A DNA stretch of 64,000 nucleotides from Phyllobates terribilis (taxonomy: Eukaryota). The stretch spans positions 359,476,001-359,540,000 of the forward strand of contig NW_027362761.1 of NCBI RefSeq assembly GCF_046119375.1. Direction: 5' to 3'. This document shows positions 1-64,000 of this stretch, piece by piece. The position numbers were made by a program, and so were the translations under genes. Position 1 is the first letter of the stretch, and every line of letters starts with the position of its first letter. The notes under the pieces are model-generated. The model was not told where the DNA came from, searched no databases, and saw only the letters and a list, made by a program, of their open reading frames with translations.

Positions 1-1
1 C

Positions 2-871
2 GGCACGGCGTAAGTCCTGACGGGTTTTGACCATCTTGGTCTGGTCGACCTGCATAGGCTCAGGAGAGTGTACCTGGGTAGAGACGGAGGGAGTGACGGG
101 TTTCTGAAAAGTAGGAGCTAGACGTGGTAACCTCCTCTCACGGGTGACCTCTTTGGCACGCTCCTGGAACCGTAGGTCAATCCGGGTGGCAAGAGTTATT
201 AGGTCATCGAGAGTGGTAGGGATGTCCCGACCGGCAAGTTCATCTTTAATACGGCCGGACAGACCCTCCCAGAAGACGGATACCAGAGCGTCGTTATCCC
301 AGGCCAGCTCCGAGGCAAGGGTACGGAACCGTATGGCATATTGGCCCACGGTGAGACTTCCCTGACGGAGGCGTAGCAGTGATGATGCAGATGAGGTCTT
401 CCGTCCGGGTTCGTCGAAGACTTTCCGGAAAGCCGTGAGGAAAGCAGGCAAGTTGGACACCAGGGGGTCTCCTCTCTCCCATAGAGGATTTAGCCAGGCC
501 AGGGCCTCCCCGGTGAGATGGGACATGATGAATGCAATTTTGGCTCGGTCGGAGTTAAACTGGTGGGACAATAGTTCAAAGTGCAGGGTGCACTGATTTA
601 TGAAGCCCCGAGCCTGGGCGGAGTCGCCTCCGAAGCGAGGAGGTGCAGAAAGCCGGGGTCCGGGGTAGGATACCATGGTATTAGTGGGCAGCGGAGCTGC
701 CGGATTGCGAGACATGGCACTGGCGGAGGTTGCTGGTGGAGCAGTCAGAGTGTCCAGGCGAGTATTGACATTCCGCAGGTGACCCAGGATGGACTCCTGT
801 TGGGACCTTTGACGGGACAGTTCATGACACAGGTCCGAGAGCGAGGGAGCTTGGGTGCCACCGGGTTCCAT
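2..871 (-). CDS. Retrotransposon Gag (PEG10/RTL1-like capsid), partial; open to the window edge
   Basis: Manual translation from ATG 871: MEPGGTQAPSLSDL...PPRFGGDSAQARGFINQCTLHFEL...KIAFIMSHLTGEALAWLNPLWE...LLRLRQGSLTVGQYAIRFRTLASELAWDNDAL...FWEGLSGRIKDEL...PEPMQVD. No stop in 290 codons. Absent from the ORF track, probably because its stop lies outside the window. Confidence 0.92.
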   Translation of the reverse strand, partial: MEPGGTQAPSLSDLCHELSRQRSQQESILGHLRNVNTRLDTLTAPPATSASAMSRNPAAPLPTNTMVSYPGPRLSAPPRFGGDSAQARGFINQCTLHFELLSHQFNSDRAKIAFIMSHLTGEALAWLNPLWERGDPLVSNLPAFLTAFRKVFDEPGRKTSSASSLLRLRQGSLTVGQYAIRFRTLASELAWDNDALVSVFWEGLSGRIKDELAGRDIPTTLDDLITLATRIDLRFQERAKEVTRERRLPRLAPTFQKPVTPSVSTQVHSPEPMQVDQTKMVKTRQDLRRA

Positions 872-974
872 GGCCCGAGCAAACTGTAACGGGTCTGGGA
901 GGCGGAACCTCTGAGCTACTATACAAGGGGGCGGTCCTTGTAAGGGAGCGGGTGGCGACCAGGGAAGACGGGCA

Positions 975-1640
975 GGAAGTCACAGCAGGTGACCGGGACA
1001 GTCTCTGAGTGAACGGGCTGGAGGTCACGGCAAGTGACCGGGGCAGTCTCTGGATGAACGGGCAGATGGTCACGGCAAGTGACCGGGGCAGTCTCTGGAT
1101 GAACGGGCAGATGGTCACGGCAAGTGACCGGGGCAGTCTCTGGATGAACGGGCAGATGGTCACGGCAAGTGACCGGGGCAGTCTCTGAATGAACGGGCAG
1201 ATGGTCACGGCAAGTGACCGGGGCAGTCTCTGAATGAACGGGCAGATGGTCACGGCAAGTGACCGGGGCAGTCTCTGAGTAAAGGGTTGGTACGACCTGT
1301 GGCGGCTGATGATAGACGTGAGCTCCCAGGTGAGCAGGCGAGAGTCTCTGGATGAACGGGTGGTCACAGCGTGTGACGGCGGAGCCTCCAGGAAGACCAA
1401 CAGACAGGCGGCAGATGAGCGCTCCCAGGTGAGCGGGCAGAAGTCTCTGGACAGGCGGGTGGTCACAGCACGTGACGGCAGAGCCTCCAGGTAGGCTAGC
1501 AGACAGGCAGCAGATGAGCGCTCCCAGGTGAGCGGGCAGGAGTCACTGGACAGGCAGGTGGTCACAGCACGTGACGGCGGAGCCTCCAGGTAGGCTAGCA
1601 GGCAGGTAGCAGATGTGTGCTCCCAGGTGAGCAGGCAAGC
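975..1640. repeat. Tandem arrays inside the LTR: 45-bp unit (about 6-7 copies, 975-1285) and about 96-bp unit (about 3 copies, 1310-1640)
   Basis: Repeated GGGCAGATGGTCACGGCAAGTGACCGGGGCAGTCTCTGGATGAAC and CTCCCAGGTGAGCGGGCAGG...GCAGATG units, also visible as repeated peptides in ORF 822-1565. Confidence 0.9.
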
Positions 1641-1908
1641 TGGTCCATAGACAGACTGACAGGAGTTGGAAGGCAGACCGTCGGACCTCAGGCAAGCAGG
1701 CAGGTGGCTGAAGTGCGCTCCCAGGTGAGCGGACAGGCTGGTCCTTAGACAGACTGACAGGAGTAGTAAGGCAGACCGTCGGACCTCAGACTAGCAGGCA
1801 GGTAGCAGATAATCAGGCAGGAATAAGACAGCAAGCTGGCAGGAATCTGGCAGGTAACTGGCAACGGGACCTGAGGGCTGAAGCAGAGTAGTGAACAGTG
1901 CAACAACA

Positions 1909-1948
1909 TTGCTCGGGCACCTCCATTTTGGAGGAGGTGCCTTAAATA
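1909..1948 (-). promoter_or_regulatory. LTR TATA-like box (TATTTAA, 1948-1942) and predicted TSS at about 1918, beginning GCCCGAGCAA (self-primer)
   Basis: TATTTAA lies 30 nt upstream of a 10-mer exactly complementary to the PBS at 873-882. Confidence 0.7.
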
Positions 1949-2162
1949 TGGTGAAGTCCTCCAGCCATTGGCCAGGGACTCCTTAGGACGGCGCGCGCGG
2001 CCCCTTTAAGAGGGAGGGAGAGCGCGCGCGCGCGCCCTAAGCACAGTGGCCGGGAAGGAGCGCGCGCTGCCAGCAGAGCGGGAGGAGGACGCCGGGCACG
2101 GAGCAGAGAGGTGAGGGGAACAGCGTCCCTGCCTAGCAGAGGGCAGGGACGCCGGCTCTACA

Positions 2163-2746
2163 GGTATGAGTGCTATCCGTGGTTTTCGTGGATAGCACTT
2201 GTACTTCTGATAATTTATGGGGCCTTTTACATGTCTGTGATTTTTTTGCAGACCAAGAGGTCTGTGGAAAATTGCAGAGACATGTCTGATTTTGATCCCA
2301 GGGTCCACTCAATATCGGCAATGCAAGTCAATGGGTCTGTGAAAAAAAATCAGTCCACACTTGAATGACATCAGACTGTGGTCTGATTTTCACAGACTGT
2401 CAGAATGGAGAAGGTGGAGAAACTTTTTTTTTTCTCCCAATGTGCGAGGAAAACTGATGACACTCGAACCACACTCTGATCAAAGTCTAATCAGAATAAT
2501 CGGTCTGTTCTATATGTGGAAAAAACAGACGTGTGAATGAGTCCTGAATAACAGACTGTACACTGATGCCATTTCACAGAACCATAGACTTGAGGGGGTG
2601 TGGGGTAATGATCCATCACTCTGACCAAAAACGGACATGTCTCCGTGATTTGTTTGCGGACAAAAAAAACCAAACAGGCATGTGAATAGAACCACTTTAA
2701 TGGTTATGTGTTCTGTGAAAATCACGGACGTGGGAATGAGGCCTAA
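2163..2746. mobile_element. Remnant of a non-autonomous palindromic DNA element (PIF/Harbinger-like MITE)
   Basis: Ends with CACGGACGTGGGAATGAGGCCTAA, a terminus type that recurs in the window (e.g. about 36612). Superfamily assignment is inferred. Confidence 0.45.
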
Positions 2747-3949
2747 AATGTATATAGAATAAGCCTCATACTTGCAGGCTGAATCAAAGTATACTTTATA
2801 GAAAACTTTTTTACAATTTACTGTACATTACATTAATTCTGTTTGTACTATCTTGGATAGGGATATTATTACACTGCCTCCTAAAGAATCATCAGGATGT
2901 ATTTGCTATTCCATAGTGTATTGGTGACAGGTGCAGTAATAACACCTGATCATATATTTCCTAGTAAACCGTTTCCTAAGCAGCAAAATACTATGTCCAA
3001 CCTGATTATACACAGCTAGAGCTAATTAACGCTTCCTTTCCCCATGGTTCTTGCCAAATCTTTGACGGTTAGATCAGGATAAAATAACAGGATTGCTTAC
3101 GCACATGGTATTTTACAAACAGGTAAACTCTCCTGTATACTCAATATCTGGGTTACTGTACCTTTCTGAAACATCCCCAAACCACTAACAAAATTCATTA
3201 TTCATTTGTTTCATTCAGTTGGAGAATCTTTCCTCTTTCTGTTTTTATGGGTGAGCTCCAACATTGCACTGATGTATCTGCATATTTATACTCCATTTTA
3301 ATTGCTTACATGTACAATGTTTTATATTTGTGTGTCTTGCAGCATGCTAAATAAATTAAAATATATATATTTTTAACGTGATTTGCATACCACAAGATAC
3401 CCACATGCATGGTATGCAAATTGCCAACTTTCTGTAAAAATTCAATGCCAGGCATCCATACCAAGCTGTTTTACAGCTACCCTAATCAAAAATCACACTA
3501 TTTAGGGCAGAGCGGTCTGTTGAGAAGATTGACAGTAAAAAAGAGTGTTGTGGAGAAGCAGTGATAGCTGTTGTAACCAAGTTAAACCAATGTCCCCACA
3601 CTATCCCAAATATCAGACTAGATTCCCATATACTCACTGCCTTGAACAATGTGATCTAGCCAGTTATTATGGGGTCCTGCTGTTCTGATTAGATCATGCT
3701 GTTTGTGGCAGACAGCATTAACTTTAGCAATTGTATAATAACAGCAGGGCAAGGCGCAGTGGAGTGGTAATGATAGGTGCTGTAACAAAAGAAAATGTCC
3801 AAATTAGAGCTTAGACTTCTACTTTCAGCGATTAGTTCCCCATATTTCTTTCTGGGGGGCCTTCTACTTCTTCCCTTGTATGAGGTTGACCAATGGTAAA
3901 CAGGAGGAAGATAGAACACGCCTCCAGAAGGTCAGAAGTCCTAAACTTC

Positions 3950-4380
3950 TTCCATTTAAGGATTATGGCGGCCACTGTGCTCTTAGGAACCTTGAGTACT
4001 GCAGAAATTCTTTTGTAACCTTGGCCAGATCTGTACCTTGCCACAACTCTGTCTCTGAGCTCCTTGGGCAGTTCCTTTGAGCTCATGATTCTCATTTGGT
4101 GTGACATGCACTGTGAGCTGTGAGGTCTTATATAGACAGGTATGTGCCTTTCCAAATCAAGTCCTATCAGTTTAATTAAACACAGCTGGACTCCAATGGA
4201 GGAGTACAACTATCTCAAGGAGGATCACAAGGAAATAGACAGCATGTGACTTAAATATGAGTGTCTGAGCAAAGGGTCTGAATATTTATGGCCATGTGAT
4301 ATTTCAGTTTTTCTTTTTTAATAAATTTGCAAAAATTTCTACATTTCTGTTTTTTTTCAGTCAAGATGGGGTACAGAGTA
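3950..4380 (-). mobile_element. Tc1-like transposon 5' fragment (TIR region + N-terminal HTH of the transposase)
   Basis: Peptide MSSKELPKELRDRVVARYRSGQGYKRISAVLKVPKSTVAAIILKWKKF. The terminal sequence matches the Tc1 remnant at 43571-45137. Confidence 0.88.
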
Positions 4381-4384
4381 GACT

Positions 4385-4412
4385 CTCATCCAGACCCGGG
4401 TACCATGATACC

Positions 4413-4445
<33 letters not shown>

Positions 4446-5025
4446 AATTTAAAATAAAAAATACATTATGCTTACCTTCTGATGGCCCCCAGTCTCCATA
4501 GCGATGCGTCCTGGCTTCCTGGCAGCTCGCGATGGTCTAAGAGGACCTGCGGTGACGTCATTTAGTCATGTGACAGGGCACGCGACCGTTGACGTCGGCG
4601 GTCGCTTGACCTGTCACATGACTAATGACGTCATGAAAGGTCCTTTTAGACCACCGCGAGCCGCCCAACACACCGGATGCACCGCAGGAGACCGGGGGCC
4701 ATTGGAAGGTGAGTATAATGTTTATTTTTTACAATTCTTTTACTATAACTTGGTCACACTATATAAATCCATGCCAGTTGCATGGATTTATATAGTGTGA
4801 CCAAGTTGTCAAGCACTTTCCAAGTGATGCTAAAATCGCTTGGAAAGCGCTTGACAACCCGCATGCAAAATCGCATGTGAAAAACGCTTCACATCCACAT
4901 GTCCCTGGCAGGAAAACGCACGTACAATCCGCACGTACAATCCGCATGCGTTTTTTCTGCCAGGGAGATGCAGAAACGCTCAGGAAAAATCCGGAGCATT
5001 TCTGCATCGTGGGTACATAGCCCTA
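4385..5025. mobile_element. Non-autonomous Harbinger-like element fragment, inverted copy of the 15047-15869 family
   Basis: 4760-5020 is the reverse complement of about 15050-15310, with terminus ATCGTGGGTACATAGCC. Confidence 0.6.
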
Positions 5026-6283
5026 CTGTAAAGAACCCTTTCCTATTTAACTGCCGGGATCGCCTTTCACAAATATCCCCCGTTCCTTTGTTAGGTCTTA
5101 GGAAGGAAGAAGTCATGTGCCAGTCTTTTGTACTAACCACATATGTATTTATAAGTAGTAATGAGATTAGCTTTGAAAAAAAGACCCCTCAGAAGCAAAC
5201 AAGCCCAACTTTTCCAACCTCTCATCATAGCAGAGGCCTTCCATCCCATGTAATAAGCAACCTGGCCGCCTTTGAACTCTAACTTCCCAAAATCCTTTTT
5301 AAAATGTGGAGCCAAAAACAGATCCCATATTCAAGATGTGGCCCTATGAGTGTTTTATAGAGGAGTAATAATATATTGGGAACACAGGATTATATCTCTG
5401 TTTTTCATACATCCTAAAATCTAGTTTGCTTTTGCGACTGTTGCCTGACATTGAGCACTGCTGCCTACCTTACATGAAACCAAATAACCCAAGTCCTTCT
5501 CCTATTCTGTAGTCCTGAGTATATTTCTATTCAATGTATATGCAGCAATACGATTACTCCGGCCAAGGTGCACTACTCTACATTTATCAACATTAGGCCT
5601 CATCTGCCGCGTGTTTGCCCACGCCAACATCTTATCTAGAGCATTCCGTAATATTATACTGTTAAACTCAATTTTTAGTATCCTACATAGTTTTGTGTCA
5701 TCAGCAAAGACTGACACTTTACACTCAATCCCACCCACAAGGTCATTAATAATGAGATTATTAAGATTTGGTCCTAATCCTTGTGGTCCCCACTGTTGAC
5801 TTTAGCCCAGTTAGAGAATGTACCATTTACAATGAATTTGTATTCTTTCATTAATCCATGCTGCTTGTCAGTTATTATATTATTCTCTGCAATCTATTTT
5901 TACAGGTTATCTCTCACAATGCCCTAAAATTTTTTGCACACCAGTGATGTCAGACTTGCCAGACGGTTGTTGCCTGGATCCACCTTCTTACCCATCTTAA
6001 ATATTGGTACCACGTCAGCCATCCTCCAATCCTGTGGCAGAGACGTGGTTACAATAGAGTCTAAGAAGTTTAGATACAGCAGTCTAGCAATTGCTGAGCT
6101 CAATTCCCTCAATATGCATGGCTGAATGCCATCTGGCCCAGGAGATTTTTCAATGTTTAATTTTCTGAGACTCAGACGTACTTCTTGTGTTAAACTAGTT
6201 ATATCAGGTGGTGAACTTTGATTCTTGCATTGCTGAATGATACCGGGCACAGGCAGTTCACTGGTGAACACAGATGAAAAGTA

Positions 6284-7777
6284 CAGTACAGACCAAAAGT
6301 TTGGACTCACCTTCTCATTTAGAGATTTTTCTGTATTTTCATGACTATGAAAATTGTACAATTTTCATGACTATGAAAATTGTACATTCACACTGAAGGC
6401 ATAAAAACTATGAATTAACACATGTGGAATTATATACCTAACAAAAAAGTGTGAAACAACTAAAAATATGTCTTATATTCTAGGTTCTTCAAAGTAGCCA
6501 CCTTTTGCTTTGATGACTGCTTTGCACACTCTTGGCATTCTCTTGATGAGTTTCAAGAGGTAGTCACCGGACATGGTTTTCACTTCACCGGTGTGCCCTG
6601 TCAGGTTTAATAAGTGGGAATTCTTGCCTTATAAATTGGGTTGGGACCATCAGTTGTGTTGTGCAGAAGTCAGGTAGATACACAGCTGATAGTCCTACTG
6701 AATAGACTGTTAGAATTTGTATTATGGCAAGAAAAAAGCAGCTAAGTAAAGAAAAACGAGTGGCCATCATTACTTTAAGAAATGAAGGTCAGTCAGTGCG
6801 AAAAATTGGGAAAACTTTGAAAGTGTCCCCAAGTGCAGTTGCATAAACCATCAAGCGCTGCAAAGAAACTGGCTCACATGAGGACCGCCCCAGGAAAGGA
6901 AGACCAAGAGTCACCTCTGCTTCTGAGGATAAGTTTATCCGAGTCACCAGCCTCAGAAATCGCAGGTTAACAGCAGCTCAGATTAGAGACCAGGTCAATG
7001 CCACACAGAGTTCAAGCAGCAGACACATCTCTTCAACATCTGTTAAGAGGAGACTTTGTGCAGCAGGCCTTCATGGTAAAATAGCTGCTAGGAAACCACT
7101 GCTAAGGACAGGCAACAAGCAGAAGAGACTTGTTTGGGCTAAAGAACACAAGGAATGGACATTAAACCAGTGGAAATCTGTGCTTTGGTCTGATGAGTCC
7201 AAATTTGAGATCTTTGGTTCCAACCACCGTGTCTTTGTGCCACGGAGAAAAGGTGAACGGATGGACTCTACATGCCTGGTTCCCACCGTGAAGCATGGAG
7301 GAGGAGGTGTGGGGGTGCTTTGCTGGTGACACTGTTGGGGATTTATTCAAAATTGAAGGCATACTGAACCAGCATGGCTACCACAGCATCTTGCAGCGAC
7401 ATGCTATTCCATCCGGTTTGCGTTTAGTTGGACCATTATTTTTCAACAGGACAATGACCTCAAACACACCTCCAGGCTGTACAAGGGCTATTTGACCAAG
7501 AAGGAGAGTGATGGGGTGCTCCGCCAGATGACCTGGCCTCCACAATCACCAGACCTGAACCCAATCGAGATGGTTTGGGGTGAGCTGGACCGCAGAGTGA
7601 AGGCAAAAGGGCCAACAAGTGCTAAGCATCTCTGGGAACTCCTTCAAGATTGTTGGAAGACCATTTCCGGTGACTACGTCTTGAAGCTCATCAAGAGAAT
7701 GCCAAGAGTGCCATAGTCATGAAAATACAGAAAAATCTTGAAATGAGAAGGTGTATCCAAACTTTTGGTCTGTACTG
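6284..7777 (+). mobile_element. Tc1-like transposon (1494 bp) inserted into CR1 ORF2
   Basis: TIRs CAGTACAGACCAAAAGTTTGGA.../...TCCAAACTTTTGGTCTGTACTG (about 65 bp); TA TSD at 6282-6283 and 7778-7779. Confidence 0.95.
6724..7716 (+). pseudogene. Tc1 DD34E transposase pseudogene
   Basis: MARKKQLSKEKRVAII..., WSDESKF, QQDND and WPPQSPDLNPIE motifs; in-frame TAA near 6844, frameshifts and a truncated C-terminus. Confidence 0.93.
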
Positions 7778-8300
7778 TATATGTTTAATATCTCAGCCTT
7801 TTCTTTGTCTTCTCCTATTATATTATCTTATAATCTTCTTTTAAATGGGGCCGGTGCCTTCAGCTATTTTCTTTTTGGCATTAATTTATTTAAAATATAA
7901 CCAAAGAAAGTTATATCATTGGCGATTTGTTTTTCTGTAGCTAACTTTGCTCACTTCATTTCTTTTGTACATTTCCTTTTGAGATCTTTATAGTCCTGGA
8001 ATGCCATTTCTGTTTTCTCGGCTTTCAAGGTTTTAAATACCCTTTGTTTTTGTCTTATGATATTTTGTACTGCTCTATTCCTGGACATTTTATCACTAGA
8101 GCGTATAAACTTACTAAAGGATTCTAGCAATATATCTTTAAACATGCCATGTTCGGTATCCCCAATTACCAGGACATGATCCCAGTCTACAAGACTAAGC
8201 TCTTCACTTAACCGAGTGAATTCCTACAGTTCCAGGTTTTTGTATTTCCCCCTAAGGTTTTGTTCAATATTACTTTGAAATTTACCACATTATTATGTGA

Positions 8301-8487
8301 GGCCACGTTCAACATTTTCTCAGTATTTTAAAATCAGTATTTGTAAGCCAAAATCAGAAGTGGAACAATCAGAGGAAAAGTGTAATAGAAACACATCACC
8401 ATTTCTGCATTTTTCACCTACTCCTGGTTTTGGCTTACTAATACGGATATAAAATACTGACCAAACACTGAACGTGTGAACATGGCC
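8301..8487. mobile_element. Harbinger-like MITE inside the CR1
   Basis: TIR GGCCACGTTCA / TGAACATGGCC flanked by TGA/TTA. Confidence 0.6.
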
Positions 8488-10789
8488 TTAGCTGTCGATC
8501 TAATATTGTATCTGGTCTATTTGACAGGAACAGATCTAGCAAATTATTTTAGCAGGTTGTTTTATCAACCAGCAGAGAGATAATTGTCTTGAATTGTGGA
8601 TAAGAACTTACAGTTTTTAGCACAATCAGAAGACTATGTTCCATTGAATGTATGGATAGATAAAATTACCCATAATAAGGACCCTATTATTATTATTTGC
8701 TGCCAGCTATATTAAGAGGCTTATAGCAAACTAATTAGTAACTAACCATTACTGTCAGACGATTGTATATCAGTATGGACTCTAAACTGTCGCAGCTCCA
8801 CCCAATCTTATCATTGATCACAAGTCAAAGTTGGATTCAAAGAAAATACACACCCCACCTTTTTCTTCTTTCTGTCCTTTATGAATGTAGTGCAACCCTC
8901 TACATTTATCATCCAGTCACGGCTCTCATTCAGGCAGGTTTCTGTAATACCTACCCCATCGTAATCTGTGGCTTACATAAGAGTCTCCAAATTCATTTTG
9001 TTTGCAAGACTTTTTGCATTTTCTAGCAGACATTTAATATTAGCACATTTATTACTCTTGGTTACTTCCCTACTTTCCTTTCTAGTCCCAATTCCCTCCT
9101 AATACTCATTGGCCCATACTCTCTCCCACTTTGTCTACTCTGTTCCCTTTTTGTACAACCACCCTCGCTCCAAAAGATCCCAATTTAAAAGTTCCTCCAT
9201 CCATCTGACCATTTTCCCCCCAGCACAGCTGCAATGCAGCCTGTCCCTACTGTAGAGAGTAGCTCACAGAGGAGTCGGCCCAGTTCTCAATGAATCTAAA
9301 CCCTTCCTTTCTGCAACAATTTCTAAGCCACTTATTTAACTCCCCCCATCATTTTAGTGATGCTCGTGGCACTGGGAATATTTCTGAAAACACCACCTTG
9401 GAGGTTTTGGACTTCAGCTTCTTTACATGTTTCCTGTAATCGTTTTTAAATGATCTTCCATTTCCCTCTGACTTTGTCATTGGTACAAGTGTATACCATG
9501 ACTGCTGGGTTTTCCCCAGCCCCACCCAGCATCTGTTTATCAGATCCATAATACGCGAAACCCGTGCATCTGGTGGACAACATACTGTTCGGCATTTACG
9601 GTCTCTGCAGCAGATGACTATGTTTGCCTAATTATAGCATCCCCTTCCACAAACATCTGTCCGGCCTGTGCTGTAGGAAGGAGGGAAATAGAAATACAGC
9701 AGTCATTTTCCTGGTGATCCTAGCCCTGGGCCTGTATTCCTAATATCAGCCAAACAGGGATATTTACTAGGTTGTGCCAGATTAGGACTAGGCTCCCTGA
9801 CACTTTTCCTCCTACCCTTTCTTACCCAGGTACCTACGTCTGGGTCCTGAGCTTACCCACTCCCTTATCACTGGCCCAAGTCAGAGCATGCTCAATGAGA
9901 TGTAAACTCCTCTCCAGGTTTGCAATGCTCCTGAGCTTTGCAAGCTTGATATTTAGATCCATGATCTGGGCTTACAAATAAACAGCAGACATTTGGTGCA
10001 GATATATTCACTCTCAAACAGCTGTTCAAGACTTGCATACATCTCACAAGCTGCACACCTGGCAGCATTGTCCATGGCGCTCATATTAAATGGGGACGAA
10101 TAGTATAGACAATATCAGAAAAACAATGAAAAAACACCAAACTATTGTGTCCTATATTCTTGTGTTGAACTATGATATTGTGTTTAATTATGCACTTATC
10201 TGAAACCATGCAATTAAGTACAGTCCATGCTACACTCAGCCTCTCGGAGGCTCTGGAACTTCTTGTGCAATAGCTAACAAGCTTCAACACTGGAACTTTT
10301 TTTGTTTAGATGAGAAATCAAAAAATTAAAAGTACATTTTATTCAGCTCTCCAGCCAATAATTCATGATGTGGCCAGTTTAACAGGCTAAAATTGGTCGT
10401 AATTGTACCAGCGTAAATTACCTACCAGGATAGCCACCTTTCCCTCTTGCACTCAGTTTGAGCAAAGGTACTACAAAAGCCCTTATTTCACTGGATCTGT
10501 GTTATTGCTATATACTCATTGGACTCATGCATACTTTTGTTATCGGGACCTTGCCGACACCTTAGTAGGCCTTAATGTGTTCTACCTCCTGCAGCCAAAA
10601 GAAAACCATGGCAGAACTTTAGCTTTTTTTTCCAATTACAACTCCAACCCTCCCCCCCCCCATCCTCCCCAAAAAATAATGCAAGTGGTTTAGTACATTT
10701 TATGTATCCTCAAATGATACCATATCATATACAACTCATCCTGCAAACAATAAGCTCTTGGATTTTTCTGTCAAATTAGCTATATACAG

Positions 10790-13110
10790 GTCATGATTTT
10801 TAGAATGCTGCAAAAACGCTGCATAGAGTGGTACCCAGGTTGGCTGGGGAGGACTACTACTCCCATCATCCAACCGCCGGTCCCACTGATAACAGCGAGA
10901 GCGGCGCGGCTGAGGGGAGTAGTCGTGTCCTCAGGCAAGCCGGGACTGCGCACAGTGTAAAAAAACAAAAAAACACTATGCTTACCTGCCCGCCGTCCCC
11001 CGGCGGTACACTTCCGGGGGCACGCTCGCTCCGGCCAGTGTACATCGCTACGCTGCCAGGACCTGGGGTCATGTGAACTCTCAGCTGAAGATCAGCTGAG
11101 AGCTCACGTGACCTCACTTTACGGCACCGGTGCTGCGTGGGAACATTCTCAAGAACGTTCCCACGTACCACTGATGCGGAGGTCACCGGGGGTGATCAGC
11201 TGATCTTCAGCTGATGAACCCAAGTGACCTCACTCCTGCAGCAGAGCCATGTACACTGACAGGAGTGATTTTACACTCCTGTCAATGTACATTGCTGATG
11301 TCACTGCTGTAGAAGTGACCCGGATAGCCGAGGGACAATATGGACTACTTCGTGATGGCGGACAGGTGAGGGATATGGTTGTTTTTTATTTATTTATTTT
11401 TTACAGAAGATCAAGGGATTCGAGGACTGGGCGTGAAATAAAATGACACACTGTTTTAAAAATGTTATTTCATCAAAATACTTTATTCTGGCCGTGTCTT
11501 ATTGAAAAAGCGGCAAAATCTTTACTACGCGGTTAGTAATAGTTTTACAGACGCCTCTCCATTACTAACCTGGGCTTCATGTCAGCCGCCAATACAAGGC
11601 TGACATGAACCCCATTCGCCACCGTGGGAGGCAGTGGGAAGAGCACAGGCTAAACGCCAGATTTGGCACATCTTATGGATGCGCCATTTCTGGGACTGCT
11701 GAGGGGTGATATTGTTAGCCGTGGAGTATCCATGGCCCCTGCCCTGGGAATTAATATCAGCCCGCAGCAGTCTGTTTAGCCTTTTTTGGTTAAGTTTTAT
11801 AGTGGGACCCTATGTCAATTTTTTTCTGGGGTCCCCCTGTAATCTACCAAGTAAAGGCTAAGCAAACAGGTGGGGGCTGACATGAATAGCCAGAGAACAT
11901 TTTTGGCTAATGGCCCCTTCCCCGGCTACTAATATCAGCTCCCAGCGGTAAGCTTTTCCTCTGCTGGTTATGAAAATGACGAGGGAGCCCACGCCATTTT
12001 TTTTTTTTTTAAATTTTAGGCTCTATGCCCATGATTCAGACTTAGCAGAGCTTTGGACGTATATTTTTGCTGCGTCCAAAACGTTGCATTCTATTGAACG
12101 CAGGCAAATCCGCATGTGTTCACTGAACCATGTGTATTTACCGCATTCAATACATTCTAGTGGACAAATTTCTGTTACGGAGACTATCGACTCTGCAAGA
12201 GAATTTGACTTGCTGCGGTCCTGAAAGACGCGCTGCATGTCAGTGTCCACGGGTGATCCGCAGCCTCTGATGCACGCATAGTGGACATGGGATTTCTAGA
12301 AATCCCATCCACTATGCTGTAACATCTGGACGCTGCAGGTTTGATGCTGCATAAACACGCAGCTTCAAACCTGCAGCGGCTCCTGACCATGGGCATGTAC
12401 CCAAACTCACCCGCAGCATGTCAATTTCTGTAGCGGACACGCTAGTCTCCACTGCAGATTTTGACCGATTGAAGTGTCATTATATGCAGTGGATTCACAT
12501 GTACCGACAACAAAAGTGCAGCCTTAGAACACCGCGTTTTGGACACAGCAAAAATACGCTGCGTCCAAAGCGCTGCTTGTTGCTGTTTATGGGGTCATAG
12601 CGGCTGACGAAACTGCCGTGAGCTGTTAATAATAGCCAGAGACCATGTTTGCCTAATTGCACCTTCCTAGGCTAAAAATAGCAGCTCTCAGCTGCCCCAG
12701 AAATGACATAAATAGAAATGCTAATGAAGATTGGGTGAATTGGATTAGCGGACACCTAGCTCTTTTGTTTGGTGATGACAAGTGGCAATCAGACCCTTTC
12801 ATTACAAAACCTAAATTACTTTACTTTAAAGAGTTAAACATACAGACCCATAGAAAACACTATTTGAAATACAACAGACACATTCTTAAATTAACCAATA
12901 TACTCACCCCAGTTCTGACGGTAATCCAAGGGATAAAGCAATGTCCCACGTTCCTTTTCAAATAACTTACTTTAGCTCCAAAAACGCATTAAAAAAACCA
13001 TCAAAATTGCGGCAAAACGCGCATTCTCTCAATTTTTTTCCTGCCAAGGAGATGCAGAAACGCTGCAGAAATTTCTGCTTCAAATCCTGAACGTGCGCAC
13101 TTAGCCTTAG
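10790..13110. repeat. Composite of non-autonomous DNA-transposon modules
   Basis: Shares modules (GGATGCGCCATTTCTGGG, AATATCAGCCCC, GACGCCTCTCCATTACTAACC) with 21020-23400, 31360-32170 and 50150-50700. Boundaries are approximate. Confidence 0.6.
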
Positions 13111-13278
13111 GCCGGTTTCAAGTGTTATGCTCTGTCTTACGCCTATAAAACTTCCATGATGAGCTGAGCCCAGATCGCTATACTAAAGAACCTCACAGTA
13201 ATCGAAATATACAAAAAGTGCGGCAGCATACTCTGCATATATCTTGGTTCACAAACATTAAATATATGGACATAAATA

Positions 13279-14851
13279 CACTGCTCAAAAAAATAAGGGG
13301 AACGCAAACAGAATATAACTCCAAGTAAATCAAACTTCTGTGAAATCAAATAGTCCACTTAGGAAGCAACACTGATTGACAATCAATTTCACATGCTGTT
13401 GTGCAAATGGAATAGACAATAGATGGAAATTATTGGCAATTATCAAGACACCCTCAATAAAGGAGTGGTTCTGCAGGTTGGCACCACAGACCACATCTCA
13501 GTACCAATGCTTTCTGGCTGATGTTTTGGTCACTTTTGAATGTTGGTTGTGCTTTCACACTCGTGGTAGCATGAGACGGACTCTACAACGAACAGAAGTT
13601 GCTCAGGTAGTGCAGCTCATCCAGGATGGCACATCAATGCGAGCTGTGGCAAGAAGGTTTGCCATGTCTGTCAGCGTAGTGTCCAGAGGCTGGAGGCACT
13701 ACCAGGAGACAGGCCAGTACACCAGGAGACGTGGAGGGGGCTGTAGGAGGGCAACAACCCAACAGCAGGACCGCTACCTCCGCCTTTGTGCAAGGAGGAA
13801 CAGGAGGAGAACTGCCAAAGCCCGGCAAAATGACCTCCAGCAGGCCACAAATGTGCATGTGTCTGCACAAACGGTTAGGAACCGACTCCATGAGGGTGGT
13901 ATGAGGGCCCGACATCCACAGATGGGGGTTGTGCTCAGAGCCCAACACCGTGCAGGACGCTAGGCATTTGCCACAGAACACCAGGATTGGCAAAGTCGCC
14001 ACTGGTGCCATTTGTGCTCTTCACAGATGAAAGCAGGTTCACATTGAGCACATGTGACAGAGTCTGGAGACGCTGTGGAGAGCGATCTGCTGCCTGCAAA
14101 ATCCTTCAGCATGACCGGTTTGGCAGCGGGTCAGTAATGGTGTGGGGTGGCATTTCTTTGGAGGGCCGCACAGCCCTCCATGTGCTCGCTAGAGGTAGCC
14201 TGACTGCCATTAGGTACCGAGATGAGATCCTCAGACCCCTTGTGCCCTTGTGAGACCATATGCTGGTGCGGTTGGCCCTGGGTTCCTCCTAATGCAGGAC
14301 AATGCCAGACCCCTCATGTGGCTGGAGTGTGTCAGCAGTTCCTGCAAGATGAAGGCATTGACGCTATGGACTGGCCCGCCCATTTCTCAGACCTGAATCC
14401 GATTGAGCACATCTGGGACATCATGTCTTGCTCCATTCACCGTCACGTTGCACCACAGACAGTCCAGGAGTTGGCGGATGCTTTAGTCCAGGTCTGGGAG
14501 GAGATCCCACAGGAGACCATCCGCAACCTCATCAGGAGCATGCCCAGGCGTTATAGGGAGGTCATACAGGCACGTGGAGGCCACACACAATACTGAGCCT
14601 CATTTTGACTTGTTTTAAGGACATTACATCAAAGTTGGATTAGCCTGTAGTGTGTTTTTCCACTTTAATTTTGGGGGTGACTCCAAATCCAGGCCTCCAT
14701 TGGTTAATAAATTTGATTTCCATTGATGATTTTTGTGTGATTGTTGTCAGCACATTCAACTTTGTACAGAACAAAGTATTCAACGAGAATATTTCATTCA
14801 TTCAGATCTAGGATGTGTTATTTGAGTGTTCCCTTTATTTTTTGAGCAGTG
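13279..14851 (+). mobile_element. Tc1-like transposon, full length (1573 bp), transposase inactivated (13571-14596)
   Basis: TIRs CACTGCTCAAAAAAATAA / TTATTTTTTGAGCAGTG with TA TSDs; peptides LFTDESRF, VMVWGGIS and DWPAHFSDLNPIEHIWD split by a stop and frameshifts. Confidence 0.95.
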
Positions 14852-15046
14852 TACATTACAGCCATAAAGACTATACTTCTAAAATTAAGGTAATTAGCAC
14901 ACAAATTGGCCAATTTGTGTGTGCCCACTAGCCACTATAAAGGCGTACATTTCTTTCTTTATTACCATACCTCTCCGGGGACAAAGGCTACAAATGTAAA
15001 GGACAGATACAATCAGGATCGAGCACCAACTAAAAACAACTTTAAG

Positions 15047-15869
15047 GCTATGTGCCCACGATGCAGAAATGCTCCGGATTTTTTCCTGAGCATTTCTGCA
15101 TCTCCCTGCCAGAAAAAAACGCATGCGGATTGTACATGTGTTTTTCCTGGCAGGGACATGCGTATGTGAAGCATTCTTCTCAAGCATGTCCGCATGCGGG
15201 TTGACAAGCGCTTTCCAAGCGATTTTAGCATCACTTGGAAAGTGCTTGACAACTTGGCCACACTATATAAATCCATGCAAACGGCATGGATTAATATAGT
15301 GTGACCCCAAAGAATGTCAAAAAATAAAAAAATAAATCTATACTTACCTTCCGATGGCCCCCGGAGTCTTGCTTCGCTCCGTCCTGGCTTGCCGGCAGCT
15401 CATGGTACACTACACTGAAGGACCTGACTAAATGATGTCAGCGCAGGTCCTTCAGTCCACTGCGAGCTGCCGGCAAGCGAAGACAAGGAGACTGGGGGCC
15501 ATTAGAAGGTAAATATCATATTTATTTTTTACAGGTTCTATGGTACCCGGGTCCGGAGGAGAGTCTCCTCTCCTCCAGACCCAGGTACCATCCGCACATT
15601 GAAATGCTTGGATTCCGCATGTACAGATGCAGTGATGCGGAATCCAAGCGTTCCAATGAAAGTCAATGGCGGCGAAAATGCAGCACTTCCGCAAAATAAT
15701 TGGTAGTGCTGCGTTTTTTTTCCGCAAGGATAACCCGCAGCATGTGCACAGCACATGCGGATTATCATTGGGGAACATGGCAGGCCTTCTACCATGCATT
15801 TTTTAAGTGTTTCTGCAGCGTTTTTGCCGCTGCGGAAACGCTTAAAAAACATATCGTGGGCACACAGCC
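15047..15869. mobile_element. Non-autonomous Harbinger-like element
   Basis: TIR GGCTATGTGCCCACGAT / ATCGTGGGCACACAGCC flanked by TAA/TGA. Confidence 0.65.
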
Positions 15870-17138
15870 TGAGCCTCATTTAGAACCATGATGCACTGAC
15901 CGACTGCGGGTCTGCTGACCTGAACTTGGAAGTCTCATATGTGCTTATGAGGCTGTCACGATCAGGTCTGGAGACCTACAGACAGTCCGTGCATCAAGGT
16001 TGGTACATGGAACGTGTTTTATAGATGTCTGAATGAGGCTTTATATTGATTAGCAGAATGCTCAACCAACTGAGGAGGCAATCACAGCCTCCAATTGTAT
16101 GCCACAAAAGAATCTGACCAGCACCTCCTAACAATGTGAACAAGTGCTGGCTGCTGTGACTGTGATATATACATAACCATGCATTGAACGATACATATTG
16201 CATCAAAGCAGCTTGCACCTATTCACATTTATTACTTGGTCACACTATATAAATCCATGCCGGTTGCAAGTTGTCAAGCATTTTTCCAAGTGATGCTAAA
16301 ATCGCTTGGAAAAGTGCTTGATAACCCGCATGCAGAAATGCATGTAGTTTATTAATCTTTCAGAAACATTCATTAAAATGCTAACTAGTTATAACAAGGT
16401 TCTTCCCTTGAACAAACAAATGAGTGGTGTTCTGGCCACCAAATTCCTTTTGTATAGAAATAAACATCATCATTGACTACTGGCAAAAGCTTTTATTAAA
16501 TTTATATTATGTAGCCCTATAGTAAGCTTCTTGCTTTCAGTATCAGGTGAATTAAATTCATTTTATTTTGCATAACTACATGGTTTTAAATCCTATAGTC
16601 CAATGTAAATTCTTTTAAAAGCGTTTTCTGGGAAGTAACATTGGCAGCTATAAATCTCTAATTTGTGTGATTCAACCCGTCCATGTCAATATGGCGGCAC
16701 TACAGGTCAAGCCCATTCAAGCGAATGAGGCCAAGTTAAAGTAAGAGAAACAGCGCATAGATCACAGTGACACAGAGTCAGGTGTTACAGACGCAGTCCC
16801 TCCCTTATAAAATCTGGTAACCTTCCTCTAATTCCAGGGATTTGGTCACCATCAATTAGGGCATATCCTAAATAAACGTATCTAATGGTCCTTTCTGGAA
16901 AACCTCTAATTTCTTAAAGTGCTTTATCTGAAGTAAATGCAGCAATGACCGATTATCTACAGTATAACTGGGGAAGAACTACGTTTGGTGCTCCTTCGAG
17001 ATCTGAACTACACCTCCTAGTCAGCTCTTTTAACCACAGTTCTAAAACAAAGCACTTCACGTAGGAATAGTTGCAAAACTAGTCATACATATACATGTCT
17101 TTAAGAAGGGGAACATGACAACAGAAGTGTTCGTATTT

Positions 17139-18233
17139 TCACAACGACTTTTTCGACTGTGCACAGTGCATCCCTTCATCGCTCACTAAAGTCCACATGA
17201 TCCACATCTCTGTAGGATTTAGTTTGTGAACAACCATTAGCCCTTTATACAAACATGGATCAAATGGATTAACAGGTTTACGGATACCAAAGGTTTTGAA
17301 ACCAGCATGAAACTGTGGGGTCAGATTCATTTTTTCAAGGCACATGCCAACAAAAACATCATCAATAGGGAAGAGTTCAGTGGTTTCAGCTGTGCTAAGA
17401 AGACGTTGAGTAGTCCTCCTAGACATTAAGTAGCCTCCTCCTCCAGCATATAAAGGATAATGACTTTTATTGTACATTTCCTGTGGAATGAAATATTTTA
17501 CTTTAGTATTTCTAATTGGAATTGCTTTGCTGATTACATCTCCAACAAAAAGATCTTGTTCTGGATCCATCTCCTGAAGAAACTCTACAATATTGTATGT
17601 GTTAATGAAAACATCGTCATCACCTTTCAGGACAAAGCTGCTGTGTGAGCATCCTTCTGTGAACCATCTCAAGAAATGAAGCTCCTTAAGTGTAAGGTTA
17701 AAAAAATTGTCTATAAAATTCCACTGGATGATGTCATTAAACTCTCTGTGTTCATAAGAAATGAGCTGGGCCAGTGACCGAGCTGGTATGCTGGCCTCAG
17801 TCTTGCCGAGCAAGAACACCAGCTTAATCTTCTTGCCCTGAAATTCTTGCTTTTTTCCCCAGGTATTCCTTATAGCAATCCGCCGATCTATATTAATAGG
17901 AAGAGACTTTATGGCCAATAATAAAAAGGTATCTTTTTCACATTGCTTCGGCATGATAAGAGTGGAAAAGTTCCGGCAGTGCCTGTACATCAAGAACAAG
18001 CGGTGCAGTTCAGGAAAGGTTGAGGAAGCATTCAGCATGGATACGTCAGGAGAACACTGGGTGACTCTTTGTAGTGAAGGAGCCCAGAAGACAAATTCTT
18101 GTTTTTGTGTTTCTGCTTTTCTAGGGACAACAGGGTCAACCTCTGTTTTAGTGTCTTTGTAAAAGTAGATAAAAACCCCAAATACTAACAAAGACAAGGT
18201 ATAGAGCACAAGATTTCGCAGCCGAAGAACCAT
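17139..18233 (-). CDS. B3GNT4: N-acetyllactosaminide beta-1,3-N-acetylglucosaminyltransferase 4 (GT31), single main coding exon, 364 aa from ATG 18233
   Basis: Type II membrane anchor ([17 protein letters not shown]); GT31 motifs [35 protein letters not shown] (DxD), YAGGGGY and [11 protein letters not shown]; B3GNT4-type [10 protein letters not shown] and [10 protein letters not shown]...DPCLY...EMWIMWTLV. Recognised from memory of the human protein. The frame is intact. Confidence 0.93.
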
Positions 18234-18258
18234 CTCTGTGCAGAGACTTTGTTTTTTT

Positions 18259-18290
18259 CCTATAAAATGAACAAAATAGAAATGAGTCAA
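18259..18290 (-). promoter_or_regulatory. 3' splice acceptor of the B3GNT4 coding exon
   Basis: Minus strand TTGACTCATTTCTATTTTGTTCATTTTATAG|GAAA, with AG at 18261-18260, 26 nt upstream of the ATG. Confidence 0.7.
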
Positions 18291-20378
18291 GCAAAAAAAC
18301 TATTTCTATAACCAACAAAATTGAATGTCTAAAGAAAAGAACACATAAGCAACCAAAAACTGCAACCATGCAAGCCTCAAACCTCTGTAGTTTTCTGAAT
18401 GACTATCCATTTTTAACAATCTATCAATAGCTCATTGTTAATGGATGTGTGATTTTGCGAATTTAGCGTGGCTTTAGTTTTCAGGTTGCCATGGGTGGCT
18501 GTATCTTAAAGCTCTGTTCACATCTGCTTTGGAGGAATCAGTCATTTTGATGAAAAGAAAAGCAATGCTTGCAGCATAAAATCTGACAGAATTACGCAGG
18601 GCCTACCCGCCATCTTTGGTCACAGCTGTCAAGTGACCAAAGTTTGCTTGGTGTCACTGATACATCACAGCACCATACAAGTGAATGGGGTCATACTGTG
18701 CCAGTTGCAATGCAGTTAGACTTGGTCTAGCTGACTGTTCAAGGTTACACTGCTGGGCACTAAGCTCTCGATGCTGGTTTCCCATGCATAGAGGCATTAC
18801 ACTGGTCCTATATATTTCACTACACCCTATATGATCTCTACTAGAGGCTCCTCTATTACAGTTTACAAGGAGTTGTCTAAAATAAACTACAAGTTAGCTT
18901 TGAAAATCGTATATAGCATAGAAAACATTAATTTCTTTTCAATCAAGAAATCGTGTGTATAACTTTCAAACAAGCCAAGTGTCATCCTATTAAAAATAAA
19001 GGAAAAGCATTACACAATCCTATAACAACCTTCCACAATGTGCCAACTATTTACAGCGCTCATTTAATGTCTGTTGTCATTAAAGGGCCTATTAATACTA
19101 AATTGAAACCAATGTTAGAAATACTAATCAGCTGTTAAGAAAATGTTAAAAATGATTAAAGCTTATTAGGTTACATTTTAAAAAAAAACAAAAACCCACA
19201 CTTGCACTGTAGGAGACAATGTGCAGACATTATGGATTAACCCTCTAATGCTGGAGGCATTTTGGACCTTACAGATCAAACTATCGTTCGCAACTTTCCA
19301 CACTGTGGTCAACTAGCTTTATCCTTTGAAAAGATTAGGCCTTGTGCTCACGGGCATATTGTGGACACAACCATATAAATATAGCACCCTCAGACAACTT
19401 TGGGCCTACATTAGATCTCTAATTTCATGCAAAAAGAAATAGTCTATATAAATAGGTGTGAAAAATTCAAGAAATCTTGCCATTTTTCACTACATACAGG
19501 GGAGAATACTAGGGAGTATAGGGGAGTGTCTTATCAAGGTACACCACTTTCTAAGAAAGATAGCAAGTCGTATTAAAGGACAATAGCACCATGATAAGAA
19601 GAGCCGTCATGGGTCCAGTTAGATCTTTCCATTTGATCACATAACCAGTCTTCCAGCAACTGCTGCTGCCCCGAGTGTATATTCCCCATTGAACTGCTGC
19701 TGCTTGCTCATATGTAGCAATCAAATAGGCAAACCATATTAAAAAAGGCGTTGTCTACCTCAGGGAAAACTTACAGAAAACAGTGCAGCTTGCCAAATAA
19801 TAATAAAAATAATAATAACAGAGTGTAATATACACACTGTAAGGATTCCACTCTGCTACCCAGTCCGAGCGGCCATCTCATGACAGCAGGTATGTGATTA
19901 TATCACACACTGTTAGTATTCAGCAAGCTGTACGGCTTGCCAAAAGTTTACCCTGTGGTGGAAAGTCCCTTTAAAATATTGTTTTTGCCTTTTCTGCTGG
20001 GTATAAGACAGTCCCTGATACAAGTCTCTAGAAAACGCCCCCAATATCACTAAATAAATCTAAAAAAAAATATATAATCTTATTTTTATTAGAAAAAAAT
20101 GCACTTCTACCTTCAGAAATGCATAATTTAGTTAAAAACATTTCTTTTAACCCCCTGCCACATCACTACATTTGGCCCTGAGCTATTCTCAGTTTGTAGT
20201 GCTTAGAGCTGTAATGTGCTTTTGCTGTATCAGCAGGTACTCAGAAAGTTAGTCTGTATAGGCTTGTTGATCCACTAGCATATGTGGGGATAATGTTTGT
20301 AAAGCGCTGCTGAATATGATGGATCTATATAAGCAACACAAAAAAAATTAATTAAATGCGTCATACATGGGTAAAGAC

Positions 20379-23300
20379 TAGTGTTGAGCGATACCTTCCG
20401 ATATCAGGAAATATCGGATCGGATTGGATCGGGCAGATACCCAAAAAGTATCGGATATCGCCGATTCCGATACCGGAGACCAATGCAAGTCAATGGGACA
20501 CAAATATCGGAATGAAAATAAACCCTTTCTTTCCTTGTAGGTTAATTCTACATGAAGGAAAACAACTAACAATAATGTAGAATGTATTGGGGGAGGTGGT
20601 TGCTCAAATCGATGGGAACAGTGCTCACAGTGAAACATGAAAAGCCGGCAATTCAGCAGTGGCATACACCGGTACCCGACAATTTAGAACAGAAAGAATA
20701 GAGCTTCACACATAGATTAGATAGATAGAAACATGTCAGTCACATATATAAGAAGTACAGTGACAGTGTTGCTTACTGTACTTGTCATTTAGTGAAAGGA
20801 TTTATTTAAAAAAATAACAGTGTTTTCATGCACCGTCTCTTTAAAAAAGCCGGCCGGCAATTCAGCAGCGGTACCCGACAATTTATAACAGAAAGAATAG
20901 AGAATCACACATAGATTAGATAGACAGAAACATGTCAGTCACATATATAATAAGTACAGTGATAGTGTTGGTTACTGTACTTGTCATTTAGTGTTAAAAT
21001 AAAGGATTTATTAAAAAAAAAAATTGGCGTGGGGTTCCCCGTAATTTTAGGCTCTAGCGGAGGTTAAGCGGACGGCTGGGGCAGATGTTTGAAGCCTGGG
21101 AAGGGGGTAATACCCACGGAGCTCCCCAGGCTACTAATATCAGCCCCCAGCTGAATACCTAGCCTTTACTAGCTATTAAAATGGGGGACCCCCCCAAAAA
21201 AATGACGTGGGGTCCCCCATATTTTAATAGCTAGCAAAGGCTAGGCAGACAGCTGGGGGCTGATATTAATAGCCCAGGAAGGGTGCCATGAATATTGGCC
21301 CCCTTCCAGGCTAGAAACACCAGCCATCCCAGAAATGGCGCATCCATAGGATGCGCCAATTCTGGCACTTAGCCTCGCTCTTCCCACTGCCCTGTAGCGG
21401 TGGCAGTGGGGTAATAGGGCTGGGGTTGATGTCAGCTTATAATGCCAGCTGACATCAAGCCCAGGTTAGTAATGGAGAGGCGTCTATAAGACACCCCCAT
21501 TACTAACCCCATAGTCAAAGTTAAAAAAAAAACACAAACACCCAGAATAAAGTCCTTTAATTGAAATAAAGACACAATTCTTTATTGTTCTAAATTAAAC
21601 CATACTTACCGTCACGCCCATTCCAGCTGAAGCCAACGATCTCCTGCAATAAAAATAAAATAATAAAGCAACATCATCCTTACCTTTCCACGGTTCCCAG
21701 GACAGCTTCAGCTCTGCTACATCGAGATGACAGGCTGGACAAAAAGCAGAAAGCTGCCATCCAGCCTGTCATCCCGCAGACACTGAGAAGCGCAGGCTTG
21801 CTTGCGCTCCTCAGTGTCTGGCTGTGACGGCATCCAGATGAGCCGACAATGAACTCAGATCACCTCATGCACGTCACTGACAGCGTGGGAGAATTCTCCT
21901 GCGCATGCGGTGAGCGTGAGAGACTCGGCTCATCTGGATGCCGTCATAGCCTGACACTGAGGAGAGCAAGCATGCCTGCGCTTCTCAGTGTCAGCCTGCG
22001 GGATGACAGGCTGGATGGCAGCTTTCTGCTGCGGTCCAGCCTGTCATCTTGATGTAGCAGAGCTGAAGCTGTCCTGGGAACCATGGAAAGGTAAGGATGA
22101 TGTTGCTTTATTATTTTTCTTTTATTGCATGAGATCGTTGGCTTCAGCTGGAATGGGCGTGATGGTAAGTATGGTTTAATTTAGAACAATAAAGAATTGT
22201 GTGTTTATTTCAATTAAAGGACTTTATTCTGGGTGTTGTGTTTTTTTTTTAAATACTTTACTAGAAATTCATGGCGGTCATGTCTAATATTGGCGTGACC
22301 CCATGAATTTCGGGCTTAGGGCCAGCTGATAATGCCAAGCTGGCCCTAACCCCTTTATTACCCAGTGAGCCACCGCACCAGGGCCCTGGATGAGTTGGGT
22401 ACAGCGCCAGAAGATGGCGCTTCTATGAACGCGCCATTTTCCGGGGTGGCTGCGGACTGCAATTTGCAGCGGGGGGGGGGGGCCCAGAAAGCTTGGGCCT
22501 CCCTGCGCTGCAGATTCCAGCCCTCAGCTGCCTAGTTGTACCTGACTGGACACAAAAATAGGGTGAAGCCCCACGTATTTTTTTTTTTTAATTATTTCAT
22601 GAAATAATTTAAAAAAAAAAAAAAAGGCTTCCCTATATTGTTGTGTCCGGCCAGGTACAAATAGGCAGCTGGGAGTTGGGGGCAGCCCGTTCCTGGATGC
22701 TGTACCTGGCTGGCATACAAAAATATGGCAAAGCCCACGTCAACATTTTTGGGAAAAATTAATTAAAAAATAAATAATAATTTAGGGACTGCATCTTTAT
22801 TAACCCCTCAAGTGTAATTTAGTGTTAAAATAAAGGATTTATTAAAAAAAAAAATTGGCGTGGGGATCCCCCATAATTTTAGTCTCTAGCGGAGGTTAAG
22901 CAGACGGCTGGGGCAGATGTTTGAAGCCTGGGGAGGGGGTAAAACCCACGGAGATTCCCAGGCTACTAATATCAGCCCCCAGCTGAATACCTAGCCTTTA
23001 CTAGCTATTAAAATGGGAGACCCCCCCAAAAAAATGACGTGGGGTCCACCCTATTTTAATAGCTAGCAAAGGCTAGGCAGACAGCTGGGGGCTGATATTA
23101 ATAGCCCAGGAAGGGTGCCATGAATATTGGCCCCCTCCCAGGCTAGAAACACCAGCCCTCAGCCGCCCCAGAAATTGCGCATCCATAGGATGCGCCAATT
23201 CTGGCACTTAGCCTCGCTCTTCCACGCTGCCCTGGTGCGGTGGCAGGGGGTAATAGTGCTGGGGTTCATGTCAGCGCCAGCTGCCATGAAGCCCAGGTTA

Positions 23301-24949
23301 GTAATTATGGGCGTCTATAAGACACCCCCATTACTAACCTACAAAGTGTTAAAAAGAAAAAACACACTACACCCAGAAAAAAATAATTTATTTGAAATAA
23401 AACACACCATTTTATTTAATTCTTACTAAAAAAAAATAGTTACCTGTCCACGTTCCTGCGCTGATCTCCCATGCACAGCTGTCACATCTGGAGATGGTGA
23501 CAGCTGTGCATGGCTGCTGTAAGCTCACACTGCCGGGAACACGTCTGCTCCCGGCAGCGTGAGCCCCTTGACTGAGGTCACCGGAGTGCATTCAGTCAGC
23601 GCAGCTCCGGAGACCTCCTTTACGGCACTGCTGTACCGTGGGAATTTCTCACGGTACAGCAGGGCCGTAAAGGAAGTCACCGGAGCAGCGCTGCCTGAAC
23701 TCCGGCGAACCCGCTCATGCAATGACGGGGCTGCTTTACGGCCCCGTCATTCTAGCGGCGGCAGCGGTTCAGAGCGGTCACATTCTATGTGGCTGCTCTA
23801 AACTGGAGATCTTCGTGGGATACTCGTGGACTACTACGGAGGGGTAAGGATAAGGTTGTGGTTTATTATTTTATATTTTATTACAGGAGATCGATGGCTT
23901 CGGGGAATTAGGTGTCTAGGTGAGTATAGGTGTAGTTTTTTATTTTTTACTTTATTTTAGGTGGCGATCGGCGGGGACAGGTAATGTATAAACTAATTTA
24001 TTTTAGGTAACCACTGGCCACCAATGAAATGTATTTAAAATTTATTGGGGACCAACAACCCCCCAAAAAAAATATAGGGGCCTAAATAAAACATAGGGGG
24101 GACAAAATAACATATGGGCCAGTTTAAGGGGCAATTTAAATAGCAGGATCAGGCTGATGGGAACTACTGCTCCCATCAAGCTGATCCTGCTGGCACGAGT
24201 GGACGGGGGACAGACATAGGCCGATGGGAGTAGTAGTGTCACATCGGCCTATGTCTGCCTGCACGCACACATCCCACACACACATGGAGCACACACATCG
24301 CGCACACACCAATCATGACGGGCTGATGGTCTGGGAGGTGAGGCTGACCTGTGCGGCCGTGGGAAAGTTCATGTGAGTTCATGCAGTCAAGCATGAACTC
24401 ACATGAACCCTCTGAGGGCACCGTGGCTACTTCAAATGAACAGCTGATCGGCATCATCTGATACCTCAGCTGTTCATTTGAAATAACCGGCGGGAGAGCG
24501 CAGCACAGAACGGGAAAGCCGCGGTGAAGTCTTTTCACTGCCGGCTTCCCCGCCCGGGTCCTTCGCTCCCCGCTCCCTGGTGCTGCGCTCCCCGCCCGGT
24601 CCTAACTTACGATCGAGATGGGAGGTGGCGAGGGGAGCGGAGGATCGGGGTGGTAGGCTGCGGGGAAGCAGTATGGGGCTGTGTGATTGTTTAAAAGCCG
24701 GCGGCTTTTTACCGCCCACCGGCTTTTAAACAATCAGGAGAATTCTTTCAAGCTGGGATGGCATTCTGATGACAGGCTGGATCGCAGCTGAGCGCTGCCA
24801 TCCAGCTTGTCATCCTTCAGAGACACTGCAGAGCGCAGGCATTATGGGAACTTCCGATTCCGGTATTCGATATTGTAAAAATATCGGAACTCCGATACTG
24901 TAATATCGGGTATCGGCCGATATTCGCGGTATCGGAATGCTCAACACTA
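20379..24949. mobile_element. Non-autonomous hAT-superfamily element (4571 bp), no transposase
   Basis: TIR TAGTGTTGAGC / GCTCAACACTA; perfect 8-bp TSD GTAAAGAC (20371-20378, 24950-24957); subterminal ATCGG/CCGAT repeats; internal direct duplications (20646-20793 vs 20854-20993; about 20990-21520 vs 22818-23350). Confidence 0.9.
21531..22250. repeat. Long inverted repeat (about 310-bp arms, 78-nt spacer) inside the hAT element
   Basis: 21531-21846 is the near-perfect reverse complement of 21925-22250. Confidence 0.88.
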
Positions 24950-25088
24950 GTAAAGACCCCTTTTTTATATAAAGTCAGGGGGAAAATTAAATAATTACCT
25001 TGATTTTGACTCGGATTGTGATGCAGCTTTGAGCCACATTAAAAGGCAAATTAAAAACCTAATTAACATTCTGCCATTTGACTGCATA

Positions 25089-26303
25089 TGTAGCACCCTG
25101 AGGATTCGGCTGCTACAGGGGTATTGCACCTCAACCCAGAGGTGTGATATTCCACTCCCGGGTAAGGATGGAGTGTGGATCTGAGCTCGGTAGGCTGCAT
25201 GCACTACACACATCCCATTTCCGAGGAGCAGACCGACGGTACTCCCACTTAGAAATGTGCAGGTACGACCGAGTCTGTTCCTGGCTGGAGTGGGAGGGGG
25301 GTGGTACATCCCAAGTAGTGTAGGGGCAGATAGGGGGAGCAGCCTGGGTAAAGATAGGAGCTCATTGGGTGCTGGTCACCTGAGCTCACACATAGAGGGT
25401 GTATATAAGGTGGGCACCATCAGAGAACAGGGTCAGTCAGCCACAGTCAGTCAGTCTGTGAGTCTTTGCAGAGAAGTCAGAGGAAGAGGAGCAGAGCAGA
25501 CCCAGAGAGAGAGAGAGGAGAAAGCCAGAATGACCCAGAGGGGGAAACAGAAAAGGAACTCCGAGAACCCAAAGTCCATCAGCGGGTGAAGAGTTGGCAT
25601 CAGGGTACCGGAACCCAAGCTGGTGGGGGCAAAAACACACCCTAGCCAGAGACCGGAGGCCGTGGGCAGCGTCTGCCACGGCCACCCACCACATCCACCT
25701 CGAAGGCATACCACGTGGAGGGTCAGGGAACCCAAGGCCAAGGGTCTCCCAACAGAAGGCCCGAGGGAGCTGGACCTGGGTGGATCACTAGTGGGGACGG
25801 CCAGAGAAAGGACAGAAGGAGAGCTCAGGGTCACGCTCCGGACTCGCTTGGGGGTTGGCTGGATCCAGGACCTGGTGGATGCAGCACGGCTCGGGAGGTC
25901 ACTTGAAGCTGGAGTGACCGGAACATCAGCAGTGAGTAAATACCCTAAACTGCACAACCCGATTCTGTCTTCATTTAACACCTATGCTGCACCACCACAA
26001 CCCCCATCCTCTGCACCTGACCCCCTGAGGCTATACCCCACCCGTTGGGGGTTATACCACCAAAAGCTGCACCTACACCATCAGCCTCAGCGGACCCTGC
26101 TGCAGCGGCGGCCATAGTGACCGCAATACAACGGGTGGCGTAGTCGACAATAAAGAACTTAATAACATCTGTAGGACTGCCACATACAACTGAGTTTGAC
26201 ACCCTGGGCACGGACCGGGTCACAGCCACTCGGAAGACTACAACTCCCATCTGATCCGGCTCCGGATATTCCCCCTAAAGAATATGGCCCAGGGGGCGCG
26301 TCA
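25089..26303 (+). repeat. 5' LTR
   Basis: TGTAGCACCC...GGCGCGTCA; TATATAA at 25402-25408; AATAAA at 26149-26154; only two mismatches seen versus the 3' LTR (25531/29237, 26278/29984). Confidence 0.97.
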
Positions 26304-28335
26304 ACTTTGGCGTAGTCGGCAGGATTACGTGCCCGCAACACCCGGGTACTGCGTGCCTGAAGAAAAGTGCGAGTTTACCTCAAAAAGAAGTCTCCTGCCG
26401 GTTCCGGAGGGTCCCCGCCATCGGACCCCATCACAGGTCGATTCCCGCCGGTTGCCCGCCATTAACAGCGTTTTCCCGCCATCTGCAGAGTTTCCCGCCA
26501 CTGGGAAGCGATTCCCGCCATTTCCAAAGGTTTCCCGCCTTGGAAGAGCGGACGCCATTATGGGCGTGCCAGAGGGTGGTGAGAGGCCACCTCCCATCGT
26601 GGGCCAGGACCGAAAATGGCGCCAAAAGTGGAAACCGCCCCCACCAACAGAGACTGTGATGCTAGAGGTGTCTGTCAGCGTGAAAGAACAGCCCCTGGAG
26701 CTGACAGTCACCAAGTGGCCCCGGGACCGCCCTCGAAGGGGGAGGAGACGAAAGGAGAGAACAAAGATGGGTGTCGCTTGGAGCAGTCTAGAGCGAGCGC
26801 ACCCGGAGGCAACAAGCCTGGAGAAGAGTATCGGAGGAGCTTACCCGGAGATGGCGAGAAAGCAGAGCAGCACCGGCCCGCTGGCCAGGAGCCTGCTGGA
26901 GACAACTGAAGGAGAGCAGAGCAGCACCGACCCGTTGGTCAGGAGCCTGCTGGAAACAACGACCCCACTAGGCCTAGTGGAGGTCCTAGCACAGCTTCCC
27001 CGAGACCGGGAGTGTGCACAGACCGCTCTGGAGGGCCTCGCAAGGAGGATGGCCCGGGTGCAGCGAGAGACGTTGGCGGAGTGGAGCCGTGAGATGGCCC
27101 AGCAGACCGAGACCTGTCAGCGGAGCACGCCACCCAAGACGAGGAGACAGACCGCCTCTGAGGATGGCGCGGGAGGACTGAAGGCCGGAGACGGCGCCGA
27201 GAAGGGAGCCGAACGAAAGGAGGCAGGTAAAGGGGACGTCTATACCCCAAACCGGGAAACCGCGTACCTGCCCCAGCTCCCCGTCGCAGAGCCCGAAGTC
27301 TATCCTGCCGTGCCCGTCGCTGCAACGTCACCGCCGCAGACTAGGCCTCAAACGGGAGCCGCGACCCCTGTGACGTCACACGCCTCGACCCCGAGCGTGA
27401 CCAAGCAGGAAGTACCACCAGCCTGGTCGCAAGGCCTAGTACCCCCGGGCGCCGCAATACCAACAGCGCCCCCTACCTCCGCGGAGCCCCCGGCCTGGTC
27501 GCAGGGCCAAGTAGCACAGGGCGCCGCCGTCCTTACGGTGCCCTTTACCTTCCAGATACCCCAGGCCTGGCCGCAAGGCCCGGGCAACCCGGGCGCTAAC
27601 ACCACCGCGCCCATAAGACCAAGAGTGCCGCATCTGGGAGAGGACCTGTACGCCCAGCATACGTGCCCGGATGGGCAGCCATTTATATGGCCACCGGAGT
27701 TTCACCATCCCCGACTCCGGAGAGAGAGACCCCTGGATGAACCCCTGATCCCGGCTCCAAAGCCCGTAAAGAGGATCTCGCCCCCGCTAGCAGAAGCGCA
27801 GTTTGAGTGGGACCCCACTGGAGAAGATCTCATGGGGTTCACTCAAGAGACTCGGGCAGCTGCAGCGGAGCGTGCTGAGTGCTGCCGCCAACAGCTCGAG
27901 GACTTTGAGAGGGAGCGGAGAGAGAGGCGGGTCCGGGAACAGCAAGCTCAAATAAGGAGCGCGGAGCAGAAGAGCCGGGCCAGGAGTGACCCCCGTGCAG
28001 CGCATAGTCCCCGCACCACCGGGACTGTGATAAAGTTTAACATGCAGCATGGGTGGGGCTTCATCCGAGACCACCGCACCCTAGGCGACGTCTTCGTGAC
28101 CAGGAGAGACGTTGAGTCCCACCTACCGGAGGGACACAGAGGTCGTGACCTTTACATCGGGGACGAGGTCACCTTCACCCGGCACAAGTGTGCCAAAGGA
28201 CCCTACGCCCTCCATGTGCATCGCCTGACGGAGGAAGAGCTGCGGTGTGAGGAGGAAGAACAAGAGGACCCGGACGGGTCTGAAACTAGAGTTAGAGGTA
28301 ACCATAAAGAAAGAGCAGGAGGACGCCGTCGCTAA
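26284..28335 (+). CDS. 683-aa element-encoded protein: Pro-rich/low-complexity body, predicted helical segments, C-terminal cold-shock domain (about aa 578-648, nt 28015-28227)
   Basis: Uninterrupted ORF with strong Kozak context (AAT ATG G). C-terminal TTGTVIKFNMQHGWGFIRDHRTLGDVFVTRRDV...RDLYIGDEVTFTRHKCAKGPYALHV matches the CSD pattern (RNP1 GWGFI, RNP2 DVFV). The true start codon is uncertain. Confidence 0.8.
   Translation: MAQGARQLWRSRQDYVPATPGYCVPEEKCEFTSKRSLLPVPEGPRHRTPSQVDSRRLPAINSVFPPSAEFPATGKRFPPFPKVSRLGRADAIMGVPEGGERPPPIVGQDRKWRQKWKPPPPTETVMLEVSVSVKEQPLELTVTKWPRDRPRRGRRRKERTKMGVAWSSLERAHPEATSLEKSIGGAYPEMARKQSSTGPLARSLLETTEGEQSSTDPLVRSLLETTTPLGLVEVLAQLPRDRECAQTALEGLARRMARVQRETLAEWSREMAQQTETCQRSTPPKTRRQTASEDGAGGLKAGDGAEKGAERKEAGKGDVYTPNRETAYLPQLPVAEPEVYPAVPVAATSPPQTRPQTGAATPVTSHASTPSVTKQEVPPAWSQGLVPPGAAIPTAPPTSAEPPAWSQGQVAQGAAVLTVPFTFQIPQAWPQGPGNPGANTTAPIRPRVPHLGEDLYAQHTCPDGQPFIWPPEFHHPRLRRERPLDEPLIPAPKPVKRISPPLAEAQFEWDPTGEDLMGFTQETRAAAAERAECCRQQLEDFERERRERRVREQQAQIRSAEQKSRARSDPRAAHSPRTTGTVIKFNMQHGWGFIRDHRTLGDVFVTRRDVESHLPEGHRGRDLYIGDEVTFTRHKCAKGPYALHVHRLTEEELRCEEEEQEDPDGSETRVRGNHKERAGGRRR
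26308..26326 (+). promoter_or_regulatory. Primer-binding site, tRNA-Ser
   Basis: TGGCGTAGTCGGCAGGATT is the 19-nt reverse complement of the vertebrate tRNA-Ser 3' end (AATCCTGCCGACTACG-CCA), 4 nt after the LTR. Confidence 0.93.
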
Positions 28336-28785
28336 GTACAGCGAAGCAGAAGCTGTATATAGTTGCCAGTCGGGGCACCGTGAACTGAAACTGTTACTGT
28401 TGCTAAATATAGTCCCCGTTGGGACCAGCAAGTGTGAACTGTTACCCGTATTTCCCTAAATCCCACTGGCCGAGGACTGAGAACGGTCATTCCTCCCCAA
28501 TACCTGGCCGAGGACTGAGAGCGGCCACCTTCCCTTTTTGTATATAGTTGCGCGTCCTAAAGCGCCCCTACCGGTTTTATAGGAAAACCATTTTTTCTAG
28601 AGAGACTGTCGCACTTTACCCGGTCACACGTTGCACAGTGACCGGAGGAGGAGCCAGAGGCGACGAGAATGTTTTATATTGATATATATATATAATGTTG
28701 TTTTAAATGTTTTATATGTTTATGCAAAAATTTGTATGTTTTTGGTGTTTTGTTCTTACAGCCCGAGGGCGTGCTGTGATTTACC

Positions 28786-28794
28786 AGGGGGGAA
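28786..28794 (+). promoter_or_regulatory. Polypurine tract
   Basis: AGGGGGGAA immediately before the 3' LTR TG at 28795. Confidence 0.85.
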
Positions 28795-30009
28795 TGTAGC
28801 ACCCTGAGGATTCGGCTGCTACAGGGGTATTGCACCTCAACCCAGAGGTGTGATATTCCACTCCCGGGTAAGGATGGAGTGTGGATCTGAGCTCGGTAGG
28901 CTGCATGCACTACACACATCCCATTTCCGAGGAGCAGACCGACGGTACTCCCACTTAGAAATGTGCAGGTACGACCGAGTCTGTTCCTGGCTGGAGTGGG
29001 AGGGGGGTGGTACATCCCAAGTAGTGTAGGGGCAGATAGGGGGAGCAGCCTGGGTAAAGATAGGAGCTCATTGGGTGCTGGTCACCTGAGCTCACACATA
29101 GAGGGTGTATATAAGGTGGGCACCATCAGAGAACAGGGTCAGTCAGCCACAGTCAGTCAGTCTGTGAGTCTTTGCAGAGAAGTCAGAGGAAGAGGAGCAG
29201 AGCAGACCCAGAGAGAGAGAGAGGAGAAAGCCAGAAAGACCCAGAGGGGGAAACAGAAAAGGAACTCCGAGAACCCAAAGTCCATCAGCGGGTGAAGAGT
29301 TGGCATCAGGGTACCGGAACCCAAGCTGGTGGGGGCAAAAACACACCCTAGCCAGAGACCGGAGGCCGTGGGCAGCGTCTGCCACGGCCACCCACCACAT
29401 CCACCTCGAAGGCATACCACGTGGAGGGTCAGGGAACCCAAGGCCAAGGGTCTCCCAACAGAAGGCCCGAGGGAGCTGGACCTGGGTGGATCACTAGTGG
29501 GGACGGCCAGAGAAAGGACAGAAGGAGAGCTCAGGGTCACGCTCCGGACTCGCTTGGGGGTTGGCTGGATCCAGGACCTGGTGGATGCAGCACGGCTCGG
29601 GAGGTCACTTGAAGCTGGAGTGACCGGAACATCAGCAGTGAGTAAATACCCTAAACTGCACAACCCGATTCTGTCTTCATTTAACACCTATGCTGCACCA
29701 CCACAACCCCCATCCTCTGCACCTGACCCCCTGAGGCTATACCCCACCCGTTGGGGGTTATACCACCAAAAGCTGCACCTACACCATCAGCCTCAGCGGA
29801 CCCTGCTGCAGCGGCGGCCATAGTGACCGCAATACAACGGGTGGCGTAGTCGACAATAAAGAACTTAATAACATCTGTAGGACTGCCACATACAACTGAG
29901 TTTGACACCCTGGGCACGGACCGGGTCACAGCCACTCGGAAGACTACAACTCCCATCTGATCCGGCTCCGGATATTCCCCCTAGAGAATATGGCCCAGGG
30001 GGCGCGTCA
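28795..30009 (+). repeat. 3' LTR
   Basis: Direct repeat of 25089-26303 at offset 3706; the ORF-track entries are duplicated at the same offset. Confidence 0.97.
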
Positions 30010-30734
30010 CATACATACCTCTTAAGCTAATGCCAGTTTCTCATGGCTTTCCCCTTGTCTGGACTATAAAGTGCAATTCCGGTAATCTGCAACAGAACAC
30101 AATGAACCTTGGTGAATAGTAATTAAATAGTTCTTAAGGTTTTCTTAAAGTTACTGGACTGCAATATTTTGTAAAACAGAGGTCTATATGAAATGCATAG
30201 GTTTAGTCAATTAATGTGCACAGTATAAATACTATTCCCTAAAATGAATAAGGATTCATGCCAATTTCTCTATAATGACAAGCATATTACAATATGAACA
30301 TGCTTTGTATATAAAAAGGACAAGTACAGATAATGGCAAAATACTCACATTTCATAGAAAAAACACTCCAAACATTTGATGCTAACATTATAGGCATGAT
30401 TGACTTTATTTTCTTGTGGAAACCCGGAACAAAATGACAACGAAACAACCCAATTAGGCCACATTCAGATTTAGTAATTTTTCACGTATGCAGAACATGG
30501 CATGAGTGTCAGTGTTTTGTTTTTGTTTTATTTGGTCACTTTTTACCATCATTGTTTAATCAGTGATAGTCACATATGAAAAAATTAAATTACAACACTT
30601 CTCTTATGCATTGCAATCTTAATCACCAACTGCCCACTGATGGTATCCAGATGCTGTCTGTGATTTACATGGACCCATAGACTTGTACTGGTAATAGTGC
30701 TTCATGACGCAGATCAAAAACAGACATGCCTCAG

Positions 30735-30771
<37 letters not shown>

Positions 30772-31354
30772 AGCACACATTCACCCCTACCCTCCCAAAA
30801 AAAAATGGACAAGTTAACAACCCTATAGATTATATAATGGGTAAGGTACGTGTTCTGTCAGTGAAAAGACGGATAGAACACATATGTTAAAAATGGACAT
30901 CTGAACGAAGCCTCATTACATTTCAATCTGATTTGGCAGGTTTCAGAATGCACATTCACAGTCTGAAATGCCTTGTTTTATCAATAATCTGATCTATCCT
31001 TTTGGAGCTTGGGGTCCAAAGCAACAATCCAGTTGTAAAGCAACACTCCAGCATTTTTTTTTTTTCATCGCCAGAGTGGTGCTTAAAATCCAAAGTCCCC
31101 TGCCTGATGCTCTCATTCCAGGGTATTTTCATCCGTTTTAGCCGCCGCTCCGTCTCCTGCAGTTTGTGACTTGCCGGCAGCTCCAGTGTTTTATGTAGTG
31201 AGCCGGAGGTCACTAATCAATGTAAGTCTATGACAGCCTCGTCCTGGCTCTCATAGAATTGCATTGAGAACTTGTAATGTAGCTTCTGACTTCCGGAGAC
31301 TCAGAAGCTGCGCTCACAAAATAGCACCGCAAGACCGGACTGGCATAGAAAAAC

Positions 31355-33429
31355 TATGGATGCGCCATTTCTGGGTCTGCTGAGGGCTGATATTATTAGC
31401 CTCGGAGGGGGCCAGGATCCATGGCCCCTTCCCTGGCTATTAATATCAGCTCACATCTGTCTGTCTGTTTAGCCTTGGCTGATTAGATTTTATAGGGGGA
31501 CCCTACGTCAATTTTTTTCTTGGGTCCTCCTGTAATCTAGCCAGTAAAGGCTAAGCAAACAGCTGTGAGCTGTTATGAATAGCCAGGGAACATCTTTGGC
31601 TAATGGCCCCCTCCCAGGCTACCAATATCAACCCCCAGCATTAAAAACAAGCACAGTGGGCATTGGATTTCTTGTAACTGAAATAAAATGAAGAATTAAA
31701 TTAAAAAAATGGCGTGGGCTCCCATGTCATTTTCGCAATCAGCAAGGGGAAGGCCGACTGCTGAGGACTGATTTTAGTAGCTGGGGAGGGGACCATTAGC
31801 CAAAGATGCTCCCTGGCTATTAGTAACAGCTCACAGCTGTTTGCTTGGCCTCTACTGGCTAGATTACAGGGGACCCCAGAAAAAATTGACTTAGGGTCCC
31901 CCTATAAAATCTAACCAACAAGGGCTAAAACAGACAGCCGTGAGCGGATATTAATAGCCAGGGAAGGGGCTATGGATCATGGCCCCCTCCAAGGCTAATA
32001 ATATCAGTCCTCAGCTGCCCCAGAAATTGCGCATCCATACGATGCACCAATTATGATGCTTAGCCTTGCTCTTCCCACTGCCGTGTAGCGGTGGAGAGTG
32101 GGGTAATAGGGCTGGGGTTCATGTCAGCCTTGTATTGGCGGCTGACATGAAGCCCAGGTTAGTAATGGAAAGGCGTAAATAAAATTCCACACAGTTTTAA
32201 TAATTCCTCGATCTTCTGTAAAAAAAAAAAAATATAGATAAAAAACAACCATATCCCTCACCTGTCCGCAGTCATGACGTAATCCAAGTGTCCCACGGCG
32301 ATCAGGGTCACTTCTAGAGCAGTCAAATCAATCACTGATGTCACTGCTGTAGAATACAGCACTGTATACACTGACAGGAGTGTAGTCACTCCTGTCAGTG
32401 TATAGTGCTGTGCTGCAGGGGTGAGGTCACTTGAGTTCAAACAGCTGATGATAAGGTGAGAGCTCCAGTGATCTCACTTACGGCATTCGTGCTGTGTGGG
32501 AGAATTTCCACACAGCACTAATAGTGCAAGTCAGGTCCCGGAGCTCTCAGCTGACCATCAGCTGTTTGAACTCTGCTGACCACAGCTGGCAGCTTCTCAC
32601 GATAGGAGCGCTATGGCTCCCGCAATGTGTCAGTGTATCGCCGGCGGCCTGATAGCATGGCCACATCTCCGGATGTGGCCGTGCTATCAGTGAGATCGTC
32701 GTGGGACACTCGGTATATGGACTGTGGCGGACAGGTGATGATGAGGTTGGTTTATTATTTTACCTTTATTGCAGGTGAACATGGGCTTCGGGGATTAGTT
32801 GTACAGTGAGTATATGGCTTATTTTATTATTTTTTTTTTTTTACAGAGGGCGAGAACATCAGCGTCAAGGTGCAGGTAAGTGATAGGCGAATATGATGAG
32901 TTTATTACTTTTATTTAAAATATTTATTTACTTTAACTTTTTTTTTTTCTTTTTTTACTTTCACTATGCAAGCACGCTGATGAGAGATTACTTCTCCCAT
33001 TAGCGGCGCTTGTGTACAGTGACAGGAGGCGCCGGATGATGGGGCTAGTAGTCCCATCAGCCGGCGCCAGCCGCGGTAAGCTTTTTACCGCAGGTGACTG
33101 TCACAGCTGCGGGGATCATGCTGTCAGCATGATCCCTGCAGCGCTATTACCAGCGGTAACGATATTACTGCCACAGCTGCGGAGGTCATGAACAGCTAAC
33201 AGCATGATCCCCACAGAGTGTTTCCGACGGTAAAGATATTACCGCAGGTGACTGTCACAGCTGCGGGGGATCATGCTGACAGCGCTGGGGATATTACCGT
33301 CGGTCACAGCCCCTGATTCCCGTGCTGTCACGCAAATGTTCAGGTTCGTGATATGGTGCCCAAACACATTTTTTTTTTAAATTCGGGTTTATTAGCCAAA
33401 CCCGAACATTAAAACATTCGCTCATCTCT
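31355..33429. mobile_element. Right part of a non-autonomous hAT-like composite element
   Basis: Terminus TTCGCTCATCTCT (TAGAGATGAGCGAA-type TIR, related to the TAGTGTTGAGC TIR) and shared internal modules. The left TIR was not found. Confidence 0.55.
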
Positions 33430-33695
33430 TGTTAGGACCACTTGTCTATGGATTATAACCACACTGAGTCATTCCTCCTTATACTGGGCTCACATAGTGT
33501 TTGCCACTATGTTCAGTGGCTCCATCGGGGCTTACGTCTGAATCCCCACGAAACGGGATTCGGGTGTATGCATCGATGGGGCCATTGACTATAATGATAC
33601 AGATGGAGTCACCGCTTGCTTTGTCGTGAATCATTTTTGACTGTGTAGACCTAGTTGAGGCGGGCAGAAAGACAGTCAACTACATATACGGAATA

Positions 33696-34053
33696 ACAGG
33701 AGGGAGGGTTAGGGAGCTGCAACGCTGAATCCAAACAGCGTGAAGATAATCCACTGAAGGGTGCCAGTCCCGCTGGTGAGCACAGCCATATGAAGAAAAC
33801 GAAAAGGAGAAAATTGGCACTCCAACAGGTAAAATATGAAAAAACATTATTGGATCATTTAAAAAAAAAAAAGGGAAAATGTAAAATTCATACGCGTTTC
33901 TGGCGCTAGGGTTGCGCCGTCATAGCTGCTATGACTAAGGGTGCAACCCTAACGCCAGAAAAGCGTTTACATTTTTCCCCTTTTTTTTAAATGATCCAAT
34001 AAACTTTTTTCATATTTTACCTGTTGGAGTGCCGATTTTCTCCTATTCGTTTT
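33696..34053. mobile_element. 358-bp palindromic insertion with a 16-bp TSD (Penelope/retrozyme-like?)
   Basis: CTACATATACGGAATA at 33680-33695 and 34054-34069; internal inverted arms centred on GTCATAGC-T-GCTATGAC (about 33927). Confidence 0.6.
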
Positions 34054-34086
34054 CTACATATACGGAATATAAATCCTACAAGATAG

Positions 34087-34418
34087 CAGGGCTGTGGAGT
34101 TGGAGTCTGTGTCCATTTTGGTGGAGTCGGAATCGGAGTCAGTATAAAGTGGACCGACTCCAACTCCTAAAATATATAATAAATTGGGTACAATAGTTCA
34201 ATGCAGTTTGTGGGGAATATTCTTTTCATAAGAATTTGGGAAAGTTATGAAATGTCCTATAAATGTCTGTCCTATTCCTGATCTAAGGGTCTAGACTTTT
34301 AGCTGAGATGAATCTGTGCTACAGTAAATTTATTACTTAAACATGAGGCATGTATGAGGGAGTCGGTGTCGTGGAAATTGAAGAGTCGGAGGTTTGGCTT
34401 ACCGACTCCACAGCCCTG
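34087..34418. mobile_element. hAT MITE (332 bp)
   Basis: TIR CAGGGCTGTGGAGT / ACTCCACAGCCCTG; perfect 8-bp TSD CAAGATAG. Confidence 0.93.
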
Positions 34419-34982
34419 CAAGATAGTGGAACAATAAACCCCAAAGGGTATACAGCACTGAATTATCAGTAATGGTAGATTTAGAAAAAATTTACAAATT
34501 TTATTTCTCAAAAGATAAAATGAGAAACAGTAACAATACAATATATAAAAGGTTAGTAGCAGTGGCATGCCGTCCATGGCGTTAGACCACGTGACTGCCA
34601 TGGGGCCCAAGGGTAGAGGGGGCCCGGTGTCTGCTGCCCTGTCCATAGACACGCCCCTCTAGATCACTGCGCTGTGGGCACACAGGAGAGGAGCTGAGCA
34701 GCCTGGCTAATGGAGACAGAGGGAGCGTCCTGGATGCAGGGATGAAACTCAGCTGATTGACTCACTGCAGGTTTAACACCACAGCACTTGTGCGCTCTGT
34801 GTGAAATGACGGTGTCTAATGAGTTTCTACCGTGCGTGCAGTTTATTGGATTTGCAGGCAGGGCTGTGGAGTTGGTGTCCATTTTAGTGGAGTCAGAGTT
34901 GGTATAAAATGGATTGACAGAGTTCTAAAATAAATAATAAATCTGGTACAGTAGTTCAATGCTCTCCTAGTGGAGGATTATA

Positions 34983-35358
34983 GAAGTTGTCCACTACTTT
35001 TTGATTGATGAGCTATTTTTTGCCAATGCTTCTAGGTGTCATGTTCAGTTATAATCCCCTCTGGTCCCTTAGGATAGGTCATCAATCTCTGATCAGTTGG
35101 GGTCAGACGCCCGGCTGGCCATCTTCTGGTAGTTACCAAAGCTTGGTAATACACATCCGCCTTCTATTCAAATCAATAGAAGGCGGATGTATAGTACACT
35201 GCAGCCGCCGCTATCAGAAGACTGCAAGTGAGTACTTCCGGCCGGCACCGATAACAGCTGATCGACAGGGGGTGCCGGGTGTCTGACCCCTAACCAATCA
35301 GACATTGATGACCTATCCTAGGGATAGGTCATGAATCAAAAAGTAGTGGACAACCTCT
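34983..35358. mobile_element. T2/Kolobok-type MITE
   Basis: AGTTGTCCACTACTTTT ... AAAAGTAGTGGACAACCTCT followed by TTAA; central ATGACCTATCCTAGGGATAGGTCAT hairpin. Confidence 0.7.
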
Positions 35359-35483
35359 TTAACTGAAGGAGGAATGGACAGGCTGAAGAGTGCACAGCAG
35401 AGCAAAACACAAGGCTTTCAGAAACAGTAAATCTGACCCCAGATCATCACTAACCACTCATCTATTTGAGGCATCTAGTTTAA

Positions 35484-35865
35484 AAGGGTTGTCCAGGTTT
35501 GAGATGAAAGTCTGCAATCACTTTATATGACTGCAGACTTCTGAACCCTCACAGCACACGCATCGCACATTGTCAGGATTCTCCGGTTCCAGCGGCTAGA
35601 GTGGGCGGTCATGCGACCACAAGTAAGCGATTTGCATTCTTCCAGTCACATTCCGACTAGAAGTACTCAGCCTCGATCAATATAACTGAACTGAGCGAGG
35701 CCGAGCATGTCTAATCAGCATGTAACCACATATATGCAAATCACATACTTGTAGCCACGTGACCGGCTGCTCTTGCCACTGGCATCGGAGAATCCAGACA
35801 GCGAGGATTCAGATGACCGCAGTCATATAGAGCGATTACAGACTTTCATCCTAAACTTGGACAAC
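35484..35865. mobile_element. T2/Kolobok-type MITE, right end eroded
   Basis: TTAA-AAGGGTTGTCCAGGTTT ... AAACTTGGACAAC inverted termini. Confidence 0.6.
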
Positions 35866-37429
35866 GTGTGTGCGCGCACACACGCACACACAATGTGGTT
35901 GCATAATGAACAAACAAAAGAATACAGTCGCCTCTGAGCGCAGAGATATGCAAAGTGAAGGTACATAAATTGGACAATTCATGGGAGCCCATCAACAATG
36001 ACCAGATGTACCATTCTTTCATGGGACCTAACCAAATTTAAAGGGCAGGTAGGAGCCTTTCACACTTCTGATTTTTCCATACAAGAAAAATGGACCGATT
36101 ATTATGATCAGACTTTGATCAGAGTGTGGTTGAAGTGTCATCCGTTTTTATTGTAATGGAGAAATAAAAAAAATATCTGTCATCAGTGTGACACGTACCG
36201 GCGCCTGGGAATCAGCGGTACAGTTAGTGCTGTTCCCAAGCGCTGGGTGCTGAAGTCATCATTGTCCCCTGCTTGCGCTGCAAGTGTGATCCTGATGCGG
36301 CACACGGTTGCCACACAGGTAGACACAGATATCTCCGGTACTGTTTTTTCCAGTACTGGAAATATCTGGACGTGTGAAAGAGGACTTAGGCTGATGGGAG
36401 GAGATCAGTGTACTATTGCTGATGGTGACTGCTTCATTCACACAGTAATTTTGATCAGTATTTCTATGCCAAATCCAAGAGTGTCTCCAAAACACAGAAC
36501 AGGTAGCAATCTTTCAATTATAGTTTTTCTCTATAGGCTCCAATCCAATTTTTCGCTAACAAACACTGATGCAAAACACTGAACAAATACTGATGTGTGA
36601 ATGAGGCCTTAGGCTGTTTTTAATTAGTTCTGGATCCTACCTGCCCTTTATATTTGTAGCTTTTAGACTGGTAGAGATATGTCTGAAAACTATTAGGTTA
36701 TAGTCCCATCAAAGAAAGATACAGCTTGTCGCGGCTGGTGGGCTCTCATGAATTGGCCAATTTATGCACTAAGCACCTACATTTCATAAGTATATGCTAT
36801 ATAGCAATAATGAAGTTGAAATGTCATATAATTCAATGTTTGCACATCTCAGCGCTTACAGAGGCGGCTGCATTCTTCTATATAAACCATACATTTTCGG
36901 CAGGCCAGTCTTCACAGCCAGCTGATGTGCGGAGCGCTAACACAGTGGAGTGGGAGAGAGATGCACTTTACACCTCACAGGTTACAAATCTGTAAAGCCC
37001 AATTTCTGATCAGGAGATTTCGTCCACGATGCTGATATTTGGGCAAATGGACAAAGGTTGTCTTTATGAGTGAAACTCTATATCATCCATATATCATTCA
37101 ATAATTGTAGTAACATGGACTTAACTATATATGTATATACATAAAAATGTCACTGTGTAAAATAGCTCTTACTATAGTACCAGTGACATGCCACTAATAG
37201 TGACAAACCACGTGGCCACTTTTGAGCCATGAGTTGAGGACACCTGGTGCTAAAAGGTGCTGCTGTACCATTAAGCCGGGAATCTGTGTCTGAGCGCAGC
37301 AGGCATGATGACGTCACTATATTGCGTCTGCTGTGCAAAGTCTCAGTTCACATGGTGCATAGAGCAGCTCATTGGGGAAACAGGGCTACGTGATAAGTTT
37401 TTAGATTTTTCATAAGTCAGGACTTGTAG

Positions 37430-37990
37430 GGGTTTGTGGGGCCTTATACTGTGATGGGGACTACTGAAAGGGGGGCTTGTGGGGACCATCATATTGTGGG
37501 GACTACTGTGGGGGCCAATTTTACTGTGTGTGGGGGACCTGTGCAGACCATCATAGTGTGGGTACCTTCATCATATTGTATGGGGGTTCTGTGGAGGACC
37601 TGTGGGGCCATCATACTGTGTGGGGGCTGTGAGGGCCATCTTACAATGTGGGTCTGTGTGGACCATTATACGGTGTGAAAGGGGCTTGCTGTGCTGGGTT
37701 TGTTGGTATGTGCGGGCCATCATACATTGTGGGAGCCATCATGTTGTGTGGGGGCTGTGAGGGCCATCATAACATGTGGGTCTGTTGGGATCATCATACT
37801 TTTGCGGGGACCATCATGCTGTGGGGGGGTTGCTGTGGGGGGTCTGTGAGGGCCATTATACTTTGTTGGTATGTGCGGGCCATCATGCTGTGTGTGTGGT
37901 TGTGGGGACATCATACATTGCTGGGGGGACTACAGAGTCATAATACTGTGCGTGTAGAGGTTACAGTAGGGGAATTTACTGTAGGGGTAT
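37430..37990. repeat. Degenerate G-rich minisatellite (GGGGCCATCATACTGTGTGGGG-like units)
   Basis: Repeated CCATCAT...TGTGGGG motifs, probably internal to a hAT-like element ending ...GTACGCCCCTG at about 38105. Confidence 0.7.
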
Positions 37991-39984
37991 CATACAGTGT
38001 GTTGGATGCATTTTTGGGGCCCCCCTCAATTTTTTTTTTTTTATTGAGGGGGGCCCCAATTTGGACTTTTGCTATGGGGCCCCATAATTTCTATGTACGC
38101 CCCTGGTTAGTAGACCAATGGTGAGGACACCTCACTTGTGTCCTCACCATTGGTCTACTAACCTTTATGTATTATATTGTTACTGTTTCTCATTTTATCT
38201 TTTGAGAAATAAAATGTATACTTTTTTATAAATCTACCATGCCTGATATTTCAGTGTGGTATACTTTTAGGGCTTATTGCTCCACTATCTTGTAGAATTA
38301 ATTCATTTGGGATTATGGTTCTTATGCATATCCATTTCAGTTTAATTCAATACTATATACGGAGTATACAGCCGAAAACAATGCACAACAGAGCACAATG
38401 GGACTCCATCTGCATCATTATAGTCAGTGGTGCGGGGACTCAGACATAAGCCCCAACGGGGCCACTAAGCGTAGTAGCAAACGCTATGTGAACCCAACCT
38501 TAAGGTAGATCCCACATGCGGCAGTAATCATGCTTTTATGTAGTGGCCGGAGTATTCAAATGAAGTGTATTTTTGCCATACAAATTTGCTGATATCACTG
38601 CAGTTTTGGCAACAAAGGTTAAAATTGATTGATAATGATTGTGTGACAAGTTAAACTGTGGAATTACCAAAATCTTACAGCCTTTTAAAAGTCATTTAAA
38701 AGGGGGCGCATGCATGCATGGACCTCAATGAAGGAGAACATGTCTGACAGAACTCCGCCACCTGGACCCCGAAGAGCAGTGATTTACAGAGCCTACCTGA
38801 AGCCAGACCACAGAGATACCGGTGGGGGAATACCGGGAGCCGAATATGCCCAAGAAAGGGACTCCTAGAAAGACAAGTTGCTCAATTTCAGATCTCTTTA
38901 TGGCCCAGCACTCAGACGGAATTGCAGTAATGGCCGCAGCCGTCACTTCGGCATCTGCAAAACAGCCTGAGGATAGCATGGAGGCCCCAGACGAGCAGCA
39001 AACAGCTACGGACTCTGTAATTACAACTTCAGCTCTTCTTAAAAGTATGCAAAAGACATTCAGATCAGAATTAAAATCTGCTCTAGCAACTGTCACGATG
39101 CAGTTACAAGAGAATGCATAGCGTACTTCAGAATTAGAGAGTAAAATGACCGAAGTAGCTGAGGCATTAGAAGATGATCAGGAAAAGCTCAAACAGCATA
39201 CTGAGCGCCTTAATTTCCTTGTACTGAAATATGAAGATACTGAGAACAGATCAAGGAGAGGGAATATATGCATAAAAGGGCTACCTGAAAGCTTCACCTC
39301 CCTAAAAGAGACAGCTATGGCCCTTTTCTCAGAACTATTACAGCAAGCAGACCCTGCAGCATTACATATAATGAGAATACAAAGAGCAATAGGATGACCC
39401 CGCTCTGATGATATTCCCAGGAACGTCATCCTAAAACTGCACCATGAGGATTCTAGGGATTTAATTCTTTCAGCTACAAGGGATAGGTAGGCTATACTGA
39501 ACTTACCAAAATCTGTGCATCTCTATGCTGATTTGTCCCCAACTACTCTCTTTAGAAGAAGATCTCTACACCCTATTACAGCTGCATTACAAGCAGCTAA
39601 CGTGAAGTACCGCTGGGGCTTTCCCTTTGCCTTGCTATTTTCTCATAACAATGCTTTCTTCACAATCAGTTATCTGGAAGATGAATTGCCAATACTAGAA
39701 AAAGCGGGCATCCCAGCGCCCCATCATACCTCACGGCCCACGAGGGAATGGAGAGAGGTTAATAGGAGACAAAGACATACATCCATCAAATACATCCTGC
39801 ACTCTCCCTGCAACTTCCTTTGGTTTCCACAGTTAAGAAGTGCCATCTCCTATTTTTTTTCTCAATAACTGGTTATTGACTTCCTCTCACACACGGTTTT
39901 ATACTCAGGTTTAGACACGCAGCATGACCTTTCCAAGTCCGTCAGAAAGACACACACACACATTTTATATAATACATATATATA

Positions 39985-41132
39985 ATATCTCTGTTTGATG
40001 GCTTGTGACTATCTTGATCTTTATTACAAGAACAGAGGTTTTCAATGGGGTTCAGGTCTGGAGATTGGGCTGGCCATGATGTGGTGCTCCTTCATCCACA
40101 CATTGATTGACCTAGCTGTGTGGCATGGGGCATTGTCCTGCTGGAAAAAAACAGTCCTCAGAGTTGGGGAACGCAAGTGTTTTTTCAAGAATAACCTTGT
40201 ATGCGGCTTGATTCATACGTCCTTCGCAAAGATTAACCTGCCCAATTCCAGCCTTGCTGAAGCATCCCCAGATCATCACCGAAATTTCACAGTGGGTGCA
40301 AGACACTGAGGCTCGTATGCCTCTCCAGGTCTCCATCTAACCATTAGACGACCAGGTGTTGGGCAAAGCTGAAAATTACACTCATCAGAGAAGATTACCT
40401 TACTCCAGTCCTCTAGGGTCCAATCCTTATTGTCTTTGGCAAACTTCAGCCTGGCACTCCTTTGCTTCTCATTGATGAAAGGCTTTTTTATACCTTTACA
40501 TGACTTGAGGCCTGCCTCTAGGAGCCTGTTACGAACTGTTCTTGCCGTGCACTTCACCCCAGCTGCCATTGCTTTTGTAGGTCACTTGATGTCATCCTGC
40601 GGTTGCTGAGTGACATTCGAATAAGATGACGGTCATCCCGGTCAGTGGAGAGTCGCTTTCGCCCTCTGCCGGTCTGCAGCTTTGTTGTCCCCAATGTCTG
40701 CTGCTTGACCTTGTTGTAATGGACTGCAGTCTTCAAAATTTTAAGGATGGAGGCAACATGACGCTCACTGTATCCCTCTGCTAGTAAAGCCAGAATTGAG
40801 CCCTTTTCTTCACTCAAGACTTTTCTTTTCAACTCCTTTGGCATGGTTAAAAGCTATTTTTTCATTCAAATTACTTTTGGGCTATTCCTAGCACTTGTTT
40901 TGCCATCCAGCTTGTCTTATTGCAAGAGGATTGTGAAGACCACAGCAGTGTTTTTTATACTTTCCCTCGTTACATAAAATTTGGTTCAGGTGATCACCTA
41001 ATCAGAAGCACATCAAGTAGAATGAGGTGTACTTTGGTTGGAATTCAACTGACACTGGAATGGCTGTCAGACATGTAGAGATGGTGATTTTTAGAAAACT
41101 GTGCAGTGGTCTCTTAATTTTTGCCAGAGGTG
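39985..41132 (-). mobile_element. Tc1-like transposon, 3'-truncated
   Basis: 5' TIR CACCTCTGGCAAAAATTAAGAGACCAC with TA at 41133-41134; peptides MPKELKRKVLSEEK, VIFSDECNF and VMIWGCFS. Confidence 0.88.
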
Positions 41133-41144
41133 TATGTATGTAAT

Positions 41145-41146
41145 TT

Positions 41147-41214
<68 letters not shown>

Positions 41215-41215
41215 A
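41145..41215. repeat. (TA)n microsatellite
   Basis: About 70 bp of TA repeat between the two Tc1 elements. Confidence 0.97.
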
Positions 41216-42771
41216 CACTGCTCAAAAAAATAAAGGGTGCACTCAGATAACACATCCTAGATCTGAATGAATGAAATATTCTCATTGAATAATTTGTTCT
41301 GTACAAAGTTGAATGTGCTGACAACAAAATCACACAAAAATCATCAATGGAAATCAAATTTATTAACCAATGGAGGCCTGGATTTGGAGTCACCCCCAAA
41401 ATTAAAGTGGAAAAACACACTACAGGCTGATCCAACTTTGATGTAATGTCCTTAAAACAAGTCAAAATGAGGCCTCCACGGGCCTGTATGACCTCCCTAC
41501 AACACCTGGGCATGCTCCTGATGAGGTTGCGGATTGTCTCCTGTGGGATCTCCTGGACTAAAGCATCCGCCAACTCCCGGACAGTGCGTGGTGCAACGTA
41601 ACGTTGATGGATGGAGCGAGACATGATGTCCCAGATGTGCTCAATCGGATTCAGGTCTGGGGAATGGGCGGGCCAGTCCATAGCTTCAATGCCTTCATCT
41701 TGCAGGAACTGCTGACACACTCCAGCCACATGAGGTCTGGCATTGTCCTGCATTAGGAGGAACCCAGGGCCAAACGCACCAGCATATGGTCTCACAAGGG
41801 GTCTGAGGATCTCATCTCGGTACCTAATGGCAGTCAGGCTACCTCTGGCGAGCATATGGAGGGCTGTGTGGCCTTCCAAAGAAATGCCACCCCACACCAT
41901 TACTGACCCACTGCCAAATCGGTCATGCTGAAGGATGTTGCAGGCAGCAGATCACTCTCCACGGCGTCTCCAGACTCTGTCACGTCTGTCACATGTGCTC
42001 AGTGTGAACCGGCTTTCATCTGTGAAGAGCACAGGGCGCCAGTGGCGACTTTGCCAATCCTGGAGTTCTGTGGCAAATGCCAAGCATTCTGCACGGTGTT
42101 GGGCTGTGAGCACAACCCCCATCTGTGGACGTTGGGCCCTCATACCACCCTCATGGAGTCAGTTTCTAACCCGGTGTGCAGACACATGCACATTTGTGCC
42201 CTACTGGAGGTCATTTTGCAGGGCTCTGGCAGTTCTCCTCCTGTTCCTCCTTGCACAAATTCAGAGGTAGCGGTCCTGTTGCTGGGTTGTTGCCCTCCTA
42301 CGGCCCCACTCCACGTCTCCTGGTGTACTGGCCTGTCTCCTGGTAGCGCCTCCAGCCTCTGCACACTACGCTGACAGATGCAGCAAACCTTCTTGCCACA
42401 GCTCGCATTGATGTGCCATCCTGGATGAGCTGCACTATCTGAGCAACTTCTGTGGGTTGTAGAGTCCATCTCATGCTACCACAAATGTGAAAGCACAACC
42501 AACATTCAAAAGTGACCAAAACATCAGCCAGAAAGCATTGGTACCGAGATGTGGTCTGTGGTCCCCACCTGCAGAACCACTCCTTTATTGAGGGTGTCTT
42601 GATAATTGCCAATAATTTCCATCTATTGTCTATTCCATTTGCACAACAGCATGTGAAATTGATTGTCAATCAGTGTTGCTTCCTAAGTGGACAGTTTGAT
42701 TTCACAGAAGTTTGATTCACTTGGAGTTATATTCTGTTGTTTAAGTGTTCCCTTTATTTTTTTGAGCAGTG
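41216..42771 (-). mobile_element. Tc1-like transposon, full length (1556 bp), same family as 13279-14851, inactivated
   Basis: TIR CACTGCTCAAAAAAATAAAGGG at both ends with TA TSDs; LFTDESRF and DWPAHSPDLNPIEHIWD in broken frames. Confidence 0.95.
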
Positions 42772-43599
42772 TATATATACATACACACACATCTGTCCAT
42801 ATGATATCTTCCATGCGCCTCTGTTGATTTAATTTGCATAGAACTTTTGGCTATCAGTGGTTACAAGTGTTGAAAAATAGTATTTGGTGCATATATACAA
42901 AATTGATATCTTTAGACTGCTCTTGGCCAAGTGGACAACAGGTCGCCAAAATACTAGTGATGTCCTGGTGGCCCCTCTCTAATATAGAGCTCCACATCAC
43001 TAATTGTTTTGGGTTCATGACCCATGTTTATGACAAAATGTTCTACCTTTTCTTTTTCTTCTATTCCTTTTTTATGGTTTTTTTTTTTCATATTTTCTTT
43101 GCTTGTTTTTTTACGGTAGCAGTCAGCCCATTACAGCAGAACAATTGGTATTCTGCTCAGATTATTAGTCCATGCATTGATCCAGGGGGAAGATTATATT
43201 CAGCTTATTCTTCCAAAAATACTAAGACATTATCTCAATGTTCGGGGGTTTTAACTCACCTACAAAACGTAAGAAAGCTTCCTAGATTATAAGAAAGATA
43301 ATCCCGATATTATTTGTATACAAGAAACACATTTCTCAACAACTTCAAGTCCTAAATACTTTGACCGTCTATACTCCAGACTTTTTCTAGCATCCCACCC
43401 ACAAAAAACTAGGGGGGGTAGCCACATTCATTAAAAACTCCTTACCTCTCCAAATAACAGACTCATATTAAGACCCCGAAGGCCGATTCCTTATTTTAAA
43501 GGGCTCACTCCAAGGCCTAGAGGTATGCTTGATCAATAGTTATCTACCCGCTAACCAACAACTGATTAATACTGAGCAAAGGGTCTGAATACTTATTAC

Positions 43600-44942
43600 T
43601 GTTACGCACACGCCCGGACTGACTGGCGTGAGCATGATTAGTGATCCCACTGGCCCATGAACCGAGGAGTGCCTGGAGGGGCGTAACTAAGTATCGACTC
43701 AGTCAGACCAAGGTCACACGGCGGCTCAGTCAACTCCGTGAACCAGGGAGGAACTGAGCAGAGGGGACCAGGTGCTACTCCAGGTCAGCCACATGTGCGG
43801 TAGACAAGCAGAGCAGAGCAAAACCCGCAGGTGCGGTAGACAAGCAGAGCAGAGCAAAGCCCGCAGGTGCGGTAGACAAGCAGAGCAGAGCAAAGCCCGC
43901 AGGTGCGGTAGACAAGCAGAGCAGAGCAAAGCCCGCAGGTGCGGTAGACAAGCAGAGCAGAGCCCGCAGGTGCGGTAGACAAGCAGAGCAGAGCCCGCAG
44001 GTGCGGTAGACAAGCAGAGCAGAGCCCGCAGGTGCGGTAGACAAGCAGAGCAGAGCAAAGCCCGCAGGTGCGGTAGACAAGCAGAGCAGAGCAAAGCCCG
44101 CAGGTGCGGTAGACAAGCAGAGCAGAGCAAAGCCCGCAGGTGCGGTAGACAAGCAGAGCAGAGCAAAGCCCGCAGGTGCGGTAGACAAGCAGAGCAGAGC
44201 AAAGCCCGCAGGTGCGGTAGACAAGCAGAGCAGAGCAAAGCCCGCAGGTGCGGTAGACAAGCAGAGCAGAGCAAAGCCCGCAGGTGCGGTAGACAAGCAG
44301 AGCAGAGCAAAGCCGCAGGTGCGGTGAACAAGCAGAACCAGATACACACAAGGTACTTACAACGAAGTAGCGAGTGTACACAAAACTCACAAACAGAAGT
44401 TCAGAGACAACGAGTTGGAGTTAGGTGCAGGTTCAGACACTGCAGGAAAAGGGAAGGTTCGGACATAGAGAGAAACAGGTAACGGGCTAGGACACAGTTC
44501 AGACAGGAACTGAACCAGGAATAAGATACAGGAACGAGCCTGAGAACTCAGCCCCCAGGGTGTCGGAGACAGACTAGAAGTCACAGATACAGGTAACAGG
44601 CCTGGGTATACAGCCCCCAGGGGTGGAAACAGACAAGATACAGGACAGGACCTGGCAACTCAGTTGCATAGAACAAACTGAATGAAAGTGTTGCTCAGGC
44701 ACCTCTTACTCGGTGGAGGGTGTTTAAGTATCCAGTGACTCACAGTAATAGGCTGGGGAGGCATTAGGAGTGCGCACACAACTATAAGAATCAGGCAGTA
44801 GCCGCGCCACCGCCCTAAGCAATCAGACAAAAGACACAGCAGGTACTGGAGCAAAGTGTGCAGCCTGGATTGATAGGTAAGATGGCGGTCTTGCATGGTG
44901 GGAGGTGGTAAGCCATGCCAGCACGCCGCCAGGGATGTTACA
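43600..44942 (-). mobile_element. Solo LTR (1343 bp), sushi-like
   Basis: TGTTAC...GTTACA termini, perfect 5-bp TSD ATTAC (43595-43599, 44943-44947), and a TTGCTCAGGCACC motif parallel to the 885-2162 LTR. Confidence 0.9.
43790..44335. repeat. 36-bp tandem repeat (about 15 copies, three 31-bp variants) in the solo LTR
   Basis: Unit CCCGCAGGTGCGGTAGACAAGCAGAGCAGAGCAAAG, head-to-tail with no spacers. Confidence 0.95.
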
Positions 44943-45163
44943 ATTACCATGTAATATTTCAGTTTTTCTTTTTTAATAAATTTTCAAAAATTTCTACATT
45001 TGTTTTTTTTTTTCAGTCAAGATGGGGTGCAGAGTGTACTTTAATGAGAAAAAATGATCTTTTTAGAATTTACCAAATGGCTGCAATGAAACAGAGTGAA
45101 AAATTTAAAGGGGTCTGAATACTTTCCGTACCCACTGTATGTCAAAGGTCGAGAAGGGGTTAA

Positions 45164-46496
45164 AGGGATTTTCCATTGAACAAAGTTAATTTTAATCAAT
45201 AGAGCTTTGATTATTATTATTGTTTCACTATTGGGTGTGTTAAAAAAAAAAAAAAAAAAAATGTTCCCATGTTGAAAACATCTTAGAAATGTGCCCCTGC
45301 TGGGTACTGTGTAATGGCTGTGTATTACTGTGCTGGAACATACCACATCTCCTGGGAATGGGGAGGAAACAAAAGAATGTACAGACATTACAGCATGGAA
45401 TCGCAGCTGATTCTTTCTTTGAGGTAAAACATTGCTTAAAAACAGGAAGTGAAATGTTTTGCCTCACAAAAAGAATCAGCTGTGATCCCCTGCTGTGATG
45501 TCTATATATTTTTTTGCTTCCTCCCCTGCCCAGTAGATGTGGTATGTTCAGACCATGTTCATGCACGGGCAGATACAACTATTACAACAGGGCAGTGGAG
45601 TTGATAAGACAAACCTTCACCTCCTCAATTTCCCGGATTCCGACTCCCTCATGCATGGCTCATGTTTAAATGATAAATTTACTGTAGTAACATGGTAACA
45701 TCAGGCTTTTCATCACCATTATGATACAATAATTAAGCTACTGTATTTAGATATAAAATATATTTATTGGAGTACAACTTTAGAGCACAAATAACTTTAA
45801 TAAATTATAAATATGCAATACACTATGAAGTGGGGAAAAAAACAGTTTTCAACAAAAACGTACTGAATAACATTTGTGCAGTCTATGAATTTGTTCTCAG
45901 AAATAGTATCACCTCCATCAGATCCTCCTTCATAGAAGACCTCAAATCTGATCTAATTATTTTAAGGCTAGAAAACAACCTCTGTACACTAACTTGGGTT
46001 GGTGGCAAAGCAGTAACCACATGGGCAACATCTCTAACAATTTCAGGGTATAAAGGAATTGCCTCGCGCACAATCAGATTTGATGATCCTTCCCAGCATC
46101 TTTTACCTCTGATCTGTAGAGGAGGAGCTTCACTTCTGAGCGTGTACATAAAGTGCAGCACAGATTCAGCTCAACTAAGAGCCGAGATCCTTAGATCAGG
46201 AATAGGACATAACTTTCCCAAATTCTTATGAAAAAATATTCAGCACATAATGCTTTGAACTACAGTACCCAATTTATTTATTTTTTAGGAGTCGGACCAT
46301 TTTATACTGACTCCACCAAAATGGACACAAACTCCTCCACAGCACTGCATTACACAGTACACAGCAGGGGCACATTTATAAGAATATCTCAGCACAGGAA
46401 CTTTTTTTTTTTTTTTTTTTAACACATCCAATTGTGGAAGTTATTTTGTTCCAAGATCTATTAATTAAAATGTACTTTCTTCATGGGACAACCCTT
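45164..46496. mobile_element. T2/Kolobok-type MITE hosting a hAT derivative
   Basis: TTAA at 45160-45163 and 46497-46500; inverted arms of about 170 bp. Confidence 0.7.
45588..46347 (-). mobile_element. Internally deleted hAT element retaining the C-terminal dimerisation domain
   Basis: Degenerate TIR CAGGGCAGTGGAG / CTCCACAGCACTG; TSD 6/8 (TATTACAA/CATTACAC); peptide ALPPTQVSVQRLFSSLKIIRSDLRSSM. Confidence 0.82.
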
Positions 46497-47304
46497 TTAA
46501 AATTTCCAGAGGAGCATTGCATGGCTTATAAGTCTCCGAGCACCGGCTTGGCACGCTCTACAAAAGAGAAATGTTCCCCCATAGACCCAATGTAAGCCCA
46601 GAGAACAGGCTTTTTCTTCTTTTGCATTCTTTTTCCACTCTCCTTCTAATAATTTAACTATGGTATCCATCCATCTACCTGTTTTTTGCTTACCACTGTC
46701 ATCAAATCAGTGCCTGTAGTGGTAATTTTTTTTACTGGTGCCACACTCACAGCAAAGACATGATGCCTTGTGACCATTGTGTGCAATGACGGACTACAGC
46801 AGTCACCTGCTAGCCAATCACTGGTAAACAATAACTTAGAGGCTTCCCATAGACTGAGTGCTGGATCACAAGGTAAAAAGGTGATTATTTTTTGCTACAT
46901 AAAATTTAGAAAGGTCATTTAACCACTTTGAGTCTAAATGTGTATCTATAAGATTTTGTCTTCACAGAAAGTGACGGCATATTTCTAGGACTGCTAGTGG
47001 TGGAACCATCTTGTAAATCAAATCTATCATTTAGTGCCGTCACTGCCCACCACAATGGGTCTTGGTGACATCAGTACATGCAAAGTGCATCTTGAGGGAA
47101 ACAATCATCAGTGTTAAGTAATAAATGTCACCACATCAGTGCAAAACGACAGATGTGTCACACACAGGGGGGAAAGCCAATATCAGAACTTGGTAAAAGC
47201 GGCATATGATAGGAAATAATATGCTGCATAATGCCAGGAAACAACAGCTCGACATCGTCCATTATGATGAGCAGTAAACAAAGCTGTTTTCATTGCATGC
47301 AGTG

Positions 47305-48420
47305 AGTATTTATTTTTTTAAACTATATTTTTTTGTTATTAAAAGTATAAAGTATAACAGACAAACATCACATAGCATGTCATGCGATTAGAATCGATGG
47401 AGTGAAAACATTTCTATAATTAAGAAGACCTACTTTGTGTTAAAGCTTAATACAAATACACAACAAAATCAATAGGGTCAGTGTAGAAATGAACCCAAAG
47501 AGCAGGCCGATCCCCATATCACCCTTAGGCCCTCCGGCTGTCATTGAGAGCTCTTTTCAGACCATCCGAAGCATTGATATGTTATATCTTATAAACATAT
47601 AAACTATTTGACAAAGGACATAATACACACACAAAAGGGAAGGAAAGAGAAGGACAGGGTAAAGTGAACCAATCAGCTATTATGTTGTCCCCAATAATAG
47701 TCCCAAGGGGCCCAAATTGAATCAAGAAAAAATGGAACTTTATCATTTAGTATGGCTGTCATGTATTCCAACCTCCTAATATCAGAAACTCTATTCAACA
47801 GTTCCCCAAAATAAGGGAGGGATGCCTCTCTTCCAATGGAGAGCCACCAAGCATCTGGCCGCTGTCAGGAAATGAAGCAACAGTGTAGAAGAATTCTTAC
47901 CCATTCCTAGGAGTAGCGTTGAGTAGGTTTATAAGTGGATCCAGGGGAATATTAGTAAATAACACCCTCTGGAGCAAATATTTGACCGATTCCCAAAACC
48001 TTATAATCATTTTACAAGACCAGAAAATATGAAACTGAGAGCCCCCCAGTAACCCACAGCGCCAGCAGACATCTGGTAGTCGGGGAGTTTGTACAAAAGT
48101 TCCAGTGTGGTACCAGAACATTATTATTTTGTACTGGTTCTCCTTGTACAATGTACATATGTAGGTTTTAGCCACCTTGTTCCAGATGGTCTGCCAACAC
48201 TGAGGCGGAATAGAATATCCCTATTCAGCAGCTTCTTCCATCTAGCCATGTTCAAGTGCTTGGGAAAATAATTTTTATTAGGGGCATTAAGAATACTATA
48301 AATATTAGAAATCAGACCCTTAGTTGAAAGGCTTCTTCTACACATTATTTCAAATTCAGTTGGACTGGATACTTTTGCAGATCCATAAAGGGTTGTGGCT
48401 AGGTGTTTGATTTGTAGATA
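47305..48420 (-). mobile_element. L1 3' fragment (ORF2 C-terminus + A-rich tail)
   Basis: CWRCGLLGGSQFHIFWSC cysteine motif; T-rich tract at about 47310-47340. Confidence 0.8.
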
Positions 48421-48439
48421 TTAAAAAAAATTCTCGATT

Positions 48440-50080
48440 GGTTATTGGGAATTTGGATTAGAATCAGAGAAGGGGATGAATGGAAAACAGTGTTCAAGAC
48501 CCCGAAAGGGCATTTCGAGAGTCTGGTTATGCCTTTCGGTTTGACCAACGCACCTGCCTCGGTGTTTCAGCATTTCATAAATGATATTTTTCATCATTTG
48601 GTGGGGAGGTTTGTGGTGGTCTATCTGTATATTTTGGTTTACTCACCTGATTTTCAGACACATCGGGGGCATGTTAAAACAGGTGTTCCAGATTTTAAGG
48701 GATAAACTATATGATAAACTAGAAAAATGTGTTTTAGCCGTTCAGGAGGTGCAGTTTTTGGGGTACTTGTTGTCATCTTTGGGTTTTCGGATGGATCCGG
48801 AGAAGATCTATGCAGTCCTTGATTGGGACCATCCTGAGAACCTGAAGGCTCTTCCATGTTTTCTGGGCTTTACTAATTTTTAACGAAAATTCATCCAAAA
48901 TTATTCGGTAATCACGAAACCCCCTGCTAACATGACCAGGAAGGGATCCGATTTTTCCAAATGGTCGAAGGCCTTCCTCCAGGCTTTTTCTTTCTTAAAA
49001 AATTGTTTTGCCACGGCACCTATACTCAGTCAACCAGATGTTTCCCAGCCCTTTATTGTGGAATTTGATGCGTTGGATGTCGGGGTTGGGGCTGTGTTGT
49101 CTCAGGGTCAGTCACCTGGTAAATGGCGTCCATGCACTTTCTTTTCTAAAAAATTGTCTTCTGCTGAGAGAAATTATGATGTGGGTAATAGGGAAGTTTT
49201 GGCGATCAAATTGGAGTTCGGAGAATGGCAACATAGGTTGGAGGGGGCTGTCCATCCTATTACTGTTATTACTGACCATAAGAACCTGTCATATCTTCAA
49301 TCAGCTAAACGTCTCAACCCTAGGCAAGCCAGATGGTCCCTGTTTTTTTACCAAGTTCAATTTTGTTGTCACTTTTTGTCCAGGGTTCAAAAATGTCAAG
49401 GCTGATGCTTTGTCCCGGAACTTCCCTGGTGGCGGTGACCATGAGAACCCTGCCCCGATATTACAGAAAGGGGTAGTCATTTCTGCATTGCTTCCTGAGC
49501 TGGAGGGTGAGGTGTTGGAGGTCCAGGGGGAAGCCCTTGCCTCCTGCCTTTCAGAAAGCTTATTTGTACCATCCAATCTGCGCCGCAAAGTAATTAAGGA
49601 ACATCACAACTCTGTGCTTGCTGGTCATCCAGGTGGTAAAGCAACCGTGGACCTCCACTCTCGTCGTTTTTGGTGGCCAGGATTGCATACCCATCGGTCT
49701 GGTACTCTTCTTCCGCTACCTATCCCTAGCAGACCATGGACACACTTTTCCATAGATTTTATTACTGACCTACCGGTTTCTGCAGGCAAAACAGTGATTT
49801 TGGTGGTTGTAGATAGGTTCAGTAAAATGATTCACTTTGTCGCATTGCCTGCACTTCCAGATGCCAAGACACTTGCTCAGGTGTTCATAAATGAGATTGT
49901 GAAGCTTCACGCGGTTCCCTCTGATGTGGTGTTAGATTGGGGGACCCAGCTTGTCTCCAAATTCTCGAGGGCATTCTGTTCTCGACTGGGGGTGCAGCTG
50001 TCCTTTCCCTCTGCCTTTCACCCTCAGTCGAATGGACAGACCGAATGAGTCAATCAGAATTTGGAGACCTACCTCAAGTA
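48440..50080 (+). pseudogene. Gypsy (sushi/Tf2-like) pol fragment: RT-RNase H-integrase, frameshifted
   Basis: [88 protein letters not shown] and FHPQSNGQTE. No flanking LTR seen. Confidence 0.93.
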
Positions 50081-50089
50081 TACAGTGTT

Positions 50090-51120
50090 TTTCATTTTTA
50101 AATAAATGATTAAAATCGTGTGGAATTTTATTTCAAATAAAGGATTTTTTTCAGCCCGTGTGTTTATTTAAAAACCTTTACTATGGGGTTAGTAATGGGG
50201 GCGTCTTATAGACGCCTCTCCGCTAATAACCTAGGCTTCAAGTCAGCTGCCAATACACGACTGACATGAACCCCAACCCTATTACCAGACTTTCCACCGC
50301 ACCAGGGCAAGTGGAAAGAGCGAGGCTAAGCGTCAGATTTGGCGCATCTTATGGATGCGCCTTTTCTGGGGCCACTGAGGACTGATATTATTAACCTCAG
50401 AGGGGGCCATTATCCATGATCCCCTTCCCTGGCTATTAATATCAGCTCACAGCTGTCTGTTTAGCCTTTGCTGGTTAGATTTTATTGGGAGAACCTTAGT
50501 CAATTTTTTTTTTTGGGTCTCCCTGTAATCCAGCCAGTAAATGCTAAGCAAACAGCTGTGGGCTGTTATTAATAGCCAGAAAACATTTTTGGCTAATGGC
50601 CCCTTCCCTGGCTAATAATATCAGCCCCCAGAGGTCAGCTTTCCCTCTGCTGGTTATGAAAATGACGCGAGAGCCCACGCCATTTTTTTTTTATTTATTT
50701 TTATTTATAAGAAATCGCATGCCCATTGTGCTTGCTTTTAACGCTGCGTAAACCCACCTGCAGCATGTCAATTTCTGTAGCGGAGACTGCAGATTTTGAC
50801 AGATTGAAATGTCATTACATGCGGTGGTTCTGCATGTACTGACGAAAAACAAGTGCGGCATTAGAAAATATGCTGCATCCAAAGCACTGCTGGTTGCTCA
50901 TCGTGGAGATCAGCTGAGAGCTGTTATTAATAGCCAGGGAACTTGTTGGTCTAATGGCCACTTAAAATAGCAACCCTCAGCTGCCCCAGAAATAACACTT
51001 TATATTTGAATGACATTAGGAGTAATGGGATTAGGTGTCGCTGACGTCTAGCCCTAGGTTTAGTAATGAGGGTGTCTGGTTGACACCTTCATTACTAAAC
51101 CTGTAAGTAAAAATTTAAAT

Positions 51121-51155
<35 letters not shown>

Positions 51156-51440
51156 GAAAATAAAAACACTGTATTTGAAATACAACAGGCACATTCTTTA
51201 ATCATTTCAATTAATCAATATATTCACCCCAGATCCGACAGTAATCCAAGGGTTAAAGCGATGTCCCACGTTACTTTTTTTCAAATATTTAGCTCCAAAA
51301 AAGCATTCATTGCTTTACAAAACCACATCAAAATCGCGGTAAAATGCACGTTTCTTCCACAGCATTTTTGCAGCCAAGAGATGCAGAAACCTTGCAGAAA
51401 TTTCTGCAACCAAATACTTAACATGCACACGTAGCCTTCG
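50090..51440. repeat. Non-autonomous DNA-transposon modules plus (CA)n at about 51122-51153
   Basis: Modules shared with 11500-13110. Confidence 0.6.
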
Positions 51441-52573
51441 TGTTTTTATTTTAACAGAGGGGAAGGAACATTCAAAGTGAGAAGGGGCTGTCCTAGTAGT
51501 GGACAACCCCTTTAAGAACAAAGTGCATTCACTGATACATCAGCAAATAAATGATAGAAACACTGAGCTGTTCTGTAGAGCCTTCTTTGTTCATAATCTG
51601 AATTTATAGTTGGACTTGCTCTCCCTCCTTTTCATATACATATTTTGGACTGTAGTAAAATTGTAATCTTTACCAGCTATGAGTTAGAGTAAATTTGCAC
51701 GAAAAAAAAAAAACGTCATTTTTCAGCCTATTATACGTGTTGAAAACATGAATACCATGTCCCCTCCAAAATGGCTATGACCTGTCTCTAATTTTGCTAA
51801 AGGCAACAAACACATTTTTATGTAATTTTGGCCCCTACACTGATTTTTTTTTTCATATTGGTCAAAAATTTAACCCAAATGAATTGGCAAATGCTCTCTT
51901 TAGTCTTTAATGAATTTGGAATGTAAAACTTTATTTTGGAGAGAAGAGGTGAGAAAAGTTTATTTTGTTATTTTATCATATCTGCTGTTTTCTCTTTTCA
52001 TATTTTTTTCTAAGACTAGATAATCTAGCTTCCACCAACCAAGAGATTATTGTGACAGAATATTCTTCCAGGAATGGAAAAAAAACAAAACAAAAAAAAA
52101 CAAACAAACACACACAATACCTTAAGTAAATTTCTGCCCCCAGGTCATCACTAAGTTCTGAATCCTGAAGTTATGCAGCCCAGAATATATGCTAGTCTTA
52201 AAGGAGTCCAGAAGAATTAACAAAACTGTGTTCACTATTAATAAAATTCAGAAGTTCTTGTCCTGGAGATGAGGTAGTCTCTCATTGGAGCTGTCATGGG
52301 TCCCTGACTACCAAAGACGTTCAAAACTGTTATGTCAGATGCAAAGCTTCAGACTCCGGAGAAAGGAGTTCTCTGTCTTTACTTGCTCCTAGTAAATTTT
52401 AAACTTTACTTTGCCTCGCCCTGTTTTACCTTTTCACCTTACCTTATCTGATGTTCTTGTCAGTTTTAAGTCTCCGACTTTAACCATTTATTTGGTAGGG
52501 AGAATAGTCAAAAATTATCAATAAATATTCATGTAAAACATCTTCTAACCAAGCTTTGAAATAGAAATTTTAA

Positions 52574-53306
52574 AGGGATTGTTTGAAACATAAAATGCCC
52601 TTTGTAAATATCCATTTTTAAGTTCTGACCACTATTGTAATTTGCTTTATTTTAGAATTCCCTACTATTCTCCCTATCCTAATACCTGAATCTTTTCTTT
52701 TAAATTTTACTTACGATGACCTAGGTGACGTCCCAAATCAATCGTGGTGGAGATAGGAACAAGTGATGACAGCTTCTTTGATCACCACCACACTTAGTCT
52801 GTCCCCGCCACCCTGCGTTTTCAGCCCGACTGCCACACTTCTTTCGTCCACACCACCTCGTTCACTGAAACGAGACGTCATCTGGGGAAATTGATAACAG
52901 CAAGGTGAGTTACATCAGTACCGCCCCCTGATAAAATATTTCAGGGTGATAAAAGCTGTGGGGCAGCGCTGCTATCACTCACACTGCTGCTATTGCAGCC
53001 CCCTGATGACAACTTGTTTACATGAACATTGTGGTGAAGACAGAAGAAGTGTGGAAGTAGGGGCTGAAGATGATTGACTATGGGGACAGAAAAATTGTGG
53101 AGGCAGTGAACAAAGCTGCGGTCATTTTTTCCCTGCTTCCATCAGCACGACTGATTCAGGTTGATGAAAGAAGATGTGGTAAGTGACCACAGGGCCATTC
53201 TCCAGTGACGAGTAGTTGAGAATTTTAAAATAACGCACATTACAAAAGTAGTTATGGTATAAAAATAGTATTTTATATAGGGCATTATATCTATCGGACA
53301 ACACCT
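52574..53306. mobile_element. T2/Kolobok-type non-autonomous element
   Basis: TTAA-AGGGATTGTTTGA ... TCGGACAACACCT-TTAA with partially inverted arms. Confidence 0.55.
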
Positions 53307-54067
53307 TTAAAAGGAAGACCATGTAAACATAACTGTCACGGAGATATTAAGAAAATATTAACCATTTCTCCCAAACCCCTCTTCACCCCTCCCTTATCCA
53401 CCTTTTGTCACAAGAGAAGAGCTGACAATATAAAGAGCTATCTCTCTGCAAATCATCACCTACAGCAGAAGTGACTTGTAAAGCTATAACCTAATTGAAA
53501 TGCGAGGGTCTTTCTCCCTGGCAGGTACAGGGGATAACTAAACACAGGCTTGCGATAAATCGCCACCTAGCTGAGAAACTTCATCCCCAAGACGTCAAAG
53601 GGAAATTAATAGAGATCCCCAGAACGCCCTGCACAGATACGAAATATGGCATAGCTCAAGTTCCATAATTCTGATAATGGGACCCATATTTTTAGTGACA
53701 GGATCAGCTAAGGAACAATATGGATATTTTCCTGTCACTAAGCCCCTCTGGGGGGCTGTGGCGCAAGAGTAACAAAAGAACAGATCACAGCTTTGCCATG
53801 TGTAGTCTCTACGGAAAGGTAAAATCATAATAGAAAATAGAATTAGACTTACCGGTAATTCGGTTTCTAATAACCCACCACGACAGCACACAGGAGGATG
53901 TAACCCCACCCTAATAGGGACAGGAAATATGAAGCGGTTTAAATAGCCCCTCCCACATCCTCCCACCAGTGTTATTACAAAAAGGACCACAAGAGTATAG
54001 ATGCTTCAAATTAAATTTTTATTTCTACTGATCCAACTGTCGTAGAAGCAATAAGCGAGGGGGGGGG

Positions 54068-54160
54068 GGGATTACCCGTGCTGTCGTGGTGGGTTATTAG
54101 AAACTGAATTACCGGTAAGTCTAATTTTATTTTCTCTAATAACCCCCCACAACAGCACAC
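54068..54160. other. DIRS internal complementary region (ICR)
   Basis: GTGCTGTCGTGGTGGGTTATTAGAAAC...GGTAAGTCTAATTTTA-TTT-TCTCTAATAACCC joins copies of the two element ends. Confidence 0.88.
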
Positions 54161-54181
54161 AGGAGGTATACCAAAGATATA

Positions 54182-55400
54182 CTAGGGAGGGACAACAGCC
54201 TGAAGGACCTTCCTTCCGAAGGCTAAATCTCCAACAGACATTAGATCTAGTCTGTGATGAAAGGGTAGTTATTCGGCAACTCGTGAAATTAACTTAAAAA
54301 TAGCCTTTCTGTTGAAAAAAAATTAAAAAACATGAGACCATAGTGCAAATAAAAGCGTACAGAGGCTTACGCGTTTCGGATACGTAGATCCTTACTCATA
54401 GCATAGATTAGATCTAGTCTGTAGTGTTTGGAGAAAGTATGAATCGAGGACCACGGAGCAGCTCTGCAAATCTGTTAGATGGATGCGCTGGCTTTTTCAG
54501 CCCAGGAGACAGATATCGCCCTTGTAGAATGGGCCTCGAGCTTGGCCGGAGGAGGCAGACCTAGGATCTGGTAAGCCTCCGTAATTGCCCTCTTAATCCA
54601 GTTGGCTATTGTGGATTTTGCTGCTTTCTTTTCGTTTGTAACCTCTTTCCTTCCTTCTTCGGTTTCCTGAAGATAGTGCAGTACTATTCTCCGAACATCC
54701 AGAGTGTGGCATTCCATTTCTTTGCCTTTTGGGTTGTCACAAAATGATGGAAGAATTATCTCCTGAGATCTGTGGAAACTGGAGACCACCTTAGGTAGAA
54801 ATGAAGGGTCAAGTCGGAAAATTAGACGATTTTCCAGGATTCTCAGGTAGGGTTCGTTGACCGAAAGGGCCTGTAGTTCACACACTCTTCTGGCTGTAGT
54901 TATTGCAACCAGGAAAGCCGTTTTCCAGGTCAGCCTGTCCAGTCTTATGGCTGATAAGGGATCAAAGAGTGGAAAAGTTAACCCCTTCAGAACAATGTTA
55001 AGGTCCCAGGGGGGAATCAAGTCTGTTACTCTAGGGTGGATGCGGGTGGCTGCTGTCAAATCTCTTCACCCACTGATGTTCAGCTAACTTTGATCAAAGT
55101 ATGAGCTTAACGCTGCTACCTGGTCCTTAAGAGTACTAGGTTTGAGACCTTTGTCCAGACCTTCTGATAGAAAATCTAGAATATGTGCCATCTGTGGGTG
55201 AGTGGGTTCACACCACTTTAAGAAGGTCTTCCAGATCTTATGGTAAATGGTGTTCGTTACAGGTTTTCTGCTCTTCTGGAGAGTTTTGATGACTTTCTCT
55301 GATAGGCCTTTTGTTTTTAATATCAGGAATTCAGAAGCCAGGGAGCTAGGTGTAGTCTCTCGGGATCCGGATGGTGAATTGGTCCCTGGAGAAGGGGATC
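54182..55400 (-). pseudogene. DIRS tyrosine recombinase
   Basis: PPWDLNIVL, AITTARRVCELQAL (catalytic R), AHSTRAIS (HxxR), HTFSKHYRLD (catalytic Y) and FGRKVLQAVVPP*; frameshifted and interrupted at 54256-54406. Confidence 0.93.
54256..54406 (-). mobile_element. 151-bp insertion with a 16-bp TSD and a hammerhead-like motif
   Basis: ATTAGATCTAGTCTGT at 54240-54255 and 54407-54422; removing the insert and one repeat restores the YR frame. Confidence 0.8.
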
Positions 55401-58400
55401 TCTGATGGGAGGAAGGATTAGAGGGCTCTCCACACTGGTTAACCAGGGCTGTGGAGTCGGTAAGCCACAGTTGCGACTCCGACTCCTGGATTTTATCAGG
55501 TTCCGACTCAGACTCCTTCATAAATGGCCAATTCGTAACAATAAATTTACTGTTGTAAAATATTAACATTGTGCTTATTCAGTTTCTCACCATCATATAA
55601 GTAATCAGACCACTTAGAGCAAAAACTATATTTATTAGAATACAATTAGAATATAGCAAATAACTTTTATAAACTTTTCTAAACTCTTGTAAGTAAATAT
55701 GCAATAAACACTGTTATGCAGTTCATAAGAAGAAATCTATAAATTTGTCCTCAGAAAAAGTATTGCCTGTGTCAGATCCTCCTTCATGGATGCCCTCAAA
55801 TCTGATCTAATTATTTTGAGAGCAGAGAACAACCTCTCTACACTAACTTGGTTTGGTGGCAAAGCAGTAACCACTTGGGCAACATCTCTGACAATGTCAG
55901 GATACAGAGGAATCGCTTGTTGCACGGTTATTTTTGATGAACGGTCAAATTTCTCAATTTCTTTTAGTGCACATGAAAAATTCTGCTGAAATGTACTGGC
56001 TGTGTTCTTTGATGGGGATGACTCTTCTTCTATGCGGGAACGCTTTGCGCGGTCCTTGTGATCCAAATATTTTTTGAAATTAAATTCTTCATCAGTTGAT
56101 GATGAGGGTGAAGATGTGGCAGGACGACCAAATTCTTCTTGTTCCTCCTGACTGTTCTGCAACCCTTTCATCCTTACTGCTATTTCAAACAGAGCTTCTT
56201 TTCCTTTAGTTAGCTGTTGATCATCTAGAAGAATCCGATGCATTGGGTCTACATAAACAGCTGCCAAAAGAATGTTATTTTGTAATAGTAGCTCCTCTCT
56301 CCGTTTCATTGATGTAGCAATGCCACTTGCAATTAACCCTCCTCTTTGGGACCGGCGAAACATCAGGTTCTTCCACTCCTTTAAGAAAATACCTGGAGTT
56401 AAGTCCTCTGCTTGTAATTTTTTAGTCACTGTAAATGGGTGCTCTAGCAATTTTTCCAGCTCAGTCACCTGATTCCACTGACTTTCATTTAGCGTCAGTT
56501 GAGGGTTAGCCATGTCTACAAGAAAGGTTTTCAGTTCAACCAAGCGCTGAATCATTAAGTACTGCCCCATCGTGTGGCTTGATCAATAATTACCCCTTTT
56601 CCAGCACGTCTCTTCAAAATTGAGTCAACTTTAGGGGTTCTGGCAACAGTAGCCAATTTTCTCACCTTGCTAATCAGTGCAGCAGCATGTCCTTCTTGCA
56701 GACTGTCTCTTATAGCCAGCTGTAACGTATGCACAACACAGCGCATGTGATGAATGAAAGAACGTATTGACACAATTTCAACAAGATCATCTAAACTATC
56801 ATGTTGCTGTTCATCTGAAGCAACTTCAGTTTGCTCCTCAGTTACAATACTGTGTTCCTCTATTTCAAACATTTCTGTGTCTGTGGACCCAGAATGTTCT
56901 TCTAGCTGCTGGTCACCATCATTACTCTCATTCATTAGCTTAATAGTACTTATCATATTTGAAGCATTGTCAGTTACGACAGAAAGAACTTGCTCTTTTT
57001 GAAGTTCATAGTCTTGCAGAACCTTTTCCACCAAGACCTGGAGAAACTCACTGGTGTGATGAGCTTTGGTGTCTTTTACTGCCAATGTCTTGGTAACTAT
57101 TTCATGTTTGTCACAAACAAATCGGACATTGATGGCAAAATAGTTCACTCTAACGTGTGCAGGCATCCATTTTAAGAAACAGAAAGCGTCCCTTGAGAGT
57201 TTTTTTTAAGTTCTTCCTTTTGTTTAAAAGCTTCTTCGATTACTAATTTTCTAATACTCTCTCTCTCCAGAGAAACACCAAGCTTGCGGGCCATTTCCCC
57301 ATTCAGACACATAAAAGCTGGTCGTGAAAATAATGAAATAGGCACACTATCCTTTACAACAAGCTCTATGATCTGTTTTTTAAATGTATCTACTGTCATT
57401 GTCACAGTAACTTTGTCACTGACAAAATATCTTGCAACTGATGGCTACAAAGTTCTCTGCTCCTTTGTTTGGCTGGAAGAGCTGGGCACTGGTTTATTGG
57501 TTTGGATGCAGTCTTTCTCATCCACTGCTTTCAGTACTTCTGGATGAAAGCGCTGTAAATGTCTCTTTAGATTAGAAGCTCTGGTAGGAGCATTTTTATC
57601 TTTGCCTGAATATGCACTGATCTTGGCTTCACAGCATTTGTTTTCGTCTGGATCATTTGTCATACACTGACAGACATAATGTTTTCTATCTTGAGTGATG
57701 GTGAAATGTTCAAAATACAGCGGATTTAATGTGACGCTTCTTTGACATTCTCAGGTTTTTAATTCTGCATTTACAATCCAAATAACAATGGTTTTTCCTA
57801 AAAACAATTGTACAAAATTATTGCCAGGTCATACAACTGATATAGTGGTCAGTAATACTGTTATTCCTCATGTACTCACAGTTAACTGATGCAGAGTTTG
57901 TTGAAAGGATAATACTTCTTACAGTTTTCCTCTTCTGAGTAGCAGCTGTGAGATGCTTGGAAGACGCACACCTAGTAAACATCTAGTCTAGAGGAGGAGC
58001 TTTACTACTAAGAATTTGCAACACATTTTCACTTTCAGTTTCATACATTGTAAGTAGGGGGGTTGGGGCAGCTTGAGGTTAACCAAGTATAAGATTAGAT
58101 AAGGGCAGTGGAGAACAGTGACACACAAGAAGTAAGAAATGTCTGTCTCCAGCAGAACTGCTTATAACTGTTGTTCATAGTTTGATAGAGCATATATATA
58201 TTTGAGTAACATTTATAAAATTCATATGAAAGTTCAATTATGAAATATTAATACATTTTTTTTTAAAGCTGGAGTCGGAGTCGGTACATTTCTACCGACT
58301 CCGACTCCAACCAAAACTAACTCCGACTCCACGACTCCGACTCCACAGCCCTGTGGTTAACGTCCCGAACCAACTTCTTTTTGGCCAGAGAGGAGCCACT

Positions 58401-60120
58401 AGGATTACTCTGGTCCCTTCGGTCCTTATCTTTTGTAAGGTTTTTGAAAGGATAGGCAGTGGGGGAAAGGCATACGTTAGTTTGAATTCCCATTGGTGAG
58501 CGAATGCGTCCACGCCCATGCAAGGGCCGTTTGGATCCAAGGAGAAATTGAGGTACCTTCGCGTTCTGGTGTCCAGCGAAGAGATCTACCTCTGGATAGT
58601 CCCATCTCTTGACTAACATCTGGAAGATGTCTGGGTTTAGGCTCCACTCTCCTGGATGAATATTTGTTCTGCTTAAGAAATCGGCCTGGACGTTGACTGA
58701 ACCTTTGATATGAAGAGCCGACAGGGATGGAAGATATTCTTTGGCCCAGGAAAATATTCTCGCAGAGACTGCTTTTAAGCTTTCGTGTCTTGTGCCCCCT
58801 TGATGACGAAGGTGGGCTACTGTGGTTATATTGTCTGAAAATATCTGTATGTGGGTTTTCTGGACCAGAGGCTCTGCTGCTCTGAGGACTTCTTCTATGG
58901 CTTTTAATTCTCTGAAATTTGATGAGTGCTGGCTCACCTCTTTGGTCCATATACCCTGAAATAGCTCTTGGGAGACCATGGCTCCCCATCCCTTCGCGCT
59001 GGCATCCACTCTTATGGTTACTAGCGGATTCTGGATCCATGGTACTCTTCTGTTCAGATTCTTCACGCTCAGCCACCAGAATAGAGAGGTCTTTACCCGT
59101 GGTGGTATAGGAATTCTCCTGTTCAGAGACTGTGGAGATCCATCCCAATTCGTAAGGATGTGGGTCTGTAATGTTCGGGTATGTGCCTGAGCCCATGCCA
59201 CCACCTGGATACAGGATGTCATAGACCCGAGGACCGACATGGCATCTCTCAATGACACTGATCTCCTGCTTCTTAAGACATTGATTTTTGCTTTTAGCAT
59301 GACCTGTTTTTGTTTGGGCAGAAATGACATCTGGCTGTGGGAATCCAATAGTACTCCTAGAAACGTTTTTGTCATGGAGGGAACCATATCCGATTTTTTG
59401 TGGTTCACTAACCAGCCCAGAGAAGCTAGGATCTGAGTGGTCAACTGTATATGTTCTTGGAGTAATGGTACCGAGGGCCTGATTAATTAACAGGTCGTCG
59501 AGGTATGGTACTATTGAAATATTCTGACCCCTGATATAAGCCATGACCTTTGTAAATATTCACAGGGCTGATGATATCCCGAATGGGAGAACATTGAACT
59601 GGTAGTGGACTATTTGTTCCCCCTGAGCCACTGCGAATCTTAAGAACTTCCTGTAAAGTGGATGAATGGGGATGTGGTAATATGCATCCTGGAGATCGAT
59701 TGTTGCCATGACATGGTCCTGTCCTATCAGGGGGACCGTCGATCTGATGGATTCCATCTTGAATCGCTGGTAGTGGATATACGGATTCAGTGGCCTTAGA
59801 TTGATTATAATTCAGTGCGAGTAATTTGGTTTTTTTATTAGGAAGAGTCTGGAATAATGTCCTCTGCCTGTCTCCCTTGTAGGAACCAGGGATATCACCC
59901 CTGAAGACAATAGGTCTGTTAGACCGGATATCAGGGTGGCTTGCCGACTTTGAGAAGAGAGCTGCATTAACTTTACTCTCTGTGGAGGATAGGAGGAGAA
60001 ATTTATTTTTACTCCAAACTCGACTACCCTCAGGACCCATGGGTCTGAGCAGATTTCTTTCTACTGAGGGAGAAAATTTGAGATGCGGCCCCCGACTGTC
60101 CTGACGTCATGGTTTGTTCT
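55323..60120 (-). pseudogene. DIRS pol (RT, RNase H, methyltransferase-like), frameshifted and split by the hAT
   Basis: ATIDLQDAYYHIPIH, QFNVLPFG, PYLDDLLI, VDASAKGWG, NFRELKAI, SDNITTV, NVQADFLSR, VDLFA and YAFPP..LSKTLQKIR; the frame rejoins across the hAT TSD (WFGTL|TSVESPLIL...QGPIHHP). Confidence 0.92.
55444..58353 (-). mobile_element. hAT transposon (2910 bp) with a disrupted transposase (about 57748-55737)
   Basis: TIR CAGGGCTGTGGAGTCGG / CCGACTCCACAGCCCTG; perfect 8-bp TSD TGGTTAAC; BED-finger (SNLKRHLQRFH), VVTDNASNM, CVVHTLQL, TRWGST and SVERLFS motifs with stops and frameshifts. Confidence 0.96.
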
Positions 60121-60129
60121 GATGTTGAT

Positions 60130-61498
60130 TTTGGGAGAGAAAAAGATTCTTGCCTCCTCTTCCTTTTGGGTAGCTCCATCATCCTGTTTTCCCTTTACCC
60201 CTATATTGAGGGGTCTGCTCCTGGGAGTGATGAAATAGGCCTTATCCTTACATTTCTAGGTTCCGGGAGGGCCTTCTTCTTGTCCGAGGCTCTCTCGAGA
60301 AGATCATCATCTAGGGCTGGCCCGAACATGTATTTCCCTTTAAAGGGGATGGAACACAATTTCATTTTGTATGCCACATCACCGCTCCATAGGGCCCATC
60401 TTACGGAGTTTGATAACCCAGATGCTCTTGCCGCCACTCTCCCCGATTCTGCAGAAGCATCTGCTAAAAATCAGGAAGCTTTCTGTAGAAGCGGTAGGGA
60501 TGTTAAGATGTCTTCTCTGGGGGTGCCCAAGACTAGGTGTTCCTCCAGTTGATCTAGCTATGCCCACAAAGACTGCGTTGGTGTTTAATAGTGCTGCCGA
60601 TGTCTCCCAGTACTTTCTGAGTAGTCCCTCCATTTTGCGTTCCAAGGGGTCTTTTAATTGAGAGGAATCTTCAAAGGGCAATGTGGTTTTCTTTGCCCCT
60701 CGTGCAATCTGGATATCCACTCTTGGAACTTCAGACTAGCATTCTGCAGTCTCATTGTCTACAGGAAATCTATCCTTTAACTCCGTAGGGGTATTCAACC
60801 TCTTTTCCGGAGATTCCCATTCCTCTAGGACTAAGTCTCTAATACTCTGGTGTATAGGGAACACAAATTTCTTCCTGGAATGCAGCCCCCCAAACATCTT
60901 ATCCTGTACTGTCTGGGGAACCTTTTCTTCCTCGACCTCCATAGTTCTCCTTACTGCCATGAGGAGTTCCTCCATATATCTGATGGAAAGTAATATCTTT
61001 CTCGCTGGGAGTTATCAGGAGTTGGACTCAGTTCACCTTCCTCTGGAAGATCTTCCGAGATATATATCTCATCTTGAGAGTCTTCCTCCCCTCCCTCTGG
61101 CGGGCTGATCTTCCTTTTTTTTGGCTGCTGAGGGAGTAGATGTAGTATCCTGAGTAAGTGAGGGCGTGGGGACAGCGACTGAGACTAAGGAGGATTTGAT
61201 CTCTTGACGTACAATCCCCTTTATCTCTTCCATTAAGGAAGGTTGTTGATGCCTGATAATTTTCTCCGTACAGTCCTTGCATAGGGGTTTTCTATGGGAG
61301 GATAGCTTTTTTGTACAAATGGGACATTTGCGTGACGGTTTAGCTTAGTCTCCAGATGCAGGTTCCTTGTCCCCCTACAAGAGAGGGGAGAAGGAAAAGG
61401 GAGCTATAATCACTATTACCTGCATCTGAGAGATGGACTACCAGTGCCATACTTACTGGGACCGGACCGGCGCTGGGAGAAGATGCTTCAACAGACAT
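60130..61498 (-). pseudogene. DIRS ORF1 (gag-like), with a predicted 82-nt intron at 61375-61456
   Basis: ATG 61498; CPIC...LCKDC zinc-finger-like motif; FPIHQSIRDLVLEEWESPEK and LPFEDSSQLKDPLERKME remnants; stops and frameshifts. Confidence 0.8.
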
Positions 61499-63445
61499 GG
61501 TTTTTTCCTACTTGCAGATGTCTTCCTGGCCAGGGCTCCTTTATGGGCGACTGGACCAGCGCCTCCCTCTGATTAGAGGGCTCCTCCCCTGGTGTCCAGG
61601 TGAAGACAGGTGATCACCGGCGGCTATCACCGCTCTTTTCCCCCCTTGCGTCTGCTGTGCTCCACCATGGAACGCATAACCGCCGGAAGTGACGTCATCA
61701 TCCACCGCCCAGTGTTCGACGTTACTTCCAGCGCCGCGGAATGCGCGCCACATCCTTGAGATTGGCATCGCTTGCGAATCCAGCAGGGGGAGGAGGAGGA
61801 GATGGGCCGGAGAGCTCAAAGTGGTCTCCGGTCAAAAGATCCTGCAGACCTTGCCCGAGGGCGCGGATTGGAGGAGGGGGTCCCGAATCCGGAGGAGACA
61901 GGAGTAGGGCATGTGAGGAGGAGAGGTAAACTGCTCGATCCTCCACTGCTCGACTAGTAGTTTTCTCCGCAGTGCCTGTCGCCGACCCAGCACACCGGGG
62001 ATGACCTCTTCATCCCTGATAGGGACAGGAAATAACACTGGTGGGAGGGGCTATTTAAACCTCTTCATATTTCCTGTCCCTATGAGGGTGGGGTTACATT
62101 CTCCTGTGTGCTGTCGTGGGGGGTTATTAGAGAAAATATGGTATCACTTTTGGGATCAACCAGTGATAAGATATCTGGTTTTTAGGATAACTTAATACAA
62201 GTGTGCAGGCTAGAGTCCAGCCCACGTTATGTCAGCACAGTGGGTGTGTGAGCAGGTCTCCCCTTAGGCATAAAAGAATCCCCGGAGGATGGAGGAGTAC
62301 TCATGTTGGAAATACATATTTATATGTAGCATGGGTCCTGTTCGATAACAGCCAGAAGTGGAGTGCTTCCCTCCACCCATACTGGATCGTCTCAGCGATC
62401 TCTATAGTAAGTCTTCTTTAACCCTGTTTTATTTTGTGTAACTGTATATTCTGTACTGTAATTGTCCCCTTTGTAAAATCCTTGTATATTTTTCATAACA
62501 CTGCCTCCCTTTTGGATTAAATATAAAATGTAATAGTTCTGTTTCTTTTGTCCTATAATCCCCCGAAGCCATATACACTACCAGAAAGCAGGCGTCCGGC
62601 CAGGCCTGTATTATAGCTCAAACTCGACCGGTGGTGGCAGCAAATAATCATAACTGGGCTATCGTGAAGTCAGCAGTAACCGTACGGGGGCGTATACACA
62701 CATTCCATGTGTTGGAATCCGGAGGTGTGACGCCATACGCTTTCTGCTCGCTTGCCAATACCTACGCAGTGAGTAGACGGGATCGTGTGCTCTGAATCCC
62801 TGACAAAGTGACGGCATGGTGAGATATTGTGTGATCTCCCCGGTGTCGCCCTGACAATAACTTAATACGCTATCAAACTAAGACCGTGTGAGCCCAGCAG
62901 ACGCAGTAGTAAGTAATGCAGCCCTTCTGTCTTCAAGATTGAGGCTTTCTATCCAGACATCTCACTCACAAATCTTTTAGTCATGCGAGTTTTGTAACAG
63001 TTAGGAAAGATCAGTTCCCCTTCAGTTTTAGAGAAGTGACACGCTTTTACAGAAAGGTTATAATTAGTTCATTTAAACTTTAATTTTCTAATGTTAGAAT
63101 GAAACTATGAATGTTTTATGTTAATATCATATAATGTATATTTAATAACAAGTTGCCTTGCTCTGCAATGAAGTCTGAAAAAGTTTGAACATCATTAAGT
63201 TTTTCTACAAACACCCTTTGGCAGATAATGATACTTATAAAGGAACCATAACCATGTTAGTCTAGACAAGTCTAAAGATAGCCACGTGACATTTATTTGC
63301 AGATCTAGCAAAATCAGGTGAAAAATTTGCTAAGACTCTGTTATCTGTAGTGAACATACATGTAAGAAGAACACTAAAAACTTCTAAATAAGCTGCATTT
63401 ACCAATGATCTACAGATAAATATATAATGTGTATGGTCAGTTTAA

Positions 63446-63748
63446 AGAGGTTTTCTGGGAATTTTATATTGGTGGCCTAATATAAGATAGGTCATCAATA
63501 TATGATTGTTGGGGTTGCGACACCAGTCAACTGTACTTCGAATCAATAGCTGGCGGATGTGCAGTACCCGGAAGTGGTCACTATGCATTGACTGAGCTGT
63601 GCAGCTCTGCAACTCCGCACATCCAGCTGCCGCAGGTTCCGGGAACAACTGATTGGCGGGGCTTGCTGGGTGTAACATTCCCATGATCAGATATTGATGA
63701 CCTATCCTAAGGACAGGCTATCAATATAAAAGTTCTAGATAACCCCCT
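63446..63748. mobile_element. T2/Kolobok-type MITE
   Basis: TTAA-AGAGGTTTTCT ... AGATAACCCCCT-TTAA; inverted ATGACCTATC modules. Confidence 0.7.
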
Positions 63749-64000
63749 TTAAAGCACTCATATACGTTAGACAGCTGTCTGCCAAATGAAAGCTTGGCCG
63801 ACTACTTCTGCGCCTATATGCAAGAAAGCTCAGCCAAGCAATCCTGTGTATTGTAGCAGAGCTGCCAGGCAGCTTATCTTTGTGCCAAACAAAAAGATAG
63901 GCCATTGTATTTCAACATGCCAGATCCTGCTCTCCATCAACATCATTTGCCAGGGAAAGAGTATGTAAGCGGCCATACACAGACTGTTAGCCAATCAATC

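Follow-up and report, generated by a model that had tools for sequence, protein, structure and literature searches.

Two long terminal repeats (LTRs) in the genome of the frog Phyllobates terribilis enclose a single gene that encodes a cold-shock domain (CSD). Non-autonomous LTR elements are generally regarded as carrying either a Gag or nothing that is under selection. The locus raises the question of how an element of this build is copied and what such a gene does for it. All coordinates refer to the window, the whole stretch of 64,000 nucleotides that was analysed.

Structure of the element

The element spans 4.9 kb with an interior of 2491 bp (Table 1), and it presents the TG...CA LTRs, short target-site duplication (TSD), tRNA primer binding site (PBS) and polypurine tract (PPT) of an LTR retrotransposon, with pol absent. 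It is young, as its LTRs differ by 2 mismatches over 1215 bp. Duplications of 4 bp flank most full-length copies, both of this element and of the related gag-pol family described below, its putative helper. The pattern complementary to the PBS, scanned with ARAGORN at nine loci, was the end of a tRNA-Ser gene at two and of a tRNA-Ala gene at one, and no tRNA was called at six. The hairpin after the PBS is not claimed as a structure, since two-sided changes were found in none of its five pairs.

Table 1. Features of the element, in window positions
Feature	Position	Strand	Basis or remark
TSD, left copy CATA	25085..25088	.	Sequence
5′ LTR, 1215 bp, TG...CA	25089..26303	+	Sequence; 3′ third alignable to helper LTR
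TATA-like box and AATAAA in 5′ LTR	near 25402; near 26149	+	Function inferred
683-codon ORF, ATG to stop	26284..28335	+	Likely translated part from M93 or M190
PBS, complement of tRNA-Ser 3′ end	26308..26326	+	Starts 4 nt past LTR; helper PBS identical
5′ leader, homologous to helper leader; short post-PBS hairpin, CCCGCCA repeats	26327..26559	+	DNA alignment
Predicted helix 1, aa 242–281, conserved	27007..27126	+	AlphaFold2, pLDDT about 60–70
Pro/Ala-rich linker, aa 291–480, predicted disordered	27154..27723	+	32% P+A; pLDDT under 50
Short conserved motif, aa 506–519, then predicted long charged helix 2, aa 521–568	27781..27987	+	Alignment and AlphaFold2
CSD, aa 579–646	28018..28221	+	Pfam, predicted fold, dN/dS 0.09–0.12
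PPT, adjoining 3′ LTR	28786..28794	+	Sequence; core GGGGGGAA also in helper copies
3′ LTR	28795..30009	+	Sequence
TSD, right copy CATA	30010..30013	.	Sequence

Pfam recognised one family in the ORF, the CSD (PF00313; E 7.6e-8; 32.6 bits, above the gathering cut-off of 27), which together with the LTRs, TSD, PBS and PPT bears out the first-pass annotation of an LTR element with a single CSD gene. That annotation had also seen no reverse transcriptase (RT), RNase H, integrase, protease or CCHC knuckle; likewise, Pfam returned none of these families, and no gag, down to E 1, and regular expressions found neither the CCHC pattern nor RT- or protease-type motifs in the ORF.

The 683-codon frame that had been described as intact is present, from a start inside the 5′ LTR to a stop 459 bp ahead of the 3′ LTR, but 683 aa is probably not the true length of the protein, because the ATG at 26284 is erratic and codons 1–92 are leader-like and unconstrained. 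Of 14 family-A copies, 6 have this ATG, in the LTR end, in frame, and all 14 have M93 (position 26560; 591 aa) in frame; the motif of M190 (position 26851; 494 aa) occurred in 21 of 26 copies from families A and B combined. At the DNA level, codons 1–92 align with the non-coding leader of the helper, and codons 15–92, which coincide with the leader of Table 1, presented a dN/dS of 0.74 in frame and 0.73–0.97 in the other five frames. On these grounds M1 was rejected as the real start. The first ~92 codons are probably non-coding leader, and translation likely begins at M93 or M190, constraint being clear from codon 190 onward. T makes up only 13.5% of the ORF, which probably explains why codons 1–92 are open.

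The cold-shock domain and its origin

The AlphaFold2 model of the CSD is a five-strand OB barrel (mean pLDDT 79.8), in agreement with the profile match. The top 40 and more Foldseek matches of this model were all CSDs, with TM scores (by target) of 0.89–0.90 for CspA/CspE and 0.79 for YBX1, and they included solved YBX1-ssDNA and Csp-dT complexes. In a viral structure library the matches were only phage and giant-virus CSDs, at 22–27% identity.

CSDs such as Csp and YBX1 bind ssDNA and RNA and melt secondary structure. Across 25 element-type CSDs, an aromatic residue is found at position 591 in 22, F593 in 24, and F/Y604 in all; position 641 carries a new aromatic in every one. Positions 584 and 606, which we take to be the RNA-stacking strand-1 Trp and RNP2 His of Y-box/Csp domains, are K in nearly all and His in only 2 of the 25, respectively. 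As read from the alignment, the binding surface retains three RNP aromatics, lacks both the Trp of strand 1 and the His of RNP2, and has gained one aromatic. The ligand may differ, because these two residues are replaced and one family-D domain is net acidic. The product would likely bind RNA.

The domain had been compared with both Y-box and Lin28 proteins. YBX1 was the best vertebrate profile match (53.7 bits), followed by YBX2 (52.5) and bacterial CspA (49.7); CARHSP1 scored 25, CSDE1 23 and Lin28 22–25. With no more than 25 bits against 54 for YBX1, and no CCHC knuckles, kinship with Lin28 was discarded. The loop after strand 3 has 19–20 residues in the element, 19 in Y-box-like domains, 12–16 in most bacterial and protist domains and 14 in CSDE1. 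Because of the best profile score and the loop of Y-box length, a Y-box protein is the likeliest donor, although unproven, CspA being only 4 bits behind YBX1. With YBX1, YBX2/FRGY2 and bacterial Csp the element shares the fold (TM 0.79–0.90), the top profile matches, the Y-box-length loop and the three RNP aromatics. It was rejected as a Y-box protein proper: such proteins carry a near-identical CSD followed by a long charged tail of alternating basic and acidic character, whereas the element CSD is about 32% identical to YBX1, lies C-terminal behind a long helix and is followed by only 37 aa.

In the CSD phylogeny that had been proposed, the family of the window formed one clade with several remnants and with a second LTR family that also bears a CSD but is only distantly related (support 96/98, down to 82/99 under a simpler model). 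The donor lineages were not separated: neither element+YBX (AU p 0.34) nor element+CSDE1 (AU p 0.41) was rejected. The Y-box rows were one host pseudogene and three unnamed Y-box-like database proteins, as the host YBX genes are intron-split and yielded only exon pieces and that pseudogene; neither Lin28 nor CARHSP1 was represented. The four CSDE1 rows of the first tree amounted to two distinct sequences, and the second tree was built without 16 near-duplicate or chimeric rows. This clade has relatives in three further species of poison frog.

The remaining parts of the protein

Upstream of the CSD, dN/dS was 0.33–0.35 for aa 190–290, which include helix 1, and 0.17 for aa 481–575, which include the short motif and helix 2. 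The linker tolerates in-frame indels, with 37 in frame and 15 frameshifting over 15 copies; no frameshifting indel fell inside the CSD. Helix 1 matched no family in Pfam, PDB, Atlas or the helper Gag. The ESM Atlas gave nothing for aa 190–300 and, for aa 490–683, only generic CSD clusters under 0.9.

The idea that the CSD replaces the nucleocapsid knuckle of a modified Gag was not upheld. The AlphaFold2 model of aa 93–683 consists of just two long helices and the CSD, with 401 of 591 residues under pLDDT 50; it has no capsid fold, the Foldseek matches listed were all CSDs, hhalign against the helper Gag gave a probability of 0.1%, and the helper retains its own CCHC. A very degenerate Gag remnant in the low-confidence regions is possible. 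A gag-only LTR element was also rejected, the sole ORF having neither capsid fold nor Gag homology, and so was a retroviral gag-pol(-env) backbone, since pol is absent and the helper Gag and integrase are Gypsy-type.

Copy number and selection

The P. terribilis genome contains at least 13,324 copies of the element, which, if full length, make up at least 65 Mb, or 0.6% of 10.6 Gb. Contigs of four sequencing runs, two of them possibly derived from RNA, cover the element and adjoining repeats deeply, an observation that shows presence only. An open frame of at least 494 aa is held by 133 of the best-matching 150 copies (hand count; picked by CSD identity), and the gene is intact in most young copies.

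The dN/dS of the CSD was 0.12 between the window copy and 15 others (15 of 24 candidates were used, nine family-B copies below the nucleotide filter being left out), 0.11 among 12 young copies and 0.09 in six pairs without a shared copy (187 synonymous and 85 non-synonymous differences); the pairs share ancestry and are hence not independent. Plus-frame controls gave 0.85–1.00 in the LTR and 0.97–1.20 in the 3′ UTR. Four of the five other frames of the CSD region gave 1.9–3.5, the fifth sharing third positions with the coding frame. In the second family, with a CSD identity of about 40%, the value was 0.14. The comparison of copies suggested in the first-pass annotation thus yielded about 0.1 for the CSD, against about 1 in non-coding controls. 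These ratios indicate purifying selection on the CSD and the two helices, strong on the CSD, which would act along replicating lineages, as it was measured between dispersed, recently transposed subfamilies.

Relation to an autonomous family

Twenty loci taken at the exact LTR-PBS junction comprised 12 CSD elements, 7 gag-pol elements and 1 unassigned. The gag-pol elements, or helper, encode a PNMA/Retrotrans_gag-like Gag with zf-CCHC and the domain order PR-RT-RH-INT, and are assigned to Gypsy from the Gag/integrase domains and this order; no env-length ORF was found among their ORFs of at least 200 aa. The LTR ends, primer site, leader, PPT core and target-site length are common to both groups, and near-identical LTR pairs occur in copies of each. 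In a tree of the LTR end, PBS and leader (46 rows, passenger and helper), the two were interleaved with seven label changes, and monophyly of the CSD elements was rejected (AU p 3e-60); helper families also acquired passenger LTR-end sequence. This exchange could stem from gene conversion among genomic copies.

Judged by these comparisons of sequence, an abundant Ty3/Gypsy family is the autonomous partner of the element, which is its non-autonomous passenger; this pairing is set at the family level, and we infer that the element is mobilised in trans by helper proteins. The whole domain was found in 10 of the 12 sampled passengers and was deleted in 2, whose LTR identity is still 98.9–99.8%; dead-on-arrival deletions and mobilisation without the gene would both fit. 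When helper Gag (230 aa) and the passenger helix plus CSD (156 aa) were modelled as a complex without alignments, the score was 0.01, which speaks neither for nor against an interaction.

Proposed mechanism and alternatives

On balance, and with modest confidence, we propose that this Ty3/Gypsy-type passenger likely borrows the Gag and Pol of the related family, and that its selected CSD protein likely binds its own RNA, raising the odds that this RNA is copied. Passenger and helper RNAs would be co-packaged and co-reverse-transcribed, as suggested by the shared PBS, PPT, leader and TSD length and by repeated exchange of LTR ends and leader. The CSD protein would then be made and would bind single-stranded RNA via its remodelled aromatic surface, acting mainly on the RNA that encodes it; by a Y-box-like coating or chaperoning it would stabilise this RNA and shift it from translation to packaging. 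The preference for acting in cis is an evolutionary argument: a gene in a selfish multi-copy element would hold a dN/dS of about 0.1 only where the copy that encodes the product gains more from it than copies that lack the gene. Capture of the CSD would have been a single event that predates the split of the poison-frog families, with a Y-box mRNA as the most likely source.

Alternatively, the protein may act in trans on the host. By imitating Y-box proteins or competing with them, it would relax the masking of germline RNA or silencing by small RNAs and let passenger and helper alike escape control. A Y-box-like domain with an altered binding surface would suit this role, and the two conserved helices and short motif could recruit host factors. 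The searched text of PMC6278860 reports high expression of Gypsy elements in the ova of another poison frog, and the uptake of passenger LTR ends by helpers is expected of partners sharing one compartment. If the protein worked purely in trans, its benefit would be open to gene-less cheaters, yet the gene is open in most of the best-matching copies and whole in most sampled passengers; we consider this reading unlikely, if credible.

A role on DNA seems rather improbable. The protein would be a nucleocapsid-like chaperone of primer annealing and strand transfer in helper particles, or an ssDNA or promoter binder driving the LTR, as the ssDNA-binding and melting activity of CSDs and the ssDNA and dT complexes among the fold matches would allow; but it has no capsid domain for entry into particles, and a CCHC knuckle is already in the helper Gag.

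There is a slim chance that the gene is kept for the benefit of the frog, as a domesticated or mutualistic RNA-binding protein. Young non-autonomous LTR families can have host roles, such as zebrafish Bhikhari Gag (searched part of PMC12067270), and a distant CSD gene occurs as three clustered copies with no recognisable LTR pair around them; however, two of these three copies are frameshifted or truncated, and the selection was measured between dispersed, recently transposed subfamilies. Neutral capture, with the CSD as a passenger fragment and the frame open from T-poor sequence, as probably holds for codons 1–92, is contradicted by the frame-specific dN/dS, likewise low in the second family, and is hardly tenable.

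Comparison with known systems

The first-pass annotation knew of no characterised LTR family of this build, which holds in part. CSD capture by LTR elements is already known: the searched text of He et al. 2025 (PMC12287698) describes 46 bird endogenous retroviruses (ERVs) with a captured CSD (pfam00313) among >470,000 ERVs. These retroviruses were classified by their RT, acquired the domain independently on several occasions, and are suggested by the authors to have an adaptive role for it. The likeness is a CSD inside LTR retroelements. Two rows of that supplement have E of about 1e-24 to 1e-25, near host domains, whereas the frog CSD (E 8e-8) is strongly diverged. Unlike the bird ERVs, as described in that text, the frog element is Gypsy-dependent, has neither gag nor pol, has the CSD as the core of its sole gene, presents measured selection and >13,000 copies, and belongs to one clade over several families. 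No report of a gag-less, pol-less LTR family built on a CSD was found in the literature searched, in which this architecture is new.

The same LTR-ORF-LTR layout without pol, in young multi-copy families, is described for Xenopus 1a11 and Xretpos (PMC4585706) and for zebrafish Bhikhari and chicken ENS-1/ERNI (PMC12067270), whose one protein, of 500–650 aa, likewise combines coiled helices with disordered regions. In these families the ORF encodes a Gag or something resembling it, and Bhikhari and ERNI, which are both retroviral, have a predicted capsid fold (PMC12067270), whereas the frog ORF has neither capsid fold nor knuckle; the term "cold shock" was not found in the searched text of these two sources. 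In the plant pairs SNRE/SARE of soybean and Dasheng/RIRE2 of rice, and in BARE2, LARDs and TRIMs, the passenger also has termini, PBS and PPT in common with its helper, has multiplied to high copy number and has traded LTR sequence with the helper (PMC4079214). According to the same paper, the interiors of LARDs and TRIMs do not code for protein and BARE2 is missing some of the usual genes, whereas the frog passenger has a selected gene; the searched text of PMC4079214 names no selected host-type RNA-binding gene among plant passengers.

As a parasite of a parasite, the element maintains an RNA-binding domain of host type, on which selection is as strong as on ordinary genes. This points to an unrecognised step of retrotransposition, either in which RNA is packaged or in the evasion of germline RNA control. 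More speculatively, and with less than even confidence, we suggest that vertebrate LTR elements include a satellite-like class whose members exchanged Gag and Pol for one Y-box-derived RNA-binding effector, which would capture helper packaging or defeat germline silencing. The class would date back at least to the radiation of poison frogs, would include several families on different LTRs (one with a CSD-only gene of 100 residues), may outnumber its helper and would add to genome gigantism. The passenger would be one contributor to the great size of poison-frog genomes, and repeat classifiers based on pol would miss it.

Element structure and encoded protein

The two LTRs of the element are 1215 bp each, have TG...CA ends and show 2 mismatches between copies, and a CATA duplication flanks the element on both sides. 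The primer binding site (PBS) lies 4 nt past the 5′ LTR, and the purine tract is immediately 5′ of the 3′ LTR. The PBS complement corresponds to the end of genes called by ARAGORN as tRNA-Ser in two of nine loci and as tRNA-Ala in one, with no gene called in the other six. Since the LTRs differ so little, the insertion is recent; at 2-3e-9 substitutions per site and year, its age is about a few hundred thousand years.

The 683-codon ORF with a C-terminal cold-shock domain (CSD), claimed in the first-pass annotation, was confirmed. The CSD is the sole Pfam family in the ORF (aa 579-646, 32.6 bits against a cut-off of 27), and no CCHC pattern was found in it. For aa 500-655, AlphaFold2 predicts (mean pLDDT 79.8) a helix of 45 residues and a barrel of five strands that matches CspE/CspA with TM 0.89-0.90 and YBX1 with TM 0.79. 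The model of aa 93-683 adds one helix (aa 242-281), has pLDDT <50 for 401 of 591 residues, and all fold matches listed for it are CSDs.

A pyrimidine tract ending in CAG, just 5′ of the polypurine tract, resembles a splice acceptor and is retained in four passenger copies (the non-autonomous CSD elements) from different subfamilies; a candidate donor, GTGAGT, occurs inside the LTR near window position 25930. The LTR also includes a second PBS-like motif beside AATAAA, common to the helper LTR.

Features of the window and loci of the related family D
Feature	Location	Strand	Remark
Whole element	25089-30009		4921 bp
683-codon ORF	26284-28335	+	
Second PBS-like motif	26136-26148		
Pyrimidine tract with CAG	28740-28761		
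Galactosyltransferase/Fringe-like host coding exon	17139-18299	-	PF01762, E 1e-45
Fragments of other mobile elements	48884-50048, 54475-60552, 55737-57205	-	
Fragments of other mobile elements	6847-7329, 13376-13963, 41169-41951		
Family D loci	L125, L126, L127, L135, L136, L138		e.g. G000:C8:301163200-301172200

Selection and start codon

The comparison of dN/dS among copies, proposed with the earlier annotation, upheld the gene: in 12 young copies the CSD has 0.11 in the coding frame. Four of the remaining frames range over 1.9-3.5, and the reverse frame whose third positions coincide with those of the coding frame has 0.23. The LTR and 3′ UTR, as non-coding controls, gave 0.85-1.20 in the plus frames, and six pairs without a common copy gave 0.05-0.15 for the CSD (pooled 0.09). 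All these values come from simple counting applied to sequences that are related. By region, in 15 of 24 candidate copies (nine family-B copies were removed by the alignment filter), the values were 0.78 for aa 1-92, 0.65 for 93-189, 0.35 for 190-290, 0.51 for 291-480, 0.17 for 481-575, 0.12 for the CSD and 0.40 for the tail, and no frameshifting indel was present in the CSD relative to 15 copies.

Codons 1-92 carry no frame-specific signal and align to the helper leader. Of 14 family-A copies, six carry the first ATG in frame and all 14 carry the downstream candidate start M93 in frame; the motif of the candidate M190 is found in 21 of 26 family-A and family-B copies. Thus, the real protein likely has 591 or 494 aa, and codons 1-92 are probably leader.

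Copy number and host range

In the 10.6-Gb assembly, the best 150 scored matches of 37,435 candidates all had 99-100% CSD identity. An exact CSD 20-mer has 13,324 matches, against 0 for the reversed-pattern control; since only 7 of the 12 young copies sampled contain it, the number of CSD copies can fairly be put at about 20,000. Exact LTR-PBS junctions number 32,079. By hand count, 133 of the 150 best-matching copies, chosen for CSD identity, keep a frame open for 494 aa or more.

The nearest database proteins carry the label Phyllobates terribilis. In a profile search over 1.84 billion representatives, the top 150 rows include four more single-domain matches (94-141 bits), labelled Ranitomeya variabilis, R. 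imitator and Anomaloglossus baeobatrachus (two); the next-highest single-domain match reaches 47 bits. A word-indexed search returned two further gene models from poison frogs and none from any other animal, which is weak evidence of absence because annotation often masks TE ORFs and the poison-frog matches are known as database proteins only.

Relation to the helper family

Every fifth of the first 100 LTR-PBS matches in the first 25 Mb of C1, a non-random sample (n=20), comprised seven gag-pol elements with interiors of ~5.9 kb, 12 CSD elements (95% interval 36-81%) and one unassigned; ten of the 12 have the whole domain and two an internal deletion. A second sample with a looser PBS pattern (n=20) gave 16, three and one, respectively. 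The gag-pol family, the helper, encodes a PNMA/Retrotrans_gag-like Gag with a zinc knuckle, followed by protease, RT, RNase H and integrase, the Gypsy order. Profile comparison gave no match between helper Gag and the first helix of the passenger protein.

Passenger and helper have in common the beginning and the 3′ third of the LTR, the PBS, a leader stretch of ~250 nt and the purine tract. Both are flanked by 4-bp duplications, and in both the members of full LTR pairs mostly share 98-100% identity. A tree was built from 25 passenger and 21 helper rows spanning the LTR end, the PBS and the first bases of the leader; in it the two classes are interleaved, with seven label changes (at least two forced by strongly supported branches) and eight helpers nested among passengers; passenger monophyly was rejected (AU p 3e-60). 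This pattern points to repeated sequence exchange, as would be expected from co-packaging and template switching; conversion between genomic copies is the alternative source of the exchanged sequence.

Origin and surface of the CSD

All 29 element-type CSD rows fell on one side of a branch from 32 other CSD rows (96/98; 82/99 with trimmed rows and a simpler model), in a tree of only 72-73 columns with rows picked by profile, where long-branch attraction is possible. Profile scores were 53.7 bits for YBX1, 52.5 for YBX2, 49.7 for E. coli CspA, 25 for Lin28 and CARHSP1 and 23 for CSDE1, and the loop that follows strand 3 is as long as in Y-box. As sister to the elements, neither Y-box (AU p 0.34) nor CSDE1 (p 0.41) was rejected. 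The likeliest donor is a Y-box mRNA, because such mRNA is abundant in amphibian oocytes and host CSD mRNAs do get retrocopied in this genome, as indicated by a processed, interrupted copy and a decayed processed copy (L061-L066 and L081), which we take to be of CSDE1 and Y-box, respectively.

Among 25 element-type CSDs, an aromatic residue occupies RNP1 position 591 in 22 and RNP1 position 593 in 24, and RNP2 position 604 and position 641, which is Glu in Y-box, in all; Lys mostly stands in place of the strand-1 Trp, and two domains retain the RNP2 His. With the roles of these positions presumed from Csp and YBX1 structures, the putative nucleic-acid surface reads as remodelled, not abandoned.

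Other CSD-bearing elements

Relatives were recovered by searching with PF00313 and a distant copy. Subfamilies A, B and E have the LTR type of the window element. Family C (L162-L178, L098) encodes a ~100-aa ORF with its ATG directly at the first CSD strand; eight of its 17 exact pattern matches are open through the domain, and one copy has a 1417-bp interior and LTRs 92% identical. Family D has ~1030-bp LTRs with different ends, the same tRNA-Ser PBS, a 2.6-kb interior, LTR pairs 97-99.7% identical and 495 exact LTR-PBS junctions; its CSD (dN/dS 0.14, nine copies) is ~40% identical to that of the window, and the remaining protein has no visible relation. With four more diverged CSD types beyond A-E, the CSD-bearing elements are a radiation, not a single accident.

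Three diverged CSD ORFs (L109, L129, L132) belong to the same clade; L109 is flanked by 188-bp repeats (93% identical, TG start, purine tract) and includes an inserted LINE-like RT ORF. At G000:C4:791.48-791.52 Mb, three adjacent copies of a distant element-clade CSD gene (L093, L123, L124) keep the RNP2 His, one as an intact 251-aa ORF (42.4 bits, PF00313) and two broken; no flanking LTR pair was found there, and the cluster is possibly an intermediate towards Y-box or an old remnant. Gene models named R3HCC1, UVS.2-like and Harbinger-type transposase (P0158, P0185, P0002) contain an element-type CSD and represent annotation chimeras or exonisation.

Proposed mechanism

The element is real, and both its structure and the selection on its gene are well supported; its most likely mechanism we infer as follows. 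The passenger RNA would be primed by tRNA-Ser and copied within helper particles. The passenger protein, two helices and a CSD with a disordered linker between, would bind its own RNA and might thereby improve its survival or particle entry. The emphasis on action in cis is an evolutionary argument, because a freely shared product would favour gene-less copies, yet most sampled copies retain the gene; the two internally deleted passengers, with near-identical LTRs, are a caution against it. A Y-box mimic acting in trans against germline control is a less probable reading, though the strongest competitor, and a DNA-side chaperone or promoter binder is improbable. A host function of the gene seems very unlikely, and neutrality is scarcely credible.

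Comparison with known systems

Helper/passenger LTR pairs that exchange LTR sequence are known in plants (PMC4079214), and CSD capture by LTR elements is described for bird ERVs, with 46 elements and several captures (PMC12287698). Pol-less single-ORF LTR elements occur in Xenopus (PMC4585706) and in zebrafish and chicken (PMC12067270), but their ORF is Gag or Gag-like, unlike the CSD ORF of the window. Reports on poison-frog and anuran repeats describe massive, ovum-expressed Gypsy content (PMC6278860, PMC12822217), and 'cold shock' is absent from their main text. Among the papers listed by full-text searches of the openly accessible literature, none describes a gag-less, pol-less CSD family.

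Surroundings of the element

The galactosyltransferase/Fringe-like exon is ~7 kb from the element, which may lie in an upstream intron or the promoter region of that gene. The other mobile-element fragments of the window presumably belong to a second Gypsy-like pol, to a DIRS-like RT/recombinase element into which a hAT-like sequence has inserted, and to Tc1-like transposases. Elsewhere, at G000:C1:438.8-440.7 Mb, 39 evenly spaced PBS-pattern matches on one strand probably represent a large tandem array.
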